Program-made: the position numbers and the translations under genes
Notes under the pieces: generated by a model
Told to the model about the DNA's origin: nothing
The model's input: only the letters and a program-made list of their open reading frames with translations
The model's database searches: none
Origin: Verrucomicrobiota bacterium
GTDB lineage: Bacteria; Verrucomicrobiota; Verrucomicrobiia; Chthoniobacterales; UBA10450
Assembly: GCA_003219175.1 (NCBI GenBank)
Contig: QHPU01000057.1
Location: forward strand, 2,474 to 66,473
Length of the DNA stretch: 64,000 nt
Direction: 5' to 3'
Part shown: piece after piece, positions 1 to 64,000 of the stretch
Numbering within the stretch: position 1 is the stretch's first letter
Layout: every line of letters begins with the position of its first letter

Positions 1-2238
1 GGCGTAGATCACGGCGAGATTAAAATGCGCATCAGCATAGTCGGGTTTCACCGCGATGGCTTCGAGCATTTCTTTCTCCGCCGCTTCTTGCCAGCCTTTC
101 TGGCTGGCGGTAATGCCGAGATAATTGTGGGCCGCCGCGCTTTTTGGATTAATGGCAAGCGACTTGGTCAGTTCGTTCAGTGCTTCATCGAACTTACTCT
201 GCCGATAGTAAACGATACCCAGGGTAGTATGAGCAAATTCATCCTTCGGCGCTATAGCCACTGCCTTCTTCAAGGTAAGTTCAGCCGCCTTCAGCTTACC
301 GGATCTAAAGTAGACAACGCCCAGATTTGACAGGGAATAAAGATTGTTCGGACTCTTGGTCAGGAGTTCCTGATATTGCCGCTCGGCCGCGTGATATTTT
401 CCATGATCAAAATTTTCCTTTGCCTGCCTCGCAATATCCATCATATCAGCTGGCACATCCGGTTTGAAGCCACCTTGTGAAGTACCTTCTGGCGCCGGTG
501 ACGGACTTTGCGTCGTCTCGACAATCGGTTCGTTCGGCTGTTGAGGAGTTGAGGGTTTCGCGTAGGTAAAGCTGGCTTTAACGGTGTTTGGACTCTCGTC
601 GGAAATCGAAATCACCGGCTGCCGCAGTAACGCCAGTTCTTCATCGGTCAACTTCGTCACCGGTTGCGCCAGCAGGGCGATTTGTTCGTTCAGAGTATCC
701 GACTTGATCTTTAGCTTATCGAACTCGGCCAGCATCAATTTCTTGGCTTGCTCACGCCGGGCTTCTTCCTGCCGTTCACGCACCACGATGTTGCGCAAGA
801 TTTGGTTTTCGCGCGTTAACCTGGCCGTCTCCTCGGCGTTGGCCCCAGTCAACTTCGCTTTTTCCAACTGCGATGAAGTATCCTCCAATTGCGACCTCAA
901 CGTGGCGATCGCCACTTCGAATTCCTTGTTCTGCTTTTCACTCGCGTCCAGTTGCGCACGCAAATCCTCCAGCTGCTTCTTCGCATCGACCAGCTCCTGC
1001 TCTTTCTTCGGCTTGTCCTCGCCCATCTCTTGCACGGTTTGTTCCGCAGCGGCCAGCTTCTCCTTTAATTCCGTATTCTCGGCCATCAACACCGCAACGC
1101 GATGCTCCGAATCTTTCATGCCCGCCAGCTGCCCCAGAGCGTCGTCCCGCTCTTTTGTGATCTGGGCAATCTGTGAGTTTGCATCGGCTAGTTTAGTGTT
1201 TTGCGAATCCCGTTCTTTCGTGATCTGGTCAATTTGCGAATTCGCGTCGGCCAGTTTCGCATTCCCCTCATCGCGCTCCTTCGTGATTTGGACGATCTCG
1301 GTGTTGGCATCAGCCAATTTGGCGCCCTGCGAATCACGTTCTTTCGTCATCTCGGCGATTTGCGAATTTGCGTCAGCCAGTTTCGCATTCTGGGCGTCGC
1401 GTTCCTTTTCCGCCGTTGTTCGGCCCTGCTCTGCAGAAATGAGGGCCTGCTTCAACTCCGCAATCTGCCCTTTCAAGGCCTCCTGTGCCTTCTGATCGGC
1501 GCTGCTGGTTTGCTGAATTTTCTTCAACGACGCCTGCGCATCGGCCAATTGACCGCGCACGTTTTTCTCCGCGTCCTTCGACCGTTCAAGGTCCTGTTGT
1601 GCCTTTTCCAACTTCGAACTCGATTCCTTTAGCTTTGCATTCAGCTTTTCTTTTTCGTCTTCCACCTGACTAACCTTGGAGCGCGAGTGCTGGAGCTCCG
1701 CCTCCAATTGATCGACTTTCTCACGCAACTTTCGCGTTGCATTCTTGATCGCGTTCTCGTTAGCAGCAGGAGCTGGTGCCGCGGCTTCTTTCTGGGCTGG
1801 AGCCGGCGAGCCCTCACCCGCCGCTTGCACAACTATCGACGGCTTCGATTTCGCCGCCCCAATGTCGACCGTCGGTTCGATCGAGCGCTGCGGTGAAGGC
1901 TGTGCCTCGGGAGGCGGCGCATTGGTCGCGGCGAGGTCCTGCTGCGTCCCGGATTTGCTTTGCACTCGCAGAATGCTCTCCGACACCTTCCGGCTCCGGT
2001 ATTCCACAATCGCCGGCTGCCAATCCGAATGTGTTTTCTTGAGTTCTTCGAGCAGGCTCCCAGCGAAACGGTATTTCGCTAGCGCGCGAGTAAATTGACC
2101 GTCGCGCTCGAGCTTGTCGCCCTGCTGCGCGGTCATGTAAGCTTTGAGAAACGTCTCACTCGGATCGTCACTCTGCGCTTGCGCGGTGACGAGGGCGATT
2201 AGCAGTCCAGCGAGCAGAAGGGAACCTAGTCGTGTCAT
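1..2238 (-). CDS. secreted coiled-coil / TPR protein; C-terminus runs off the left window edge (absent from ORF track because there is no stop in the window)
   Basis: Hand translation of the minus strand from ATG (complement 2236-2238). It gives MTRLGSLLLAGLLIALVTAQAQ (signal peptide), a P/A-rich linker, then a long E/K/Q/L heptad-rich stretch that includes 4 tandem 21-aa repeats. TPR-like sequence follows (..AERQYQELLTKSPNNLYSLSNLGVVYFRSGKLKAAE..) and is open to position 1. The + strand ORFs 584..1495, 873..1160 and 1201..1632 are low-complexity antisense shadows. Confidence 0.75.
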   Translation of the reverse strand, partial: MTRLGSLLLAGLLIALVTAQAQSDDPSETFLKAYMTAQQGDKLERDGQFTRALAKYRFAGSLLEELKKTHSDWQPAIVEYRSRKVSESILRVQSKSGTQQDLAATNAPPPEAQPSPQRSIEPTVDIGAAKSKPSIVVQAAGEGSPAPAQKEAAAPAPAANENAIKNATRKLREKVDQLEAELQHSRSKVSQVEDEKEKLNAKLKESSSKLEKAQQDLERSKDAEKNVRGQLADAQASLKKIQQTSSADQKAQEALKGQIAELKQALISAEQGRTTAEKERDAQNAKLADANSQIAEMTKERDSQGAKLADANTEIVQITKERDEGNAKLADANSQIDQITKERDSQNTKLADANSQIAQITKERDDALGQLAGMKDSEHRVAVLMAENTELKEKLAAAEQTVQEMGEDKPKKEQELVDAKKQLEDLRAQLDASEKQNKEFEVAIATLRSQLEDTSSQLEKAKLTGANAEETARLTRENQILRNIVVRERQEEARREQAKKLMLAEFDKLKIKSDTLNEQIALLAQPVTKLTDEELALLRQPVISISDESPNTVKASFTYAKPSTPQQPNEPIVETTQSPSPAPEGTSQGGFKPDVPADMMDIARQAKENFDHGKYHAAERQYQELLTKSPNNLYSLSNLGVVYFRSGKLKAAELTLKKAVAIAPKDEFAHTTLGIVYYRQSKFDEALNELTKSLAINPKSAAAHNYLGITASQKGWQEAAEKEMLEAIAVKPDYADAHFNLAVIYA
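1159..1410 (-). repeat. 4 tandem 63-nt (21-aa) repeats inside the coiled-coil gene
   Basis: Units at 1159-1221, 1222-1284, 1285-1347 and 1348-1410. Each ends in ..cgttctttcgt-like sequence. They encode (K)ERD-x-x-x-AKLADAN(S/T)(Q/E)I-x-x-(I/M)T, i.e. three heptads per unit. Confidence 0.85.
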
Positions 2239-2507
2239 GCGGGGACGAGCCGCTAGAATAACCCAGCCAGCACCGGTTGCAATGCTAAGGAGAAGCACCA
2301 CATCGGTCGCTGGAGCGAAGAGCGTGCCAAGCTGAACCGGAACATAGGCTTTCCAGCCTGTGCGCCCGGCGGGCTTTTAGCCTGCTGTCTTCGCCGGAAA
2401 CAGGCAGAAGGCCGTCTGGCTCACAGACAGAATGTCTATGTTCCAATGGCCAGCTGGGACCTTTGCCTTTGCAATCGCAAATCTCAAACCTAAAATCTGA
2501 GTGAGCT

Positions 2508-2583
2508 GGTGGTCATAGCTCAATGGTAGAGCCCCAGATTGTGGTTCTGGTTGTTGCGGGTTCGAGTCCCGTTGACCACCCCA
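2508..2583 (+). tRNA. tRNA-His (anticodon GTG), with extra G-1 and encoded CCA
   Basis: Cloverleaf folded by hand. G-1 plus acceptor gtggtca/tgaccac, D arm gctc..gagc, anticodon stem ccaga/tctgg with loop ttGTGgt, T arm gcggg-ttcgagt-cccgt, then c-cca. Confidence 0.9.
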
Positions 2584-2667
2584 TTTTTTGCTGGAGTAAT
2601 GCAGTGGTACCGATAATTCCGCGCCATCAAAATTCCAATACTCCAACACTTCACTATTTTTGCGCTT

Positions 2668-2744
2668 GTGCCTGTAGCTCAACTGGATAGAGCTTCTGAC
2701 TTCGGATCAGACGGCTGGGGGTTCGAATCCCTCCAGGCACGCCA
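2668..2744 (+). tRNA. tRNA-Arg (anticodon TCG), encoded CCA
   Basis: Acceptor gtgcctg/caggcac, anticodon stem tctga/tcaga with loop ctTCGga, T arm ggggg-ttcgaat-ccctc, discriminator g plus cca. ORF 2377..2682(-) overlaps both tRNAs and is spurious. Confidence 0.9.
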
Positions 2745-2756
2745 GATCGTCCTCGG

Positions 2757-3425
2757 ATGAGTCTTTCCCGCCGCGAACTCGACGCCAACATCGTTAATAT
2801 TGAGCTCACTCTTGCCAGCATTATTCAGGGCGTTGCGCTCTATTTCCTGACCGAGAACGCGCGAACCGCTTTATCGCTCAACAATTGGCCGTCGCTTCTC
2901 TATCTCAGCGCGGGATTGTGCATAATTTGCATCTTTTGGTCGCGCTCAATCATTCACACACTTACTCTCATCAAATGGCCACTCGAATTCGGGCACAACT
3001 TTCTCTACATCGCCTGCGCCTTGGGCGAAGCCATTCTCTTCACTCGCCTCGAACGTCCGCTGGCCTGGTTCCGCTTGAGCACCGCTTATGCCGCATTTGT
3101 CTGGCTGCTTTTCGTCTACGATTTGCGCCTGATCCGGGCCCGATTCCGGGAAACGACAACCGAAGCCGAGCGGTTGCTCTATCAACGAACCTGGGAGGAC
3201 CAATTGCTCAATATCCGGCTGTTAATGCCATGCCTTTTCTTCTTCAATCTCGCCTGCGCGCTCTCCATTAATCGCTGGTCGGACTATTTCCTCAAGCGTT
3301 CCGGCAACGTCTGGTTGATCGCCGCCCAGTTGCTGTCGTTTCTGATCTACCTGGTTTACGTGACGCGATTCTATCACCGAATTGCGCCCCTGATCTTGCG
3401 CGGTCATGAGGCAAAAATGAATTAG
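2757..3425 (+). CDS. polytopic membrane protein, unknown function
   Basis: 222-aa ORF with about 6 hydrophobic segments (e.g. LLYLSAGLCIICIFW, AYAAFVWLLFVY, LLMPCLFFFNLACAL, WLIAAQLLSFLIYLVYV). No family recognised. Confidence 0.55.
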   Translation: MSLSRRELDANIVNIELTLASIIQGVALYFLTENARTALSLNNWPSLLYLSAGLCIICIFWSRSIIHTLTLIKWPLEFGHNFLYIACALGEAILFTRLERPLAWFRLSTAYAAFVWLLFVYDLRLIRARFRETTTEAERLLYQRTWEDQLLNIRLLMPCLFFFNLACALSINRWSDYFLKRSGNVWLIAAQLLSFLIYLVYVTRFYHRIAPLILRGHEAKMN

Positions 3426-3491
3426 CTCTAAACGCGATAGAGATCCTGCTTCCTCGCGAAGGCTTTTGCAGCGTATATAATTGGGTCGCTT

Positions 3492-4436
3492 GTGAAAACC
3501 CCCGCTGCCCATTCGCGTTCCAACTCGCAATCAGCGCCCCTCGGCCGCTCACGCTGGACGGTGCCAACTGTCGATCAAGTGATGGTGGAAGAACGGGCCG
3601 CCGCCTTCACCCGACGCAGCATTAAAACTTCGGCCAAACTCGAGGGCCTGAAGCTGGTGGTTTCGATGATGGATCTAACCACGCTCGAGGGCGGCGATAC
3701 CCCCGGAAAAATCGCCATTCTCTGCCGCAAAGCCATGCAACCGCTCCATCCACGATATCAAGTTCCGAATTGCGCCGCAGTTTGTGTTTATCCAAATCTC
3801 GTTAGGATGGCGAAGAAGTTTCTCGAACACTCAACTGTAAAGGTGACGTCTGTCGCGACCGCTTTTCCGGCGGGATTGATGCCGGTAAAACTAAAATTAC
3901 AGGAGGTCCGCACTGCCGTGCGCGATGGCGCCGATGAAATCGACATGGTCATCAATCGGGCAAATTTTCTCGCTGGCGAATACGAGCGCGTTTTCGACCA
4001 GATTGCAGCAACGAAACAGGCATGCGGGGCGGCGCATTTGAAAGTGATCCTCGAGACGGGCGAGCTACAGACCTACGACAACGTTCGACTTGCCAGTGAA
4101 ATCGCAATGCGCGCCGGGGCCGATTTCATCAAAACTTCAACCGGAAAAATCTCGCCTGCCGCCACCATGCCGGTGGCATTGGTAATGCTGGAAGCGATCC
4201 GGGATTTTTTTTACGAGACCGGGATTCGCATCGGAATGAAGCCAGCCGGCGGAATTCGCAGCGCCAAGGAAGCACTCGGCTATCTCGTCATGCTCAAAGA
4301 GACGCTTGGCGACGCCTGGCTCACACCCGATCTTTTCCGCTTCGGCGCCAGCACGCTCCTCAACGATATCCTCATGCAACTGGTAAAAGTGGTCGACGCC
4401 AACTACCAAAGCGCGGATTATTTTTCACTGCCTTAA
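3492..4436 (+). CDS. deoC: deoxyribose-phosphate aldolase
   Basis: MDLTTLEGGDT, DEIDMVIN, KVILETGEL, ADFIKTSTGK (Schiff-base Lys) and KPAGGIR all match the E. coli-type DeoC layout. The start is uncertain and an internal Met is possible. Confidence 0.85.
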   Translation: MKTPAAHSRSNSQSAPLGRSRWTVPTVDQVMVEERAAAFTRRSIKTSAKLEGLKLVVSMMDLTTLEGGDTPGKIAILCRKAMQPLHPRYQVPNCAAVCVYPNLVRMAKKFLEHSTVKVTSVATAFPAGLMPVKLKLQEVRTAVRDGADEIDMVINRANFLAGEYERVFDQIAATKQACGAAHLKVILETGELQTYDNVRLASEIAMRAGADFIKTSTGKISPAATMPVALVMLEAIRDFFYETGIRIGMKPAGGIRSAKEALGYLVMLKETLGDAWLTPDLFRFGASTLLNDILMQLVKVVDANYQSADYFSLP

Positions 4437-4438
4437 CT

Positions 4439-5974
4439 ATGCCGCGACGGAAACCATCTCAGCTCACGATCCTTGATCGAAATGGCGAGCGTGGAGAACG
4501 ACCGATTGGCAAACGAGAACGAAGTCTCGACTTCGGTGAACGCTGGAGTTATGCGCCAGCGCCGGAAGCGCACAGCTACATCAGACTTCGCGACCGCTAT
4601 CAATTGTTCATTGGCGGGAAATTTGTCGCGCCGAAGTCGGGCGAATATTTCGATTCTGTTAATCCGGCCACGGAAGAGAAACTGACGGAGATTAGTTCCG
4701 CCAACGAAAAGGATGTCGATCTCGCGGTCAAAGCAGCGCGACGCGCTTACAAAAACATCTGGTCGAAAATGCCGGGACGTGAGCGTGGAAAATATCTGTT
4801 TCGCATTGCGCGTTTGATTCAGGAAAAAGCACGCGAGCTGGCCGTGCTCGAAACCATGGATGGCGGCAAAACCATCAAGGAATCGCGCGACATCGATCTG
4901 CCCTTGGTGGCGGCACATTTTTTTTATTACGCGGGCTGGGCCGACAAACTCCACCACGCTTTTCCCGGGCAGAAAATGCGGCCGCTCGGCGTCGCGGGCC
5001 AGATCATTCCCTGGAATTTCCCGCTGCTAATGGCAGCTTGGAAGCTCGCGCCTGCGCTGGCCTGCGGGAACACGTGCGTGCTGAAGCCGGCGGAAACGAC
5101 TTCCGTTACTGCGCTGCATCTCGCCGAGATTTTGCAGGAAGCCGAACTGCCCGACGGCGTGGTCAACATCGTCACCGGCACGGGTGAGACCGGCAGCGCA
5201 CTCGTTACACATCCCGATGTCGATAAGATTGCGTTTACCGGTTCGACTGAAGTCGGAAAAAGAATTGCCATGGCTCTTGCCGGCACAAAGAAGAAGCTGA
5301 CGCTCGAACTGGGCGGCAAAGCGGCCAACATCATTTTTGACGATGCGCCGGTCGAGCAGGCAGTGGAAGGGATCATCGCCGGAATTTATTTCAATCAGGG
5401 TCACGTCTGCTGTGCTGGTTCGCGATTGCTTGTGCAGGAAAGCGTTTTCCGGCAGGTCATTCGCAAGTTGCGCGATCGCATTTCTACTCTCCGCCTCGGG
5501 AATCCGCTCGACAAAAACACTGATATCGGCGCGATTAATTCGCGGGCGCAGCTGGACAAGATTTGCGAGTTGGTGGACAGCGGTTTGAAACAAGGCGCGC
5601 AACTGGTGCAGTCACGCGCCCATTTACCTGCTAAAGGGTATTGGTATCCACCGAGCTTTTTCACCGGCGTCACCGCCTCGCATCGGATCGCTCAGGAAGA
5701 AATCTTTGGTCCGGTCCTGAGCGTGATGACCTTTCGCACGCCCGAGGAAGCAATCGCGCGCGCCAACAACACGCGGTACGGAATGAGCGCCGGCGTTTGG
5801 ACCGACAAGGGGAGCAAGATTTTCAAAATCGTGCATCAGCTCCGCGCCGGAGTAGTCTGGGCCAACACTTACAACAAATTCGATCCGTCCAGTCCATTCG
5901 GCGGCTACAAGGAAAGCGGTTTCGGCCGTGAAGGTGGACGGCACGGCTTGCTGCCGTATCTCAGCCTCCGTTGA
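4439..5974 (+). CDS. NAD(P)-dependent aldehyde dehydrogenase
   Basis: ALDH motifs IIPWNFPL, FTGSTEVGK, LELGGKA (catalytic Glu), NQGHVCCAGSR (catalytic Cys) and EEIFGPV. It starts 2 nt after deoC, which would let it oxidise DeoC-derived acetaldehyde (inference). Confidence 0.85.
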   Translation: MPRRKPSQLTILDRNGERGERPIGKRERSLDFGERWSYAPAPEAHSYIRLRDRYQLFIGGKFVAPKSGEYFDSVNPATEEKLTEISSANEKDVDLAVKAARRAYKNIWSKMPGRERGKYLFRIARLIQEKARELAVLETMDGGKTIKESRDIDLPLVAAHFFYYAGWADKLHHAFPGQKMRPLGVAGQIIPWNFPLLMAAWKLAPALACGNTCVLKPAETTSVTALHLAEILQEAELPDGVVNIVTGTGETGSALVTHPDVDKIAFTGSTEVGKRIAMALAGTKKKLTLELGGKAANIIFDDAPVEQAVEGIIAGIYFNQGHVCCAGSRLLVQESVFRQVIRKLRDRISTLRLGNPLDKNTDIGAINSRAQLDKICELVDSGLKQGAQLVQSRAHLPAKGYWYPPSFFTGVTASHRIAQEEIFGPVLSVMTFRTPEEAIARANNTRYGMSAGVWTDKGSKIFKIVHQLRAGVVWANTYNKFDPSSPFGGYKESGFGREGGRHGLLPYLSLR

Positions 5975-7067
5975 AGCGCCGCGCCTCTCCTTGGGGCGCG
6001 TCGAAATAAAGGAGGACAAAAGCAATACCGAGGAGAGGGCGCAAGATAGATTGAAGCAGGCCGAGGCAAAGCCGGAGCAGATCAAAACCGGTTGATGTCG
6101 ACTCGGCTGTCATCGCCGTCAGCAGGGACTGCGGGTCCGGTGTCGTCATTAGGAGCTCAAAGGAGTGATGTATCGCCGGCCACGAACTCCAAAGCTCGAA
6201 CGTCGCGCTGAAAGCAAACCAAATTGAGACGATTAACGCGCCTCGCCAAAGAGGTCGCTTATACCAGGGCAATTCCCGACCGCTGCGGGCGATTTCTTTG
6301 CTTTGGCGCAAGGCCTCTGGGACGGTGGCATTGTTGAGAACCGCCGCTTGTTGCCAAAAGAGAACGTTGATGAACCAGCGGCCAAACAGCCAAACCTGAA
6401 GGGCGAGCAAAATAAGAATTGGGAAAATCAAAAATGGCGCTCCAGCAGCGCCGGCTGCCATCAATCCGATGGCGAAGGCGAACACCAATAGCAAGAAGAA
6501 GACGCCGTAAACGATGGCGCACAATATGGCGACGCGTGGCCAAAATTTTGCCGCGCGATTTAATGTGGCTCCCAGTCCAATTTGCCGGCCAGCAGCTAGT
6601 TCGCCTGTCACAATCTGAAGACCAGCCAGATAGACCGGCCACAACACCATCAAGACGACCGTCATGAAAAACGCGACCAGAGCGGAGAAGAACCCGAGGA
6701 AATTGGCTCCGTTGCTGGGTAGTCGCTCAGCGAAAACACTCACCAATTGCCCACACAATGAGGGAACAATGATTAGCCCACTTAGAGCCAGGAATTGGAA
6801 AAACCCTCGCCCATAGATCTGAAATGTTCGGCGGAAAAGTTTACCCCGCGGCGGCTCGAACTCTTTTGCTTTGGATTGCGCAGGCGCTAGAGGCACCGAT
6901 TGAAATAAGCCTGGAATTGCGCCGACGCTTGACCATTGGCTTTCACTTTCCAGGCGCGCTTCGTTTGCCGACAGCAGCCGACCTTCTTGTTTCCACTCTC
7001 TCAGGACCTCGAGATCGACAGGACCATATTCCTTTCCGGCAACTCGAATAATCCAGCGATCAGGCAT
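5961..7067 (-). CDS. GYF_2 (DUF4339)-domain membrane protein
   Basis: N-terminus WIIRVAGKEYGPVDLEVLREWKQEGRLLSANEARLESESQWSSVGAIPGLF is GYF-like. It is followed by about 6 TM helices. Confidence 0.6.
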   Translation of the reverse strand: MPDRWIIRVAGKEYGPVDLEVLREWKQEGRLLSANEARLESESQWSSVGAIPGLFQSVPLAPAQSKAKEFEPPRGKLFRRTFQIYGRGFFQFLALSGLIIVPSLCGQLVSVFAERLPSNGANFLGFFSALVAFFMTVVLMVLWPVYLAGLQIVTGELAAGRQIGLGATLNRAAKFWPRVAILCAIVYGVFFLLLVFAFAIGLMAAGAAGAPFLIFPILILLALQVWLFGRWFINVLFWQQAAVLNNATVPEALRQSKEIARSGRELPWYKRPLWRGALIVSIWFAFSATFELWSSWPAIHHSFELLMTTPDPQSLLTAMTAESTSTGFDLLRLCLGLLQSILRPLLGIAFVLLYFDAPQGEARRFNGG

Positions 7068-7182
7068 GGCAGAGTTAAGCTATCATAGTGAAAGAAGTCG
7101 AATCGCGACACAGCGGCTACAAGTCAGCACGGAACGGGCAAATGGTAGCCTCGGCCGCGAAATCGCCTACGTTCCTTTACCC

Positions 7183-8097
7183 ATGAAACTGCTGCTGATT
7201 GACGGTCATTACTACGTTTACCGCTCGTTCTTCGCGATCCCGAATCTAAGCAATTCACGAGGCGAACCGACCAATGCTATTTTCGGCTTCACTAAGACGC
7301 TTCGATTAATGGTGAAACATTTGCAGCCAGAATTGGGGGCAGTTTTTTGGGACGAAGGGCTACCTCAGCGCCGCCTCGAATTGCAGCCCAACTACAAGGA
7401 AACACGCAAGGAAATGCCGATGCCGATGATCCCGCAGCTCGATTTCATTCGCAGCACGATTACGCGGTTGCTTGGGTTCGCCAACATTTCGCTTCCTGAC
7501 ACCGAAGCGGACGATTTGATGGGGTGTTATTCCATCGCCGCTTGCAAGAAAGACATCGAGGTGGTCCTGGCGACGAACGACAAGGACCTCTATCAACTGG
7601 TGGGCCCGTGCGTGAAAGTGTATACGACGGCCAAGGCCGATCTGGCTTCGCCCAAAGACTCGTTTGCCTTACTCGGAGAAGATGACGTCACCAAAAAATG
7701 GGGAGTCCCGCCAGCGCTGATCGGGGATGTGCTGGCGATTTCCGGCGATACCGTGGACAACATCCCGGGCGTTGGGATTGGCCGAAAGACGGCAGCCGGA
7801 TTGATTCTGGAACATGGCGGGTTGGAATCGTTACTCGGCAATCTGGGGGCGGTAAAGAGCCTCAAAAGCCGCGAGAAGTTGCAAAACGGGCGCGACCAAA
7901 TCCTCCAGAACCGCAAAATGGTTGAATTGGATTGCAAGACGGAGCTCCCGGTAGCGATCGATCAGCTCCGGATTCGGCCGGATTACCCGGAACTCATTGC
8001 AGCCTTGGAAAAGTGCGAGTTCAAATCGCTGTTACAGGAGGTCAAGGAGGAGGCTTCCCGGCGAGCGGCCACGGCCCAGGCCGAGCTAAGTTTATAG
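7183..8097 (+). CDS. stand-alone 5'-3' exonuclease (Pol I N-terminal / FEN-like)
   Basis: MKLLLIDGHYYVYRSFFA, EPTNAIFGF, EADDLMG, ATNDKDLYQLV and a GIGRKTAAGLI helix-hairpin-helix. No polymerase domain follows. Start chosen at the internal Met; the ORF opens at 7066. Confidence 0.8.
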   Translation: MKLLLIDGHYYVYRSFFAIPNLSNSRGEPTNAIFGFTKTLRLMVKHLQPELGAVFWDEGLPQRRLELQPNYKETRKEMPMPMIPQLDFIRSTITRLLGFANISLPDTEADDLMGCYSIAACKKDIEVVLATNDKDLYQLVGPCVKVYTTAKADLASPKDSFALLGEDDVTKKWGVPPALIGDVLAISGDTVDNIPGVGIGRKTAAGLILEHGGLESLLGNLGAVKSLKSREKLQNGRDQILQNRKMVELDCKTELPVAIDQLRIRPDYPELIAALEKCEFKSLLQEVKEEASRRAATAQAELSL

Positions 8098-8396
8098 GGA
8101 CCGAAATTTTTTCGCAAAAACCCGAGAATTTTCGAACGAGTCCAAAAATCCTGCTGTCAAAGAAGTCAGGTTAAGGCGATTCGGGTAGTCGCACGTGGCT
8201 GTATTTGCTGTTTCTCCTTGGCGTGCGCTGCCCGAATCTTTTTTTGCCCTGTTCGGGGGGCTGAAAATCCACCGTTGCGCGTCGCCTCCAGCCGAGTTTG
8301 ATAGCAAGCTGGTGAGGGTGCGGAAACAGTTCAAAATGCGGGATTACGCCTGCAACCCGAGGGGCATTGGAACATTATCCCGCCGGCGCCGCAAAA

Positions 8397-9242
8397 ATGG
8401 CAGAGGCTGATCCGATTGATCTCGCGCTCCATGAAGATGTCGGCGCGGGCGATGTAACAACCGCCTTGCTTGTGCCTGCCGACAGGCGCGCTCAGGCTCG
8501 CATTTTGGCGCGAGAAAAGGCCGTTATCGCTGGGACAATGACGGCGGCAGAAGTGTTTCGCCGGGTCGATCCGGCGCTAAAAGTCTCGGTTGAACTAACG
8601 GACGGAAGCGCTGTGCTCGGCGGCGAAACGATTCTTAAGGTTCAGGGCGCGGCCCGAAGTATTCTTACTGCCGAACGGGTGGCTCTGAATTTCTTGCAGC
8701 GACTCTCCGGGATTGCGACGCTGACCAACGAATACGTGGAAGCGATTGGAAAAAATCCGGCCAAAATCATGGATACGCGCAAGACCACGCCGGGTTTGCG
8801 CGCGCTGGAAAAGGCTGCGGTTGTGGCCGGCGGCGGGACGAATCATCGCTTTGGTCTGTTCGACGCCATTTTAATAAAGGACAATCATCTCGCGGCGGAA
8901 CAGGATCTCGAAAAACTGGCGGTGGCAATTCGGCAAGCGCGGGCACAAAACCCCGATATGAAGATCGAAGTGGAAGCCGACAATCTCGAACTAGTCCGCG
9001 CGCTGGTGCAGATGGACGGCGTCCACGTCATCCTGCTCGACAACATGGAGACGGCGGAAATGCGGGAGGCGATCGCGCTCGGTCGCAAACAGGGCGTGAA
9101 ATTCGAGGCCAGCGGTGGGATCAATTTGAGAACGGTCCGGCGCATTGCCGCTACCGGTGTCGATTACATTTCAGTGGGCGCCCTCACCCATTCGCCGCGG
9201 GCCATCGATATCTCGCTAGAGCTAACGCATGTTGGCAGCTGA
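8397..9242 (+). CDS. nadC: nicotinate-nucleotide diphosphorylase (quinolinate phosphoribosyltransferase)
   Basis: GAGDVTT, TAERVALNFLQRLSGIAT, MDTRKTTPGLR, LIKDNH and VEADNLE. Confidence 0.9.
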   Translation: MAEADPIDLALHEDVGAGDVTTALLVPADRRAQARILAREKAVIAGTMTAAEVFRRVDPALKVSVELTDGSAVLGGETILKVQGAARSILTAERVALNFLQRLSGIATLTNEYVEAIGKNPAKIMDTRKTTPGLRALEKAAVVAGGGTNHRFGLFDAILIKDNHLAAEQDLEKLAVAIRQARAQNPDMKIEVEADNLELVRALVQMDGVHVILLDNMETAEMREAIALGRKQGVKFEASGGINLRTVRRIAATGVDYISVGALTHSPRAIDISLELTHVGS

Positions 9243-9721
9243 TCGGTTGAGCGCGGCGAAATTGCGCGCCGGGCTTGGTCACTGCGCGATTGGGAGGGCA
9301 ACGCGGCAACGTTTGGGAATCGTCGGCAGGAAAAGGACTCCTGTGTTCTATTTTGCTCCGACCGAACATCGCGGTACAGGATTCGGCACGATTGGTGGAG
9401 TGGGCCACTAAGGGAGTTGCCTGGACAATCGAAGGCGCCTGTCTTTGCAAAGCGACAATCAAACCACCTAACGACATCTATATTGATGGACGCAAAGTCG
9501 CCGGAGTGTTGGTAGAAATGCGTGCTCAACCCGATGCATCGCATCTCGCCGTTGTGGGTATTGGCGTCAACGTGAACCAGACTCCGAGCCACTTTGCCGA
9601 AGAATTACGCGAGCATGCAACCTCGCTTGCCATCGTTTTCGGCGGCCCCCTCGAGAGAAATACCCTGGCAATCGCGTTGCTGAGAAATCTCGATCAATTG
9701 TACCGCGAAGGTTTTTTGTAA
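9229..9721 (+). pseudogene. birA: biotin-protein ligase (BirA) remnant: frameshifted, N-terminal region and C-terminal domain missing
   Basis: ORF 9275..9721 has a BirA core (..WESSAGKGLLCSILLRP.., IKPPNDIYIDGRKVAGVLVE, GIGVNVN). The GRGRxGRxW loop reads LGGQRGNVW. An in-frame TGA at 9248 stops any upstream extension. A possible BirA start (MLAADRLSAAKLRAGLG, 9229) is in another frame. Only about 150 aa remain, versus 240 aa or more for known BirA. Confidence 0.5.
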
Positions 9722-9763
9722 GGGAGAGACGTGTTTCCGCCCGTCCCGGCACTTCACCGAAAC

Positions 9764-9797
9764 GCCCTACAATTGTAGGGCAAGCGTACCGCTTGCC
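9764..9797. terminator. two overlapping GC-rich palindromes between the convergent birA remnant and trpD
   Basis: gccctacaattgtagggc (18-nt palindrome) overlaps ggcaagcg-tac-cgcttgcc. There is no clear T-run, so this may be a REP-like element rather than a classical terminator. Confidence 0.45.
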
Positions 9798-9828
9798 GGA
9801 TTTGGAATTTGCAACCGCAGCGCCTGTC

Positions 9829-10863
9829 CTAAACCCTGTAATTTTGCAGCGCCTTTAGTTTTTCCAGGGCCCGGCCAGAATCGATCTCCTCCCGTGCCAT
9901 TGCGATTCCAGAATTCATCTCGTTAACCAAACCGGCGACGACGAAACCCGCGGCCGCATTGACAATCACGAGATCGCGCTTCGGCCCGGTTTCGGTTCCC
10001 GTCAGAATTTGCGTAATCGTTTCGGCATTTGTCCGGGCGTCCCCGCCGATCAATTCCGGCAGCGTCGCCTGTGGAATTCCGAGCCAGCGCGTATCTAGGA
10101 CAGCAGATGTGATCTTACCACCATCAAGTTCCGCCACCGAGGTCGGTCCAATCGTCGAGACGTCATCCAGGGCCAGCGTATCGACCGCGGTTCCGCTTAC
10201 AACCCAGGCACGCTCGCAACCGAGTTGGCGCAACACCTCGGCGAAGAGTGTGGTCAGGTGAGGAGCAAACACGCCGATTAATTGCCGTTTGGGGCGCCCT
10301 GGATTTAGCAGCGGGCCGAGCAAATTGAAAATTGTGCGTTGATGTTTTCTGGCCAGGCGCAAACGCATTTCCGCCATCGCCCGAAACGCCAGATGATAGG
10401 TTCGCGCGTAAACAAATCCGCAGCCGAGCCGCTTAATGCATTCGCGCAGATCATCCGGCTCCAAGTCAATCGCGATACCAAGCGCCTCCAGCACGTCCGC
10501 ACTACCGCTCTGCGAGGTGACGCCGCGGTTGCCGTGTTTTACCACCGTCGCTCCACCCGCCGCCAGCACGAATGTGACTGCCGTGGAAACATTGAACAGG
10601 TCGATGCCGTCGCCTCCGGTGCCGCAGACATCAATGATTGGCCCGCCGATGCCGTCGATCTCCAACGGAACCGCGCGCTCCAATAGGACACGCACGAAAT
10701 TGGCGATCTCACTCGCGCTCTCGCCCTTTTCGTGCAGCGCCGTGAGAAAATCGGCCTTCGTTTGTGCTTCAATTGAATCCGAGAGCAAAAATGCCGCCGC
10801 TTCCTGTACGTCGAATGCGGAGAGATCGTTGCCACTGCGAATTTTTTCGATCAGCGCGTTCAT
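9829..10863 (-). CDS. trpD: anthranilate phosphoribosyltransferase
   Basis: CGTGGDG, VVKHGNRGVTSQSGSADVLEALG and NLLGPLLNP. Start taken at MNALIEK (10863), where the ATG overlaps the upstream gene's TGA (ATGA). Confidence 0.9.
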   Translation of the reverse strand: MNALIEKIRSGNDLSAFDVQEAAAFLLSDSIEAQTKADFLTALHEKGESASEIANFVRVLLERAVPLEIDGIGGPIIDVCGTGGDGIDLFNVSTAVTFVLAAGGATVVKHGNRGVTSQSGSADVLEALGIAIDLEPDDLRECIKRLGCGFVYARTYHLAFRAMAEMRLRLARKHQRTIFNLLGPLLNPGRPKRQLIGVFAPHLTTLFAEVLRQLGCERAWVVSGTAVDTLALDDVSTIGPTSVAELDGGKITSAVLDTRWLGIPQATLPELIGGDARTNAETITQILTGTETGPKRDLVIVNAAAGFVVAGLVNEMNSGIAMAREEIDSGRALEKLKALQNYRV

Positions 10864-11966
10864 GCCGCCTGCGCCGTCATTTCGCGCAGCCAATCCCGAT
10901 AAACCAGGGGCGAGATTTCCGAAGGTTTGATTTCGCTGCGGCCGCCCCAAAAAACATTGGTATATGAAACCGGAATGTTTTTCGCAACGAGATGCGCGTC
11001 GATTGCCGCCTTGTGTTCGAGTAGCCGCCTTTTGTCAGTGCCGTGCGCGACGGCCATGATGTTGACGTTCCGAAATTCTGGACCGCCTTCGCGCCAGTAA
11101 CAATGCGTGAGGATATGATGCCGTCCCACCTCACCACCTACTTCAATCTCGCGGCCCGGCGGCACCGCCCAATGAAAGAGCGCGTTGAATCGCGTCACTC
11201 GCACACCGCCCGCGCTCGGTTTCACGTGTTCGAGGAACGTGGAAAACCGGCCGATGATTTTCCGAGCATTCAGCGCTTCAGCCACGCCATAAAATTCCTC
11301 GAGCGAAACTCCAGCCTCGTTCGCGCGCGCGGCCCATGGCGTCGATCGAATTTCTTCCGGCGCGAACTCCCTTTTCAGCGCCAGCAAAACCCTCCACTCG
11401 CGCTCACCCAACTGCACCGCGCGCACTTCGATCATTCTCGCCGATGCGTCAGCGCGACTTCCCGGCTCGATAGTTTTCCGGCGAACGTGCCCAACTCCAA
11501 GCGTGAAAATTCCCTTCGCCGGCATAATCCGAAAACGTTCCGCGCCGACTTTACCGGCAAGCAATCGGCAATGTTCGTCCAGCGAGAAGCCATGAGGCAC
11601 CTTCACTGTGGTCCAAAGCTTGTACTCCGAGCCCGCCGTCAGCGTGTCAGTCGAGCGCAGGACCACGTGACCGGAAAAAGGGTCGCGTTGAAACATGAAA
11701 TCGAATGCTGCGTCAATTTCATCTTCCCCAACTCTCCACGCCACCAGCGCGCCGTCGGCCAGATTAGTTGCCAGCAAAGTCTGACGCACCCGACGGATTG
11801 TTCCCGCGCGCAACATCGCCGCGATCCGCGCCATCACCACATCGACCTCAACCCCACTACGCTCCGCGATTTCCTCGAACGGTTCGCGCACAAACCCTTC
11901 GATTTTGTCCTCCGAAATCGTCAGAATCTTTTCGTTGATCGGATCGTTGTGCTCGACCGAGAGCAT
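10860..11966 (-). CDS. two-domain AsnC/Lrp-fold protein, siroheme decarboxylase (AhbA/B, NirDL)-like
   Basis: It has two repeats, each an HTH-like segment (..MLRAGTIRRVRQTL.. and ..LNARKIIGRFSTFL..) followed by a ligand-domain-like segment (GHVVLRS.. and ILTHCYWRE..). The family call is from memory. The start is at MLSVEH. Confidence 0.4.
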   Translation of the reverse strand: MLSVEHNDPINEKILTISEDKIEGFVREPFEEIAERSGVEVDVVMARIAAMLRAGTIRRVRQTLLATNLADGALVAWRVGEDEIDAAFDFMFQRDPFSGHVVLRSTDTLTAGSEYKLWTTVKVPHGFSLDEHCRLLAGKVGAERFRIMPAKGIFTLGVGHVRRKTIEPGSRADASARMIEVRAVQLGEREWRVLLALKREFAPEEIRSTPWAARANEAGVSLEEFYGVAEALNARKIIGRFSTFLEHVKPSAGGVRVTRFNALFHWAVPPGREIEVGGEVGRHHILTHCYWREGGPEFRNVNIMAVAHGTDKRRLLEHKAAIDAHLVAKNIPVSYTNVFWGGRSEIKPSEISPLVYRDWLREMTAQAA

Positions 11967-11992
11967 GCGGTCATTAATCTCGCATAAATTAC

Positions 11993-12070
11993 GGGGAGCG
12001 CAGGCAGCTTGCCGGCGCGAAATTTTTCGGCAAGCTGCCGAAAACAACAGGCTGGCAGCCTGTGCTCTCC
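11993..12070. repeat. 78-bp palindromic repeat element, short relative of the element inserted in dnaE2
   Basis: Termini are ggggagcgcaggc .. gcctgtgctctcc. There is an internal 12-bp hairpin (ggcagcttgccg / cggcaagctgcc) and the palindrome caggctggcagcctg. It sits in the divergent promoter region between 11966(-) and 12097(+). Confidence 0.7.
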
Positions 12071-12096
12071 AGCGTTCTCACCGCCGCACTCAACCT

Positions 12097-12771
12097 ATGA
12101 TCCAAGACGACTCGCCCAAAGCCATCTTCTTCGATGCCGTCGGCACCCTCTTTTATCTAACGAAAACCGTGGGCGATCATTACGCGCTCGTTGGGGAGGA
12201 AGTCCGTTTGAATTTGGACGCCAAAAGACTGGACGCGGCCTTCTATTGCGCGTGGGCGCAGATGCCACCGCGCGAGGCGATCGATGGCCCCCGTGAAAAT
12301 GACGACAAAGATTGGTGGCACGAACTGACTGATCTTGTGTTGAAAGAAGTCGCGCCCGAAGTCGGCGCACTGGATCGAGATAATTTCTTCGAGGTCGCCT
12401 ACGAGCATTTCGCCGAGTGCGGCGTCTGGGAATTGTATCCCGAGGTCATTGGCATTCTCAAGCAACTGCATTGCCGCTTTCAACTGGCGATCATTTCCAA
12501 CTTCGATGGTCGGCTGCGCGTGATTCTGGAGCGCCTCGGCATCTCGAAATATTTCGGCCACATCTTCGTTTCAAGCGAAATCGGTGCCGATAAACCCGAC
12601 CCGGAAATTTTCCGTCGCGCAGTCAAGTTTCTTGGCTTGCAACCTGGTGATGTCCTGCACGTCGGGGATGATCGCGAGCGCGACTGGCACGCTGCGGCCA
12701 TCGCCGGCCTATCGATCTTCAAATTAGATCGAAACAAGAATTCCCTCCGTGATTTGCTCGCGATCCTGTAG
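12097..12771 (+). CDS. HAD-superfamily hydrolase
   Basis: AIFFDAVGTL (DxxGT nucleophile motif), ISNFDGR and VGDDRERDW. Start at the internal ATG 12097; the region upstream of it is the repeat element. Confidence 0.8.
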   Translation: MIQDDSPKAIFFDAVGTLFYLTKTVGDHYALVGEEVRLNLDAKRLDAAFYCAWAQMPPREAIDGPRENDDKDWWHELTDLVLKEVAPEVGALDRDNFFEVAYEHFAECGVWELYPEVIGILKQLHCRFQLAIISNFDGRLRVILERLGISKYFGHIFVSSEIGADKPDPEIFRRAVKFLGLQPGDVLHVGDDRERDWHAAAIAGLSIFKLDRNKNSLRDLLAIL

Positions 12772-12900
12772 CGGTGGTCTACAACCGCAGAGTTGTTAGA
12801 TCGGAGGGACGCGCGCTGTCGCGTCCCATCCTTTAGAACGAACGCGGCTCCTCCACGGTTGCCTCGACCTTCAAATCGGATTAGAAAACGGTTCCTGTGC

Positions 12901-12973
12901 GGGTCGGTAGCTCAATTGGTAGAGCAGCGCCCTTTTAAGGCGTTGGTTCCGGGTTCGAGTCCCGGCCGACCCA
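12901..12973 (+). tRNA. tRNA-Lys (anticodon TTT)
   Basis: Acceptor gggtcgg/ccgaccc, anticodon stem gcgcc/ggcgt with loop ctTTTaa, T arm ccggg-ttcgagt-cccgg. No encoded CCA. Confidence 0.9.
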
Positions 12974-12997
12974 CATAAACCTCTCGCCGGGGTTCCG

Positions 12998-13510
12998 ATG
13001 GACATCTCCAACATTGCCAATCTCATCAATGCCATCGCAGTGACCGCAGGCGTGATTTTCGCGGCGGTGCAGATCCGTCAGTATCAGAGACGGCGCCAGC
13101 GCGACGCGATGCTGGAATTGGTGCGTTCGTTTCAAAGCCCCGCATTCACCGCTGCTTTGCGACGCGTCCTTTCCCTGCCTGATGGCGCTGATGCGGCAAA
13201 AATCCGAGAACTTCTCGGCCCGGATGGCGAAGACGCAATTTATTTGGTTTCGCTGACCTGGGAAAGCCTCGGTGTTTTGGTTTTTCGCCGCGAGGTAACG
13301 CTTGATTTGGTGGATGATTTCTTCAGCGGCCCGCTCGTGCTCTCGTGGCAGAAACTAAAGGTTTATTCCGAAGAATGGCGGCGCAACTTGAACCGGAAGA
13401 CCGGCAACGAGTGGTTTCACTGGCTTGCGGAACGGATGCTTGAACGCGAAAAGGCCTCGCCGCCAGTGCCTGCTTACATTGCGCACCGCAACTGGCGCGA
13501 TTCGCGTTGA
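12998..13510 (+). CDS. hypothetical protein with one N-terminal TM helix (DUF4760-like?)
   Basis: 170-aa ORF. It has MDISNIANLINAIAVTAGVIFAAVQIRQY followed by a soluble domain. The family assignment is tentative and from memory. Confidence 0.45.
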   Translation: MDISNIANLINAIAVTAGVIFAAVQIRQYQRRRQRDAMLELVRSFQSPAFTAALRRVLSLPDGADAAKIRELLGPDGEDAIYLVSLTWESLGVLVFRREVTLDLVDDFFSGPLVLSWQKLKVYSEEWRRNLNRKTGNEWFHWLAERMLEREKASPPVPAYIAHRNWRDSR

Positions 13511-13637
13511 CACCATCGAAGTCTAACAAAGCGGCAACACGCATCACTTGCACAGGACACTCGCTTCGGCGTGTAACGATTCCAGAAATGACTCGGCAAT
13601 AGCCGCAACTTTCCTGAAGAGGCGTCTGGCAGACGCC

Positions 13638-14174
13638 CTACAACAGTTCCGGCAGTTCGTCAGAGTAACTGAGCCTTCCATTCACAATTTTCGCTGCCGA
13701 AGTAAATGGATGCGTCCCGGCCTTGTTAGCCTTGATAATGTGAATGACTTCGGCCCCTTGCGCTTTCAAGTAATCCGCGATGAGGCTTCGATGGCAGCTC
13801 CACCAGACCGCTTCTGCACACATGATCACGCTCGCACCATGCCTTTCTACCATTTCTTGCAAGCGCGTTATGCCTTCGGCGAACTTCGCCGTTTCCATGT
13901 AATCGGCGTAACCACGGAATGATTCGTTGCGCCAAGCAGTGTTGCGCGAATCCTTTCGCGGCTTTCGCCGGCCGCCGAGTTCGGGGAAATGCTCGTAAAC
14001 TATTCCGCGGTCCGCCAGAGATTTCGCGAGCACCTCCTTGTTGAATTGGGGGTACCGTTTCGAACCCGGCAAGAGCCGGACATCGGCCACCAGTCTGATC
14101 CCGTGTGCCTGCAATGCGCCAATAAACTCTTCGATTGTTCGAGTTGAATGTCCGATTGTCCAAATCTTTGTCAC
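13638..14174 (-). CDS. DUF488-family protein
   Basis: IWTIGHSTRTIEEF, DVRLLPGSKRYPQFNK and MCAEAVWWSCHRSLIADYL match the DUF488 pattern. Confidence 0.75.
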   Translation of the reverse strand: MTKIWTIGHSTRTIEEFIGALQAHGIRLVADVRLLPGSKRYPQFNKEVLAKSLADRGIVYEHFPELGGRRKPRKDSRNTAWRNESFRGYADYMETAKFAEGITRLQEMVERHGASVIMCAEAVWWSCHRSLIADYLKAQGAEVIHIIKANKAGTHPFTSAAKIVNGRLSYSDELPELL

Positions 14175-14314
14175 TTTTGATATTCGTGCGAATGTTTTGA
14201 GGAGCGAATCCGTTCTCGATTCGTCCCACTCGCTCGCTCTTTCGCTTTCGACACGTTCAGAACAGGTTTTTTGGACTTGCGTTCGGGAACGGGCCGCCGA
14301 AGCATTAAAATGCT

Positions 14315-15007
14315 ATGAGAACCGAAGCAACACTGCACACCCTGGATGACCTGATCCGCGAACGATCCATCCTGCGGCATCCATTTTACCGTGCCTGGCA
14401 GCGTGGCGAACTGACGCCGGATCAACTCGGCACTTATTCCCGCGTTTATTATCCGCATGTCGCAGCCTTTCCCACTTATCTGAAGAATGTGATTAACTGC
14501 ACTGCCGATTCTTCGATCAAATGCACGCTCGAGCAAAATCTGCGCGATGAACTGACGAATCCCGCGCCGCATCCGGAATTATGGCTCGATTTCGCGGCTG
14601 CGACCGGGCAGGAGAAACAAGGAGTCAAATGTGCCGAACCAGTTCCCAAAACAGCCGACTCGATCGCGACGTTCGACCGCTTAACCAATCGTGATATTGC
14701 CAGCGGGCTCACCGCGCTTTATGCCTACGAATCACAGCAGCCGGAAGTAGCAGCAGAAAAATTGCGAGGTCTCCGCGACTGCTACGGAATTCACAGCCCT
14801 CAAGCGCTTAGTTATTTTGCAGTTCATGCCACCGCTGACCTGGAGCATCGTGCCGCCGAACGATCCGCAATAGGGCGCTGTCTGGATTCTGGCACGTCGC
14901 CCGCCACTATCATAAATGCGGCGGAGGAAGCGCTCGACGCCTACTGGAATTTACTCGATGGAGTCTGTGAAGAAGCAGTTTTACAGTCAACCGAAGGCCA
15001 ATTATGA
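14315..15007 (+). CDS. PqqC/TenA/CADD-like heme-oxygenase-fold (di-iron) protein
   Basis: HPFYRAWQRGELTPDQLGTYSRVYYPHVAAFPTYL, LRDELTNP..HPELWLDF, YAYESQ and HATADLEH. Confidence 0.65.
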   Translation: MRTEATLHTLDDLIRERSILRHPFYRAWQRGELTPDQLGTYSRVYYPHVAAFPTYLKNVINCTADSSIKCTLEQNLRDELTNPAPHPELWLDFAAATGQEKQGVKCAEPVPKTADSIATFDRLTNRDIASGLTALYAYESQQPEVAAEKLRGLRDCYGIHSPQALSYFAVHATADLEHRAAERSAIGRCLDSGTSPATIINAAEEALDAYWNLLDGVCEEAVLQSTEGQL

Positions 15008-15525
15008 AGGTAACGATACTATTTACGATTATTTTAGCGGCAGCATCATTCGTCATGGCACAAACTACACCTCAAGTCGGCGTCCAAGCGCCTGCAGTTA
15101 GTCTTACTTCCAACGATGGGAGGCAAGTTAATTTAAATGACTACAAGGGTAAATGGGTTGTTCTCTACTTCTATCCGAAGGATTTCACCAGCGGTTGCAC
15201 CTTGGAAGCACAGAACTTCCAGCGCGACCTAGCCAAATACCAGAATGCAAGTGCCGTCATCCTCGGCGTCAGTGTGGACAATGCCGACTCACACAAGCAA
15301 TTTTGTGCGAAGGAAGGCTTGAACTTTAAACTATTGGCCGACACCGATACCAAAGTATCCGAGGCTTATGGCTCGTTAAAAGATTACGACGGGAAAAAGA
15401 TGTCCGCGCGCAATACTTTCATCATCAACCCGGAAGGCAAAATCGCGAAAGTATTTACCGGAGTAAAACCGCAAACCCATAGCGAGGAAGTGCTCCAAGC
15501 TCTGGCCGAATTGAAGAAGAGCTAA
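15004..15525 (+). CDS. bcp: secreted peroxiredoxin (Bcp / AhpC-TSA family)
   Basis: Signal peptide MKVTILFTIILAAASFVMAQ, then GKWVVLYFYPKDFTSGCTLE (peroxidatic Cys). Its ATG overlaps the stop of the upstream gene (ATGA). Confidence 0.85.
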   Translation: MKVTILFTIILAAASFVMAQTTPQVGVQAPAVSLTSNDGRQVNLNDYKGKWVVLYFYPKDFTSGCTLEAQNFQRDLAKYQNASAVILGVSVDNADSHKQFCAKEGLNFKLLADTDTKVSEAYGSLKDYDGKKMSARNTFIINPEGKIAKVFTGVKPQTHSEEVLQALAELKKS

Positions 15526-15571
15526 CGATTGCTCCAAGACGGTAGCCGTAGTCGCGCTACCAATTCCAACC

Positions 15572-15976
15572 TTGCCACGAGATCTCTTTGATCATATCGA
15601 TTTGCGTGTCCGAAATCGGGCGCGGGCGCAGGAATTTTTCGCCAAGGTTCTGCCGGCAATTGGCTTCGCTCTCGATAAAAGCGCGGAGGAGTGGGGTGCG
15701 TTTGAAAAAGACGGCGCCGGGAAACCCTCGGAATTCTTTGGCTTCACCGAAGACATCAATCATCGCCCGAATGATACGCGAATCGCATTCTGGGCAAAGA
15801 CGCGCGAACAAGTCGATCACGTCGCTCAAGTTGTCCGTGAAGCCGGCGGCCGAAACCTGGAAGGCCCCAAAATCTGGCCGGAATACAGTCCAGATTATTA
15901 CGCACTCTTCTTTGAGGATCCCGATGGAAATAAACTGGAGATTTGCTGTCGGGGAAGCGTAGTCGTTGCGGAGTGA
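15572..15976 (+). CDS. VOC (glyoxalase/bleomycin-resistance/dioxygenase) family protein
   Basis: FDHIDLRVRN..A..FF and YYALFFEDPDGNKLEI. The overlapping ORFs 15557..15991(-) and 15588..15962(+) have no recognisable motifs. Confidence 0.75.
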   Translation: MPRDLFDHIDLRVRNRARAQEFFAKVLPAIGFALDKSAEEWGAFEKDGAGKPSEFFGFTEDINHRPNDTRIAFWAKTREQVDHVAQVVREAGGRNLEGPKIWPEYSPDYYALFFEDPDGNKLEICCRGSVVVAE

Positions 15977-16536
15977 CGCAGATCGGGGCAATATTACGAG
16001 TGTCTCACCGGACAGCTGATCTCAAAATTCTGCGGCCGCAAAACCGCGTTCGCTATCTCAAGCTCATCGCACTTTTCAAACTGGCCAAAGGTGCCCTTCT
16101 GTTATGCTTTGGCATCTCGGTAATGTTTCTTGATAGCCGCCCCGCTTGGACCGACGCGATCTCCGACTGGATCGATGACGAAGCGCTCGTCGTCCACGGA
16201 AAAGCGGCGCATTATCTCCTCAGTCAGCTGCAGCATGTGCTTGCGGGGGGCGCTCTCCATGCGGCTGGGTTGCTTGCGCTTTTTTATTCAGCGATCTTAT
16301 GCACTGAGGGCATCGGCGTGTATTTGCAACAACGCTGGGCGGAATTCCTAATGATAATTGCTACTGCCGCGTTGATCCCGCTGGAGGTACGGCATTTCTT
16401 TCATCAACCCACGGTTGGCGCAGCCGTCCTACTGCTGGCTAACTGCTTCATCGTCTGGTTTCTTTATCGGGTGCTGAAACGTGAACCGACAGACGCTCCG
16501 ATTCAGCCTCGGGAAGTTGTGGCCGAGATTCGCTGA
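15943..16536 (+). CDS. DUF2127-like membrane protein
   Basis: LRYLKLIALFKLAKGALLLCFGI plus 3 more TM segments. The start is uncertain. Confidence 0.55.
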   Translation: MLSGKRSRCGVTQIGAILRVSHRTADLKILRPQNRVRYLKLIALFKLAKGALLLCFGISVMFLDSRPAWTDAISDWIDDEALVVHGKAAHYLLSQLQHVLAGGALHAAGLLALFYSAILCTEGIGVYLQQRWAEFLMIIATAALIPLEVRHFFHQPTVGAAVLLLANCFIVWFLYRVLKREPTDAPIQPREVVAEIR

Positions 16537-17104
16537 GCGGTCGGATCCCGACCTGCGCCAGCACTTCTGTGGTGCGCTCCATTGGCAGGCCAATCACGTT
16601 GGTCACCGATCCTGCAATGGCGGAGATGATGTTTCCACCCGCACCCTGCGCGGCATAGGCACCCGCCTTATCGACTGGATTCACCACCTTAAAATACTTG
16701 GTAATGGCGCTCTCAGTGAGCTTGCGAAAACGGACCTGCGAAATTTCGGCGAAACTAATCCTTCCTCGCGGATCGACGATGCAAACGGCCGTGCAGACGT
16801 CGTGCGTTCGTCCACTCAACCGCCGCAGAATCATTCGCGCATGGTTTAGGTCACGGGGCTTGCCCATGATCTGCGCCTCCATCGCGATGAGTGTATCGGC
16901 CGCGAGCACTACTCTATCCCGATAAATGCGCGCGACGGCTATTGCCTTGCGCGTCGCATTTGCAATTGTCAGCTCGCGCAAGGACAGCTGCGCAACCGCA
17001 AGCTCGCTGACTGCCGGCACAACTACCTCGAACTCATAGCCTGCCTCCGTCAGGAGCGCGTGACGGCGCGGCGAGTTCGACGCGAGAATAAACGGCGCCG
17101 CCAC
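16448..17104 (-). CDS. maf: Maf-like nucleoside-triphosphate pyrophosphatase
   Basis: ILASNSPRRHALL, AADTLI, GKP, KAGAYAAQG and GLPME. A C-terminal tail of about 30 aa overlaps the convergent gene by 89 nt. Confidence 0.85.
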   Translation of the reverse strand: MAAPFILASNSPRRHALLTEAGYEFEVVVPAVSELAVAQLSLRELTIANATRKAIAVARIYRDRVVLAADTLIAMEAQIMGKPRDLNHARMILRRLSGRTHDVCTAVCIVDPRGRISFAEISQVRFRKLTESAITKYFKVVNPVDKAGAYAAQGAGGNIISAIAGSVTNVIGLPMERTTEVLAQVGIRPLSESRPQLPEAESERLSVHVSAPDKETRR

Positions 17105-17117
17105 GCAGGCGCCCTCT

Positions 17118-17852
17118 TTATGGAGTCACGGACGGCACCGGGACCGTCGACGGCGATCCGGGCACTCCCGATCCGGCGGGATTCTCCGGGATCTTCTTCC
17201 CGCCAAAAAGGTCCGGCATTTTCATGTCTGCGTAATTCGCCGGAACATCAAACACGCTATTGGGAATAGGATCGCGTTTTGCCGAAATAAGGGTCATGAC
17301 GACATGGCCCCTCGCTGTATCCATCTCTATTTTGACCGGAACCCCTGGCAGGTCTCGGAAATCAGGGATGTTCGTACCAGAGTTTGCCAAGGCTGACGGC
17401 TGCGCTGCTTTCATTTCCTGAATGATTGCCGGCCCATCGGGATAGTTCATGGCGATATAATAAGTCGCTTTACCAACTGAGGTGTCCGCGGTGAAAACGT
17501 CCGTTGACATTCCGTTCACGGTTTCTTTGCGGCCGAGCGGCGTCAGTTTCGCCTTTCGGTCAGCGGGAGTGGCGGCGGTGAATTTCTTAACCATTTCCGC
17601 GGCCGCTTTCATCTTGTCGCCGGAGATCCGCATCGCCTTCTTTTCTCCGTGCATCAGGGTAACCGTGTCGCCTGTTTTTGAATCAGTGATCATCGAAAGC
17701 TCTGGCGCCGGATCGATTCGTACCTTATCTCCCTTGAATTTGATCGTCATTTCGCCGGTCGTGCCTGCGGCGTCGACTTTTTGGATAAGGGTAAGGTCTG
17801 CCCGAAGAGAAGTCGTGACAGCCAGAAGAAAGAAGAATGCAATTTTAGACAT
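17118..17852 (-). CDS. secreted hypothetical protein (DUF4412-like?)
   Basis: Signal peptide MSKIAFFFLLAVTTSLRA, a beta-rich body, and a C-terminal P/G/S tail. Confidence 0.5.
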   Translation of the reverse strand: MSKIAFFFLLAVTTSLRADLTLIQKVDAAGTTGEMTIKFKGDKVRIDPAPELSMITDSKTGDTVTLMHGEKKAMRISGDKMKAAAEMVKKFTAATPADRKAKLTPLGRKETVNGMSTDVFTADTSVGKATYYIAMNYPDGPAIIQEMKAAQPSALANSGTNIPDFRDLPGVPVKIEMDTARGHVVMTLISAKRDPIPNSVFDVPANYADMKMPDLFGGKKIPENPAGSGVPGSPSTVPVPSVTP

Positions 17853-17953
17853 AGGAGAGTGCTACTGGCGACCGCTGGGATTGGCAAGTCGCGATGCCAT
17901 GGAAAAAGCACTTGGCAGGAACCTGCAGGCGCGGCAACTTGGACAGCTCTAAC

Positions 17954-18024
17954 GCGGGTGTAGCTTAATGGTAAAGCTGTAGCCTTCCAAGCTACTGACG
18001 AGGGTTCGATTCCCTTCACCCGCT
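17954..18024 (+). tRNA. tRNA-Gly (anticodon TCC)
   Basis: Acceptor gcgggtg/cacccgc, anticodon stem gtagc/gctac with loop ctTCCaa, T arm gaggg-ttcgatt-ccctt. Confidence 0.9.
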
Positions 18025-18392
18025 GGGCTGATTTCGGGTACACTTGACGAGCCTGTCCATCAACCGAGTACAGTATGATTGATGGATTTTGCGGCGCTGA
18101 GGAAAGCTTTTCCTAGCTGCGGCAGCGCCTGAGGCTTGGGCCAGCAAGTGAAGATGGGCAGCCAGGCCATCATCGTCGAGGCACGAGTCTAGCTAATCGG
18201 ATAGCGGAGTAAGCTTCGAGTTATTGACGAAGGCTCGACTCGGTTAAGCCGTCGCTGGAAAGAATTTTATAGGCAGAATAAGGAGGAAAATCATAGTCCG
18301 GAAGCTTCATTTGTGGGGTTGGGAAGCGCTTAGTGCCACCAGAAAAAAGTTGATCTGAGTAATATCACTTCCTAGGCTGCCGCAAGGCTTTT

Positions 18393-19751
18393 TTGTTTTT
18401 CTTGTCGCGTCCCACTCATAGACATCTACCCAAAAAACACGTGGCTATCATAAAAGCTATTAAAAGAGCGGCTACTATTATGATTTTTGCTAGCTCTACC
18501 TCCCTTTCAGCTCAAGATATCGCCCCGGAAGAGAACACGAGCGGTGAGGTTGAAAACCCATCCGAGACCGCTCCCACCGGCCAATTAATCGCACCAACGA
18601 ACCCCGATGATGGTAGCATTCGCGCGGGGCTCGGAGGGATCTCGCCTCCTATCTTTAGCTTCGGTCGGCGAATTCAACTTTCAGCCTCGCTCACTGGCGG
18701 ATACGATGACAACGTTAATCTGGCTCCGACCGGGTCGCCCTCTTGGTTTGCAAGCCCTAATGCGGTCCTTATCTACCAGTTCGGCAATCCACGCCTTGCG
18801 ATGCATCTCATTACGGGAGCTGGAATCACGTACTACTTCGAGCATCCCGGCGGCAGGGATTATGATCCGAACATCTATCTCCGGCTCTTACTCGCATACA
18901 AAATGAGCGAGCGTCTAACGCTGGACATTTCGGCTTTCGCTGCCTACCAAGCGCAACCCGACATCACGAGCGCGTTGAGCGCGAATCGACGATTGGGAAA
19001 CTTCTTCAGGACGGAAGATAACATTTCCGCACATTACAGGTGGACGCCCCGCTTTTCGACCATCACCGGTTATACTTTCAGCGCGATCGCGTACAACAAT
19101 TCTGCTGCCTCGTCAGGGGATCGTTTAGAAAACCGTTTTCGCGAGGAGGTTCGATATCTCTTGTTTCCGACAACAACTGCCACTGCGGGGTATGGAATTG
19201 GCATTACTGACTATCTGAACACTGGACACAATCGGATTAGTCAAACCTTAACCGCCGGATTAGACCAGACGTTCGGACCACACCTTAGCGGTATATTTCG
19301 GGGCGGCCTGCAACTTCGCTCTGAGCAGACTTCGCCTTACATTGAGGCTGGACTTCGTTATTCGGTTAAGGCGGCGAGTGTGATTTGGACAAATGGGTAC
19401 TCGATCGAAGAATCTGGTACGGGGGCAGGTTCGGGGCGCGAGACATTTCGTACAAATCTGGCGCTAAATTGCAGAATTACCGAGCGAATTTCCGCCAATC
19501 TCGCTGTTAGTTACAGCCATGGGACCGGGGCCCAGGCCGCAGAGATTGGATTTAACGGTAGAGTTGCCGGCGGCACGGAGAACATTTTTGAAGTCTCAAC
19601 CGGAGTTCGCTACGCCATTACACCATCTCTTGCTATTAACGCCGGTTACCGTCACCGGGAGCTGGATCAAGGTTCCAGATCAGCGATTGCCTCCCAGTTG
19701 CTTAGCTACTCTGACAATCGATATTTCGCCGGCCTCACCTACACATTCTAG
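18393..19751 (+). CDS. outer-membrane beta-barrel protein
   Basis: Signal-like KRAATIMIFASSTSLSAQD, alternating beta-strand pattern, and the C-terminal ..YFAGLTYTF (terminal Phe) typical of OMPs. The true start is probably the GTG near 18440. Confidence 0.65.
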   Translation: MFFLSRPTHRHLPKKHVAIIKAIKRAATIMIFASSTSLSAQDIAPEENTSGEVENPSETAPTGQLIAPTNPDDGSIRAGLGGISPPIFSFGRRIQLSASLTGGYDDNVNLAPTGSPSWFASPNAVLIYQFGNPRLAMHLITGAGITYYFEHPGGRDYDPNIYLRLLLAYKMSERLTLDISAFAAYQAQPDITSALSANRRLGNFFRTEDNISAHYRWTPRFSTITGYTFSAIAYNNSAASSGDRLENRFREEVRYLLFPTTTATAGYGIGITDYLNTGHNRISQTLTAGLDQTFGPHLSGIFRGGLQLRSEQTSPYIEAGLRYSVKAASVIWTNGYSIEESGTGAGSGRETFRTNLALNCRITERISANLAVSYSHGTGAQAAEIGFNGRVAGGTENIFEVSTGVRYAITPSLAINAGYRHRELDQGSRSAIASQLLSYSDNRYFAGLTYTF

Positions 19752-19839
19752 AACCCGCCCGAATAACGAGCCGTAGACTTCGGCCACGGTCGCAGTCGTT
19801 TAGGGAAGACCCCCCTGTGCTTGCTTGCTACCGGTCTGC

Positions 19840-20306
19840 CTAGACGTCAGACTCGATAATGGCGCGATGTCGCCACGCATATCCAAGACCGGAGTAAAGC
19901 GTCAGCGCAACCGTTAACCAGACTAAGGCCGGTCCGGCTTCATTCCAGGCCCGGTGCCACCATTCGCTGCTTGCGCTCTTACCACTCCACTCCGCGGTCG
20001 CCAGCAAGGTGAGAAAGAAAATGACCTTGACTATGCGGCCCAGGCCGGAATCGCCCGTAACGGCACCAGCGAAATGAACGCGGCCGCAATCATGATCTTG
20101 TCGACCAGTGGATCCATTAACTTCCCAAAGTTTGTCACCGTTTGATAACGACGTGCGATCTCGCCATCAAAAAAGTCGGTTATGCCGGCAACCAGAAAAG
20201 TGATTAATGCGGTAGTATGGGCATAGCGCCAGGGCGAACTTAACGCCACCACGAAGAGTACGGTTAAGGCAAGACGGCTGAGCGTGAGACGATTCGCCCA
20301 ATTCAT
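19840..20306 (-). pseudogene. pgsA: CDP-diacylglycerol--glycerol-3-phosphate 3-phosphatidyltransferase, frameshifted and internally shortened
   Basis: ORF 20031..20306 carries the intact CDP-alcohol transferase motif DFFDGEIARRYQTVTNFGKLMDPLVDK, then stops after ..IPAWAA. A different frame continues GLGRIVKVIFFLTLL...LVWLTVALTLYSGLGYAWRH, which is PgsA C-terminus-like, to the stop at 19840-19842. The RE..GLR..GKxKT region (about 25-30 aa) appears to be missing. Confidence 0.55.
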
Positions 20307-20725
20307 AAGCGCGCCGCCATTTCCCTCGTCTGGTCCGATCTAACCACGCTCGACTTCCAAATCGGGACGCGTTTCTTCAACTCGTCCACGATCCACCGGC
20401 TGGCGTCGAATGCTGCACCGCGATGAGCCGCCGCCACCTTTAGGAACAATGAGGTTTCGCCCACGCCCACAAAACCGACGCGATGATGCAAGCAAACGGC
20501 CAATAAACCGAACCGCTCTGCCGCTTCGTCCGCGATCTTTCGTAACTGATATTCGGCCATTTCCTGATGCGCCTCATACTCGATTCCATCAATGTGCTCG
20601 CCGTTTTCCAGCGGGCGGACGTCGCCGAAAAATTGAACGATCGCCCCTGCGCCGGACGTGTTTTCCGCTGCGTTGACGTCGAGCGCGGCATCTACTAACG
20701 CTACATCACAATCGTAATTTGCCAT
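20303..20725 (-). CDS. moaE: molybdopterin synthase catalytic subunit
   Basis: IVQFFGDVR, IEYEAH..MAE, VGETSLFLKVAAAHRGAAF and LKKRVPIWK. Its TGA overlaps the pgsA ATG (ATGA). Confidence 0.85.
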   Translation of the reverse strand: MANYDCDVALVDAALDVNAAENTSGAGAIVQFFGDVRPLENGEHIDGIEYEAHQEMAEYQLRKIADEAAERFGLLAVCLHHRVGFVGVGETSLFLKVAAAHRGAAFDASRWIVDELKKRVPIWKSSVVRSDQTREMAARL

Positions 20726-20792
20726 TCGCTGCCTCTAACAGTTTAATGAGTTGCTGGGATTTTAAGGCACCTCAAAACCAACGCTGAAAGTC

Positions 20793-22268
20793 ATGACTAT
20801 GCAATCGGATATTGGCCTGATCGGCCTCGCGGTAATGGGCGAAAATCTCGTTCTCAACATGGCGTCAAAGGGATTCTCGGTAGCTGTTTTCAACCGCACT
20901 ACCGCGGTCACGGAAAAATTTGTGGCCACCCGCGGCAAAGGTAAGAACATCATCTCAACTAAGACCGTCGAGGAACAGATCGGTGCGCTGAAATCTCCGC
21001 GCAAAGTGATGATGATGATCAAGGCCGGCAACCCCGTCGATCAAGTGATCGGCGAAGTCGCGCCCCTCCTGGAAAAAGGCGACGTCCTCATCGACGGCGG
21101 CAACTCACTTTTTACTGATACCCAACGACGTTTTCACGATCTCGAAAGAAAAGGAATTCACTATGTCGGCTGCGGCGTTTCCGGCGGCGAGGAAGGCGCA
21201 CTCAAAGGTCCGTCGCTCATGCCCGGCGGCTCACGTGAATCTTACGAATTGATTGCGCCGATCTTCCGCAAGATCGCGGCCCAGGTCGACGGCGAACCGT
21301 GCTGTCGCTACATGGGCCCGGACGGCGCCGGCCACTACGTCAAGATGGTGCACAATGGGATCGAGTATGGCGATATGCAGTTGATCTGCGAAGCTTATGC
21401 CATTCTGAAAAATGTCCTTCGCCTCGAGGCCGAAGATTTGGCCGAAATTTTCGCGAAGTGGAATCACGGAGCTCTGGAGAGTTATCTCATCGAAATCACT
21501 GCCAGCATTTTTCGGAAAAAAGATCCCGATACCGGTAAACCAATGGTCGATGTCATTCTCGACAAAGCAGGACAAAAAGGGACTGGACTCTGGACTCTGC
21601 AATCGGCGCTGACGCAATCCGTCGTCATCTCAACCATCAACGCCGCCGTGGAAGCACGCGTCATTTCCTCACGAAAAGACGAACGTGTAGCTTCGTCGAA
21701 AATTTTGCCACAACCGAAATTGCCAAAGTTCGAGGGCAATCGTGACGAGCTTATCCAGTCGGTGCACGATGCACTTTACGCCTCCAAAATTGTCTCCTAT
21801 GCGCAGGGGATGGAACTGCTCGGCGCCGCCAGTACTACCTACAATTGGAATTTGAACTTTGGCGATATCGCTACCATCTGGCGTGGCGGTTGCATCATTC
21901 GCGCGAAATTCCTCAATCGCATCGTCGAGGCTTACGCGCGCAACCCGAAGCTGCACAATCTACTGTTGGACGAATATTTCACCGATATCATTGCTAGGAC
22001 GCAGCATAACTGGCGCGTTGCGGTTTCGACTGCCATCAATTATGGCGTGGCGACACCCGCGTTCAGCGCCTCTCTTGCCTATTTCGATAGCTATCGTTCC
22101 GCGCGTTTGCCAGCAAATTTGTTGCAGGCACAACGCGACTACTTCGGCGCCCATACCTACGAGCGCGTCGATAAGCCGGGAATTTTCCATACCGACTGGA
22201 TCGGCGACCAACCCGCGCAGGAAATCAGCGCGCCCAAACCAACGGCAAAACGCCACGCCGGCGAATAA
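20793..22268 (+). CDS. gnd: 6-phosphogluconate dehydrogenase (decarboxylating)
   Basis: IGLIGLAVMGENLVLNM, GVSGGEEGA, GAGHYVKMVHNGIEYGDMQLI and WRGGCIIR. Confidence 0.9.
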   Translation: MTMQSDIGLIGLAVMGENLVLNMASKGFSVAVFNRTTAVTEKFVATRGKGKNIISTKTVEEQIGALKSPRKVMMMIKAGNPVDQVIGEVAPLLEKGDVLIDGGNSLFTDTQRRFHDLERKGIHYVGCGVSGGEEGALKGPSLMPGGSRESYELIAPIFRKIAAQVDGEPCCRYMGPDGAGHYVKMVHNGIEYGDMQLICEAYAILKNVLRLEAEDLAEIFAKWNHGALESYLIEITASIFRKKDPDTGKPMVDVILDKAGQKGTGLWTLQSALTQSVVISTINAAVEARVISSRKDERVASSKILPQPKLPKFEGNRDELIQSVHDALYASKIVSYAQGMELLGAASTTYNWNLNFGDIATIWRGGCIIRAKFLNRIVEAYARNPKLHNLLLDEYFTDIIARTQHNWRVAVSTAINYGVATPAFSASLAYFDSYRSARLPANLLQAQRDYFGAHTYERVDKPGIFHTDWIGDQPAQEISAPKPTAKRHAGE

Positions 22269-22276
22269 TGCAAGCC

Positions 22277-22365
22277 GTCGAAGCGTTAAATGAGTTAAAG
22301 CGTTGAGGCGGACACAATCCCTCGCCGCGCAAATAACAGCGCTGCAACGGTTCAACGCTTCAACG
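22277..22365. repeat. inverted arrays of a degenerate 8-nt unit (element E1)
   Basis: The left array is GTCGAAgc GTTAAAtga GTTAAAgc GTTGAGgc. A spacer follows, then the right array gcaacg gTTCAACg cTTCAACg. E1 occupies the convergent gnd/dnaE2 spacer and overlaps the dnaE2 stop codon. Confidence 0.75.
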
Positions 22366-25300
22366 AAAGTCATGCGATTCGGAACCGACAAGTCCGTGAT
22401 TTGTTAGCGGCAGGATTTTCTGAGCCTTAATCAGCACCACGTTGTCGGTGTTCTGGACTTCGCCTTCGATCGCAAGGAATGGCTCTTCGGTGATGAGTAA
22501 TCGGCTTTGTTCGAATAAATCCGGCGTGACAATCGCATTCGATACTCCGGTTTCGTCTTCGAGACTGATGAAGACGAAGCCTTTCGCTGTGCCCGGCCGT
22601 TGACGGCAAATCACATTTCCCGCGATGCGGACGATGGAGCCATGTTTTGCCTGCGCCAGATCAGCGGCCCGCCATACATCCGACAATTGTTCGCGCACTA
22701 ATTTCATTGGATGCGGTCCAGTGGTTAGGTCCATCACTTCGTAATCCGCACGGACGCGCTCGGGTAACGTCATCGGCGCTAGCGGAGAATTATACTTCTC
22801 GTCATCCCGAACGGAGCACCGCGTAGTGGAGGGATCCCGTTGCGGCACCTTTCCGCAGTACAACGGAATCCCTTGGTCTGAGCCGGACTGGTGTTTTCGC
22901 TCGGAACGACGGGCTGGAGCAAGCAAATCATCACGCGGGGTTTCCTCCACCTTCCACATCGCCGCGCGGCGATGTTCCGCGAAACAATTCAGCGCTCCCA
23001 AGTTCGCCAGCCGCCGTAGTTCCTCTTTCGTTAGGACCGCGCGCTTCCGAAAATCTTCCAGCGACGTAAAGGGCCGCTCATTGCGTTCCCGCAAAAAATC
23101 CTCGGCGTGTTCGCGCTGCAATCCGCTCACCACGCAAAAGCCCAATCGAATTGTGTCTTCGGCAATAATGGTGCAATTCCATTCCGATTGTGCCACGCAC
23201 ACCGGTTTCACTTTCACTCCGTGCCGCCGCGCATCTTTCACAATTGTCGCCGGTGTGTAAAAACCCATTGGCTGATTGTTAATCAAACTCGCGTAGAACT
23301 CCGCCGGACGATGCGCTTTTAAATAGGCGCTGCCATAAGCCAGAATCGCGAAACTGATGGCATGTGATTCCGGAAATCCGTAGAGCGCAAACGACGTGAT
23401 GGAATGCAAGACTTTCTCGATTACGTCCGGCGCGATTTGGTTGCGTGCCATCGCCTCCCGCAACTTCACACTCACCCGGTTCATCCGCTCTTCCGAGCGA
23501 TGAAAACTGAGCGCGCGCCGCAATTCTTCCGCTTCGTCGCCGGAAAAATTCGCCATAATCATCGCGATCTTCAGCATCTGTTCCTGAAACAATGGGACGC
23601 CGAGCGTTCGTTCCAGTACTGGCTTTAGTCGCTCATCGAAATACGTGACCGGTTCTTTTCCGGCCCGCCGCGCCAGATACGGATGTACCATGTCGCCCTG
23701 GATCGGTCCCGGCCGGATGATCGCGACTTCAATCACGACATCGTAAAAACATTTTGGCTTTAGTCGGGGCAGCGTCGCCATTTGCGCCCGACTTTCGATT
23801 TGGAAAACCCCTATGGTGTCGGCCGTTTGCATCATCTCGAAAGTTTTCGCGTCGTCTTTTGGGATGTGAGCGAGATCGAGAGGGCGACCACGTTCCCGAC
23901 AAAGCTCAAACGCATCCTGCATCACCGACATCATCCCTAGGCCAAGCAGATCGACCTTAACGATTCCGAGATCTTCGCAATCATCCTTGTCCCATTGCGC
24001 CACCACGCGGCCCGGCATGGAGGCGTTTTCCAACGGCACAAACGAGCTCAGTTTGTTCTGGCAAATAATCATCCCGCCGGAGTGCTGCCCGAGATGCCGC
24101 GGCAATCCGTAGATGGCGTGATACAAACCGACGAATGCTGGCATGCGCGGATGCGCTTTCGGCAGACCCGCCTGCTCGATTTGAGCTTCGAGCTCGAGGG
24201 TGTGTGGAAAATCGCCGTTCGCGAACAAATGCGAGAAGCGATCGATCGTGCTCGGTGAAAAATTCAACGCTTTTCCGATTTCGCGAGCTGCGCTTCGCCC
24301 ACGATAGGTGATGACATTCGCGGTCATGGCCGCGCCGTGTTTGCCGTAGCGCCGGTAAATTTCCTGGATGACCCGCTCGCGCCGATTACCGCTCGGTAAA
24401 TCGAGATCTGTTGGCCGCGCTCCCACGGCCTTGCACCATGATGTTGTTTTCGCGGCAAAAATTTACGATGTCCCAGACAATCAGAAAATATCCGGAGAAT
24501 CCGAGTCGAGTGATGAGCGCGAGTTCTTTTTCCAGCTGGCGTTTTACTCTTTTTGAAATTGATTCGTAACGCTGCTGCGCTCCAAACAACACCATCGTGC
24601 GCAAAAACGAATTCATGGTGTGCCCGTCCGGCACCAGATATTCGGGAAATTCGTAGCCGATATTTTCGAGGGAAAACTGCAAGCGATCTGCGAGTCGTTC
24701 GGTGTTCGTGATTGCGTCTGGTAAATCGCGAAAAATCGTGCGCATCTCCGCATCGCTCTTCAAATGACGCTCGGCGTTTTGTGATAAAAGTTTTCCGGCG
24801 AGATCGAGGTGGGTGTGCTCGCGGATGCAGGTGAAAACATCCAGCACCTGGCGACCATAAGGCTTCGCGTACTGCACCCCGTTAGTCGCGATAACCGCTA
24901 ACTGAAATTTCGAAGCAATATCAGTTAATGCGCGATTAACCCGATCTTCGCCGCGCAAAAAATGCCGCTGAACTTCGATGTACACATTCTCGTGCCCAAA
25001 CGCCTCGATGAGACCTTGCGCCCGATCTTCTGCACTCTGGGGAGGGCAGGCTGCCAGCCTGCCGTTTGCGGCAGCCTGCCGCAAACCTGGAACAATACAC
25101 TTCACGCGTGGAGAAATTGCCTCCGGCAAGCTGCCGCACGCCGCAGGCTGGCAGCCTGCGCTCCCCGATCCAAAGAGCGCAACGAGCCCCTGCGCAAATT
25201 CCGGCAGCTCCTCCCATCTCACAGTGCACTCGCCTTTCACACTGCTGCGCAGATGCGCCTGGGTAAGGAGCGAACAAAGATTGGCGTAACCGAGACGGCT

Positions 25301-25540
25301 TGCCACCAGCACCGGCAACAAACTGCCGTCTTCCATCGTTAATTCCGCCCCAGTGATCGACCGCACTTTTTGCTCCCGCGCCGCCACCGAAAATCGCTGC
25401 GCACCATAAACCCCGTTGCGATCGAGCAACGCCAGCGCCGGCGATTCCAATTCCGCCGCCACTTCCACCAGTTGTTCCGGTGAAGATGCGCCGCGCAAAA
25501 AACTGAAGGCACTACAGGCGTGCAGTTCGATGTAGGGCAT
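22360..25540 (-). pseudogene. dnaE2: error-prone DNA polymerase DnaE2, split into two ORFs by an internal deletion/frameshift and carrying a repeat insertion
   Basis: ORF 24386..25540 holds the PHP domain (YIELHACSAFSFLRGAS) through ..IVWDIVNFCRENNIMVQGRGSAAN. ORF 22360..24426 resumes at PTDLDLPSGNRRERVIQEIYRRYGK..ANVITYRGRSA. The about 31 aa expected between GRGSAAN and PDIDLD (SAVCYxLGITxVDP..LLFERFLSxxR) are absent and the frame changes. Confidence 0.75.
25039..25166. mobile_element. ~128-bp MITE-like palindromic element inserted in frame in the dnaE2 PHP-domain region
   Basis: The terminal inverted repeats are ggggagGgcaggctgccagcctgc at the left end and gcaggctggcagcctgcGctcccc at the right end. 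They match over 24 bp with 1 mismatch. The interior has the hairpin gtttgcggcag/ctgccgcaaac and the module cggcaagctgccg. It is read through as GSAGCQPAACGSLPEAISPRVKCIVPGLRQAAANGRLAACPP between the conserved flanks GLVALFG and AEDRAQGLIEAFG. Confidence 0.7.
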
Positions 25541-25545
25541 AAAAA

Positions 25546-25643
25546 GCGTTGAACCGTTAAAGCCTTGAAGAGTTGAAGCGTTCAGCGGAAATGAGCGATG
25601 CCATTCTGCCCCTTCAACGCTTCAACCCTTTTAACGCTTCAAC
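25546..25643. repeat. inverted arrays of the 8-nt unit (element E2) filling the imuB-dnaE2 spacer
   Basis: The left array is gcGTTGAA ccGTTAAA gcCTTGAA gaGTTGAA gcGTTCAG. A ~25-nt spacer follows, then the right array ccTTCAAC gcTTCAAC cctTTTAAC gcTTCAAC. Confidence 0.8.
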
Positions 25644-25648
25644 TATCC

Positions 25649-26689
25649 TCAATCATAAATCCCATCGATCGCCCAGCCCTCCTGATCACAGTAACAGCGC
25701 GCGATAATTCCATTCTCGATTTCCACATCCCATTCCACCCGCGCCCAGGCCTGCTCATCCCACCAGTTTCCTGAAAGCGGATACGGTCCTTCCTGCATCA
25801 CCGTTGCGCCGTCCATCGTTAGTCCGACCCGGACCGCCAGTCCGGCTCGGACCCCCTCAGTGCGCACATGAGCAGGCCGATGACTTTCTAGTAACACTGT
25901 CATCTTTGTGGGTTTTCGAAAACGACGTAGCGGGATAAGTTCCCTCACCGCCGTGCTCTCGCCCGCGCGTCTCTGCCCCGGGGAGAGGGTAGGGTAAGGG
26001 TCATTAGTTTCATGCGTTTCTTCCAGCACCGGTGTGCCGACACGATCCGCGCCGAGTAATCCAACAAGACGCGCCAGCGTCTCATGCAATTGCATCGGAT
26101 CGCGCAATGCGGTTTCGAACAGTCCAAATTGTTGCCGCACTGAGCGTGACGGCTGCGCTTCCAATTCAACCGCCACGATCGGATGTTTCGATGTAAAGTT
26201 TTCCAGATGCGTGTGCAGCATCCGGAAAAGAATGTCTTCGTTGTTGGTCGGCTGCGGAATTTTGAAGATACCTTCGTAGTCCGATTTGTCGGCAAAAGTG
26301 AGCCGCAGCCGCAGTTCTTTGGCGACGAGATAGATCGCGTTTAAACGTGTTGCCAGCTGCTGCAAAAACCGACGCAGGATAAAGAGCAACGGCTCGATCG
26401 TTTCGATTTCATTTTCGAACTCAAAACTTTCGATGAACGATTCGGGCGGCGAAACGAGTTTTAAAATTCGTTCCGCCCGACCATTGGCGCGCTCCCAAAG
26501 TTCAACCACGCGTGCACCCAGTCGTGCCGCCAGATCATCCCGGGGCAAGGCCGCGAGTTGACCAAGGGTATGAATCCCCCACTGATGCAAAATCGAGAGA
26601 ATGCGTTCTGTTTCTTTCGCACGTTCGATCTGTTTGGCCGTGCGTTCCGGCAAAACCGCCGACGGAATCGACAAAACAGGCGCATTCAT
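25649..26689 (-). CDS. imuB: ImuB (Y-family polymerase-like) C-terminal fragment: thumb/HhH, little finger and C-terminal extension
   Basis: ERILSILHQWGIHTLGQLAALPRDDLAARLGARVVELWERANG is the thumb/HhH segment that follows the palm in ImuB/DinB-type proteins. No palm or fingers are present. It lies immediately upstream of dnaE2. There is an in-frame TAA 4 codons upstream of the ATG. Confidence 0.65.
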   Translation of the reverse strand: MNAPVLSIPSAVLPERTAKQIERAKETERILSILHQWGIHTLGQLAALPRDDLAARLGARVVELWERANGRAERILKLVSPPESFIESFEFENEIETIEPLLFILRRFLQQLATRLNAIYLVAKELRLRLTFADKSDYEGIFKIPQPTNNEDILFRMLHTHLENFTSKHPIVAVELEAQPSRSVRQQFGLFETALRDPMQLHETLARLVGLLGADRVGTPVLEETHETNDPYPTLSPGQRRAGESTAVRELIPLRRFRKPTKMTVLLESHRPAHVRTEGVRAGLAVRVGLTMDGATVMQEGPYPLSGNWWDEQAWARVEWDVEIENGIIARCYCDQEGWAIDGIYD

Positions 26690-26717
26690 ACGCCCATTTT
26701 AAGGCGGCTTCCTACTA

Positions 26718-26731
26718 TGTTCAAATGAACA
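26718..26731. promoter_or_regulatory. LexA operator TGTTC-AAAT-GAACA (Verrucomicrobia-type SOS box)
   Basis: It is an exact match to the published Verrucomicrobia LexA motif TGTTC-N4-GAACA. It sits 29 nt upstream of the imuB-C ATG, inside the 28-bp palindrome cctactatgttca-aa-tgaacatagtagg (26711-26738), which abuts the dinG stop codon. Confidence 0.7.
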
Positions 26732-26739
26732 TAGTAGGA

Positions 26740-28722
26740 TTACAAGATTTCCACCGGGCACTTCGGCAGCGCGCTCATGAAGGCTCGGCCGTACGGCTTG
26801 GTAACAATTCGATTATCAAGAATCACGATGATGCCGTGATCACTTCTCGTCCGGATGAGTCGGCCCACCCCTTGTCGCAATTTCAGGATCGCTTCCGGAA
26901 GCGAGTATTCCGTGAAAGCATCGCCACCCTCTGCTTCGATGCTTTCCAGTTTTGCTTCAATCAAAGGATGATCCGGCACGGCGAACGGCAGCCGCGTGAT
27001 AATGACATTGCGCAGCGCGTCACCGGGCACATCAACCCCACCCCAGAAACTGTCGGTCCCAAAAAGTACGCTGCGCGGCGTATTCTTAAACTGCTCGAGC
27101 AATTTCGTCCGGGGCATGCCGCCGCCTTGCACCAGCAGATTCAAATCATGTTCCGCGCAAAAATTTTCCATTCGCACAGCTAGCCCCTGCATCGGCCGAT
27201 AATTGGTGAACAAGACAAAGGCGTGGCCGTCGGTTTTCCCGACGAAATGTTCGATCCAATGCTCGAGCGCGTCTTCGTAGCCGTCCTCGCGCGGGTCCGG
27301 CATTTTGCGGACGACGAACATTTTCATCTGTTCATTGAAATTGAATGGACTGCCGAGCTGGAGCGGCACGGCTTCTTCTGCGCCCACGCGTTTTCGAAAA
27401 TAGGCCAGATCTTTTCGTCCTACTCCCAGAGTGGCGCTGGTCATAATGCAGGTGCAGCCGTCACGAAAAAGGATTTGCCGCAAAGCTGGCGCAATATCGA
27501 TCGGCGCGGCGTTGAGGGTGAGGAGTTGTCCGATTTTACCGGTCCGCTCCACCCAGTAAACGTGATTGCGGGCTGATTGTTCGAGGAAAATTTGTATTCC
27601 GCGACGCGCCTCGAAAAGGCGTCGGCCAAGCTCCTGCAGTTCGGACTTCAACATTTCGTCATCCTGACGTTTGACCACCTCCGCCACGCGTGACTGCAAT
27701 GCAATCAGACGCCCCGTAATGCTGTCGGACACTATATCCGGTAGGCGTACTCGGAACTCGCGGCCTTTGCGAAAATCACAGCGCGTTCCTAATGCTTCAA
27801 AAAATTGATCGACCTCTTCGACAATTTCCGCAGCCAGTCGCACGCCCTCAACGTCGCGCGTTACCGTAAACAGTCCTTTTTTAGAGCGCGCGTTATAGAG
27901 CCGCTGCACCGTCGCGCGTAAGAGATATTGCGAGACGACCGTCCCGATCTGACGCGAAGCGATTTGCTCAACCGTGTGCGCTTCGTCCAAAATCAAAAAA
28001 TCGTCGGGAAAGAGAAATCCGCTTTCACGTTCCATCTGCTCCTCGACGCCTCCCAGGAGCATGAACAGCAGCGTGTGATTGATGACGACGACCTGGGCGT
28101 TCTCGAATTTCCTCCGGGCGCGCTGATAAAAACAGCGATCGCTTTGCCCACACGATTTCTTGGTACAAATGTGGGCCTCGCTACAAACCTGTGCCCAAAC
28201 TTTTGCGTTCGGCTCGAACGACAAATCGCTGAGTGTACCGTCTCGTGTTCGCGCCGCCCACGCAGCAATCTCTTCCAGCTCATTCTGCTCCGGGCCGGTG
28301 AACAGATCGTTCTGCTGTTCGCGCGCGCGCAAAAGCCGGCGCGGGCAAATGTAATTTTGGCGGCCTTTGATCAGCGCCGCATCGAACGTCTCTGCGAGAA
28401 CTTTTTGCAGAATCGGAATGTCTTTGTAGAGAAGTTGCTCCTGCAGATTGATGGTGTGCGTCGAGATGATGGCCTTTTTCTCTTGGTCGAGCGCAAACCG
28501 AACCGCAGGACCCAGATAGGCTAGCGATTTACCCACGCCGGTGCCCGCTTCGACGACTAGATGGCGTTCCTCCTCCAGCGCACGTGCTAACGCCACTGCC
28601 ATTTGTTGTTGCTGCGGACGTCGCTCGAAATTTTTCGCCTTCGCCAAAAGCCCGTCCGCCGAAAAGAGCGATGCCGTCCATTCCAAGAAATCCGAGTCAA
28701 TGGAGTCGCGCAGCGCAATCAT
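26740..28722 (-). CDS. dinG: DinG/XPD-family ATP-dependent DNA helicase (Fe-S type)
   Basis: EAGTGVGKSLAYL (Walker A), DEAHTVE (DEAH box), and a Cys cluster ICPRR..VCSEAHICTKKSCGQSDRCF. Confidence 0.8.
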   Translation of the reverse strand: MIALRDSIDSDFLEWTASLFSADGLLAKAKNFERRPQQQQMAVALARALEEERHLVVEAGTGVGKSLAYLGPAVRFALDQEKKAIISTHTINLQEQLLYKDIPILQKVLAETFDAALIKGRQNYICPRRLLRAREQQNDLFTGPEQNELEEIAAWAARTRDGTLSDLSFEPNAKVWAQVCSEAHICTKKSCGQSDRCFYQRARRKFENAQVVVINHTLLFMLLGGVEEQMERESGFLFPDDFLILDEAHTVEQIASRQIGTVVSQYLLRATVQRLYNARSKKGLFTVTRDVEGVRLAAEIVEEVDQFFEALGTRCDFRKGREFRVRLPDIVSDSITGRLIALQSRVAEVVKRQDDEMLKSELQELGRRLFEARRGIQIFLEQSARNHVYWVERTGKIGQLLTLNAAPIDIAPALRQILFRDGCTCIMTSATLGVGRKDLAYFRKRVGAEEAVPLQLGSPFNFNEQMKMFVVRKMPDPREDGYEDALEHWIEHFVGKTDGHAFVLFTNYRPMQGLAVRMENFCAEHDLNLLVQGGGMPRTKLLEQFKNTPRSVLFGTDSFWGGVDVPGDALRNVIITRLPFAVPDHPLIEAKLESIEAEGGDAFTEYSLPEAILKLRQGVGRLIRTRSDHGIIVILDNRIVTKPYGRAFMSALPKCPVEIL

Positions 28723-28764
28723 GACGTTAAATTAGAGCCTACCCCAACTCGTTGGGAAAGCGTT

Positions 28765-29898
28765 GTGAAGTTATTTGATCGATATATCACCCGGAACTTC
28801 CTGCAGGCTTACCTTTACTGCATCGTCGGGTTCATTGCGATCTGGCTGATCTTCGATGTCAGCGACAGCATTTCGACCTTCTTCGACCTCCACTTCACTC
28901 TCGGGCGCGTCCTGGAATTTTACGCGACCCAGGTCCCACAGATTCTGGTCATCCTGCTGCCAGTCGCGCTCCTTCTCGCCCTCCTTTTCGTTCTCAGTCG
29001 TATGTCGCGCGCCAATGAGATCGTCTCCATGCTGACTGCTGGCACCAGTCTCATCCGCATCCTCACGCCCCTCTTTATTCTCGGTATTCTGACAACGGCC
29101 GCTTGTTTCGCACTAAACTATTCGGTGGCGCCCCACGCCGAAATGGCGCGAAAAATCTTCCTGGAGGAAGATAAAAGTGCTAGCAGCGGCGAAGGACAAA
29201 TTTTCCGCAACCGGCGGGACTCACGCACCTGGTTCATTCAACGTCTCCACCCAAAATCCAACCGGGTCGATAATATCGAGGTGCTGCAACAAGATTCCTC
29301 CGATCACGTCACCGTGGCTTTTTTAGCCGAACGCGCGGAGTTCGACCCGCGGGAACATGCCTGGACGTTGTCGCAGGCGAAGATCGTGCACTACGATGAC
29401 GCCGGTAATATTACTTCCGAATCGATAGAGCCGAGCGTGATCATCCGGCATTGGAGCGAAACACCCTATCGTTTGCGCAGTGCCAACATGCGCGCCGAAC
29501 TGATGAGTCTTCCGGAATTGCGGGACTACTTGACCTTCAACTCCGATTTTCCCGGCACGTTGCTCGCGCCTTTTCGGACACATTACCATTACCGAATTGC
29601 GCTGCCGTGGACATGTCTCGTCGTCGCGCTTATCGCCGCGCCGCTGGGGGTTGGTTTTTCACGCCGCGGTGTTCTTGCCAGCGTCGCCACCGCCATTCTG
29701 CTCGTCTTCGCATTGAACTTTTCCACGCACTTTTTCCTCGCTCTAGGCGAAGGCGACCGTATTCCCGCCTGGATCGCCGGTTGGGCACCTGCCATCGTTT
29801 TTGGAACAATCGGACTGTATTTGCTGCAATTGCGCACTTCCAATCGCGATCCTTCCGACTTTCGCTGGCTTCTGCCGCGCCATATACTTGCGCGATGA
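28765..29898 (+). CDS. LptF/LptG-family LPS export permease
   Basis: VKLFDRYITRNFLQAYLYCIVGFIAIWLIFDV, six TM segments and a large periplasmic loop. The GTG start at 28765 is preferred over the ORF-track start, which overlaps dinG. Confidence 0.75.
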   Translation: MKLFDRYITRNFLQAYLYCIVGFIAIWLIFDVSDSISTFFDLHFTLGRVLEFYATQVPQILVILLPVALLLALLFVLSRMSRANEIVSMLTAGTSLIRILTPLFILGILTTAACFALNYSVAPHAEMARKIFLEEDKSASSGEGQIFRNRRDSRTWFIQRLHPKSNRVDNIEVLQQDSSDHVTVAFLAERAEFDPREHAWTLSQAKIVHYDDAGNITSESIEPSVIIRHWSETPYRLRSANMRAELMSLPELRDYLTFNSDFPGTLLAPFRTHYHYRIALPWTCLVVALIAAPLGVGFSRRGVLASVATAILLVFALNFSTHFFLALGEGDRIPAWIAGWAPAIVFGTIGLYLLQLRTSNRDPSDFRWLLPRHILAR

Positions 29899-30407
29899 TA
29901 AATCCACTGGCGGCCGATTGGCCGATCAAGCAGCGCTCCGAGATTTGCAGCGCCACCCATAGACCGTTCGCGGCTGGGGAACTTTTCTACACCCTGCTCT
30001 ATCGCGAAGGCGACGGCTTCCGGCGCGAAGACTTGAGTGAAGAAGCCTGGCGCAATCGCAATGAAAACATCCAGCCGTTTTCATTTTGGAAAACGAAGTT
30101 CGAACCGGCGCCGCCGCCGGCTCCCGACGCGCTGCCAAAGGAAAACGCAGAGCAACTTTTCCGCCGCCTCATAACGCAGCCGGAGCCCCCGGCAAACGCC
30201 TGCTTTGTTCTAGCCGTCATGCTCGAACGCAAACGCGTCCTCAAACAAGTGCGCACAGAAATTGCCAAGGGTGATCGCCTGCTTATTTACGAGCACCGGG
30301 AAAATGGCGATGTCTTCATTGTGCGCGACCCGCAACTCCGTCTGAGCGAATTGGAACGCGTTCAGGAGGAAGTGGCAACGCTGCTGCGCGGCGGCGCAGC
30401 AACATAA
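29895..30407 (+). CDS. conserved hypothetical protein (170 aa)
   Basis: Its ATG overlaps the lptF/G stop (ATGA). MINPLAADWPIKQRSEICSATHRPF.. No family recognised. Confidence 0.55.
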   Translation: MINPLAADWPIKQRSEICSATHRPFAAGELFYTLLYREGDGFRREDLSEEAWRNRNENIQPFSFWKTKFEPAPPPAPDALPKENAEQLFRRLITQPEPPANACFVLAVMLERKRVLKQVRTEIAKGDRLLIYEHRENGDVFIVRDPQLRLSELERVQEEVATLLRGGAAT

Positions 30408-30519
30408 GGCGACTGGAAGTCAGGCATCTTGGCTGACTCGGCGAGCGGACATCCTGTCCGCTCTATAAGGTCTTTGCTGGGAGCCAAATGAAATGATTAA
30501 AAGAATGCGCCAATAGCCT

Positions 30520-30576
30520 TTCGTCATTTAACATTCGTCATTCGTTTGTCATTTGTCATTCGTGTTTCGTCATTCT
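30520..30576. repeat. degenerate heptamer tandem repeat (CGTCATT)n
   Basis: ttCGTCATT TAACATT CGTCATT CGTTTGTCATT TGTCATT CGTGTTT CGTCATTc, lying in the spacer upstream of dus. Confidence 0.75.
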
Positions 30577-30637
30577 TAAAAAGCATTCACCCTTTTCTCC
30601 GCCTGCACTCGGGCCGGTTTTGTGAGAAAATATTGTG

Positions 30638-31756
30638 ATGTCCACCACCCTGCCCTGGTTCAATGCTGCCTTCCCTCTCTATCTCGCGCCGATGGCGGGC
30701 GTGAGCGACAAGATTTTCCGCCAGATCTGCAAACGCTACGGCGCCGATGTTCTTGTCACTGAATTCGTTTCCGCTGAAGGCATCTTTCGGCGCAACGAAC
30801 GCACCCGCCAATATCTTGATTTCGACGACCGCGAACGGCCGCTCGGGGTACAGCTTTTCGGCGCTAATCCAGCTCACATGGCACAGGCTGCCAAGCAGGT
30901 GGTTGATTGGGTTGGCCCCGATTTCATCGATCTGAATTTCGGCTGCCCCGTTAACAAAGTGGTCGCGAAAAATGGCGGCTCCGCTCTGCTGAAAGATTGC
31001 CCCACCCTCAGCAGCGTGGCCAAAGCGGTAGTGCGAGCGGTCGCGCCTTTGCCCGTTACAGCAAAAATTCGAATTGGTTGGGATGCTAATTCCATCAACG
31101 CGGTGCGCGTCGCGGAAATTCTGCAGGAGTGCGGCATCGCGGCTCTGGCCGTGCACGGCCGGACCCGCGCACAAGGTTATTCTGGCGAAGCAGACTGGCG
31201 CGTCATTGGCGAAGTAGCGGAAGCGGTGACGATACCGGTAATCGGCAACGGCGATTTGTTTTCCGCCCAGGAAGTCGCACGTCGGCGCACTGAAACGAAA
31301 ATTGCCGGCGTAATGATCGGTCGCGCGGCCATGAGCGCACCATGGATTTTCCGGCAGATCAAATATTATCTGGTAACGGGCGAGCCGTTGCCCGCGCCAG
31401 AGTTATCAGAGCGTTGGAATGTGATCATCGAGCATTGCCGCCGTCATGCCGACGATTGGGGCGACGAGGAACAAGCCATCCGTTCCATGCGCGCACACTT
31501 GATGGCCTACTCAAAAAATTTTCCAGAAGCGAAAGCGTTGCGGGAAAAGTTCCAGCACGTTTCGGCTGTCGCCGAGATCGAGGACATTGCGGAGGCGCAC
31601 CAAAGAGCGTCCAGGGAATGGTTGCTTCCAAACGCCAGTCCCCTCCGGCCTGGATGCCCTCCGGGCAGGAAGCGGGCTCGGACCTGCCGGCAGATGGCGC
31701 ACGGCAGCACGCAGCATGTTGAACTTCAGTCCGATAGCGTGATTATAAATTCGTGA
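30638..31756 (+). CDS. dus: tRNA-dihydrouridine synthase
   Basis: LAPMAGVSDKIFRQICKRYGAD, LNFGCP, AVHGRT and GNGD. There is an unusual C-terminal tail of about 40 aa. Confidence 0.85.
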   Translation: MSTTLPWFNAAFPLYLAPMAGVSDKIFRQICKRYGADVLVTEFVSAEGIFRRNERTRQYLDFDDRERPLGVQLFGANPAHMAQAAKQVVDWVGPDFIDLNFGCPVNKVVAKNGGSALLKDCPTLSSVAKAVVRAVAPLPVTAKIRIGWDANSINAVRVAEILQECGIAALAVHGRTRAQGYSGEADWRVIGEVAEAVTIPVIGNGDLFSAQEVARRRTETKIAGVMIGRAAMSAPWIFRQIKYYLVTGEPLPAPELSERWNVIIEHCRRHADDWGDEEQAIRSMRAHLMAYSKNFPEAKALREKFQHVSAVAEIEDIAEAHQRASREWLLPNASPLRPGCPPGRKRARTCRQMAHGSTQHVELQSDSVIINS

Positions 31757-32163
31757 GCGAAACCACGCCCCAAGACACCGCCGGTCCGGCTCGGACCGCC
31801 AGTCCGGATCGAACTGGAATTAAGATCGGCAACGAAAAGTTGATCCGCGTCACGGAAAATGCCGCGCGTCGCCTGAGTTCCCTGCTCGAGAAACAAGGGC
31901 GGCCCGAAGGTGCTTTGCGCCTGGCCGTGATCGGTGGCGGTTGCTCGGGTCTGCAATATAAAATGGACCTAGTAGAAGGCCCTGCCCCACGGGATATTCT
32001 GGTTCATTCTTCCAATGTCCGGATCGTAGTCGATCCCAAGAGTGCGTTGTTCGTCAGCGGCTCGACCCTAGATTTCAGCGATGATCTGCAAAAGGGGGGG
32101 TTTAAAGTCACCAACCCAAACGCCACCTCACATTGCTCCTGCGGCGAAAGCTTCGCCGCGTAA
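31753..32163 (+). CDS. iron-sulfur cluster insertion protein (IscA/ErpA/HesB family)
   Basis: GGGCSGLQYKMDL and the C-terminal NPNATSHCSCGESF. Its GTG start overlaps the dus TGA. Confidence 0.8.
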   Translation: MSETTPQDTAGPARTASPDRTGIKIGNEKLIRVTENAARRLSSLLEKQGRPEGALRLAVIGGGCSGLQYKMDLVEGPAPRDILVHSSNVRIVVDPKSALFVSGSTLDFSDDLQKGGFKVTNPNATSHCSCGESFAA

Positions 32164-32253
32164 AGGAATAGGCGGGATTGTACCGAATAAGAAACGAATC
32201 CCGTTCTCCCGTCCATGTCCAAAATCGTTTTCTTCCATTAGTGTGGTTCATGC

Positions 32254-32277
32254 GCTTCGACGCTTTAACGTTTCAAC
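32254..32277. repeat. half-array (3 units, one orientation) of the 8-nt unit (element E3)
   Basis: gcTTCGAC gcTTTAAC gtTTCAAC, ending 7 nt upstream of the lexA operator. Confidence 0.6.
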
Positions 32278-32284
32278 GCATTAG

Positions 32285-32298
32285 TGTTCATTTGAACT
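32285..32298. promoter_or_regulatory. LexA operator TGTTC-ATTT-GAACT upstream of lexA
   Basis: 13 of 14 positions match TGTTC-N4-GAACA. It lies 33 nt upstream of the lexA ATG, consistent with autoregulation. Confidence 0.65.
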
Positions 32299-32330
32299 TG
32301 CCTTTGCCATAAACGGCGCCATCTTGCCGC

Positions 32331-32972
32331 ATGCTGACCGATCGCCAGCGAAACGTGCTTGATTTCATTCAGAGTGAACAGCGCGAGAAAGGCATCACCC
32401 CAAGCACACGCGAAATCCAAAGTCATTTCGGTTTTGCCAGCCAGACGTCAGTGATGCAATACATCACCACCCTTGAGCGTAAAGGATTCCTCGATCGGCA
32501 TGCGCGCAAAGCACGCGCCCTTGTTACACCGGTCCAAAAGGTCCGCATCACCGATATCCCCATCTACGGACAAATCCCGGCCGGCATGGCAACATTGACC
32601 GAGCAAACCGTACTGGGCCATGTCTCGCTCGATACCCGCTCCGCCAATGCCTCGAAAAATGCACGCATTTTTGCGCTGAAAGTGCGCGGCGATTCCATGA
32701 TAAACGCCCACATCCTAGATGGCGACATTGTGATTTTGGACGATCGCAAAGAGGCTAAGAACGGCGACATTGTCGCAGCGTTAATCGACGGCGAGACAAC
32801 ATTGAAGCGTTTCGTCACCGAACACGGCCGCCCCTATTTGCGGGCCGAAAACCCGCGCTATCCCGATCAACGACCGGCCCATGACCTACGGGTCCAGGGT
32901 GTCATGGTCTCGCTTATTCGCCGCCAAGCCAGTGGGGGAATAAAGCCGGTTTCGCCCGCGAAACGAGGCTAG
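32331..32972 (+). CDS. lexA: LexA repressor
   Basis: N-terminal wHTH (LTDRQRNVLDFI..REIQSHFGFASQTSVMQYITTLERKGFL), Ala-Gly cleavage site (IPAGMA), and the catalytic Ser (GDSM) and Lys (TLKRF). Confidence 0.9.
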   Translation: MLTDRQRNVLDFIQSEQREKGITPSTREIQSHFGFASQTSVMQYITTLERKGFLDRHARKARALVTPVQKVRITDIPIYGQIPAGMATLTEQTVLGHVSLDTRSANASKNARIFALKVRGDSMINAHILDGDIVILDDRKEAKNGDIVAALIDGETTLKRFVTEHGRPYLRAENPRYPDQRPAHDLRVQGVMVSLIRRQASGGIKPVSPAKRG

Positions 32973-33012
32973 GAACACAGGCAGGGCAAGTGCTCCATGT
33001 CTGTGTAAATAA

Positions 33013-33026
33013 TGTTCACTTGAACA
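33013..33026. promoter_or_regulatory. LexA operator TGTTC-ACTT-GAACA upstream of imuA
   Basis: Exact match to TGTTC-N4-GAACA, 28 nt upstream of the imuA ATG. Confidence 0.7.
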
Positions 33027-33053
33027 TATTACCACTCCATGTCATGCTGAGGT

Positions 33054-33683
33054 ATGGCGGCGACCCAGCGTATCATCGATCTCCGCAAACTTCTCACAGA
33101 ACGCTTCCAGCAACCGCCCACTCTCACTGGCGGACAAATCAACGTTCCTCTACTTGAGCAGACGCTTGAGGGCGGTCTGCGCAAAGGCGCAATCACGGAA
33201 ATCATCAGCCCAAATCCGAGCGCCGGCTCGGCCTTGCTCATTCACAGCTTGCTCCAAATTGCGCAACGCGATCGTTTTTTCCTCGCGCTCATTGACGGAC
33301 GGGATTCGTTCGATGTTTACGATGCCGGCTCTTTGCAACATTTGCTCTGGGTCCGTTGCGAAAAGGCAAGCACAGCCGTCAAAGCCGCCGATTTTCTTTT
33401 GCGTGATGGCAATTTCCCACTGGTAATTCTCGATCTTGTTTTGAATCCGGCGGACGAATTGCGTCGCATTCCGGCGACCAGCTGGTATCGCCTGCAGCGA
33501 TTGGTCGAACCGACGCCGACTGCCTTTGTGGTAATAAGCCGCCATAACATGGTCGCGAGCGCGCGGACCAAGATTGTGCTCGAGAACCGCTGGAGCCTCG
33601 CCGATTTGTCGCGCGACAATCCGAGCACGCAATTGCATTTCAAAGTGAGGCGGGCAAAGGCAATCGCCGTAGCTATTGGATAA
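33054..33683 (+). CDS. imuA: ImuA (RecA/SulA-fold translesion-synthesis accessory protein)
   Basis: LEQTLEGGLRKGAITEIISPNPSAGSALLIHSLL.., FLALIDGRDSFD and LVILDLV. Its position between lexA and imuB also fits. Confidence 0.7.
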   Translation: MAATQRIIDLRKLLTERFQQPPTLTGGQINVPLLEQTLEGGLRKGAITEIISPNPSAGSALLIHSLLQIAQRDRFFLALIDGRDSFDVYDAGSLQHLLWVRCEKASTAVKAADFLLRDGNFPLVILDLVLNPADELRRIPATSWYRLQRLVEPTPTAFVVISRHNMVASARTKIVLENRWSLADLSRDNPSTQLHFKVRRAKAIAVAIG

Positions 33684-33684
33684 A

Positions 33685-34242
33685 ATGTTCGCCACCATTT
33701 TGCTGCCAAATTTTTATCTGCAAGCGATCGCGCGCCATCAACCGAAGCTGCGTGCCCAACCACTCGCTGTCCTCGACGACACCGTCATCAAAGCGGTGAT
33801 CCTGCAATTAAACGAAGCGGCGGAAAATGAAGGTGTTCGTGCGGGGATGGCTCCGAGCCAGGCCCTGGCGCGTTGTCTTCATCTCGTAATCAAAGCGCGC
33901 GCGCGCGACTGCGAGCAACAAATCAGCGACATTCTCCTGCATCACGCTTTCATGCTCTCGCCCTTCGTCGAAGCGACCGCCCCCGGCGTTTGCACCGTCC
34001 AATTCATGGAATCCTGTAGCTCGGACCGTTGGTCCCGGGAAAATCCAGATGCTCTCACCGAAAAACTGGGCTGCGTCATCGATCTCCTGGCCCGCTGCGA
34101 TCTGGTCGCCCGCGCCAGCATCGCCGAAAACCCCGACGCCAGTTTTCTCGCCGCTCATCGTGCCGAACCCGTCACCCACGTCACCGAAACCAAAGCATTT
34201 CTCGCCCCGCTCTCGATCGAAACGCTCCTCATGGAAGCTTAA
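33685..34242 (+). CDS. imuB: ImuB N-terminal fragment (palm/fingers only, 185 aa)
   Basis: MFATILLPNFYLQAIARHQPKLRAQPLAVLDD.., GVRAGMAPSQALARC and ..FLAPLSIETL is the N-terminal half of an ImuB/DinB-like fold. It ends 21 nt before the stop of the convergent TPR gene. No thumb or little finger follows. Confidence 0.65.
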   Translation: MFATILLPNFYLQAIARHQPKLRAQPLAVLDDTVIKAVILQLNEAAENEGVRAGMAPSQALARCLHLVIKARARDCEQQISDILLHHAFMLSPFVEATAPGVCTVQFMESCSSDRWSRENPDALTEKLGCVIDLLARCDLVARASIAENPDASFLAAHRAEPVTHVTETKAFLAPLSIETLLMEA

Positions 34243-34263
34243 AAACAAACTGATCCGCCAATT

Positions 34264-36690
34264 TCAACTCTTCGCTAACGGGACGTAGTTTGGGTAGCGG
34301 TCGCGCAGTTGTTTGGCGACGCCGTCGGCCGCTTCGGTTTTGCCGGCGCGGCGGTAGGCGTCGGCCGCTTTATCGAGCGCACGCGGAGTGATGGCAGGAT
34401 CGTCATAGAGTAAAGCTACGCCAGCATAAGCTTTGCCTGCCTCTTCAAACCGTTGACGCTCGAATTGAACATCGCCCTCGAGCAGACGCGCTTCTGCGTT
34501 GACCTTGCCCTCTGGTTGCAAAGTCATGATCTCGGCTGCGATTTTCTCGGCATCATCCGGTTTGTGCGCGGCAATTTTCGTGGCACCAAGTGCAAGTAGC
34601 GCTTTCGCTTTCCCGGCTGCGTCGCCGGAACTTTGCAGATAACGTGAATAAGCGTTTTCCGCCTGATCGTAATGCTTCAGCTTTCCGGAAACGTCGCCGA
34701 GATAAAACCAGAAATCGGGCTTAACGCCCGACAGATTTTCCACGCGTGAAAGAACACCGAGATATTTTTCGGCGAGCGGGTAATTCTTGTCGTTGTAATA
34801 TTCGATCCCGATCCATTCCAATACTTCGGCCGGAATGCTGGCGTTACTGCTAGCAGCGAGAAACGCATCAACCTCGCTGGTGGTCGCCTTGCGGTCGTGC
34901 TGATAGTAACGACTGAGGATGATCCGAAGCGTTGCAGGCGTGTAATATTGTTCCCGATTTAATCGGCGCGAAGTATCGAGAAAAGTAACAGCCCGTTTGT
35001 AATCTTTGCCGTCGAATGCGGCTTTCCCAATGTAGTAATTCGCCTGAGCCACTGCGCTACTCTTCGGATATTCCTTGAGCAGTTGCTGAAAGGTTTGTGC
35101 CATTTCCGGCTCGCGATTTTGCTCACCCAACAGCAGCGCCTTTTGCTGAATCGCGGCCTCGCGTTCCTTTGCCTTTGCATAATTCGCGATGAGAAAGCTT
35201 AGATCGCCGATGGCCGCTTCGGCATTATTACTCTGCTGATACGCCAGCGCGCGTTGCGTCAACGCGATCGGTGTCTGTGGATCATCCGGAAATGTCTTGA
35301 TGAAATAGCTGAATGCATCGATCGCACGTGCGGGATCTTTCGTTTGCACCGCGCACCAGCCCAGCTTATAAGCCGCCTCCGCCCGCAATTTCGGGCTTAG
35401 TTGCGAGGCACGAAGTTCCTCGTAAAACGGCCCTGCCTCCGCGAACTTCTGTTGTTTGTAGAGTGCTTCCGCTTTTAACAACTTGGCCTGGTCTGCTCGT
35501 TCGCTCGTTGGATTGGTCTTCAAAAATTCGTCGACCTCGGCAATGACGGCATTCGGATCCGAATTGTAGATATTGATCAAGCGCTGGTAACGCGCGTCCT
35601 TCGCTTCTTCGCGGTTGGGGAATTTTTCGATGATCTCGCGATAAGCGGCTTCCGCTTCCTGAATATGGCCCAGCTGTCGTTGCGCGTTGGCGACCAGAAG
35701 CATGGCCTCCGGTTTCGCTTCGTCTGGTAATTGCTCGGCCGACTTTTTGTAATCGCTAACTACCTGGGCAAACTGACCGGTCTGGTATTCAAGCCGGAGA
35801 AGGCCGGATTGCGCAATACCCTTCCACTTCCCGGAATCAGCCCGTCCCTTTTGCAGAAGCGCACGCGCTTTCTCTGCCATGGAGCGGTCAATTTTCGCGC
35901 GATCGGCGATCGCAAGATCGAGCGCGATCAATCCCGCGCGGACGGCGGCTTCCGTTCTTGTCGTCGGTTTTTCGGCCTCGGTCGAGAGTGCTTCATATTG
36001 TTTGAGAGCCTCAGCACGGCTGCCGCGCGCCAACAACATCGTACCGGCGGTTGCGCGCGCGTCTTCGCGATACTGGCTCTTCGCTTCCGCCACTTCCAGA
36101 TAAAGCATGAGCGCGTCATCCGCTCGCTTGGTGTTTTCGAGGCAACGGGCCTCGAAATATTTCGCCGAGAGTGCAACCGAGGCGTCTTTCGACTTTGCCG
36201 CGGCTTTGTGGAAAAGAGGTTGCGCAGCGTTGAAATCCTTCTGCGAAAAGGCAAGGACCGCGAGTGCATACGCTGCCGGCCCCGCAAATTCGCTGTCCCC
36301 AAAATCTTCCAGCACTTTCTGGAAGTTCGTCCGGGCGGAACCGTTCTTACCAAGCTGGCGATAGCTTTCGCCTAACCCGAAATACGCATTGCCGCGTCCC
36401 GGAGCATCGGGATAATCACTCAAATATTTCTCGTACTCAGGGATAGCCAGGTCGTACATCTTTCGGCTGAACAGGGCGTTGGCATACTCAAGCTGGCGCG
36501 TGTCACTCGGTTGCTCCGGAATTGATGGGCGTTCCTCCAGCGCCGGCGTTCCCTCGTCAACCGGTAGCGCCCGCGGAACCGGCGGTTCATTCAACGGCAG
36601 AGCGCGACGAACCTGCTGCGCCGATACGACGCCATTCCCACCGAGGAGCGCGGCTACAATGAGACCGGCACTGCGCCGGGATAGCTTCAT
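34264..36690 (-). CDS. secreted multi-TPR protein (808 aa)
   Basis: Signal peptide MKLSRRSAGLIVAALLGGNGVVSAQQ, then TPR-like A/Y/L repeats throughout. Its ATG overlaps the exbD TGA (ATGA). Confidence 0.75.
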   Translation of the reverse strand: MKLSRRSAGLIVAALLGGNGVVSAQQVRRALPLNEPPVPRALPVDEGTPALEERPSIPEQPSDTRQLEYANALFSRKMYDLAIPEYEKYLSDYPDAPGRGNAYFGLGESYRQLGKNGSARTNFQKVLEDFGDSEFAGPAAYALAVLAFSQKDFNAAQPLFHKAAAKSKDASVALSAKYFEARCLENTKRADDALMLYLEVAEAKSQYREDARATAGTMLLARGSRAEALKQYEALSTEAEKPTTRTEAAVRAGLIALDLAIADRAKIDRSMAEKARALLQKGRADSGKWKGIAQSGLLRLEYQTGQFAQVVSDYKKSAEQLPDEAKPEAMLLVANAQRQLGHIQEAEAAYREIIEKFPNREEAKDARYQRLINIYNSDPNAVIAEVDEFLKTNPTSERADQAKLLKAEALYKQQKFAEAGPFYEELRASQLSPKLRAEAAYKLGWCAVQTKDPARAIDAFSYFIKTFPDDPQTPIALTQRALAYQQSNNAEAAIGDLSFLIANYAKAKEREAAIQQKALLLGEQNREPEMAQTFQQLLKEYPKSSAVAQANYYIGKAAFDGKDYKRAVTFLDTSRRLNREQYYTPATLRIILSRYYQHDRKATTSEVDAFLAASSNASIPAEVLEWIGIEYYNDKNYPLAEKYLGVLSRVENLSGVKPDFWFYLGDVSGKLKHYDQAENAYSRYLQSSGDAAGKAKALLALGATKIAAHKPDDAEKIAAEIMTLQPEGKVNAEARLLEGDVQFERQRFEEAGKAYAGVALLYDDPAITPRALDKAADAYRRAGKTEAADGVAKQLRDRYPNYVPLAKS

Positions 36691-37094
36691 TTTGCGGTCG
36701 CGAAGGCGACGTTGGTAATTCCAGACTCGCTGCAAATATTCAAAATGTTAACGACGTTTTTGTAGGCCCCGCTCTCATCACCGCGAATCACTACTGCCTG
36801 CTCTGGATATAATTTCACCAGGTCTTGCAATAGCTTGCCCAACTCCGACCCCGACATGGTTCGGCGATTCACAATCACGCTCCCATCCGTCTTCACATTC
36901 ACCACCACATCGCCTGGCGGCGCCATTTTCTCCTTCGCCGCGGACGCTTTTGGGACTTTGACATCGAGCTCGTTTTCGTTGCGCGCAGCGCTCCACGTCA
37001 GCAAAAAGAAAATCAACAACAGCATTAACACGTCGACCAGCGGCGCCAGCTGAATTCCCGGATGCTGCAACGCCGTGCGAGTGCGGAAGTTCAT
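36687..37094 (-). CDS. exbD: biopolymer transport protein ExbD/TolR
   Basis: GIQLAPLVDVLMLLLIFFLLT, then a periplasmic domain (VVVNVKTDGSVIVN). Confidence 0.85.
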   Translation of the reverse strand: MNFRTRTALQHPGIQLAPLVDVLMLLLIFFLLTWSAARNENELDVKVPKASAAKEKMAPPGDVVVNVKTDGSVIVNRRTMSGSELGKLLQDLVKLYPEQAVVIRGDESGAYKNVVNILNICSESGITNVAFATAK

Positions 37095-37109
37095 GGCAAT
37101 CCTGCGAAA

Positions 37110-37880
37110 TTAGAATTCCGATTCGAGGAGGGCGGGTGTGCGTTCGGTGCGCCGGCCGAACTGCAGTGAGAGAAGCGCGAGAATGTGCGTAACAGCCGAT
37201 TCCAATTCCGAAATCAATCGCTGCGAGCGTCCGCGGAAGAAGGCATAAAAGATCATCGCCGGGATACCGATGGCCAGCCCGGCAGCGGTATTGAAAAGCG
37301 CTTCACTGATACCGTGAGAAAGCTGCATATAACGCTGACTTCCCAGGTCGGAACCTAAGGCTCCAAACGAGCGAATAATACCGATTACGGTTCCAAGCAG
37401 ACCCAACAGCGGCGCAATCATACCGATATCGGCGAGGTAGGTGACACGATTATTCAAATTAGTAGCGACCCGGGTCCCCTCGGTCTGGGCAATTTCACGG
37501 ATTTGCTCGAAGTCGGCGCTCGGATTCTTGGTCGTGAAATCGAGAATTTGCTGCACGACCCGCGCAATGGCTTCGCCGTGGCGATTCGACACCGCGAGAA
37601 GGCCGAGATAGTCGCGTTTTCGCAGCAGCGCATCAGCCGTCGCCATGAATCCGCGCGAGACAACAGCACCACGCCGAATGCTCAGAAAATAAACGATGAC
37701 GAGCATGACTGAAATAATCGACAGCACCAGAAGCACGGCCATGACTGGCCCGGCCTGGAACATCGCGTGCAACATCGTAGTTGTCGTGCGCGGCAGTTCG
37801 GGGGTCACGGGTGCCGGAGTTTGCGCTAGAAGTGACAAGGCGCTGGCCGGCGCTAGAAACAGCCACAAGAATTTTTTCAT
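37110..37880 (-). CDS. exbB: MotA/TolQ/ExbB proton-channel protein
   Basis: GMIAPLLGLLGTVIGIIRSF and EALFNTAAGLAIGIPAMIFY. There is an N-terminal signal-like segment; start taken at MKKFLWLF. Confidence 0.85.
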   Translation of the reverse strand: MKKFLWLFLAPASALSLLAQTPAPVTPELPRTTTTMLHAMFQAGPVMAVLLVLSIISVMLVIVYFLSIRRGAVVSRGFMATADALLRKRDYLGLLAVSNRHGEAIARVVQQILDFTTKNPSADFEQIREIAQTEGTRVATNLNNRVTYLADIGMIAPLLGLLGTVIGIIRSFGALGSDLGSQRYMQLSHGISEALFNTAAGLAIGIPAMIFYAFFRGRSQRLISELESAVTHILALLSLQFGRRTERTPALLESEF

Positions 37881-37929
37881 GCCCAGGCAGTCGCTACGAT
37901 AAACGACGGACGTTTCGGCGCAACCAGAG

Positions 37930-39900
37930 TCAGTCAAATCGGCGTATCCGGAGGAGGTGGGCCGGCCGGGTAAAGGGATCGAGCTCGACGTAATTGCGCC
38001 GCCCATACCAGGTATAACGGGAATCATCCAGCAAATCGTGCACTTCGTAGGGCTGGCCTTCGTTGTAGCCGAACAGCTCGATCGGCAGATCGATCATGGA
38101 ATACTGGCGGCGATATGGATCAAGGTTTACCACCACAAAAATGATGTTGTCGCCTGACGGCGTCGTTTTGCCGTAAAACAGAATCGCGCCATTGTCCGCA
38201 TTGTAGAAGCGCAGGTTGTCATAAAACTGCAGGGCGCGATTTTCGCGGCGGATCCTGTTCAGACGCGCGACAAAGTCCTTGATGTTCCCAGGGGCGTCCC
38301 AGTCGCGTTCCTTAAACTGATACTTCTCCGAATCGAGATATTCTTCGCGACCGGGCAAGCCGGCGTTTTCGCAGAGCTCAAATCCGCTGTAAATCCCGTA
38401 AAGGCTCGAGAGCGTTGCCGCCAGCACGACGCGAATCATGAAAGCCGGACGCCCGCCGTTTTGTAAAATCGGGGGCAAAATATCAGGCGTGTTCGGCCAC
38501 AGGTTCCCACGAAAATACTCGCGCATTTCGGTCTGCGTCAGCTCAGTGAAGTACTCGATCAGTTCGTGCTTGTAGTGGCGCCAGGTGAAATAGGTATAAC
38601 TCTGGTTAAAGCCGGCCTTAGCCAGCGCCTTCATCATCTTGGGGCGGGTAAACGCTTCGGATAAAAAGATCGTGTCGGGAAATTCATCCCGCACCCCGGA
38701 AATCAAATATTCCCAGAAGGGCATTGGTTTAGTATGTGGATTATCGACACGAAAAATTCGAACACCGAGCTCGACCCAGAACAAAATGATGCTCTTCATT
38801 TCTGCCCAGAGCTCGAGCCAATTGGCGCAGCGGAAGTTCAGCGGATAAATGTCTTCGTATTTTTTGGGCGGATTTTCGGCAAATTTAATCGTGCCGTCCG
38901 GTCGTTCATAAAACCATTCCGGATGTTCGGCCACGTAGGGATGATCGGGCGAACAGTTGATCGCGAAATCGAGGGCAATTTCCAGTCCCAGTTTACGCGT
39001 TTCCTCTTCCAGCCAGGTAAAATCCTCCAGTGCGCCCAGAGCGGGATCGATGTCCTTGTGCCCTCCGCCATTGGGACAACCGAGATGCCGGTTACCAATC
39101 GCATACGGCACTCCCGGATCATCCGGCCCAGAGTTGACCGAATTGTTTCGTCCTTTGCGATTGGTGGTGCCGATTGGATGGATCGGTGGAAAATAAATGA
39201 CATTGAATCCCATGGCTTTGGCATCTTCGATCCGGGGCAGGCAATCGCGCAGCTTGGAGCCGCGATCGCCCTTCCCTTCGGCCGAGCGGGGAAAGAATTC
39301 GTACCACGCTGCGGTTCGCGCGCGCAGCCGATCAACCACCACGTGCGGTGGAGGAGCCCATTGCGTCGCGCCGGCGCGATCGGGATAAGTCGCCATCAAA
39401 ACTTCAAGCTCGCCGGAATGAATCAATGTATCGACCTCGGCCGGCGCTTTTGTCCGCACCGCCTCCGCGATTTCGCAGAGCCGCTTTGCGTCGTGCGGAT
39501 CACGCGAACGTTCCGCCGCCTCTTCGATCAGCGCGGCGCCTTCCAGCGCTTCGCTTCGCAGGGGGAAAACGCCGGCTTTGAACTTGGTCGAAAATTCGTG
39601 TTGCCAGCTCGTGAACGCGTCAATCCAGGCTTCCACGGTGTACTCGTAGATGGCGTTTTCATAAAAGGTACACGCTCCACGCCAGCGATCGTTAACGATC
39701 AACTTCATCGGCGTCTCGTGCCAACGGGTTTCGCCCACCATTCGCCACTTCAACGCCGCCGCGACAACATCGTGGCCTTCCTTGAAAATATCAGCCTCGA
39801 CAATCAAATCTTCGCCGGTGACGCGTTTGACTGGGTAGCGCCCGCCGTCAATTAGCGGCTGCAAATTCTCAATGACCGCGCTCGGAAACGTCCGAAGCAT
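37930..39900 (-). CDS. glgE: alpha-1,4-glucan:maltose-1-phosphate maltosyltransferase
   Basis: N-terminal IENLQPLIDGGRYPVKRVTGEDLIVEADIFKEGHD (GlgE N-domain) and GH13 motifs FNVIYFPPIHPIG, GVRIFRVDNPHTKP and IFLSEAFT. Confidence 0.8.
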   Translation of the reverse strand: MLRTFPSAVIENLQPLIDGGRYPVKRVTGEDLIVEADIFKEGHDVVAAALKWRMVGETRWHETPMKLIVNDRWRGACTFYENAIYEYTVEAWIDAFTSWQHEFSTKFKAGVFPLRSEALEGAALIEEAAERSRDPHDAKRLCEIAEAVRTKAPAEVDTLIHSGELEVLMATYPDRAGATQWAPPPHVVVDRLRARTAAWYEFFPRSAEGKGDRGSKLRDCLPRIEDAKAMGFNVIYFPPIHPIGTTNRKGRNNSVNSGPDDPGVPYAIGNRHLGCPNGGGHKDIDPALGALEDFTWLEEETRKLGLEIALDFAINCSPDHPYVAEHPEWFYERPDGTIKFAENPPKKYEDIYPLNFRCANWLELWAEMKSIILFWVELGVRIFRVDNPHTKPMPFWEYLISGVRDEFPDTIFLSEAFTRPKMMKALAKAGFNQSYTYFTWRHYKHELIEYFTELTQTEMREYFRGNLWPNTPDILPPILQNGGRPAFMIRVVLAATLSSLYGIYSGFELCENAGLPGREEYLDSEKYQFKERDWDAPGNIKDFVARLNRIRRENRALQFYDNLRFYNADNGAILFYGKTTPSGDNIIFVVVNLDPYRRQYSMIDLPIELFGYNEGQPYEVHDLLDDSRYTWYGRRNYVELDPFTRPAHLLRIRRFD

Positions 39901-39971
39901 AGTGGTTCCATCAAGCGAATTTGCGGGAAAGGCAAATCGTCTGAGTGTGCACGCCCGAACTAACAAGCTCC

Positions 39972-40079
39972 GTCATCCCGAGCGCAAGCGAGGGACCTCA
40001 CAAAGATCTAATGATCACGCGATAAAGTACGTGTGAACCGTAGCACCTAGGTGGGATCCTTCACTCCGTTCAGGATGAC
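39972..40079. mobile_element. 108-bp MITE-like element with imperfect ~30-bp terminal inverted repeats
   Basis: Left gtcatcccgagcgcaagcgagggacctcac, right gtgggatccttcactccgttcaggatgac. A solo related terminus is at 49889-49918. Confidence 0.6.
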
Positions 40080-40133
40080 AACGCGATGCGATCTCGGCGC
40101 ATCGTCGAACAAGTTGTTCCTACAGGTAAGGGT

Positions 40134-40769
40134 TCACGCGTCGAAATAAAACGCGCACTCGTAGAGACCGGAATTGCGGGTCTCCTGTCGTCGCACTCGC
40201 GTGCCAAGAACCTGCTCGAACATCTCCTGCTCGAAGCGCCCGATAATTGGGTATTTGTCGAGAACATTCTGGAGCGGGGTGTGGCACTCTAGAATCTGCG
40301 GCCCGCCATCGTCAGTCACAAACTGCGACATATAACCTTCCAGATCGCGAACTTTCGCCAGTGATTTAGCTCGCTCGGCGACCGTCGCACCTTTGAGTTT
40401 TTCCTTCAGGATCGCCGTCTTCCTTTCAAACAAATTGTAAAGCAGTTTTTCCGGCGCGTTGGTCCCGTAGATCTGTTGCACGGATTCGAGCACATCGAGA
40501 GTAAACCGATTGCTGTCAGCCTGAAAAAGATCGTGCGCCCGGCGGGTTAGACGATAAACCATTTCCGGACGCCCCATTTTTTGCGGACGCCGCCAGGTAT
40601 CGAGATAACCGTCGCGCTGGAGAGTTAGGCAATGCTGCTTGATCCCCATGTAGCTCATCCGCATCCGATCGACTAATTCGTTGACCGATAATCCGCGGCT
40701 GCGTTTGAGCGCGTTGACAATTTCGAGCCGCTGCGTGCGGCCGATTTCTGCCAGTAGTCGTTGATTCAT
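40134..40769 (-). CDS. winged-helix (ArsR-like) transcriptional regulator with C-terminal domain
   Basis: RLEIVNALKRSRGLSVNELVDRMRMSYMGIKQHCLTLQRDGYL. Confidence 0.6.
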   Translation of the reverse strand: MNQRLLAEIGRTQRLEIVNALKRSRGLSVNELVDRMRMSYMGIKQHCLTLQRDGYLDTWRRPQKMGRPEMVYRLTRRAHDLFQADSNRFTLDVLESVQQIYGTNAPEKLLYNLFERKTAILKEKLKGATVAERAKSLAKVRDLEGYMSQFVTDDGGPQILECHTPLQNVLDKYPIIGRFEQEMFEQVLGTRVRRQETRNSGLYECAFYFDA

Positions 40770-40854
40770 GACCTCAGAGGTAAGCGACTAGTTTAAGAGC
40801 AAAAAGTCAAGCGATGCAATCAAAATCGCGTAAAAAAGCCGTTCCGTAAAGGCC

Positions 40855-41976
40855 TTAAATGACACGACTTGTGGTCATCGGATCAAACAGATGTGCCTTG
40901 CTCGCGTTCAGGTCGAATTGCAGGCGATGGCCTGTCTCGCGGTGATCGAGAGCGCGCTGGCTTCGACACACGACGGTATGCGCGCCCGTCTGCAGGTACA
41001 AATTTGTCTCTGCTCCCATTGGTTCCACGATATCCACAATTGCCGGAAACCTCGCGGCCGCCTTGCCGGTATTGGAAAACTCCGCCAGCTCAATGTCTTC
41101 CGGTCGGATCCCCAGTAGCATCGGTCTGCCAAAAAACTCGCGCGCCCGCGGTCGATCTTTGAATCGCACCTCGATTGTTCCGCCCTGCATTTCCTTGAAG
41201 ACGACGGCGTCACGTTCCTGTTTCAGTTCCCCATTGATGAAATTCATCGGCGGGCTCCCGAGAAATCCCGCGACGAAAAGATTATCCGGCTCGTTGTAAA
41301 GTTTCAGTGGCGTATCGGTTTGTTGCACTTTGCCATTGTTCATGACGACGATCCGATCGCCCATCGTCATCGCTTCAATCTGATCGTGCGTGACATAAAT
41401 TATCGTCGCCTGCAAACGCTGATGCAGCTTTGTAATTTCCGTGCGCATCTGCACTCGCATTTTTGCATCGAGATTTGAAAGCGGCTCATCAAATAAAAAA
41501 ACTTTCGGCTGGCGCACGATGGCGCGGCCAACGGCGACGCGCTGGCGCTGCCCACCGGAAAGCGCCTTGGGTTTGCGATCAAGCAAGCCTTCGATCCCAA
41601 GAATACTGGCGGCGTCGTTCACCCGCTTCTTGATCTCGGTTTTAGCATACTTCCGCAACCGCAGACCAAAGGCCATGTTATCGAAGACGTTCATGTGTGG
41701 ATAAAGCGCGTAATTCTGGAATACCATCGCGATGTCGCGGTCTTTCGGTGCAACGTCATTAACCCGTCGATCGCCGATGTAGATATCACCGCGCGAGATT
41801 TCTTCGAGGCCCGCAATCATTCGCAAGGTGGTCGATTTGCCACAGCCAGATGGCCCCACCAGTACAACAAACTCGCGATCTGCGATTTCGAGGTTCACAT
41901 CCTCGACCGCAATCACATTCGTTCCCTTTTCGGCGGGATAGATCTTGTAGACGTGATTAACGGTGACTTTCGCCAT
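40855..41976 (-). CDS. sugar-type ABC transporter ATP-binding protein (MalK/UgpC/MsiK-like), orphan
   Basis: GPSGCGKST, LSGGQRQRVAVGRA, LFDEPLSNLD and VTHDQ, plus a C-terminal TOBE-like domain. No permease gene is adjacent. Confidence 0.85.
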   Translation of the reverse strand: MAKVTVNHVYKIYPAEKGTNVIAVEDVNLEIADREFVVLVGPSGCGKSTTLRMIAGLEEISRGDIYIGDRRVNDVAPKDRDIAMVFQNYALYPHMNVFDNMAFGLRLRKYAKTEIKKRVNDAASILGIEGLLDRKPKALSGGQRQRVAVGRAIVRQPKVFLFDEPLSNLDAKMRVQMRTEITKLHQRLQATIIYVTHDQIEAMTMGDRIVVMNNGKVQQTDTPLKLYNEPDNLFVAGFLGSPPMNFINGELKQERDAVVFKEMQGGTIEVRFKDRPRAREFFGRPMLLGIRPEDIELAEFSNTGKAAARFPAIVDIVEPMGAETNLYLQTGAHTVVCRSQRALDHRETGHRLQFDLNASKAHLFDPMTTSRVI

Positions 41977-42070
41977 TTGCTTTGCCCGGGACGTTGGCTG
42001 GCAAATTTAGAGGGCACGCCTTAAGATGGTCAAACCTTCTCAGCACGTCTGGTCCCAGCAGTTGGACCGT

Positions 42071-43006
42071 TTACGCAGGCAAGGCGACTTCGCTGCATCC
42101 TTCAGCATCGCCGGACGGAGCGGGCGATCTACCCTTCACCGGCAGTGCTACGACGCGAACGTTCGTTTGCGCCGTCTCGTTCGACGCGACCAACGATGTC
42201 CCGATATCGTTGTAGCCGCGCTTGATCATCGCCAAGCCAATGTTCGAGTTCGTTCGCGAGGAAAAAACAGCGCTCGTAACACGACCAACCACTTTTTCTT
42301 CCACCCGCAATTCCATGCCGGAGTACAGCCCGTTCTCCGAGACTAACCCGCATAATCGCTGTCGGACCTGCCCGCTCATTTTCATCCGTGAGATCACTTC
42401 CTGGCCGATATAGCAGCCTTTTTCGTAATCGATTGCGCGCTCTGCCAGGTTCGCTTCCGATGGAATAACATCGGCTGTTAACTCGCGGCCCCAGCGCGGG
42501 ATTCCATTCTCTATTCGTAATCGTTCCCATTCGTTTTCATCCGCTGGGTGATAAGTGGCGGCGAGTGCATTTGTCGCTTCCTTCGCCGCGACCGATTCGA
42601 CCCATAGGTCCCATCCGTCACGTCCCAGCCGGCGCGATCTCACGCAAAACTTGGCTTCCACTCCTTCCGGTTTCAATTCTGCCAGCACATGGAAAAACGC
42701 GAAGCCCTCGCTCGCATCTTCCACTAACACCTCATCCGCGATGATGTAACGTTCGAGTCGGCCCTGTAATTGCTCACGTAATTCTGCATCCGCATCAATC
42801 CAAATCTCGTTAGGTACGGCGAAAAGAAAAATATGGGCATGCAGACGCCCTTTGGAGTTGAGAACGCATGATTCCTGCGTGGCATCAGAACTGGCTTTCC
42901 GAACGTCGTTCGTGGTTTGCCCGTTCAGAAAACGAACCCGATCGGCGCCGGTCACGCGCAGCTTCGTCCGCGTGGAAAGATCGAAAAACCGCGAAGCCGC
43001 GTTCAA
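42071..43006 (-). CDS. ygfZ: folate-binding YgfZ / aminomethyltransferase-fold protein
   Basis: TKLRVTGADRVRFLNGQTTNDV and KGCYIGQEVISRMK. Confidence 0.75.
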   Translation of the reverse strand: MNAASRFFDLSTRTKLRVTGADRVRFLNGQTTNDVRKASSDATQESCVLNSKGRLHAHIFLFAVPNEIWIDADAELREQLQGRLERYIIADEVLVEDASEGFAFFHVLAELKPEGVEAKFCVRSRRLGRDGWDLWVESVAAKEATNALAATYHPADENEWERLRIENGIPRWGRELTADVIPSEANLAERAIDYEKGCYIGQEVISRMKMSGQVRQRLCGLVSENGLYSGMELRVEEKVVGRVTSAVFSSRTNSNIGLAMIKRGYNDIGTSLVASNETAQTNVRVVALPVKGRSPAPSGDAEGCSEVALPA

Positions 43007-44241
43007 TAGTCGGTGCGTCGCAGCAAGCGACTGAAAAATCCGGGCTTTTCCTGCTCCGGTTCGGAATCGCCGTTGGATTCCACGGCTGCCTTGACTGGCT
43101 TGGCTTCCTCCGGCGCCGGCTCGATTTGACGCGGGGTCTCCATCTCAACCGGCTTCTGCTCCAGCTCGGGGTTGACCTCCGCATCTGGCCGCGCAAGAGC
43201 CGTCTCGACAGGCTCAAGGTCAGAGGCACGTCCCTCCGGGATTTCCTCCTGCTCGAAAGTCGGGGCCGGTATCTGCGTCTTCTCCAATTCCGCCAGTTGT
43301 TGCTCAATAAACTCGGGATTCTCATGCGGCACAGCAACCGGTTTTGGCGAGAACAAATCCGGCTGCCGTTCCTCCAGATCAGGCGTCTTGACAAAGGGCA
43401 AAAATCGTCGCGCAATTGAGGAATAATCGTCGTCGCCGCGACCCTGGCGCGCTTCGTCGAGCAGCCGATCGCGGGTCGCGCCGGAAACCGTCAAATCAAG
43501 GTCGAAATGCCGGCCCATTCTATTCGCGATCTGCATATCCTTGAGCATGTGCTTGACCGAAAAATGCGGCTTGAAATCTGCCGCAATGATCTGCGGCACC
43601 TTCAGGTCGAGCGTGCCGGAGTTGCTGGCGTTTTGCTTGAGCGCTTCCACAAATTTCTCCAGCGGAATGCCTGAGTAATGAACGATCGCCATCGCCTCAG
43701 CCGCGCCTTGCACGCTCGCAGCCGTCACCATGTTGGTGGCAATTTTGACAATGCTGGCCTCGCCGATTGCGCCGATATTCACAATCGCCTTGCTGCTGGC
43801 CTGGAGTAACGGCCGTACTTCATTAATCGCGGCTTCATCACCGCTGACGTAATAGACTAGCTGCCCTTTTTCAGCACCCAGCTTGCTTCCGGTAAACGGT
43901 GCTTCCACCAAGCGGGCCCCGCGGCGTTCCACCAACCCCGCGGCCTCGCGCATGGTGTCGGGCGAAACCGTCGGATGCGCAATCACAATGTGACGCGGGG
44001 TGAGCGCCATCGAAATCGTCTGAATCATTCGCATCAGCGCATCATCATCGGAGACGAAGATCTGAAGGTAATTGCAGGTCTGCGCCAGCTCCGATGGGGA
44101 ACCGACAAAGTTAGGCACTGGTTTCGGAGTCCGGTTCCAAACAAAGACCGACAGTCCCTGGTGCCGCAAATGATCAGCAATGCGGCGGCCGATAATACCG
44201 AGGCCGATTATCCCAACAGACTTTCGGATGGTCCGTGTCAT
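43003..44241 (-). CDS. beta-hydroxyacid (HIBADH/6PGDH-NAD-binding) dehydrogenase with a ~130-aa acidic/Pro-rich C-terminal tail
   Basis: VGIIGLGIIGRRIA (Rossmann) and KIATNM. The tail is PDLEERQPDLFSPKP...EPAPEEAKPVKAAVESNGDSEPEQEKPGFFSRLL. Confidence 0.7.
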   Translation of the reverse strand: MTRTIRKSVGIIGLGIIGRRIADHLRHQGLSVFVWNRTPKPVPNFVGSPSELAQTCNYLQIFVSDDDALMRMIQTISMALTPRHIVIAHPTVSPDTMREAAGLVERRGARLVEAPFTGSKLGAEKGQLVYYVSGDEAAINEVRPLLQASSKAIVNIGAIGEASIVKIATNMVTAASVQGAAEAMAIVHYSGIPLEKFVEALKQNASNSGTLDLKVPQIIAADFKPHFSVKHMLKDMQIANRMGRHFDLDLTVSGATRDRLLDEARQGRGDDDYSSIARRFLPFVKTPDLEERQPDLFSPKPVAVPHENPEFIEQQLAELEKTQIPAPTFEQEEIPEGRASDLEPVETALARPDAEVNPELEQKPVEMETPRQIEPAPEEAKPVKAAVESNGDSEPEQEKPGFFSRLLRRTDY

Positions 44242-44289
44242 ATCCTTTCCATTTGGAAATTGCGATTAAACCCGCGAGCGCGCAATTCT

Positions 44290-45261
44290 TCATTGCACCA
44301 CAAAATGGGGTGAGTGCGCCAGTTCGGACCTCAACGCGGCCACGGCACTGCGCCGTTTCTCTGCGGCCAGGAGTGCTCTAATCTCGGGGGTGGCTTCTGT
44401 AACCGTCACCAGGCGAGCTGGATGGACATCGGTAACTTGGAGCGCGTGAAAGCCCAGATGCGAGTGCAGAAAACGCGGAGAGCCATTGGGCGGCAACTCC
44501 GCAGCGGCATCAAAAAATTCCGCGGGGACACGGTCAGCCGCGAAAAAGCCGAGGTCGCCACCGTCCTTTTTGCTCGCTTCATCTTCCGATACCGTCGCCG
44601 CAAGTTCGGCAAAATCCTCGCCCTGGCCCAAGCGTGCAGCAATATCCAGCATCTGGCGGTCTTTTGCTTCCGTGATCTCCGCGGTCGACCCCTCCGGCGC
44701 TGCCAGAAAAATGTGACGGACACGAATTCGCTGCGGTTGAGTGAACTGCGCTTCGTGCTCTTGAAAATATTGCTGCACTTCCGCGTCAGACACGGCCAAC
44801 CGCGCACCGATTTGCTTTTCAATCCATCGTTCGCCGCCAATCGTCTCCGCCGCTAACCGCCCGAGTTGCGATTGAGAAACACCACTGCGTCGCAAGGCCG
44901 CTCGAAACTGGCTTTCGTCGGCAAATTGATGTTCTAAGCCGGCGACTTCATCAGCCACATCGGAGTCATCCAATTTCCCGGCAACCATGTGCAATGCCTG
45001 CGTCGCAATTACCTCGTCGAGTAGGGCAATTTTCTCGGCTGGATCGAGAGGTTCGTCGGTCATTCCAGAACAGTATTGTTGCTGCCGCGCCCCCTCCTGA
45101 ACGTCGGTCTCGAAAATTCCGCGTTGCCCGACTAACGCAAGCAGTTCGCCGCGTTGAAGAATTCGACCCACCAACCGATGAACGGCTGGGTCGCGAACAA
45201 TCCAACTGCCCGCCACAATTCCGATAACGAGCGCGACCAACGCAAGAACGGCATTTTTCAT
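44290..45261 (-). CDS. membrane-anchored parvulin-type peptidyl-prolyl isomerase (SurA/PpiD-like)
   Basis: N-terminal TM AVLALVALVIGIVAG, VRHIFL and GGDLGFF. Confidence 0.7.
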   Translation of the reverse strand: MKNAVLALVALVIGIVAGSWIVRDPAVHRLVGRILQRGELLALVGQRGIFETDVQEGARQQQYCSGMTDEPLDPAEKIALLDEVIATQALHMVAGKLDDSDVADEVAGLEHQFADESQFRAALRRSGVSQSQLGRLAAETIGGERWIEKQIGARLAVSDAEVQQYFQEHEAQFTQPQRIRVRHIFLAAPEGSTAEITEAKDRQMLDIAARLGQGEDFAELAATVSEDEASKKDGGDLGFFAADRVPAEFFDAAAELPPNGSPRFLHSHLGFHALQVTDVHPARLVTVTEATPEIRALLAAEKRRSAVAALRSELAHSPHFVVQ

Positions 45262-46133
45262 TTCAGTTCAAATTGTACTAGATCGTAGAGGGCAACCCGT
45301 CCCACGATTTCCAAACTTTCGGCGCTAATTTTATCCAGCGTGTCCTCCGCGGTATGCCATGGCGGAAAATCGAAATCGATCAAATCGATCACTGGAATCC
45401 CGATCTCGTTAAGCGGTGTATGATCGTCAGTGATACCACCGCCAAAGTAGGTAAAATGCGCGCGTTGCCTCAGAGCATCGGCAGCAGCAAAGATGTTACG
45501 AGCTAAATCGATCGGAGAGTCTGGCGACAGCGTCACCCGGAGCGATTTATCCCCAATCATATCAAACAGGATACCGCCCCGAAAACTCTTCGCTAACTCG
45601 CCCAACTCTGACGCGAAATGACGGCTGCCATAGAGGCCATCGGTGGCAGTAAAATTTTCGAATGCTTCCTCGCCGTCGAAAAAGACGAGCTCAACCTTTG
45701 CCGCTAAGACGGGATTTATGGCCAGGACCCGCGCCATCTCGATAAGCAAGCCGGTACTGGAACCGCCATCATTCGCGCCGACAAAACGAATCGTGTCGAA
45801 TGTTTTGGTGTCGTAATGCGAACAAAGAAGGAACTGCGCCGGTCCTTTTTGGTTCCCGAAACGCGCGACTAGGTTTACGAACGTCATCATTCCTCGTGGT
45901 GTCGGCGCTGAAAATTCCGATCGGGTTGTCGTCCAACCGAAAGACTTCAACTGGTCTATGATATAAAACCGTGATTTTGCCAACGCCTCTGAGCCGGCTG
46001 GCCGCGGGCCGAGTTCAACCAAATGCTGAACATGGGCAAGCGCCTTTTCGCCGGAAAAATTTTCCCACAGCGGCGCCGGCCGAAAACTACAAGCGGATAC
46101 GATTCCCATTACCGTGAGACAGAGCGCGCGCAT
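45258..46133 (-). CDS. M28-family peptidase / glutaminyl cyclase-like lipoprotein
   Basis: LCSHYDTK, GANDGGSSTGLLIEMARV, VFFDGEE and WHTAEDTLD. Lipobox-like VMGIVSAC. Its TGA overlaps the downstream ATG. Confidence 0.75.
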   Translation of the reverse strand: MRALCLTVMGIVSACSFRPAPLWENFSGEKALAHVQHLVELGPRPAGSEALAKSRFYIIDQLKSFGWTTTRSEFSAPTPRGMMTFVNLVARFGNQKGPAQFLLCSHYDTKTFDTIRFVGANDGGSSTGLLIEMARVLAINPVLAAKVELVFFDGEEAFENFTATDGLYGSRHFASELGELAKSFRGGILFDMIGDKSLRVTLSPDSPIDLARNIFAAADALRQRAHFTYFGGGITDDHTPLNEIGIPVIDLIDFDFPPWHTAEDTLDKISAESLEIVGRVALYDLVQFELK

Positions 46134-46340
46134 GGGAAAACCGTCCATGCGCGGGCTCAGCACGTTGTTGAAAAACTGCCCTCACTGCCGGCCTCGGCCG
46201 GACTGACGGATGCGCGTGCGTCTCTCGCCATGGGAGAGAATGGAGAATGGGATTCATCCTCTGCTTTGCTATCGGCAGATATCAAAACGGTTCCTTCTCC
46301 CACGGGAAGAAGGTTAGGATGAGGATATTTCAATAATCTG

Positions 46341-47234
46341 TTAGGTTTCTGGCGGAAGTCCCATTACCTGCACGATGCGCTGCAAGTCATCTGCGCCGTA
46401 GTATTCGATTTCGATTCGGCCCTGTTTTTCGCCGTGATGCAAAATCACGCGGGTGCCCAGATATTCCTGCAGCCGCGATTGCAAATGCTCCACCGCGCTG
46501 GCATTGACCGAAACTGATGAGGCGCGGCGACGACGCGGCTTCGCGGACCCAAGCTGGCGCGCGACCAGTCGCTCCGTTGCGCGGACCGTGGCGCTGCGTC
46601 GCAAGACTGTTTCTGCTACCGCCAACTGTTCCTCCGACGATTTCAGAGCGAGCAAAACCTTGGCGTGCCCGACGGAGATCAAATTTTGCGTCACCCATGT
46701 CTGCACCTGCTCATGCAGGTCGAGCAATCGCATTGCGTTGGCCACTGCGGCCCGACTTCGGCCGACCTTTTGCGCGATCTCTTCCTGGCGCATTCCAAAT
46801 TCGCCGGCAAGCCGCGTGTAACCCTGCGCTTCTTCGATCGGATTGAGATCGGCGCGCTGCAAATTTTCGATCAATGAAAGTTCCAGCACATCGCGATCGT
46901 CTGCCGTTCGAATAATGACCGGCACTTCCACCAATCCCGCGGCCAGCGCCGCTCGCCAGCGCCGCTCACCAGCAATTAATTCGTGGCGCCCGTCGACCTT
47001 GCGCACAATCAGGGGCTGGATGATGCCGTGTTGCCGGATAGATTCGACCAACTCCGAGAGCGCATCTGTGCCGAACTCCTTCCGCGGCTGCAATGGACTT
47101 GGCGTAATGCTGTCTAAACCGATTTGCCAAATTTTTTCGGAATGATCGTCCGGCTTCTCTGGCGCGACGCGCGCCGGTGCCGGCTGCGCGGCGATGAGTG
47201 CGCTGAGACCTTTGCCAAGCGCCATCTTTGCCAT
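46341..47234 (-). CDS. parB: chromosome partitioning protein ParB/Spo0J
   Basis: LGKGLSALI, LQPRKEF, SIRQHGIIQPLIVRK and ELIAGERRWRAA. No parA is adjacent and no parS was recognised in the window. Confidence 0.85.
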   Translation of the reverse strand: MAKMALGKGLSALIAAQPAPARVAPEKPDDHSEKIWQIGLDSITPSPLQPRKEFGTDALSELVESIRQHGIIQPLIVRKVDGRHELIAGERRWRAALAAGLVEVPVIIRTADDRDVLELSLIENLQRADLNPIEEAQGYTRLAGEFGMRQEEIAQKVGRSRAAVANAMRLLDLHEQVQTWVTQNLISVGHAKVLLALKSSEEQLAVAETVLRRSATVRATERLVARQLGSAKPRRRRASSVSVNASAVEHLQSRLQEYLGTRVILHHGEKQGRIEIEYYGADDLQRIVQVMGLPPET

Positions 47235-47311
47235 CGGGCTGAGATTATCGGAACCAACTCCCCAACGCAAACAGCTCGTTGCAGCATTTTGCAGCATGAA
47301 TAGCATCGTTC

Positions 47312-48244
47312 ATGGCCGCAACGGTCACCGAGAGCTTCACGCTCGGGCATTCACCCGACCCCGACGACGCATTCATGTTTTACGCGATGGCCGCGAACAA
47401 AATCGATTTGCGCGGCTATCGTTTCAAACACCAGCTGGAAGACATTCAAACGTTGAACGAACGCGCCATGCGAGGCGAGCTGCATATTTCCGCGGTCTCG
47501 ATTCATGCCTACGCCTACGTCTCGGACAAGTATTTGCTGCTGCCTTGCGGTGCGAGCATGGGAGATGGCTATGGGCCACTGGTGATAGAGAAAAATTCGA
47601 CATCCAACGCCCAACGCTCAACGCCCAACGCCCTACTGAATGCCGAACATCGAAAGCCGAACACCGAACGCCGAACATCGAATGAAGAGATCCGCGAGCG
47701 ACTGCGAAGTGGCGTGATTGCGGTGCCAGGTACGATGACGAGCGCGTTTCTGGCTCTGAAACTTTATCTCGGTGAATTCAATTACATCGTCGTACCGTTC
47801 GACCAAATCTTTGAGGCGGTGCGGAGCGGACATGCTGACACAGGCTTGATCATTCACGAAGGCCAGCTCACTTACGCCCATTCGGGTTTCGCAAAATTAA
47901 TCGATCTCGGGGAATGGTGGAAGCATCGCGCGGGGTTGCCGTTGCCGCTGGGCGGTAATGTTCTGAGGAGGGATATTCCAGTAGAAATCCAGGGCGAGCT
48001 CAGTGCGATTTTGCGCGAGAGCATCGAATTCGGATTGGCTCATCGAGCCGAGGCGGTGCAGCACTCGATGCCGTACGCGCGAAACATGGATAGCGATCTC
48101 ACGTCCAAATTTATCGGGATGTACGTGAACGAATTCACCCGCGATTATGGAGAAGTCGGCCGCAAAGCCATCCGGCGCTTTCTTGGGGAAGCGCGCGAAC
48201 GCGGTTACGTCGATCGTGAAGTCTCGATCGACTTCGTAAGGTAA
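47312..48244 (+). CDS. MqnA/MqnD/periplasmic-binding-fold family protein (futalosine-pathway-like)
   Basis: FTLGHSPDPDDAFMFYAM and ISAVSIHAYA. It contains a 27-aa low-complexity insertion (see the repeat at 47603-47683). Confidence 0.55.
   Translation: MAATVTESFTLGHSPDPDDAFMFYAMAANKIDLRGYRFKHQLEDIQTLNERAMRGELHISAVSIHAYAYVSDKYLLLPCGASMGDGYGPLVIEKNSTSNAQRSTPNALLNAEHRKPNTERRTSNEEIRERLRSGVIAVPGTMTSAFLALKLYLGEFNYIVVPFDQIFEAVRSGHADTGLIIHEGQLTYAHSGFAKLIDLGEWWKHRAGLPLPLGGNVLRRDIPVEIQGELSAILRESIEFGLAHRAEAVQHSMPYARNMDSDLTSKFIGMYVNEFTRDYGEVGRKAIRRFLGEARERGYVDREVSIDFVR
47603..47683. repeat. 81-nt block of heptamer repeats inserted in frame in the MqnA/D-family gene
   Basis: tCCAACG CCCAACG CTCAACG CCCAACG ccctactgaat GCCGAACA tcgaaa GCCGAACA CCGAAC GCCGAACA tcgaat. 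Translated as SNAQRSTPNALLNAEHRKPNTERRTSN. Confidence 0.75.
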
Positions 48245-48258
48245 ATCTCGTCCGCCGT

Positions 48259-48453
48259 TTATTTTTTCTTGGCGCCTGGAGAGGGCGAAGCTTTTGGTTT
48301 GCTCACCATGTCCACGCAGAACTTCTTCACCCGCTCGGCCTCCTGCTTAAAGCCGTTGGTAAAATCATGTGTGCCGTACTCAAAGAGCACGACAAACGAG
48401 AAAGTGAAGAAAATGAATAGGACGAGCCAGAACAGCCCGCGAATCAGAGACAT
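48259..48453 (-). CDS. small membrane protein (64 aa), Lys-rich C-terminus
   Basis: MSLIRGLFWLVLFIFFTFSFVVLFEY..KPKASPSPGAKKK. Start chosen at the internal Met of ORF 48259..48609. Confidence 0.4.
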   Translation of the reverse strand: MSLIRGLFWLVLFIFFTFSFVVLFEYGTHDFTNGFKQEAERVKKFCVDMVSKPKASPSPGAKKK

Positions 48454-48607
48454 CGCGCCGACCTTAAAGCAGTGATGGCGCGAGGTCAACGCCGGTATCG
48501 GGCGAAAACACATTGAAGACCGGCGCTGGCGCGACCAGCCAATCTCGATTGGTCCTTCGGACCGTTCCCGGTTGAACCCTAAGGGGAAGCTGCGATTCTG
48601 CCTCTCC

Positions 48608-49789
48608 ATGCGGGTGCCACTGCTCGATCTTAGCGCGCAATATCAAGCGTTGGCCGGACCAATTCGCCAGCAGATCGATGAGGTTTTACAGACGCAACGA
48701 TTCATCCTCGGGCCCAAGGTTGAGCAGTTCGAGAGCGCGCTATGCGATTATACCGGTACGAAATTTGCCATCGGCGTTTCCTCGGGCACAGACGCCCTGC
48801 TCGCGGTCCTGATGGCCTTGGAGATTGGCCCGGGGGACGCCATCCTCACCACGCCGTATTCTTTTTTTGCGACCGCCGCTTGCATCGCCCGTGTCGGCGC
48901 AACTCCGCTCTTTGTCGATATGGATCCCGCGACCTTTAATATTTCAGCGGCAGCACTCCGGTCTTTCATCGAGAAAAATTGCCGACAAACCGACGGCGTG
49001 TTGATGACCCGGGAGCGACAGGCCGTTCGCCTGATCATCCCAGTGCACCTTTTTGGATTGTGCTGCGACATGGACGCGATCATGGAAATAGCGCGCGAAT
49101 TTGACTTGCTCGTGGTGGAGGACGCAGCCCAGGCAATTGGCGCCGGATATCCGCAGACCGATGCGACTGGATTGGCTGGCACAATCGGTGACGTCGGTTG
49201 CTTCAGCTTCTATCCTTCCAAGAATCTCGGTGCCGCCGGGGACGCAGGCGCAATTATTTGTGACAACGAAAATCTGGCAACGCGCATCCGGACGTGTCGC
49301 CAACATGGAATGGAACCGCGATATCACCATCAATTTATCGGCGGAAATTTCCGGCTCGATGAACTACAAGCGGCGATTTTGCAGGTCAAACTTCCGCACC
49401 TCTCGAACTGGTCGGGCGCCCGCCGGGCTGCGGCCGATTTTTACCGCGCGGAATTTTCGCGGCGCAACCTTGGCGATTCAATCATTCTACCATCCGAACC
49501 CTATCGGGAACGAATCGGCAATCATCATATCTATCATCAATTCGTTGTTCGAGCGGAGGCGCGAGACGAATTGAGAGCGCATCTGACCCGCAATGAAATT
49601 GGAACCGAGATTTATTATCCGGTCCCGCTTCATTTGCAGGAATGCTTTTTTTATTTGGGATACAAAGAAGGTGATCTCCCAGAGGCGGAACGCGCAGCAG
49701 CGGAAACGCTGGCTCTGCCGATTTATCCGGAGCTAAGTCGAGACGCGCAACGTTTCGTAGTCGATAAAATCGCCGAATTTTACGGGTAG
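48608..49789 (+). CDS. DegT/DnrJ/EryC1/StrS-family PLP aminotransferase
   Basis: VPLLDLSAQYQAL..I..V, FILGPKVEQFE and FSFYPSKNLGA (PLP Lys). Confidence 0.85.
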   Translation: MRVPLLDLSAQYQALAGPIRQQIDEVLQTQRFILGPKVEQFESALCDYTGTKFAIGVSSGTDALLAVLMALEIGPGDAILTTPYSFFATAACIARVGATPLFVDMDPATFNISAAALRSFIEKNCRQTDGVLMTRERQAVRLIIPVHLFGLCCDMDAIMEIAREFDLLVVEDAAQAIGAGYPQTDATGLAGTIGDVGCFSFYPSKNLGAAGDAGAIICDNENLATRIRTCRQHGMEPRYHHQFIGGNFRLDELQAAILQVKLPHLSNWSGARRAAADFYRAEFSRRNLGDSIILPSEPYRERIGNHHIYHQFVVRAEARDELRAHLTRNEIGTEIYYPVPLHLQECFFYLGYKEGDLPEAERAAAETLALPIYPELSRDAQRFVVDKIAEFYG

Positions 49790-49888
49790 AGTATGTGGTT
49801 GTGTCATCTCGAATCGCGCAGACGACGAGGGAGCACACATTCGCATGGAAGATCACTGAATCTCTTTTGTGTGATCAACGCAGCTTAG

Positions 49889-49918
49889 GTGAGATCCCTG
49901 GCTTGCGCTCGGGATGAC
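49889..49918. repeat. solo terminal repeat of the 39972-40079 element family
   Basis: The sequence gtgagatccctggcttgcgctcgggatgac is the reverse complement of gtcatcccgagcgcaagccagggatctcac. That is nearly identical to the left terminus at 39972. Confidence 0.6.
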
Positions 49919-49986
49919 AAATTGCTCGAACGCAAGTGACCACTTGCAGCCGATTCAGCGCCATCCTATATGGATTGCTCGCAAAC

Positions 49987-50070
49987 GGGTAGGTACCGAA
50001 GTGGCCAAACGGGGCAGACTGTAAATCTGCTGGCTTTACGCCTTCGCTGGTTCGAATCCAGCCCTGCCCA
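49987..50070 (+). tRNA. tRNA-Tyr (anticodon GTA), long variable arm
   Basis: Acceptor gggtagg/cctgccc (one G-U), anticodon stem gcaga/tctgc with loop ctGTAaa, variable arm tggctttacgccttc, T arm gctgg-ttcgaat-ccagc. Confidence 0.9.
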
Positions 50071-50111
50071 GATTCTTGCGGACCCAGAAGCGCGTTCGTT
50101 CGAGTTCTCTC

Positions 50112-50636
50112 TTAATGGCGCTTTTTCGCGGCGCGACGCGCACGCGATTTCGCCCCACCGCGCTTCGCTCTCCGCGATGCCGTGCGGCGGCCTCTGGCTT
50201 TGCCACGGCGACGCGATTTGGTCGATCGCATCCGACGAGCGCTGCTCGTTTTGCGTGCTTTGCTTTTGCCGGCCTTCCTAGCCGCTGAGCGCCGCGCGGG
50301 TTTGGACTTTTTCTTAGATGCCGCCGGTCTTCTGCGCCGAGGCGCCGCACGCGGCCGCCTTGCTTTGGCACGCGCAGGTCGGGGCAAACCAATCGCTTTC
50401 CTCGCGGTCGCGGCAATCGGTTTCCCAGTGGCCGCTGATTTGCCTGCAATGGCCCCAATTACCCCGCCGACCACAGCGCCGACAGGACCGGCTACGCTGC
50501 CAAGGACCGCGCCCGCAGCCGCACCGGCAGCAGGCTTGGAAATTGGCGGGACAGTGATGTTCTCGTTCGATTGTGATTGTTCACTCGATGCTGAATTTTC
50601 AGTGGTTTCCTCCGCCATAAGCTCTCCTGGGTTCAA
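50112..50636 (-). CDS. glycine-zipper protein with a ~100-aa poly-basic (histone H1-like) tail
   Basis: GAAAGAVLGSVAGPVGAVVGGVIGAIAG, followed by ARRPRAAPRRRRPAASKKKSKPARRSAARKAGKSKARK...RRAAKKRH. Confidence 0.6.
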   Translation of the reverse strand: MNPGELMAEETTENSASSEQSQSNENITVPPISKPAAGAAAGAVLGSVAGPVGAVVGGVIGAIAGKSAATGKPIAATARKAIGLPRPARAKARRPRAAPRRRRPAASKKKSKPARRSAARKAGKSKARKTSSARRMRSTKSRRRGKARGRRTASRRAKRGGAKSRARRAAKKRH

Positions 50637-50687
50637 TGCTTAATCGTATCATCGGCACATTACAGCCGCTTCCCGAAAACGAATTAA

Positions 50688-50722
50688 TAAAAAGCGCCCA
50701 GCTGTGGAAGCGGGCGCTTTTG
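50688..50722. terminator. bidirectional rho-independent terminator
   Basis: aaaaAGCGCCCagctgtggaagcGGGCGCTtttg: a GC stem flanked by an A-run and a T-run, lying between two minus-strand genes. Confidence 0.7.
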
Positions 50723-50747
50723 CTACAAAAATACTGGATTGGGCATT

Positions 50748-51125
50748 TTAGCGCGATCCGCGATCGCCGCGACCGTAGCCGCCGCCACCGCCACCGCCAC
50801 CGCCGCGACCATATCCGCCGCCGCCGCCGCGGCCGCCGTAGCCGCCCCCACCGCCGCCGCCGCCCGGAGGCCGTGCTTCACGTGGACGCGCTTCGTTCAC
50901 CGTAAGAGCGCGACCTTCCACGGTTTTGCCATTAAACTGGGTAATGGCATTTTGTGCTTCCTGGTCTGTCGCCATGGTCACAAAAGCGAAGCCGCGAGAC
51001 TTGCCTGTGAATTTATCCTGCATAAGCATGACATCCTGCACAGCACCAGCCTGCGCGAAGAGATCCTGAAGGTCGGTTTCCGTCGTATTGAACGAAAGAT
51101 TCCCAACGTATAACTTGGTACCCAT
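50748..51125 (-). CDS. RRM-type RNA-binding protein with Gly/Arg/Tyr-rich tail
   Basis: KLYVGNLSF (RNP2), KSRGFAFVTM (RNP1), and a C-terminal GGGGGGGYGGRGGGGGYGRGGGG tail. Confidence 0.85.
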   Translation of the reverse strand: MGTKLYVGNLSFNTTETDLQDLFAQAGAVQDVMLMQDKFTGKSRGFAFVTMATDQEAQNAITQFNGKTVEGRALTVNEARPREARPPGGGGGGGGYGGRGGGGGYGRGGGGGGGGGYGRGDRGSR

Positions 51126-51312
51126 TTGAGTTTATTCTGGAAAACGCGGCCAGGTCACTGTTCCCGGTTATCGGATTTCAAACTGCCACTGAATAAACTC
51201 AACTGACAATTCACCAACTGCCCCGAGCGCTGTTTTCTTAATCGCCTTAGTAGGAGCTTTTCCGCTTAAACGCAACAACAAAGAAAGAAGTTTCGCTGTT
51301 CTAAATACCATA

Positions 51313-52512
51313 ATGAATTCTGCAAAACAAGACCCGCATCGCGTCGCCGTCGTTGCTGCCGGTATCGTTAGCCCACTCGGATTCGGATTAACCGAAACGC
51401 TTCAGTCGTTGCGGCAGGCGCGCGATTGCGTCACGCCGGTGACTGTGTTTCCGGTCGACAAAACACGATGCAAAACCGCCGGTCAGATTGATGACGAGCA
51501 GCTATTGACCAAAGCCCAGCGCTGCCGGCGCGCCCGCCGCTTGCATCGGGCCTCTCACATGGTCATTACTGCATTGGCCGAACTTCTCGAAGACGCACCG
51601 GGCTTCCCGCCGGAAATTGTAATCGTCGGGACCACCAGCGGTGGCATGAGTTTCGGTGAGAATTTTTATCGCACATTAGGAAATGGCAACGGTTGCTCGG
51701 CGGCCTTGATTGCGAATTATCCGCCGCAAAAACAGATCGTCGATGCCATGGAAAAATTTGGCATGAACGTTCCTGCTGAAGTCATTGCCAATGCCTGCGC
51801 GTCCGGCACGAACGCAATTGGCCACGCCTTCAATGCGATTCGGGCTGGCCGTTATCAACGCATCCTGGCTGGGGGCTACGATGCCCTGTCCGAACTCGTA
51901 TTCGTTGGGTTCGATTCACTGCAAGCGGCAACGCCGGAAAAATGTAGACCCTTCGATTCCAATCGATCGGGCATGGTGCTGGGCGAAGGCGCAGCTTTGT
52001 TCGCGCTGGAGGAACTCGAATCCGCCCGCAGCCGCGGCGCGGAAATCCTTGGCGAAATAATTGGCTACGGAATTTCCACCGACAATCATCATCTGACGCA
52101 GCCGAATCCGGACGGAAGTGGTCCGCGTCGCGCGATGGAGCAGGCGCTGGCGCAGGCGAAACTGACGCCCGACCAGGTCGGCTACATTAATGCACACGGC
52201 ACTGCCACCATTCTCAATGACTCCGCCGAGGGGAAAGCGATCATGGAATTATTTGGTGACGTGCCGGTGAGCTCGACCAAAAGCATGATGGGCCATTCCC
52301 TCGGCGCGGCCGGTGCGATTGAAGCCGCGGTGACTCTGCTCGCACTGCAATATCAATTCCTGCCGCCGAACATTAATTTTCGCGAATCCGATTTATCGCT
52401 CAATGTCGTGGCGAACGAAGCGCATGAGGCGCAATTTAATTGTGCGGTTTCCAATTCATTCGGCTTCGGCGGGACAAACGCGACGATTGTTTTTCGAAAA
52501 TTCGCGCGATGA
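51313..52512 (+). CDS. beta-ketoacyl-ACP synthase (FabF/KAS II-like), catalytic triad intact
   Basis: NACASGTNAIG (Cys), INAHGTAT (His) and SMMGHSLGAAG (His). Confidence 0.8.
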   Translation: MNSAKQDPHRVAVVAAGIVSPLGFGLTETLQSLRQARDCVTPVTVFPVDKTRCKTAGQIDDEQLLTKAQRCRRARRLHRASHMVITALAELLEDAPGFPPEIVIVGTTSGGMSFGENFYRTLGNGNGCSAALIANYPPQKQIVDAMEKFGMNVPAEVIANACASGTNAIGHAFNAIRAGRYQRILAGGYDALSELVFVGFDSLQAATPEKCRPFDSNRSGMVLGEGAALFALEELESARSRGAEILGEIIGYGISTDNHHLTQPNPDGSGPRRAMEQALAQAKLTPDQVGYINAHGTATILNDSAEGKAIMELFGDVPVSSTKSMMGHSLGAAGAIEAAVTLLALQYQFLPPNINFRESDLSLNVVANEAHEAQFNCAVSNSFGFGGTNATIVFRKFAR

Positions 52513-53594
52513 GTTTGAGCATCGCTGGAATGAGCTGGGTGACGCCACTCGGCAGTGACGTCGATGATGTTTGGCAACGATTACTCGCAGGCGAAACCGC
52601 GCCCGTCGAAATCCTTGAGAACGAAGAAAACGGCGCGCGGTATTTGGTTCGTCGAGTTCCGGCCAACACACCATTCCCGGCGCATTCGCGTTTGCGCCGG
52701 GCGAGTGCGATTTCACGATTTGCCGCCGCAGCCGGATTGGCTGCTTTGGCTGAGGTGAAGCTCCCACCATCTCTCGACCGTATCGCATTGGTTTTTGCCG
52801 TTTCCAATGGCGGCGTCGTTTACACGCGCCGCTTTTATTCCGAGATCGTGAAGTCCGGAGCGCAATCGGCCAGTCCTTTGCTATTTCCCGAGACTGTCTT
52901 CAACGCGCCGGCCAGTCATCTTGCCGCAATCCTGGGGATCAACGGCGCTTCTTACACCGTTGTCGGGGACGGCGCTGTCGGCATTCTTGCTCTAAAGCTG
53001 GCGGAAGACCTTCTCGCATCCGATGATCTGGATTTCTGTCTCGTGGTCAGCGCGGAGGAAATTGATCCCCTCGTTTGCGAAGCGTATCGGCAATGGCGTT
53101 TCCTGCGGAATCCAAGTAAACCAACCGGTCATGGCATGATTATGAGCGAAGGCGCCGGCGCAGTCTTACTGGAACGACCCGATGAAAGCATTCCATCTGC
53201 AGCGGCGCATGCGTCAGCCGCAAGGATCGAACAGATCGTTCCCGGCAGAAACTTCTTTCGTCGTTCCGAAGCTGCGGCCGAGCTTGGGGCCGTGGTCGCC
53301 CGTCTCGAGAATGGAATCGGATTCGGCGTTGGCAGTGCAAATGGCACATTTATTGGTCGAGCCGAACGCGCTGCAGTCGGCAACAAACTGCCGCTTTATT
53401 CACCAAAGATCGCGCTGGGTGAAAGTGTGGGGGCATCGGTCCTTTGGCAACTGATAGCAGCGGCACAAGCGTTAAAGACCGGAACCTTGCCAGGAGGGTT
53501 GGAGTTGCCGGCCAATTCGCCGGCCCTCGTTTTGGCCTGTGGCCTCAATCAACAGACGGGCGGGTTGACTCTGCGCCTTCGCCAACGCGAGTGA
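52509..53594 (+). CDS. ketosynthase-like protein lacking the Cys-His-His triad (chain-length-factor-like partner)
   Basis: It has a thiolase/KS-like layout. The Cys position reads TVVGDGAVG (Asp), His1 reads GSANGT (Asn) and His2 reads LGESVGAS (Glu). Its ATG overlaps the upstream TGA (ATGA). Confidence 0.65.
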   Translation: MSLSIAGMSWVTPLGSDVDDVWQRLLAGETAPVEILENEENGARYLVRRVPANTPFPAHSRLRRASAISRFAAAAGLAALAEVKLPPSLDRIALVFAVSNGGVVYTRRFYSEIVKSGAQSASPLLFPETVFNAPASHLAAILGINGASYTVVGDGAVGILALKLAEDLLASDDLDFCLVVSAEEIDPLVCEAYRQWRFLRNPSKPTGHGMIMSEGAGAVLLERPDESIPSAAAHASAARIEQIVPGRNFFRRSEAAAELGAVVARLENGIGFGVGSANGTFIGRAERAAVGNKLPLYSPKIALGESVGASVLWQLIAAAQALKTGTLPGGLELPANSPALVLACGLNQQTGGLTLRLRQRE

Positions 53595-53759
53595 CGAGGG
53601 ACAAAGCGATTCACGCGGAGGGACACGCTTCCGCGCATCCTGGACTCGGCGCCGCGAGTCCCTCGAGGACAGAGCGCCGTCGGGGCTGCAACGTTAGGGC
53701 AAATGACGGTCTTTTCGCCTTTGCAACACTTTCCCTCTGCGGTACCTTCGCCACGCGCC

Positions 53760-56018
53760 ATGCGAACGCGGGCAGCGATCTTTTTTTGTCTTCTTTTTGC
53801 GGCTGCTCGCAGCAACGCCGTTGATATCGAGACGCCGAAGAACCAGCCGGTCGAGATTACTTCCACGGGCGAGACCCGTTACGAAAACGGAATCGCCTTC
53901 GCCCGCGACAATGTCGCCATTCATGTTGGCGATACCGACATCTACGCCGATTCCGCCCAGTACGATTCGCAACGCCACGAGATCTCCGCTCAGGGCCACG
54001 TGCGCATCTATCGCGAGGATAAACTGTTTATCGCCGAGCACGGCACCTACAATCTCGATACCAAGGAAATCCACGCTGAAACATTCCGTTCTTCATCGGA
54101 TCCGTATTTTGTGAACGGTGAAAAATTTGAGAACTTTTCCGACGGTCATTCAGTGGTCGAGAATGGCGATTTCACGACGGATGATTCGCTCAATCCCGAT
54201 TTTCATTTCCACGCAAACAAAACGCGCATTTACGAGAACGATCGCGTCGTTTTTCAGAACGTAACTTTTTATGTTGGCAAGGTCCCAATCTTCTGGTGGC
54301 CCTATCTGTATCAATCGCTAAACGATGCCTTTAGTTTCAGTATTTCGCCCGCTTATCTGAGTACCTGGGGAGCGTCGCTCTTGGGCCAGGTCACGTTTCC
54401 AATCGGCGATAAAATCAAAGGTCGAGTGAGATTGGATTACAGGGCGCGCCGCGGCGCGGCCATCGGGTTTGATGCGGAGATGCATTACGGTAAAGACGAC
54501 AGCAGCAATCTCAACCTCCGGACGTATTTCATTAACGATCAGAACCCGGATATAAATCAAACGTCGGTACCACGTGGTAATATCGGGAGCGCCCGTTATC
54601 GCGTCACTGTCGAAGACCGCACGAATTTCACGAGCGACATTTACGGAATTGTTGACATCACCAAGCTAAGTGATGCCCATGTCATGGAGGATTTCTACCA
54701 GAGCGAATTTCGCATCAACCCGGTGCCGGATAACGTCGTCGCCATAACTAAAACCGATCCTATCTATACCCTGACTGCGATCGCACGCTTTCAAGCTAAC
54801 GAATTCTTCCAAACAACCGAGCGTCTTCCCGAAGTAGTGCTGGACGTCGCCCGGACTCCCATTTTTGGAGGTCCGATCTTTTACCAGGGCGAAACTGGGA
54901 TTGCGGACCTTCATCGCAATTTCGCGAGCGGCTCCGGGTTTGAAGACTATGAAAGTTGGCGGATCGATACTTTTCACCAACTCCTTTACCCAAACACGTA
55001 TTTTGGCTGGTTGAGCATCGTCCCCCGTGCCGGGTTTCGTGCGACCTACTACAATCAAACACGCGATCTCGGGCAGGTCATATTTCCTTCGAATGACAAC
55101 CCATTCGTCCCCGATTTTCTAGCCATCGGAGATCCGAGCAAAAATCCGGATCTCGGCCAACCACTCAATCTTAATGGCGACAAAACGCGCACTGTTTTCA
55201 ACGCTGGAGTGGAAGCATCGTTCAAAGTTTCCCGTGCCTGGGAGGAGGTCCAGAGCAGCGCGCTTGGTCTGGATGGATTGCGCCACGTTATTCAGCCGTT
55301 CAGCAATTTTTCATGGGTTTCCAATTCCGGCATTGATCCAGCGGCGATTTTACAATTCGATCGCCTCGAACCAACCACCAAATTACGCCCAATCGATTTC
55401 CCGGAGTTCACTTCCATCGATTCGATTGATCACTGGACGATCTGGCGCCTCGGCGTCCGCAACCGGCTGGAAACGAGGCGGGACGACGGCAACATTACCT
55501 GGTTCGAACTTGACACTTACTTCGACGTCAACTTCGACAATCCCTACGATCGCACGCCATACTCGAACCTTTTCAACACAGTTCGTTTCAATCCGCTGCC
55601 GTGGGCCTCGTTATCCGTCGATTCCCAGGTGCCGGCGTTCGATAAGGGGTTCACCGAAGTCAATACCAATGTGACGGTCCAGCCGATCTCCAACCTGCAG
55701 CTGAACTTTGGGCATCGCTATCTCAACAACAATCCATTCTTCATCAACAGCAGCTTGTTTACTTTCGGCGGATATTATCGGATTAACGACAATTGGGGAA
55801 TAGCAGTGTCGGAACAATACGAGGCGACCAGCGGGATACTCGAGCAACAGCGCTACGCTGTTTACCGCGATCTCTCCAGTTGGGTGGCTTCGATCGGCGC
55901 GATCGTCCGTAATAATAACGGTGTCAACCAATATGGAGTGCTCCTTACCTTCACCTTGAAGGCGTTTCCCAAATTCGGGTTCGACCTGAATTTCGACCCC
56001 GGTGGCGCCGGACAATAA
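53760..56018 (+). CDS. lptD: LPS-assembly outer-membrane protein LptD (OstA family)
   Basis: Signal peptide MRTRAAIFFCLLFAAARSNA, the OstA-like N-domain (DIYADSAQYDSQRHEISAQGHVRIY..AEHGTYNLDTKE), and a large beta-barrel. Confidence 0.75.
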   Translation: MRTRAAIFFCLLFAAARSNAVDIETPKNQPVEITSTGETRYENGIAFARDNVAIHVGDTDIYADSAQYDSQRHEISAQGHVRIYREDKLFIAEHGTYNLDTKEIHAETFRSSSDPYFVNGEKFENFSDGHSVVENGDFTTDDSLNPDFHFHANKTRIYENDRVVFQNVTFYVGKVPIFWWPYLYQSLNDAFSFSISPAYLSTWGASLLGQVTFPIGDKIKGRVRLDYRARRGAAIGFDAEMHYGKDDSSNLNLRTYFINDQNPDINQTSVPRGNIGSARYRVTVEDRTNFTSDIYGIVDITKLSDAHVMEDFYQSEFRINPVPDNVVAITKTDPIYTLTAIARFQANEFFQTTERLPEVVLDVARTPIFGGPIFYQGETGIADLHRNFASGSGFEDYESWRIDTFHQLLYPNTYFGWLSIVPRAGFRATYYNQTRDLGQVIFPSNDNPFVPDFLAIGDPSKNPDLGQPLNLNGDKTRTVFNAGVEASFKVSRAWEEVQSSALGLDGLRHVIQPFSNFSWVSNSGIDPAAILQFDRLEPTTKLRPIDFPEFTSIDSIDHWTIWRLGVRNRLETRRDDGNITWFELDTYFDVNFDNPYDRTPYSNLFNTVRFNPLPWASLSVDSQVPAFDKGFTEVNTNVTVQPISNLQLNFGHRYLNNNPFFINSSLFTFGGYYRINDNWGIAVSEQYEATSGILEQQRYAVYRDLSSWVASIGAIVRNNNGVNQYGVLLTFTLKAFPKFGFDLNFDPGGAGQ

Positions 56019-56075
56019 TTAATCGCACGAAGGTAGAAATCAGGTAGCATTCCCGCCACTTCGCCAGGTTTTGAC

Positions 56076-57389
56076 ATGAACTTATCGATTATCGGCTCGG
56101 GGTATGTCGGTCTCGTGACGGGCGCGTGCTTTGCTGATGTCGGCCACAACGTTGTCTGCGTCGATAATGATGCGCGCAAGGTCGAAACGCTGTGTGCGGG
56201 CCGTGTTCCGATCTACGAGCCAGGGCTGGAAGAATTAATTCATCGTAATGTGGCCGCGCACCGACTCCGTTTCACCGAAAGCACAAAGGAAGGCGTCGAC
56301 AACTCGCAGATTGTTTTCATTGCCGTACCAACTCCGCCTCAAGCCGATGGCAGCGTGGATCTAAGCTTTATCGAAAAAGTCGCACGTGAAATTGCTAGTG
56401 TTCTCACTGATTACCGGGTGATCGTCGATAAAAGCACCGTGCCGGTGAAAACTGGCGAAAAAGTCGCGGAATCGATCAGGCGTTACAATCGGCATGGCGC
56501 AAAGTTCGATGTTGTCAGCAATCCAGAATTTCTGCGCGAAGGCTGCGCCGTTCACGATTTGATGCATCCCGACCGGATCGTCATCGGCGCGCAAAGCGAA
56601 CATGCGGTCGATTTGATGAAAAAAGTCTACGAGCCGTTCATGGCGCCGATTCTTGTTACCGATATCAACAGTGCGGAGTTAATAAAACACGCGGCCAATT
56701 CGTTTCTGGCGCTGAAAATCTCTTATATCAACGCCGTCTCCGCCATTTGCGAAGCCAGCGGCGCTGACATCGGAAAAGTTGCTGACGGCATTGGGATGGA
56801 TCGACGCATTGGCCGCAATTTTCTTAACGCCGGGATCGGTTACGGCGGGTCGTGTTTTCCGAAGGACGTCGCCGCCTTCATCACGATTAGCGAACAACTT
56901 GGTGTTCCCTTTTCGCTTTTGAAAGAAGTGCAGCAGATCAATGCCGCACAGAAGGAGCGATTTCTGAAGTCAATTCGCGACATGCTCTGGGTTTTGCGCG
57001 AGAAAAGGATCGCGGTCTGGGGACTAACGTTCAAACCGGATACCGACGATATCCGTTCCTCGGTCGCAATTGATCTGGTGGCCGAGATGTTGCGCGAGGG
57101 GGCGCAGGTTTCGGTTTACGATCCCAAAGGGATGGAGCGGGCCCGCGAGGTCGCCGAAATCAAGGCAGCTCGCTTTTGCGAGAGCGCGCTCAAAGCCGTC
57201 GACGGTGCCGAGGCGCTCGTCATTGCGACGGAATGGGAGGAATTTGCCAACGTCGATCTGGCTGTTGTGAAAGGGAAAATGACTACCCCGATTGTTTTCG
57301 ATGGACGCAATTTGTTTGATCCATCGACGATGGCGAAGGTGGGGTTCCGCTACTATTCCATCGGGCGCAAGCCGGTTGCACCACAGTGA
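56076..57389 (+). CDS. ugd: UDP-glucose 6-dehydrogenase
   Basis: IIGSGYVGLVTGACFA, NPEFLREG and GGSCFPKD (catalytic Cys). Confidence 0.9.
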   Translation: MNLSIIGSGYVGLVTGACFADVGHNVVCVDNDARKVETLCAGRVPIYEPGLEELIHRNVAAHRLRFTESTKEGVDNSQIVFIAVPTPPQADGSVDLSFIEKVAREIASVLTDYRVIVDKSTVPVKTGEKVAESIRRYNRHGAKFDVVSNPEFLREGCAVHDLMHPDRIVIGAQSEHAVDLMKKVYEPFMAPILVTDINSAELIKHAANSFLALKISYINAVSAICEASGADIGKVADGIGMDRRIGRNFLNAGIGYGGSCFPKDVAAFITISEQLGVPFSLLKEVQQINAAQKERFLKSIRDMLWVLREKRIAVWGLTFKPDTDDIRSSVAIDLVAEMLREGAQVSVYDPKGMERAREVAEIKAARFCESALKAVDGAEALVIATEWEEFANVDLAVVKGKMTTPIVFDGRNLFDPSTMAKVGFRYYSIGRKPVAPQ

Positions 57390-57463
57390 TTGGCTGTTTC
57401 AGGCAGCAAAGAATTCATTTCTATGGGTTGCATGCCACGACGGGGATGGAATCATAGCGATCT

Positions 57464-58582
57464 ATGCGCGACGCCCGTGTCGATAAACTAGCCGAGCTCC
57501 TGACCGGTTATTCCACCGAACTAAAACGCAACCAAAAGGTGTTGATCGAGGCGTTTGACGCGCCGGACGAGATGACGATTGCCCTGGTGCGGGCGGCGCG
57601 AAACCGGGGTGCAATCCCGTTTGTCCAGCTGCAACGGGCACCGATTAGCCGGGAGCTTGCGCTTTATGCCACCGAACTGCAGTTGAATCTGCTGGCGCGT
57701 CACGAATTGGCACGAATGAAACAGATGGACGCCTACATCGCGGTGCGCGGCAGTCACAATATTACCGAGCAGGCAGATGTCCCTACCGATAAAATGAAAC
57801 TGGTGGCGAAAAAGATGCGACCAGTCCAAAACCAGCGGGTTGAAAAAACAAAATGGGTCGTGCTGCGGTGGCCGACACCGGCCATGGCCCAACTCGCGAA
57901 CATGAGCACAGAAGCTTTTGAAGATTTTTTCTTCGAGGTTTGTACGCTCGATTACCGCAAGCTTCGGTCGGGCATGAACGCTCTCAAAAAATTAATGGAG
58001 CGAACCGATAAGGTAAAGATCGTTGGCCCGGGCACGGATTTGCGATTTAGCATCAAAAAGATTCCGGCTGTGATCTGTGGCGGAGATCGCAATATTCCCG
58101 ACGGCGAAGTCTTTACCGCTCCGGTCCGTGATTCGGTTAATGGTGTCGTTAGCTTCAACGCGCCGACGATTTATCAGGGCACAAGTTTCGATAATATCCG
58201 CCTCGAATTCGAGAAGGGGAAAGTTGTGAAAGCGACGAGCAACCAAACTAAGAAGCTAAACGACATTCTCGACGCCGACGTCGGTGCTCGCTATGTCGGT
58301 GAATTTTCCCTTGGATTTAATCCTCACATTTTACATCCGATGCGCGACATTTTGTTCGATGAAAAGATTGCGGGCTCCTTCCATTTTACCCCAGGACAGG
58401 CTTACGAGACGGCGGACAATGGAAACCGCAGCCAGGTGCATTGGGACATGGTCAGCATTCAGCGCCGCGAATATGGTGGCGGCGAGATTTACTTCGATGG
58501 CAAACTCATTCGCAAGAACGGCGAATTTGTGGTTTCCTCCCTGCAATCCTTGAATCGCGAAAGATTGCTTAAGCGGAAATAA
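57464..58582 (+). CDS. M29-family aminopeptidase (AmpS/PepS-like)
   Basis: [31 protein letters not shown] and HFTPGQAY. The family call is from memory. Confidence 0.65.
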
Positions 58583-58612
58583 AAAAAACTGCGCGGAAGT
58601 TCTCCCGCGCGG
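58583..58612. terminator. hairpin with flanking A/T-run between convergent genes
   Basis: aaaaaaaactGCGCGGaagttctcCCGCGCgg. Read on the minus strand, the stem is followed by a T-run, which fits termination of the 58640..62176 gene. Confidence 0.6.
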
Positions 58613-58639
58613 TTGCAAATTCTGCTCGGTCTACGATCG

Positions 58640-61600
58640 CTATGCGCGTTTGGCACCCGCCGGATTCAATTGCAGCATCGCAATCTCACCATTGCTCGCC
58701 ATCTGCACATTCGCGATTTCGAAAATTGGTGCGTTCTCGGCGGAAGTCGCCCCGGCGCCAGGCAATTGCACGGCCACCGTCTTAGATGTCGAATTCAGGA
58801 GGATGGCAGCGATTTCAAAGGTGGGAGAAAATTCCACGCTCGTAATCTGGAAGGCAGCGGTCAGATCGACAGATGCCTGGGTCTGATGCGACGGCGTCAA
58901 TTGCAGCGGCGCCGCCTCGAATCCCGAGACCAGTTGCAGTCCGGAAATATTAAGTGAGGACGATGCGAGGGTCGCAGGTTTTTGTTGCTGCGATGGAATC
59001 AACCGCATCTGGCCGAGGCTGCCTTGCGCCGCCTGCATGTTCGAAATCTCGAAGTTGACCTGCAAATTCATCGCCCCGTGTTGCTGCGGCAAAGAGGCCA
59101 GGCGCATCGTGACAACCTTCGAGATAGGCCGCAATTGCAGCGCACCCATTTTGAAGGTGGGCGTCAATTGCATCGAAGCGATTTCGCAAGAGAGCGTGAT
59201 TTGGACAGCCGGATGCATGCTGCCAGCGGCTGCTTGAGGTGCGGGCGCGGTCTGTGCGGGCTGCGTTGGACCTCCCGAGGTTCGAATAACGGGAGCCGTT
59301 GGTGTCTGGAGTGTTTCAGGCATGGTTTCGATTGTTGTTGGTTGTGAAGCTAAATCTTCTACGGCCGCTGGTGGCTGAGTTTCCGGCACTTCCGGCAACG
59401 TGCTAATACCAGCAATGGCACGGCTAACACCAGCGATTTCGGCGACAGTGGCAACTTCCGGCTCCTCTGCCCACGTGATCGCAGCCGGTTGTTCAGGGAT
59501 AACGACGGTTTGATAGGGAACCGGTTGGCCCTGCTCGACAGGCTCTGGTTCTGGCGACCACTCTTGCTCTTTTCCCTCGATCTCGGTGGACGCAGTCGCC
59601 TTTGCTATCGCGGTCTCCCACGGCTCCGATTCGAGGATACTCATTTCTGCCTCAATTGGCTCTGATACTGCCTCAGTTGGCTCTGATACCGCCTCAATTG
59701 GCTCGGATACTGACTCGATTGGTTCAGCGGCTTGCGTCTCTTCGGCTACTGCCATTGCCGCCACCGGCTCTACTTCCGGTTCAAGCTCGGGCTCTGCCAC
59801 AACCGGCTCGCTCACCTGTTCGACGAAGAACGGCGGAGATACAGGAAATTCGGGCGGAACCTCAGTCTCACCGTTTGTCGGCACCTGTTCGATGACAGGT
59901 CCCACGGATGATTCTTCGAAATCGACGTAGGCAGGCTCGACGGTGCGACCGCCAATGGCCGCCGTTTCTGGCTCAACCGCCCGTTTTGCCACCGGGATCA
60001 CTGTGCGCCGGAGGGAGGCTTCAGAAGCTTTTAGTTCAACCGACACCTGACGCGGCCCACCGACGAAACGCTTTTGAGTTTGCAACTGTGGGGCCTCTTC
60101 TTCAGCTGCATGATCGTCGTGCAGTGATGGGCCGGTAACCGTCGCAGGACGATGTCCGATTGTCGTTCTGCCAATCAATCGACGAGCTTCCATCACTAGC
60201 CACGCCCCTCCCGAAATAATCGCTCCAAGGATAAAGAGCCAAAACACCAATGGCCGTTGTCCAGTGAATGAGCTAATTCGCTCGCCAAATGAAGGCGACG
60301 GCGTGAATCGGGCGACTTTTTCCGGCGCCAAGGCGGTCGCGGGCGTTGCGCTGCTGGCGGTAACTTCTACAGGCGTCGCTGACGGACTTGGTTGAAGTGC
60401 GACGGCAACTTCAGGTGCAGGCGTCGCGGGTACTACTTGAGGTGTTGAAGCCGCGCTAGGAGCCGCGACAACCGAAACCTCGGGCGCTGGAGTTGCAAGC
60501 ACCGGCGCTGGCGTCGCAGTAAAGGATGCCAAAGCTGGCGCTGGAGCTGGGGTTGCGTTCGGCGTAGCCGACTCGACAGAAATGCCGGACGCTTGTGGCG
60601 CAGCCGGGAGATCCCCCGGTTGGGCCGAGGAACCAGTCGCTTGTGCATTCGAGACGACCACCTCCGCTGGCGTTGCATTCACAACCGCTTCGCTGGCTTT
60701 GGCCGCAGGCGACGGTGCCGGCGTCTGCGCCATTGCCAATTGCGTTGCCTCCTCAGCTTTTACTTCCGAGCCCGGGATCGGACTCGGCTCGATCGCAGGC
60801 CCCGATGGTTCGGTCTGAGTGGAGGCGATCGCAGCCGCACTCGGAGCCGGCGAGGAAATCGCGGCTGCGCTCTTCAACCAACTCAAATCATAAAATCCCG
60901 CTGCGTAGAGATCGTTCGATGCCAAGGGATAGATCTTTCGCGCCGATGTTATCCAATCGTTCGCCTTTTCCGGATTATTGTGTTGGAACTCCCACGCCGC
61001 CTGCGCGTAATAAAGCGACGGCGTCTCACCGCTGAACTGGAATTGCTCCATCAGTTTCTGAGCGTGGTTATCCTTTCCTTCCAGCAGGTAGGTGAGAAAG
61101 ATCTTGAAGTTGATCAGTTGCGCGGCGTGGTTCTTGTCTCCACCGGGAGTTTGGTTCAATAACGCCTGAAAGCGATCGCGCGCCGTGGCGTAATCCTTAT
61201 TTCGGAAAGGAACATCGGCCAGGTTGAATTGGGCCTCGCGAAATTTCGGGTCGCGTTTCAACGCGTCTTTAAAGAAAGTTTCAGCTTCGCCGTACTTTTG
61301 TTGCTCCAGCAGGATTTCGCCGCGCAGGTTCAAGATTTGCGGCTGGTTTGGATCGGTGTTGTCGGCCTCGGCGGCTAATTTCAAAGCGGACTCAAAATCA
61401 CGCTGCTCATAAGCTTGCAGCGCCTGCTCGAATTGTGTCTTGGCCAGTGCTTTCGCCTTGCTCGTGCGTTCCTCGGGCGAGAGCAATTGCACAGCCGGCC
61501 GCTGTTGTCCCGGCTGCTTTTGCAACCAGCCAATTTCATATAGCGATTCGGCAAAGAGCTTGTTTAATTGCGGCGAGAAATTCTTTTCCGCTGACGCCAT

Positions 61601-62176
61601 CCAGTTCTTGGCATCGGGAATTTTCTGATTTTGCAGCGAAATCGCCGCATTGGAGTAGTGAACCGCGGGCGTATCGGGCGACAACTCAAATTTCGCCAGA
61701 ATCGAATCGACCATGGTGTCGTTTCCCTCCAGCAAATAAGTCAGCAAAATCTTGTATTGAATCAGCTGCGTTGCTTCGCCTTGCAGGTCTGCCGCATTGG
61801 TCGTGAGTAAATCCTGAAAACGTTTCCGCGCTTCCGACCAATCCTTTTTTAGAAACGGAATCTCTGCCAGATTGAAACGGGCATTCCAAAATTTCGGGTC
61901 AAGGTTGTTTGCTTCCGACAATGCGGCTTCCGCTTTGTCGTAGATGCCCTGGCGCATGTAGATGACGCCGCGCAAATTTTGCGAGGCCGCCAGATCAGGT
62001 TTCCGTGCGTCAATCGCATCCAATTCCTTTAACGCCTGCACATAGTTGGCAGAGTCAAACGCGCGATACGCTCTGTCGTACATTGCTTCGAGCTCCGAAT
62101 TCGAAGGCGCGACATCGTTCGCGGCGAGGGTCCCAAAAACGAGCAATGAAATCCCAACAAGTTTTCGAATCTTCAT
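58640..62176 (-). CDS. large type-I membrane protein: signal peptide, TPR region, P/A/T linker, TM helix, acidic repeats, C-terminal 5x repeat-motif domain
   Basis: MKIRKLVGISLLVFGTLAAND, then about 450 aa of TPR-like sequence and about 200 aa of P/A/T-rich sequence. The TM helix is PLVFWLFILGAIISGGAWLVM followed by RRLIGR. After that come the (EPIEAVS)n acidic repeats. The last ~190 aa hold five FEIxxxQ..G..xLQLxP-type motifs. Start chosen at the internal Met (62176). Confidence 0.7.
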   Translation of the reverse strand: MKIRKLVGISLLVFGTLAANDVAPSNSELEAMYDRAYRAFDSANYVQALKELDAIDARKPDLAASQNLRGVIYMRQGIYDKAEAALSEANNLDPKFWNARFNLAEIPFLKKDWSEARKRFQDLLTTNAADLQGEATQLIQYKILLTYLLEGNDTMVDSILAKFELSPDTPAVHYSNAAISLQNQKIPDAKNWMASAEKNFSPQLNKLFAESLYEIGWLQKQPGQQRPAVQLLSPEERTSKAKALAKTQFEQALQAYEQRDFESALKLAAEADNTDPNQPQILNLRGEILLEQQKYGEAETFFKDALKRDPKFREAQFNLADVPFRNKDYATARDRFQALLNQTPGGDKNHAAQLINFKIFLTYLLEGKDNHAQKLMEQFQFSGETPSLYYAQAAWEFQHNNPEKANDWITSARKIYPLASNDLYAAGFYDLSWLKSAAAISSPAPSAAAIASTQTEPSGPAIEPSPIPGSEVKAEEATQLAMAQTPAPSPAAKASEAVVNATPAEVVVSNAQATGSSAQPGDLPAAPQASGISVESATPNATPAPAPALASFTATPAPVLATPAPEVSVVAAPSAASTPQVVPATPAPEVAVALQPSPSATPVEVTASSATPATALAPEKVARFTPSPSFGERISSFTGQRPLVFWLFILGAIISGGAWLVMEARRLIGRTTIGHRPATVTGPSLHDDHAAEEEAPQLQTQKRFVGGPRQVSVELKASEASLRRTVIPVAKRAVEPETAAIGGRTVEPAYVDFEESSVGPVIEQVPTNGETEVPPEFPVSPPFFVEQVSEPVVAEPELEPEVEPVAAMAVAEETQAAEPIESVSEPIEAVSEPTEAVSEPIEAEMSILESEPWETAIAKATASTEIEGKEQEWSPEPEPVEQGQPVPYQTVVIPEQPAAITWAEEPEVATVAEIAGVSRAIAGISTLPEVPETQPPAAVEDLASQPTTIETMPETLQTPTAPVIRTSGGPTQPAQTAPAPQAAAGSMHPAVQITLSCEIASMQLTPTFKMGALQLRPISKVVTMRLASLPQQHGAMNLQVNFEISNMQAAQGSLGQMRLIPSQQQKPATLASSSLNISGLQLVSGFEAAPLQLTPSHQTQASVDLTAAFQITSVEFSPTFEIAAILLNSTSKTVAVQLPGAGATSAENAPIFEIANVQMASNGEIAMLQLNPAGAKRA
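59650..59733 (-). repeat. about 4 tandem 21-nt repeats encoding (SEPIEAV)n
   Basis: gcctcaattggctctgatact / gcctcagttggctctgatacc / gcctcaattggctcggatact / gactcgattggttcagcggct. Confidence 0.8.
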
Positions 62177-62498
62177 GCTGGGCAGAATAGAACTATCAGT
62201 GGGGGACAGTGACAAGTTATTTCTACCGATTCCGGAAACAAATTTTTCAAGGCCAAACCAGGCAAATCCGCTCGGCCACTGGCAAATTCGGCGTTCTTCG
62301 CAACCGACTAAGGTAGGTTTCTCGCTTAAAGTTGGTTTGGGCAACACCAGCGTAACCGTCGCATGGCGAGCTTTAGACCTGGCAGACCGGAGCGAGTCAT
62401 CCGGTCGTGGAAGATTTTGATATGTCCGTGCGAGCGGAACCGGCCGGTTGCGTCAACGCACCAGCGACGATCTTTGTACATTGACCCAATCGTCCTGG

Positions 62499-64000
62499 CT
62501 ATTTGACTCCAATACGCATCCGGTAGGTTGAAAGATCGGCTTCGAGCGCTTCCGCCAAGGCGGCATCAGCCTGTCCTCGCGCTAATTTTACCCCCTGTTC
62601 CGCGACATCCAGTGCTTCAGTAAGCCTGCCATTCGCAGCATAAGCGGCAGCGATGGTGCGAAGTACTTTGGGATTATTATTTCCGACGAGTTCTTGCAGT
62701 CGCTGTGCAAGTGGCAACGCTCTCACCCGCTTTTCTGACCCGGTCCCTACTGGCATGGCCAGAATCCAGGTAAGATTGTTAAGCGCATCAATATTATCGG
62801 GCTGAACGCGAATAGCCTCCTCCAATTCAGAAATCGCTCGATCGATTTCACCTTTTTGACTAAGAATCGTTGCAAGATTGTTGCGGGCCTCTACCAGGCG
62901 TGGGGACAGTTTCAACGCTTGTTCGTACTGCTTGATGGCCTTTTCTGGATTGCCTCGCTCTAGGTAGCAATTCCCCAAGCCGTAATATGCTTCCGCATAG
63001 TCAGGTCGCAGCTCAATCGTCCTTTCGTATTGTGCCATTGCTTGATTTAACCGTCCTTGATTGAGAAGGGCGATTGCCAGGTTGCATCGCGCTTGAGCGT
63101 GGTCGGGTTGAAGCGCCAGTTGGCGTTCAAACTCCTTGATTGCGTCATCGGTCTGCCCTTTTTGCAGGAGCGCGTTTCCCAAACTGTAGTGCGCGGTTGG
63201 ATGGTTCGGGAGGATCTGAATTGCAGCGTTCAGATGGTCCACGGCTTCATCAAGCTGACCCATTTTAGTGAGAACAAGGCCGATGTCGTTGTGAGCGTAA
63301 GGAGAACCCGGCCGGAGATAGAGGGCCGCGCGAAACTCAGCCAGTGCTTCGTTGACTTCACCGCGCTCAAAGTAGACGTCGCCCAGACCATAATGAGGGA
63401 AATCGTTATCCTTGGTCACCGCCAGACTGTGCTTCCAAAGTGCTTCACTATCGTGCCAGTAACGCACCTGAGTACGAGCGAGCCACGTTAGGCTCACCAG
63501 AAGAATCGCGGCAGCCGCAGTTAATATTCGATTGCCCGCTCGCCGCCACGCAATCAGATCAGCCGCGCTCCAGCTCACCAGAATGTACAATCCAATCTGC
63601 GGAAGATAAGTATAACGGTCGGCATGCGCCTGGAGACCGACCTGGACAATGCCGATAACGGGTCCCAACATTACCAGATACCAGCACCAGCCGGTAAACA
63701 CATAAGGCCACCGTCTTTTCCAAAGAATGACGGCACTGCTGATGCCGATGATTGCGACGCTGGCGAGCAGAATTTGCCAGGCCGGCAACTGATCTTCGGG
63801 ATGAGGATAAAAGGGGGCGAGGCGTAGTGGCCAGACCATTTGCCTGATGTAGATCATGCAGGCATCTGCGGCGTTTTCTAGCCGCCAAGCGAGCGGGATG
63901 TGGCCGATTGAGACGGTGGTTGATCGCTGCGCGAACAAAGTCACGAGACACGACAGGCCAGCGAGCCCAATTAGTGGGAGCTTCTCGATGAACAATCGAC
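62499..64000 (-). CDS. membrane protein with C-terminal TPR domain (PMT/TMTC-like architecture); N-terminus beyond the right window edge
   Basis: About 5 TM helices (e.g. WQILLASVAIIGISSAVILW, YVFTGWCWYLVMLGPVIGIV) are followed by about 9 canonical TPRs (AEAYYGLGNCYLERGNPEKAIKQYEQALKLSP..). The frame is open to position 64000. Confidence 0.7.
   Translation of the reverse strand, partial: RLFIEKLPLIGLAGLSCLVTLFAQRSTTVSIGHIPLAWRLENAADACMIYIRQMVWPLRLAPFYPHPEDQLPAWQILLASVAIIGISSAVILWKRRWPYVFTGWCWYLVMLGPVIGIVQVGLQAHADRYTYLPQIGLYILVSWSAADLIAWRRAGNRILTAAAAILLVSLTWLARTQVRYWHDSEALWKHSLAVTKDNDFPHYGLGDVYFERGEVNEALAEFRAALYLRPGSPYAHNDIGLVLTKMGQLDEAVDHLNAAIQILPNHPTAHYSLGNALLQKGQTDDAIKEFERQLALQPDHAQARCNLAIALLNQGRLNQAMAQYERTIELRPDYAEAYYGLGNCYLERGNPEKAIKQYEQALKLSPRLVEARNNLATILSQKGEIDRAISELEEAIRVQPDNIDALNNLTWILAMPVGTGSEKRVRALPLAQRLQELVGNNNPKVLRTIAAAYAANGRLTEALDVAEQGVKLARGQADAALAEALEADLSTYRMRIGVK

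Follow-up and report, generated by a model that had tools for sequence, protein, structure and literature searches.

A mutagenesis cassette with LexA boxes and an imuB gene cut in two in soil Chthoniobacterales

Is a mutagenesis cassette that lies in two parts on opposite strands, with its imuB gene cut between them, broken or at work? The original prediction for the window (the whole 64,000-nt stretch of DNA that was analysed, to which all coordinates refer) had held that one inversion through imuB divides lexA-imuA-imuB-dnaE2, and had considered a cassette caught in decay, a two-piece ImuB under separate SOS control, and halves derived from two different imuB copies. We conclude, with a probability of about three in four, that an ancient break within imuB became fixed and gave rise to two SOS-controlled units and an ImuB of two polypeptides, the gaps encountered in this particular assembly being most likely artefacts.

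All genes of the cassette were found where they had been predicted. The plus strand carries lexA (32331-32972; TIGR00498, 2e-48, with LexA_DNA_bind and Peptidase_S24 domains), followed by an imuA-like gene (33054-33683) and by imuB-N (33685-34242, alternative TTG start at 33676), which encodes the palm and fingers half of ImuB in 185 aa and matches Pfam IMS positions 4-141 of 148. The imuA-like product has a RecA fold with a degenerate Walker A and gives weak RecA and ImuA_translesion matches, that to model NF033429 (5e-5) being under the model's cut-off; its gene is situated between lexA and imuB-N in every related locus compared. As predicted, the stop of imuB-N is separated by 21 nt (34243-34263) from a convergent TPR/YbgF-like gene (34264-36735, minus strand). 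The thumb, little-finger and C-terminal half, imuB-C (25649-26689, minus strand, 346 aa; IMS_C match, DinB profile positions about 190-358), lies 7 kb from imuB-N and precedes dnaE2 (22360-25540, minus strand), which encodes an error-prone DNA polymerase and matches NF004225 positions 5-358 and 394-901. The spacer between the latter two (25541-25648, minus strand) holds a long hairpin with the 8-mers GTTGAAGC and GCTTCAAC (minimum free energy -46.3 kcal/mol, z = -5.8); other REP-like hairpins occupy this spacer in relatives. Five genes on mixed strands (26740-32163) separate the imuB halves: a dinG/yoaA-like helicase gene (26740-28722, minus), lptF/G (to 29898, plus), a hypothetical gene in the interval up to dus, dus itself (30635-31756, plus) and an iscA-like gene (31753-32163, plus). 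Instead of the colinear one-operon order, the window has one unit on each strand.

The two pieces complement each other as halves of a single ImuB. In an hhalign comparison with full-length ImuB, imuB-N covered columns 2-178 (45% profile identity) and imuB-C columns 174-494, both at 100% probability and with an overlap of at most 5 columns; the alignment of imuB-C includes its C-terminal 300 residues. The cut, at profile column ~175, coincides with the palm/thumb boundary. The Y-family fold is complete, with palm and fingers on one polypeptide and thumb and little finger on the other, and the clade has two ORFs, of ~176 and ~320-390 aa, instead of a single ImuB of ~480-530 aa. The C piece comprises the thumb, the little finger, the motif QQFGLFE, a RecA-NT-like helix (198-211 in the AlphaFold model) and a C-terminal beta-rich domain (302-384), and Foldseek matched its model to Y-family polymerases at 1e-9; the model of imuB-N was poor (pLDDT 54). 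QQFGLFE follows the little finger and is a predicted beta-clamp-binding motif: among 30 C pieces Q187, F188, F191 and E192 do not vary and G189 and L190 hardly do; a second motif, SGNWWDE, is invariant in 30/30. Alignment to E. coli DinB (4irc) pairs F13 of DinB with F10 of imuB-N, and therefore the DinB residues D8 and D10 correspond to I5 and L7. Lacking the catalytic acidic residues, imuB-N is predicted to be a catalytically dead palm/fingers protein. It ends 4-9 residues past the last homologous column, and the leader of imuB-C counts about 20-29 aa; with extensions of this size, and with no Rfam match in 20-38 kb of the window, a split intein or trans-splicing was rejected.

A recent or genome-specific split is contradicted by the synteny comparison with relatives, in which the arrangement appeared fixed in at least 80 species. 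It was present in 80/80 of the best GTDB species loci (Chthoniobacterales, Candidatus Udaeobacter), in which imuB-N is 51-92% identical and its ORF in lexA-imuA-imuB-N measures 172-239 aa (median 176). The best 120 homologues of imuB-N (67-98% identical) are all 165-212 aa long and the best 120 of imuB-C 337-420 aa, with 317-364 aa for C pieces of the Udaeobacter type. At least 14 species, the most distant at 55% identity, share the order dnaE2(-) imuB-C(-) dinG(-) ... lexA imuA imuB-N(+) TPR(-), and the order of the genes that separate the halves is likewise kept down to ~55% imuB-N identity. Some clade members have the two units unlinked; in others imuB-C was not found beside dinG within the locus DNA examined, so that the joint presence of both halves in each single genome is presumed. 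Locus L169 has an imuB-C/dnaE2 unit without lexA-imuA-imuB-N nearby. Across species the identity of imuB-N to the window parallels that of imuB-C. Both halves are under purifying selection, with dN/dS values of 0.07-0.24 for imuB-N and 0.09-0.24 for imuB-C, next to 0.10-0.25 for imuA. Moreover, dnaE2 is intact (1052-1100 aa) in relatives and conspecifics, as judged where its full length lies inside the fetched locus or gene call. The split is therefore an old arrangement that selection has kept in at least 80 soil Chthoniobacterales species, Candidatus Udaeobacter included.

The same conservation is seen in the operators, which are predicted from sequence. TGTTC-N4-GAACA, which Erill and colleagues are said to have described in 2016 as the LexA motif of Verrucomicrobia, has 7 matches in the window at no more than one mismatch, against 1.8 expected. 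An imperfect box with one mismatch, TGTTCATTTGAACT (32285-32298, plus strand), forms the putative lexA operator, and a near-identical imperfect box is found ~47-52 nt upstream of lexA in most related loci. The box before imuA, TGTTCACTTGAACA (33013-33026, plus strand), is a perfect match, and a box likewise precedes the imuA start by ~42 nt in the majority of the best 80 species loci. The original prediction of a separate start codon and a consensus LexA box for imuB-C was borne out, as the stretch that separates the dinG stop from the ATG of imuB-C holds a perfect box (26718-26731) within a perfect 14+14 palindrome (26710-26739, minus strand). This box is overlapped by a promoter-like site (-35-like TTGAAC, 26724-26719; -10-like TAAAAT, 26701-26696), it is found 41-45 nt upstream of the start in ~15 distinct loci with imuB-C, and the stretch from box to start codon is conserved in loci L003, L004 and L001. 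The cassette operators, perfect before imuA and imuB-C and imperfect at lexA, are thus conserved across species. In both units the TTGAAC half of the box is located 30-35 nt upstream of the start codon; bound LexA would thus cover the -35 element, and the transcripts of both units are probably leaderless.

The state of imuB-C and dnaE2 in the window itself needs a separate explanation. The C piece is present as predicted, but with 346 aa it is 39 aa short of the 385-aa conspecific form, 117 nt being missing at 26012/26013. The frameshift that had been proposed for dnaE2 is not a simple one: a gap of 104 nt at 24408/24409 divides the gene into two ORFs (24386-25540 and 22360-24426, minus strand). 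A third gap (20025-20034, minus strand), of 120 nt with an 8-nt filler, truncates a CDP-alcohol phosphatidyltransferase gene, and beyond it the identity to conspecifics falls from >99.4% to 96%, a strain switch. In conspecific scaffolds of 99.95-100% identity imuB-C is intact at 385 aa and dnaE2 has 1094 aa, a finding that speaks against a cassette caught in decay. One conspecific scaffold is identical and gap-free over 20.4 kb, and the three gaps of the window, of 117, 104 and 120 nt, all follow in the adjoining 7 kb. It is doubtful, though still a credible alternative, that the 104-nt and 117-nt gaps are real and mark a strain that is losing imuB-C and dnaE2. Both are inside one 4.3-kb operon, and their clean joins show 2-nt microhomology, with imperfect direct repeats on the flanks, as would also be expected of real deletions; the remaining differences from L003 are mostly in the imuB-C operator and start codon, and the dN/dS of imuB-C is highest on the window branch (0.37). 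Against such strain-level decay of one half, the three gaps fall in one size class (104-120 nt), sister scaffolds from the same study have N-gaps in the region (L174 with 100 N inside dnaE2), and the shortened imuB-C is on one contig only, a singleton among at least 14 conspecific contigs, whereas the exact imuB-N protein is on 26 contigs. Since the third gap belongs to that size class too and affects a housekeeping gene at the strain switch, an artefact is likelier than decay, and the broken dnaE2 and shortened imuB-C are most likely scaffold-join artefacts private to this assembly.

How the break arose can be judged from its geometry. The best reading of the layout is an ancient gene fission whose geometry is consistent with one inversion. 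Of the predicted single inversion the geometry stands, and the unsplit relatives (at most ~48% identical) with enough flank are all colinear for imuA-imuB-dnaE2; the implied restoration of imuB does not, as re-inversion would give no open frame, because a stop codon, the 21-nt spacer, the 50-nt operator/promoter and 23-29 leader codons would come to lie between the halves. No unsplit relative or outgroup turned up that shares the flanking genes, and an inversion is therefore the most economical geometry only. The imuB-C operator cannot be older than the break, a point that a simple inversion leaves unexplained. A programmed invertible segment was rejected: there are no inverted repeats at the junctions (apart from the two LexA boxes there is no notable inverted pair, and none at 34242), no recombinase domain was found among the genes that separate the halves, and all assemblies have one orientation. 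A recent inversion or a misassembly limited to this contig, for which nothing but the layout itself could be brought forward, is refuted and retains practically no probability: both junctions recur in the 80 species and in no fewer than 10 independent conspecific assemblies, which differ in sample and assembler, and the imuB-N/TPR junction is also found in loci L171-L180 and many species. It is very unlikely, too, that the halves descend from two cassette copies through inverted duplication and subsequent complementary loss. The imuB-C operator does resemble that of imuA in spacing and -35 overlap, and the broken ends share a faint A-P-(V)-L-S-I likeness in this window. However, the upstream regions have the box alone in common (score 42; shuffles reached at most 36), and the fixed operator spacing is accounted for by promoter function. 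The likeness of the ends is missing in other subclades, the APVLSI leader being confined to one subclade, with MKRS... in leaders of the Udaeobacter type and LPIETL, not LSIETL, at the end of the N piece in most relatives. Furthermore, the small profile overlap, together with the similar distance of the N and C pieces from the same unsplit relatives, speaks against an origin in two imuB copies.

The breadth of the split, the constraint on both halves and the conserved operators of both units favour a two-piece, separately SOS-controlled ImuB, the reading of the original prediction that holds. The ancestor of the large soil clade of Candidatus Udaeobacter and its relatives would have had a colinear lexA-imuA-imuB-dnaE2 cassette, in which a break at the palm/thumb boundary, most simply by a single inversion, was then fixed. 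One unit would consist of lexA, an operator, imuA and the dead palm/fingers gene of ~176 aa, and the other of an operator, imuB-C behind a new leader of 20-29 aa, and dnaE2; both would be repressed by LexA and derepressed upon DNA damage, so that the mutasome would be assembled from four polypeptides and not three. ImuB-C would supply the parts that the literature calls the irreducible ImuB hub, and ImuB-N may join it non-covalently, by which the halves would be physically reassembled, or work with ImuA. It is also conceivable, but unlikely, that ImuB-C does the work of ImuB by itself, as a minimal hub in the manner of the naturally reduced ImuBs, and that the palm/fingers protein is kept for another job with ImuA or LexA/RecA instead of being a second ImuB subunit. 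Reduced ImuBs with only thumb, little finger and ImuB-C domain do exist (PMC12926913), imuB-N is always coupled to imuA and not to imuB-C, and L169 has the C-terminal unit without the other nearby; nevertheless, imuB-N retains conserved positions of the ImuB family, its divergence keeps pace with that of imuB-C, and the same LexA control is kept in both units.

With the canonical LexA-regulated imuA-imuB-dnaE2 mutasome, often preceded by lexA, the two-unit cassette shares four gene families, the LexA operators, a catalytically dead ImuB with a clamp motif and a C-terminal region for ImuA and DnaE2 binding (here from sequence), and the position of dnaE2 directly downstream of the C-terminal coding part of ImuB. 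It differs in that imuB forms two genes, which lie on opposite strands at a distance of 7 kb or, in some genomes, without linkage, each in a unit with its own predicted operator and promoter, and in the five intervening housekeeping genes. According to work cited in PMC6511836, the mycobacterial cassette is split between genes into imuA'-imuB and dnaE2, which still cooperate; in that description the two dispersed units leave ImuB whole, whereas the cut is inside imuB here. The DnaE2X systems combine an inactive PolY with a stand-alone ImuB-C, "may be considered a split ImuB", have RecA rather than ImuA, and were proposed to be ancestral (PMC12926913). There too the Y-family part and the ImuB C-terminal part are separate proteins beside DnaE2, but the division comes after the little finger, between the whole PolY core and the ImuB-C domain; the cut at column ~175 and the presence of an imuA-like gene led us to reject a DnaE2X-type assignment, and the arrangement here goes back to a fused ImuB. 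Even ImuBs at their most reduced retain thumb, little finger and ImuB-C domain, of which thumb and ImuB-C contact DnaE2 (PMC12926913). Their domain content equals that of the C piece, but in the present clade the palm and fingers are not lost and survive as a separate constrained gene.

The cut within its ImuB gene makes this locus a new variation on the known LexA-controlled mutagenesis cassette. We consider it rather improbable that ImuB-N and ImuA constitute an SOS module able to act without ImuB-C and DnaE2, for instance on RecA filaments or the clamp. If true, this would explain the intact, LexA-controlled lexA-imuA-imuB-N in genomes where the other unit is unlinked, and what the dead polymerase core contributes to ImuB would become separable and testable.

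The imuB gene lies in two halves in the window, and ORF listing and profile scans place them as the original prediction did. On the plus strand, lexA (32331-32972) and an ImuA-like RecA-fold gene (33054-33683) are followed by imuB-N (33685-34242), which encodes 185 aa of Y-family palm and fingers (positions 4-141 of 148 in the Pfam IMS profile) and stops 21 nt short of a convergent TPR gene. On the minus strand, imuB-C (25649-26689) encodes 346 aa including an IMS_C little finger and matches the DinB profile from about position 190 to 358; it is accompanied by dnaE2, present as two ORFs (22360-24426 and 24386-25540). Between the two halves are found a dinG/yoaA-type helicase gene, lptF/G, a hypothetical gene, dus and an iscA-like gene.

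The two fragments are complementary parts of one ImuB, as their combined length had suggested. On a full-length ImuB profile built from 11 sequences, a profile of 26 N pieces covers columns 2-178 and a profile of 30 C pieces, from its own column 24 on, covers columns 174-494, both at 100% probability. Likewise, P0252, the nearest unsplit protein found (492 aa, 48% identity with the N piece), is matched in tblastn by the N piece over residues 1-173 and by the C piece over residues 179-492. Whole ImuBs contain nothing that corresponds to the beginning of the C piece (residues 1 to 23-29). The catalytic aspartates are missing from the N piece, D8 and D10 of DinB being aligned with I5 and L7, and the 30 C pieces conserve a clamp-type motif (QQFGLFE), a helix and strand resembling the RecA-NT motif, an H-R-P-D-x-F motif and a C-terminal SGNWWDE...DGIYD domain. 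The AlphaFold model of the C piece is good in the little finger only and matches Y-family polymerases at 1e-9; the N-piece model has low confidence (pLDDT 54.5) and finds weak Foldseek matches (1e-3), all of them Y-family. A search of solved structures by sequence returned no ImuB, with only a weak DinB match for the N piece and none for the C piece, and an Rfam scan of 20-38 kb gave no match.

The split is old and fixed in the clade. In a scan covering a single genome for each GTDB species, 334 relatives were obtained; the analysis used the best 80 (51-92% identical). In each of these, lexA-imuA-imuB-N is present and the N ORF ends at 172-239 aa (median 176). All 80 belong to the Chthoniobacterales, Ca. 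Udaeobacter or soil Verrucomicrobia, except for three records with other phylum names. Typical Chthoniobacterales lexA-imuA-imuB-N loci were seen in bins labelled Limnocylindria, Angelobacter and Dormiibacterota (L045, L063 and L071), which are probably binning contaminants. The best 120 homologues of the N piece (67-98% identical) measure 165-212 aa and the best 120 of the C piece 337-420 aa; Udaeobacter-type C pieces measure 317-364 aa. At least 14 species, some as little as 55% identical, share the complete order dnaE2(-) imuB-C(-) dinG(-) ... lexA imuA imuB-N(+) TPR(-), and dnaE2 is intact (1052-1100 aa) in relatives wherever its full length can be read. In some genomes, such as that of L169, the two units are no longer neighbours. 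A misassembly is excluded, because both junctions are reproduced in at least ten conspecific assemblies from different samples and assemblers. In other genomes an apparent defence island stands between dinG and imuB-C; that of the Udaeobacter-type relative L167 is 7 kb long (2782-9756) and encodes a ResIII helicase with a nucleotidyltransferase domain, a HEPN protein and an N6/N4 DNA methyltransferase.

Every unsplit relative with sufficient flanking sequence has the colinear order (lexA-)imuA-imuB-dnaE2, and the fused, colinear state is therefore ancestral. A single inversion breaking inside imuB, as originally predicted, would account most economically for the present order and is plausible; it would not have been a recent event, considering the age of the split and its fixation in the clade. 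No inverted repeats were found at the junctions. Whereas a scan of metagenomes with P0252 alone found nothing, a profile scan gave 80 unsplit loci, and in none of these were the gnd, moaE, dinG, TPR, dus and lptFG neighbours of the split clade encountered. The operator and leader of imuB-C must have arisen with the break or later. Promoter duplication was rejected as the source of the operator, since the upstream alignment has no significance beyond the box. That the halves stem instead from a duplication followed by complementary loss has little support: the upstream regions have only the box in common, the leader of the C piece varies among subclades, and the likeness between APLSIETL and APVLSIPSAVL, once read as a possible sign of two imuB copies, is limited to the group of the window, most relatives having LPIETL.

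Pairwise Nei-Gojobori (NG86) dN/dS values over eleven species pairs were 0.07-0.24 for imuB-N, 0.09-0.24 for imuB-C (0.37 on the branch of the window), 0.10-0.25 for imuA and 0.05-0.12 for dinG. By this measure, both halves of imuB are under selection. As predicted, imuB-C has its own ATG and LexA box: in the interval from the dinG stop to this ATG, a perfect box (TGTTCAAATGAACA, 26718-26731) lies within a perfect 14+14 palindrome. The motif is taken to be the Verrucomicrobia LexA motif reportedly described by Erill et al. 2016, considering also its conservation in this clade. A perfect box also precedes imuA, and lexA has an imperfect one with a single mismatch (TGTTCATTTGAACT, 32285-32298); boxes with at most one mismatch number 7 in the window versus 1.8 expected. 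The box is located 41-45 nt upstream of the imuB-C start in about 15 distinct loci, perfect in all but one, and was not found upstream of imuB-C in three other loci; for imuA the distance to the start is about 42 nt in the majority of the 80 loci. In contrast to the perfectly palindromic imuA and imuB-C boxes, a near-identical TGTTCATTTGAACT is found about 47-52 nt upstream of lexA in most related loci (L002-L086), which suggests that the autoregulation of lexA is deliberately weaker.

The four spacer bases of the box always end in TT, thus creating TTGAAC at -35 to -30 from the start codon, followed at imuB-C by TAAAAT at -12 to -7. The stretch between box and start codon is conserved across species, whereas conservation does not extend upstream of the box. 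Such an arrangement would have LexA occlude the -35 element and would yield leaderless transcripts. The window and L003 (1784-1833), a locus otherwise more than 99.9% identical, show few differences when the contig end of L003 is left out, and these fall mostly in the flanks of the imuB-C operator, the start codon and the tenth codon (26689-26739). More specifically, the 30-nt palindrome, perfect in the window alone, differs by five changes; the start codon is ATG where relatives have GTG, and there is an S10P change.

The broken dnaE2 and shortened imuB-C of the window are private and probably artefactual. Compared with L173/L176, a scaffold from the same study, the window is 99.95-100% identical from 47094 to 20034, with zero gaps over 47094-26687, and is without three segments in the 7 kb beyond 26687. 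The absence of 117 nt at 26012/13 is in frame and removes the conserved HRPDAFRMxPFVWEF from imuB-C; that of 104 nt at 24408/09 shifts the frame of dnaE2 and removes about 35 residues ahead of the PDIDLD motif. At 20025-20034, 120 nt present in conspecific scaffolds are missing, with an 8-nt filler (TAGTCAAG), truncating a CDP-alcohol phosphatidyltransferase (192 aa in relatives versus a 91-aa ORF here). Past this point, which is probably a scaffold join between strains, identity with conspecifics drops to 96%. The common size class of the three gaps, together with the position of one in a housekeeping gene at a strain switch, indicates scaffold joins, and sister scaffolds have N-gaps over the same region. 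An intact imuB-C of 385 aa is present in one conspecific MAG and at least 14 conspecific contigs; the shortened form occurs on one contig only, where the exact N piece is on 26 contigs and the exact imuA on 21. Real deletions are the less likely explanation, with the cleanness of the joins and the location of two of them in one operon in its favour. Decay of the cassette, as had been suggested, is not supported; rather, the three gaps of about 110 nt, private to this curated metagenome-assembled genome, mimic pseudogenisation, which calls for caution in sequence scans.

Tandem 8-nt units (GNTTCAAC / GTTGAANC) occur beside the mutasome genes only (22277-22364, 25548-25643 and 32250-32277), and AACGNTTCAAC has seven exact copies versus 0.19 expected. 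The spacer between imuB-C and dnaE2 forms an extended hairpin (-46.3 kcal/mol, z = -5.8), which reaches to just upstream of the dnaE2 ATG and may attenuate or stabilise the transcript. AACGNTTCAAC is present in this spacer in L169 and absent in the nearest other species; other relatives have different REP-like hairpins here (GTCATCCTGAGCG..., GTCATCGATTACGAGC...), and L021 and L059 have no REP-like hairpin in this spacer. Lacking conservation in the nearest species, AACGNTTCAAC was rejected as a regulatory site and regarded as a REP-like repeat. In the C-terminal part of dnaE2, about 130 nt (22791-22922, around ...QSGSDQGIPLYCGKVPQRDPSTTRCSVRDDEKYNS...) cannot be aligned with the 92%-identical gene of the related locus L004; the ORF concerned matches the error-prone polymerase profile in two separate pieces, and the stretch is apparently a hypervariable linker.

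ImuB is the hub of the DnaE2 mutasome, a driver of damage-induced mutagenesis that includes mycobacterial drug resistance. The two-gene ImuB is a real and conserved variant of the LexA-regulated ImuA-ImuB-DnaE2 mutasome, alike in gene content but without the single ImuB polypeptide and the colinear operon that define it. In the published mycobacterial split, imuA'-imuB / dnaE2, as cited in PMC6511836, the cut falls between genes; another separates a whole inactive PolY from a stand-alone ImuB-C domain (PMC12926913). The most reduced ImuBs retain the thumb, little finger and ImuB-C domain (PMC12926913), a domain content equal to that of the C piece. The survey in PMC12926913 covered complete genomes only and discarded fragments below 200 aa, so that the N piece would have been overlooked and the clade miscounted. 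A literature search of incomplete coverage found no description of a palm/thumb split of ImuB. The N domain is cut from the hub part and yet is under purifying selection clade-wide, which argues that it is important in its own right. To our knowledge, the role of the catalytically dead palm and fingers of ImuB is not known. Ca. Udaeobacter is widely reported among the most abundant soil bacteria. In the two-gene form, the enigmatic dead polymerase core thus stands apart as a protein of its own, maintained by selection in an abundant soil lineage, and the clade provides a natural pair of constructs for interaction and complementation tests.
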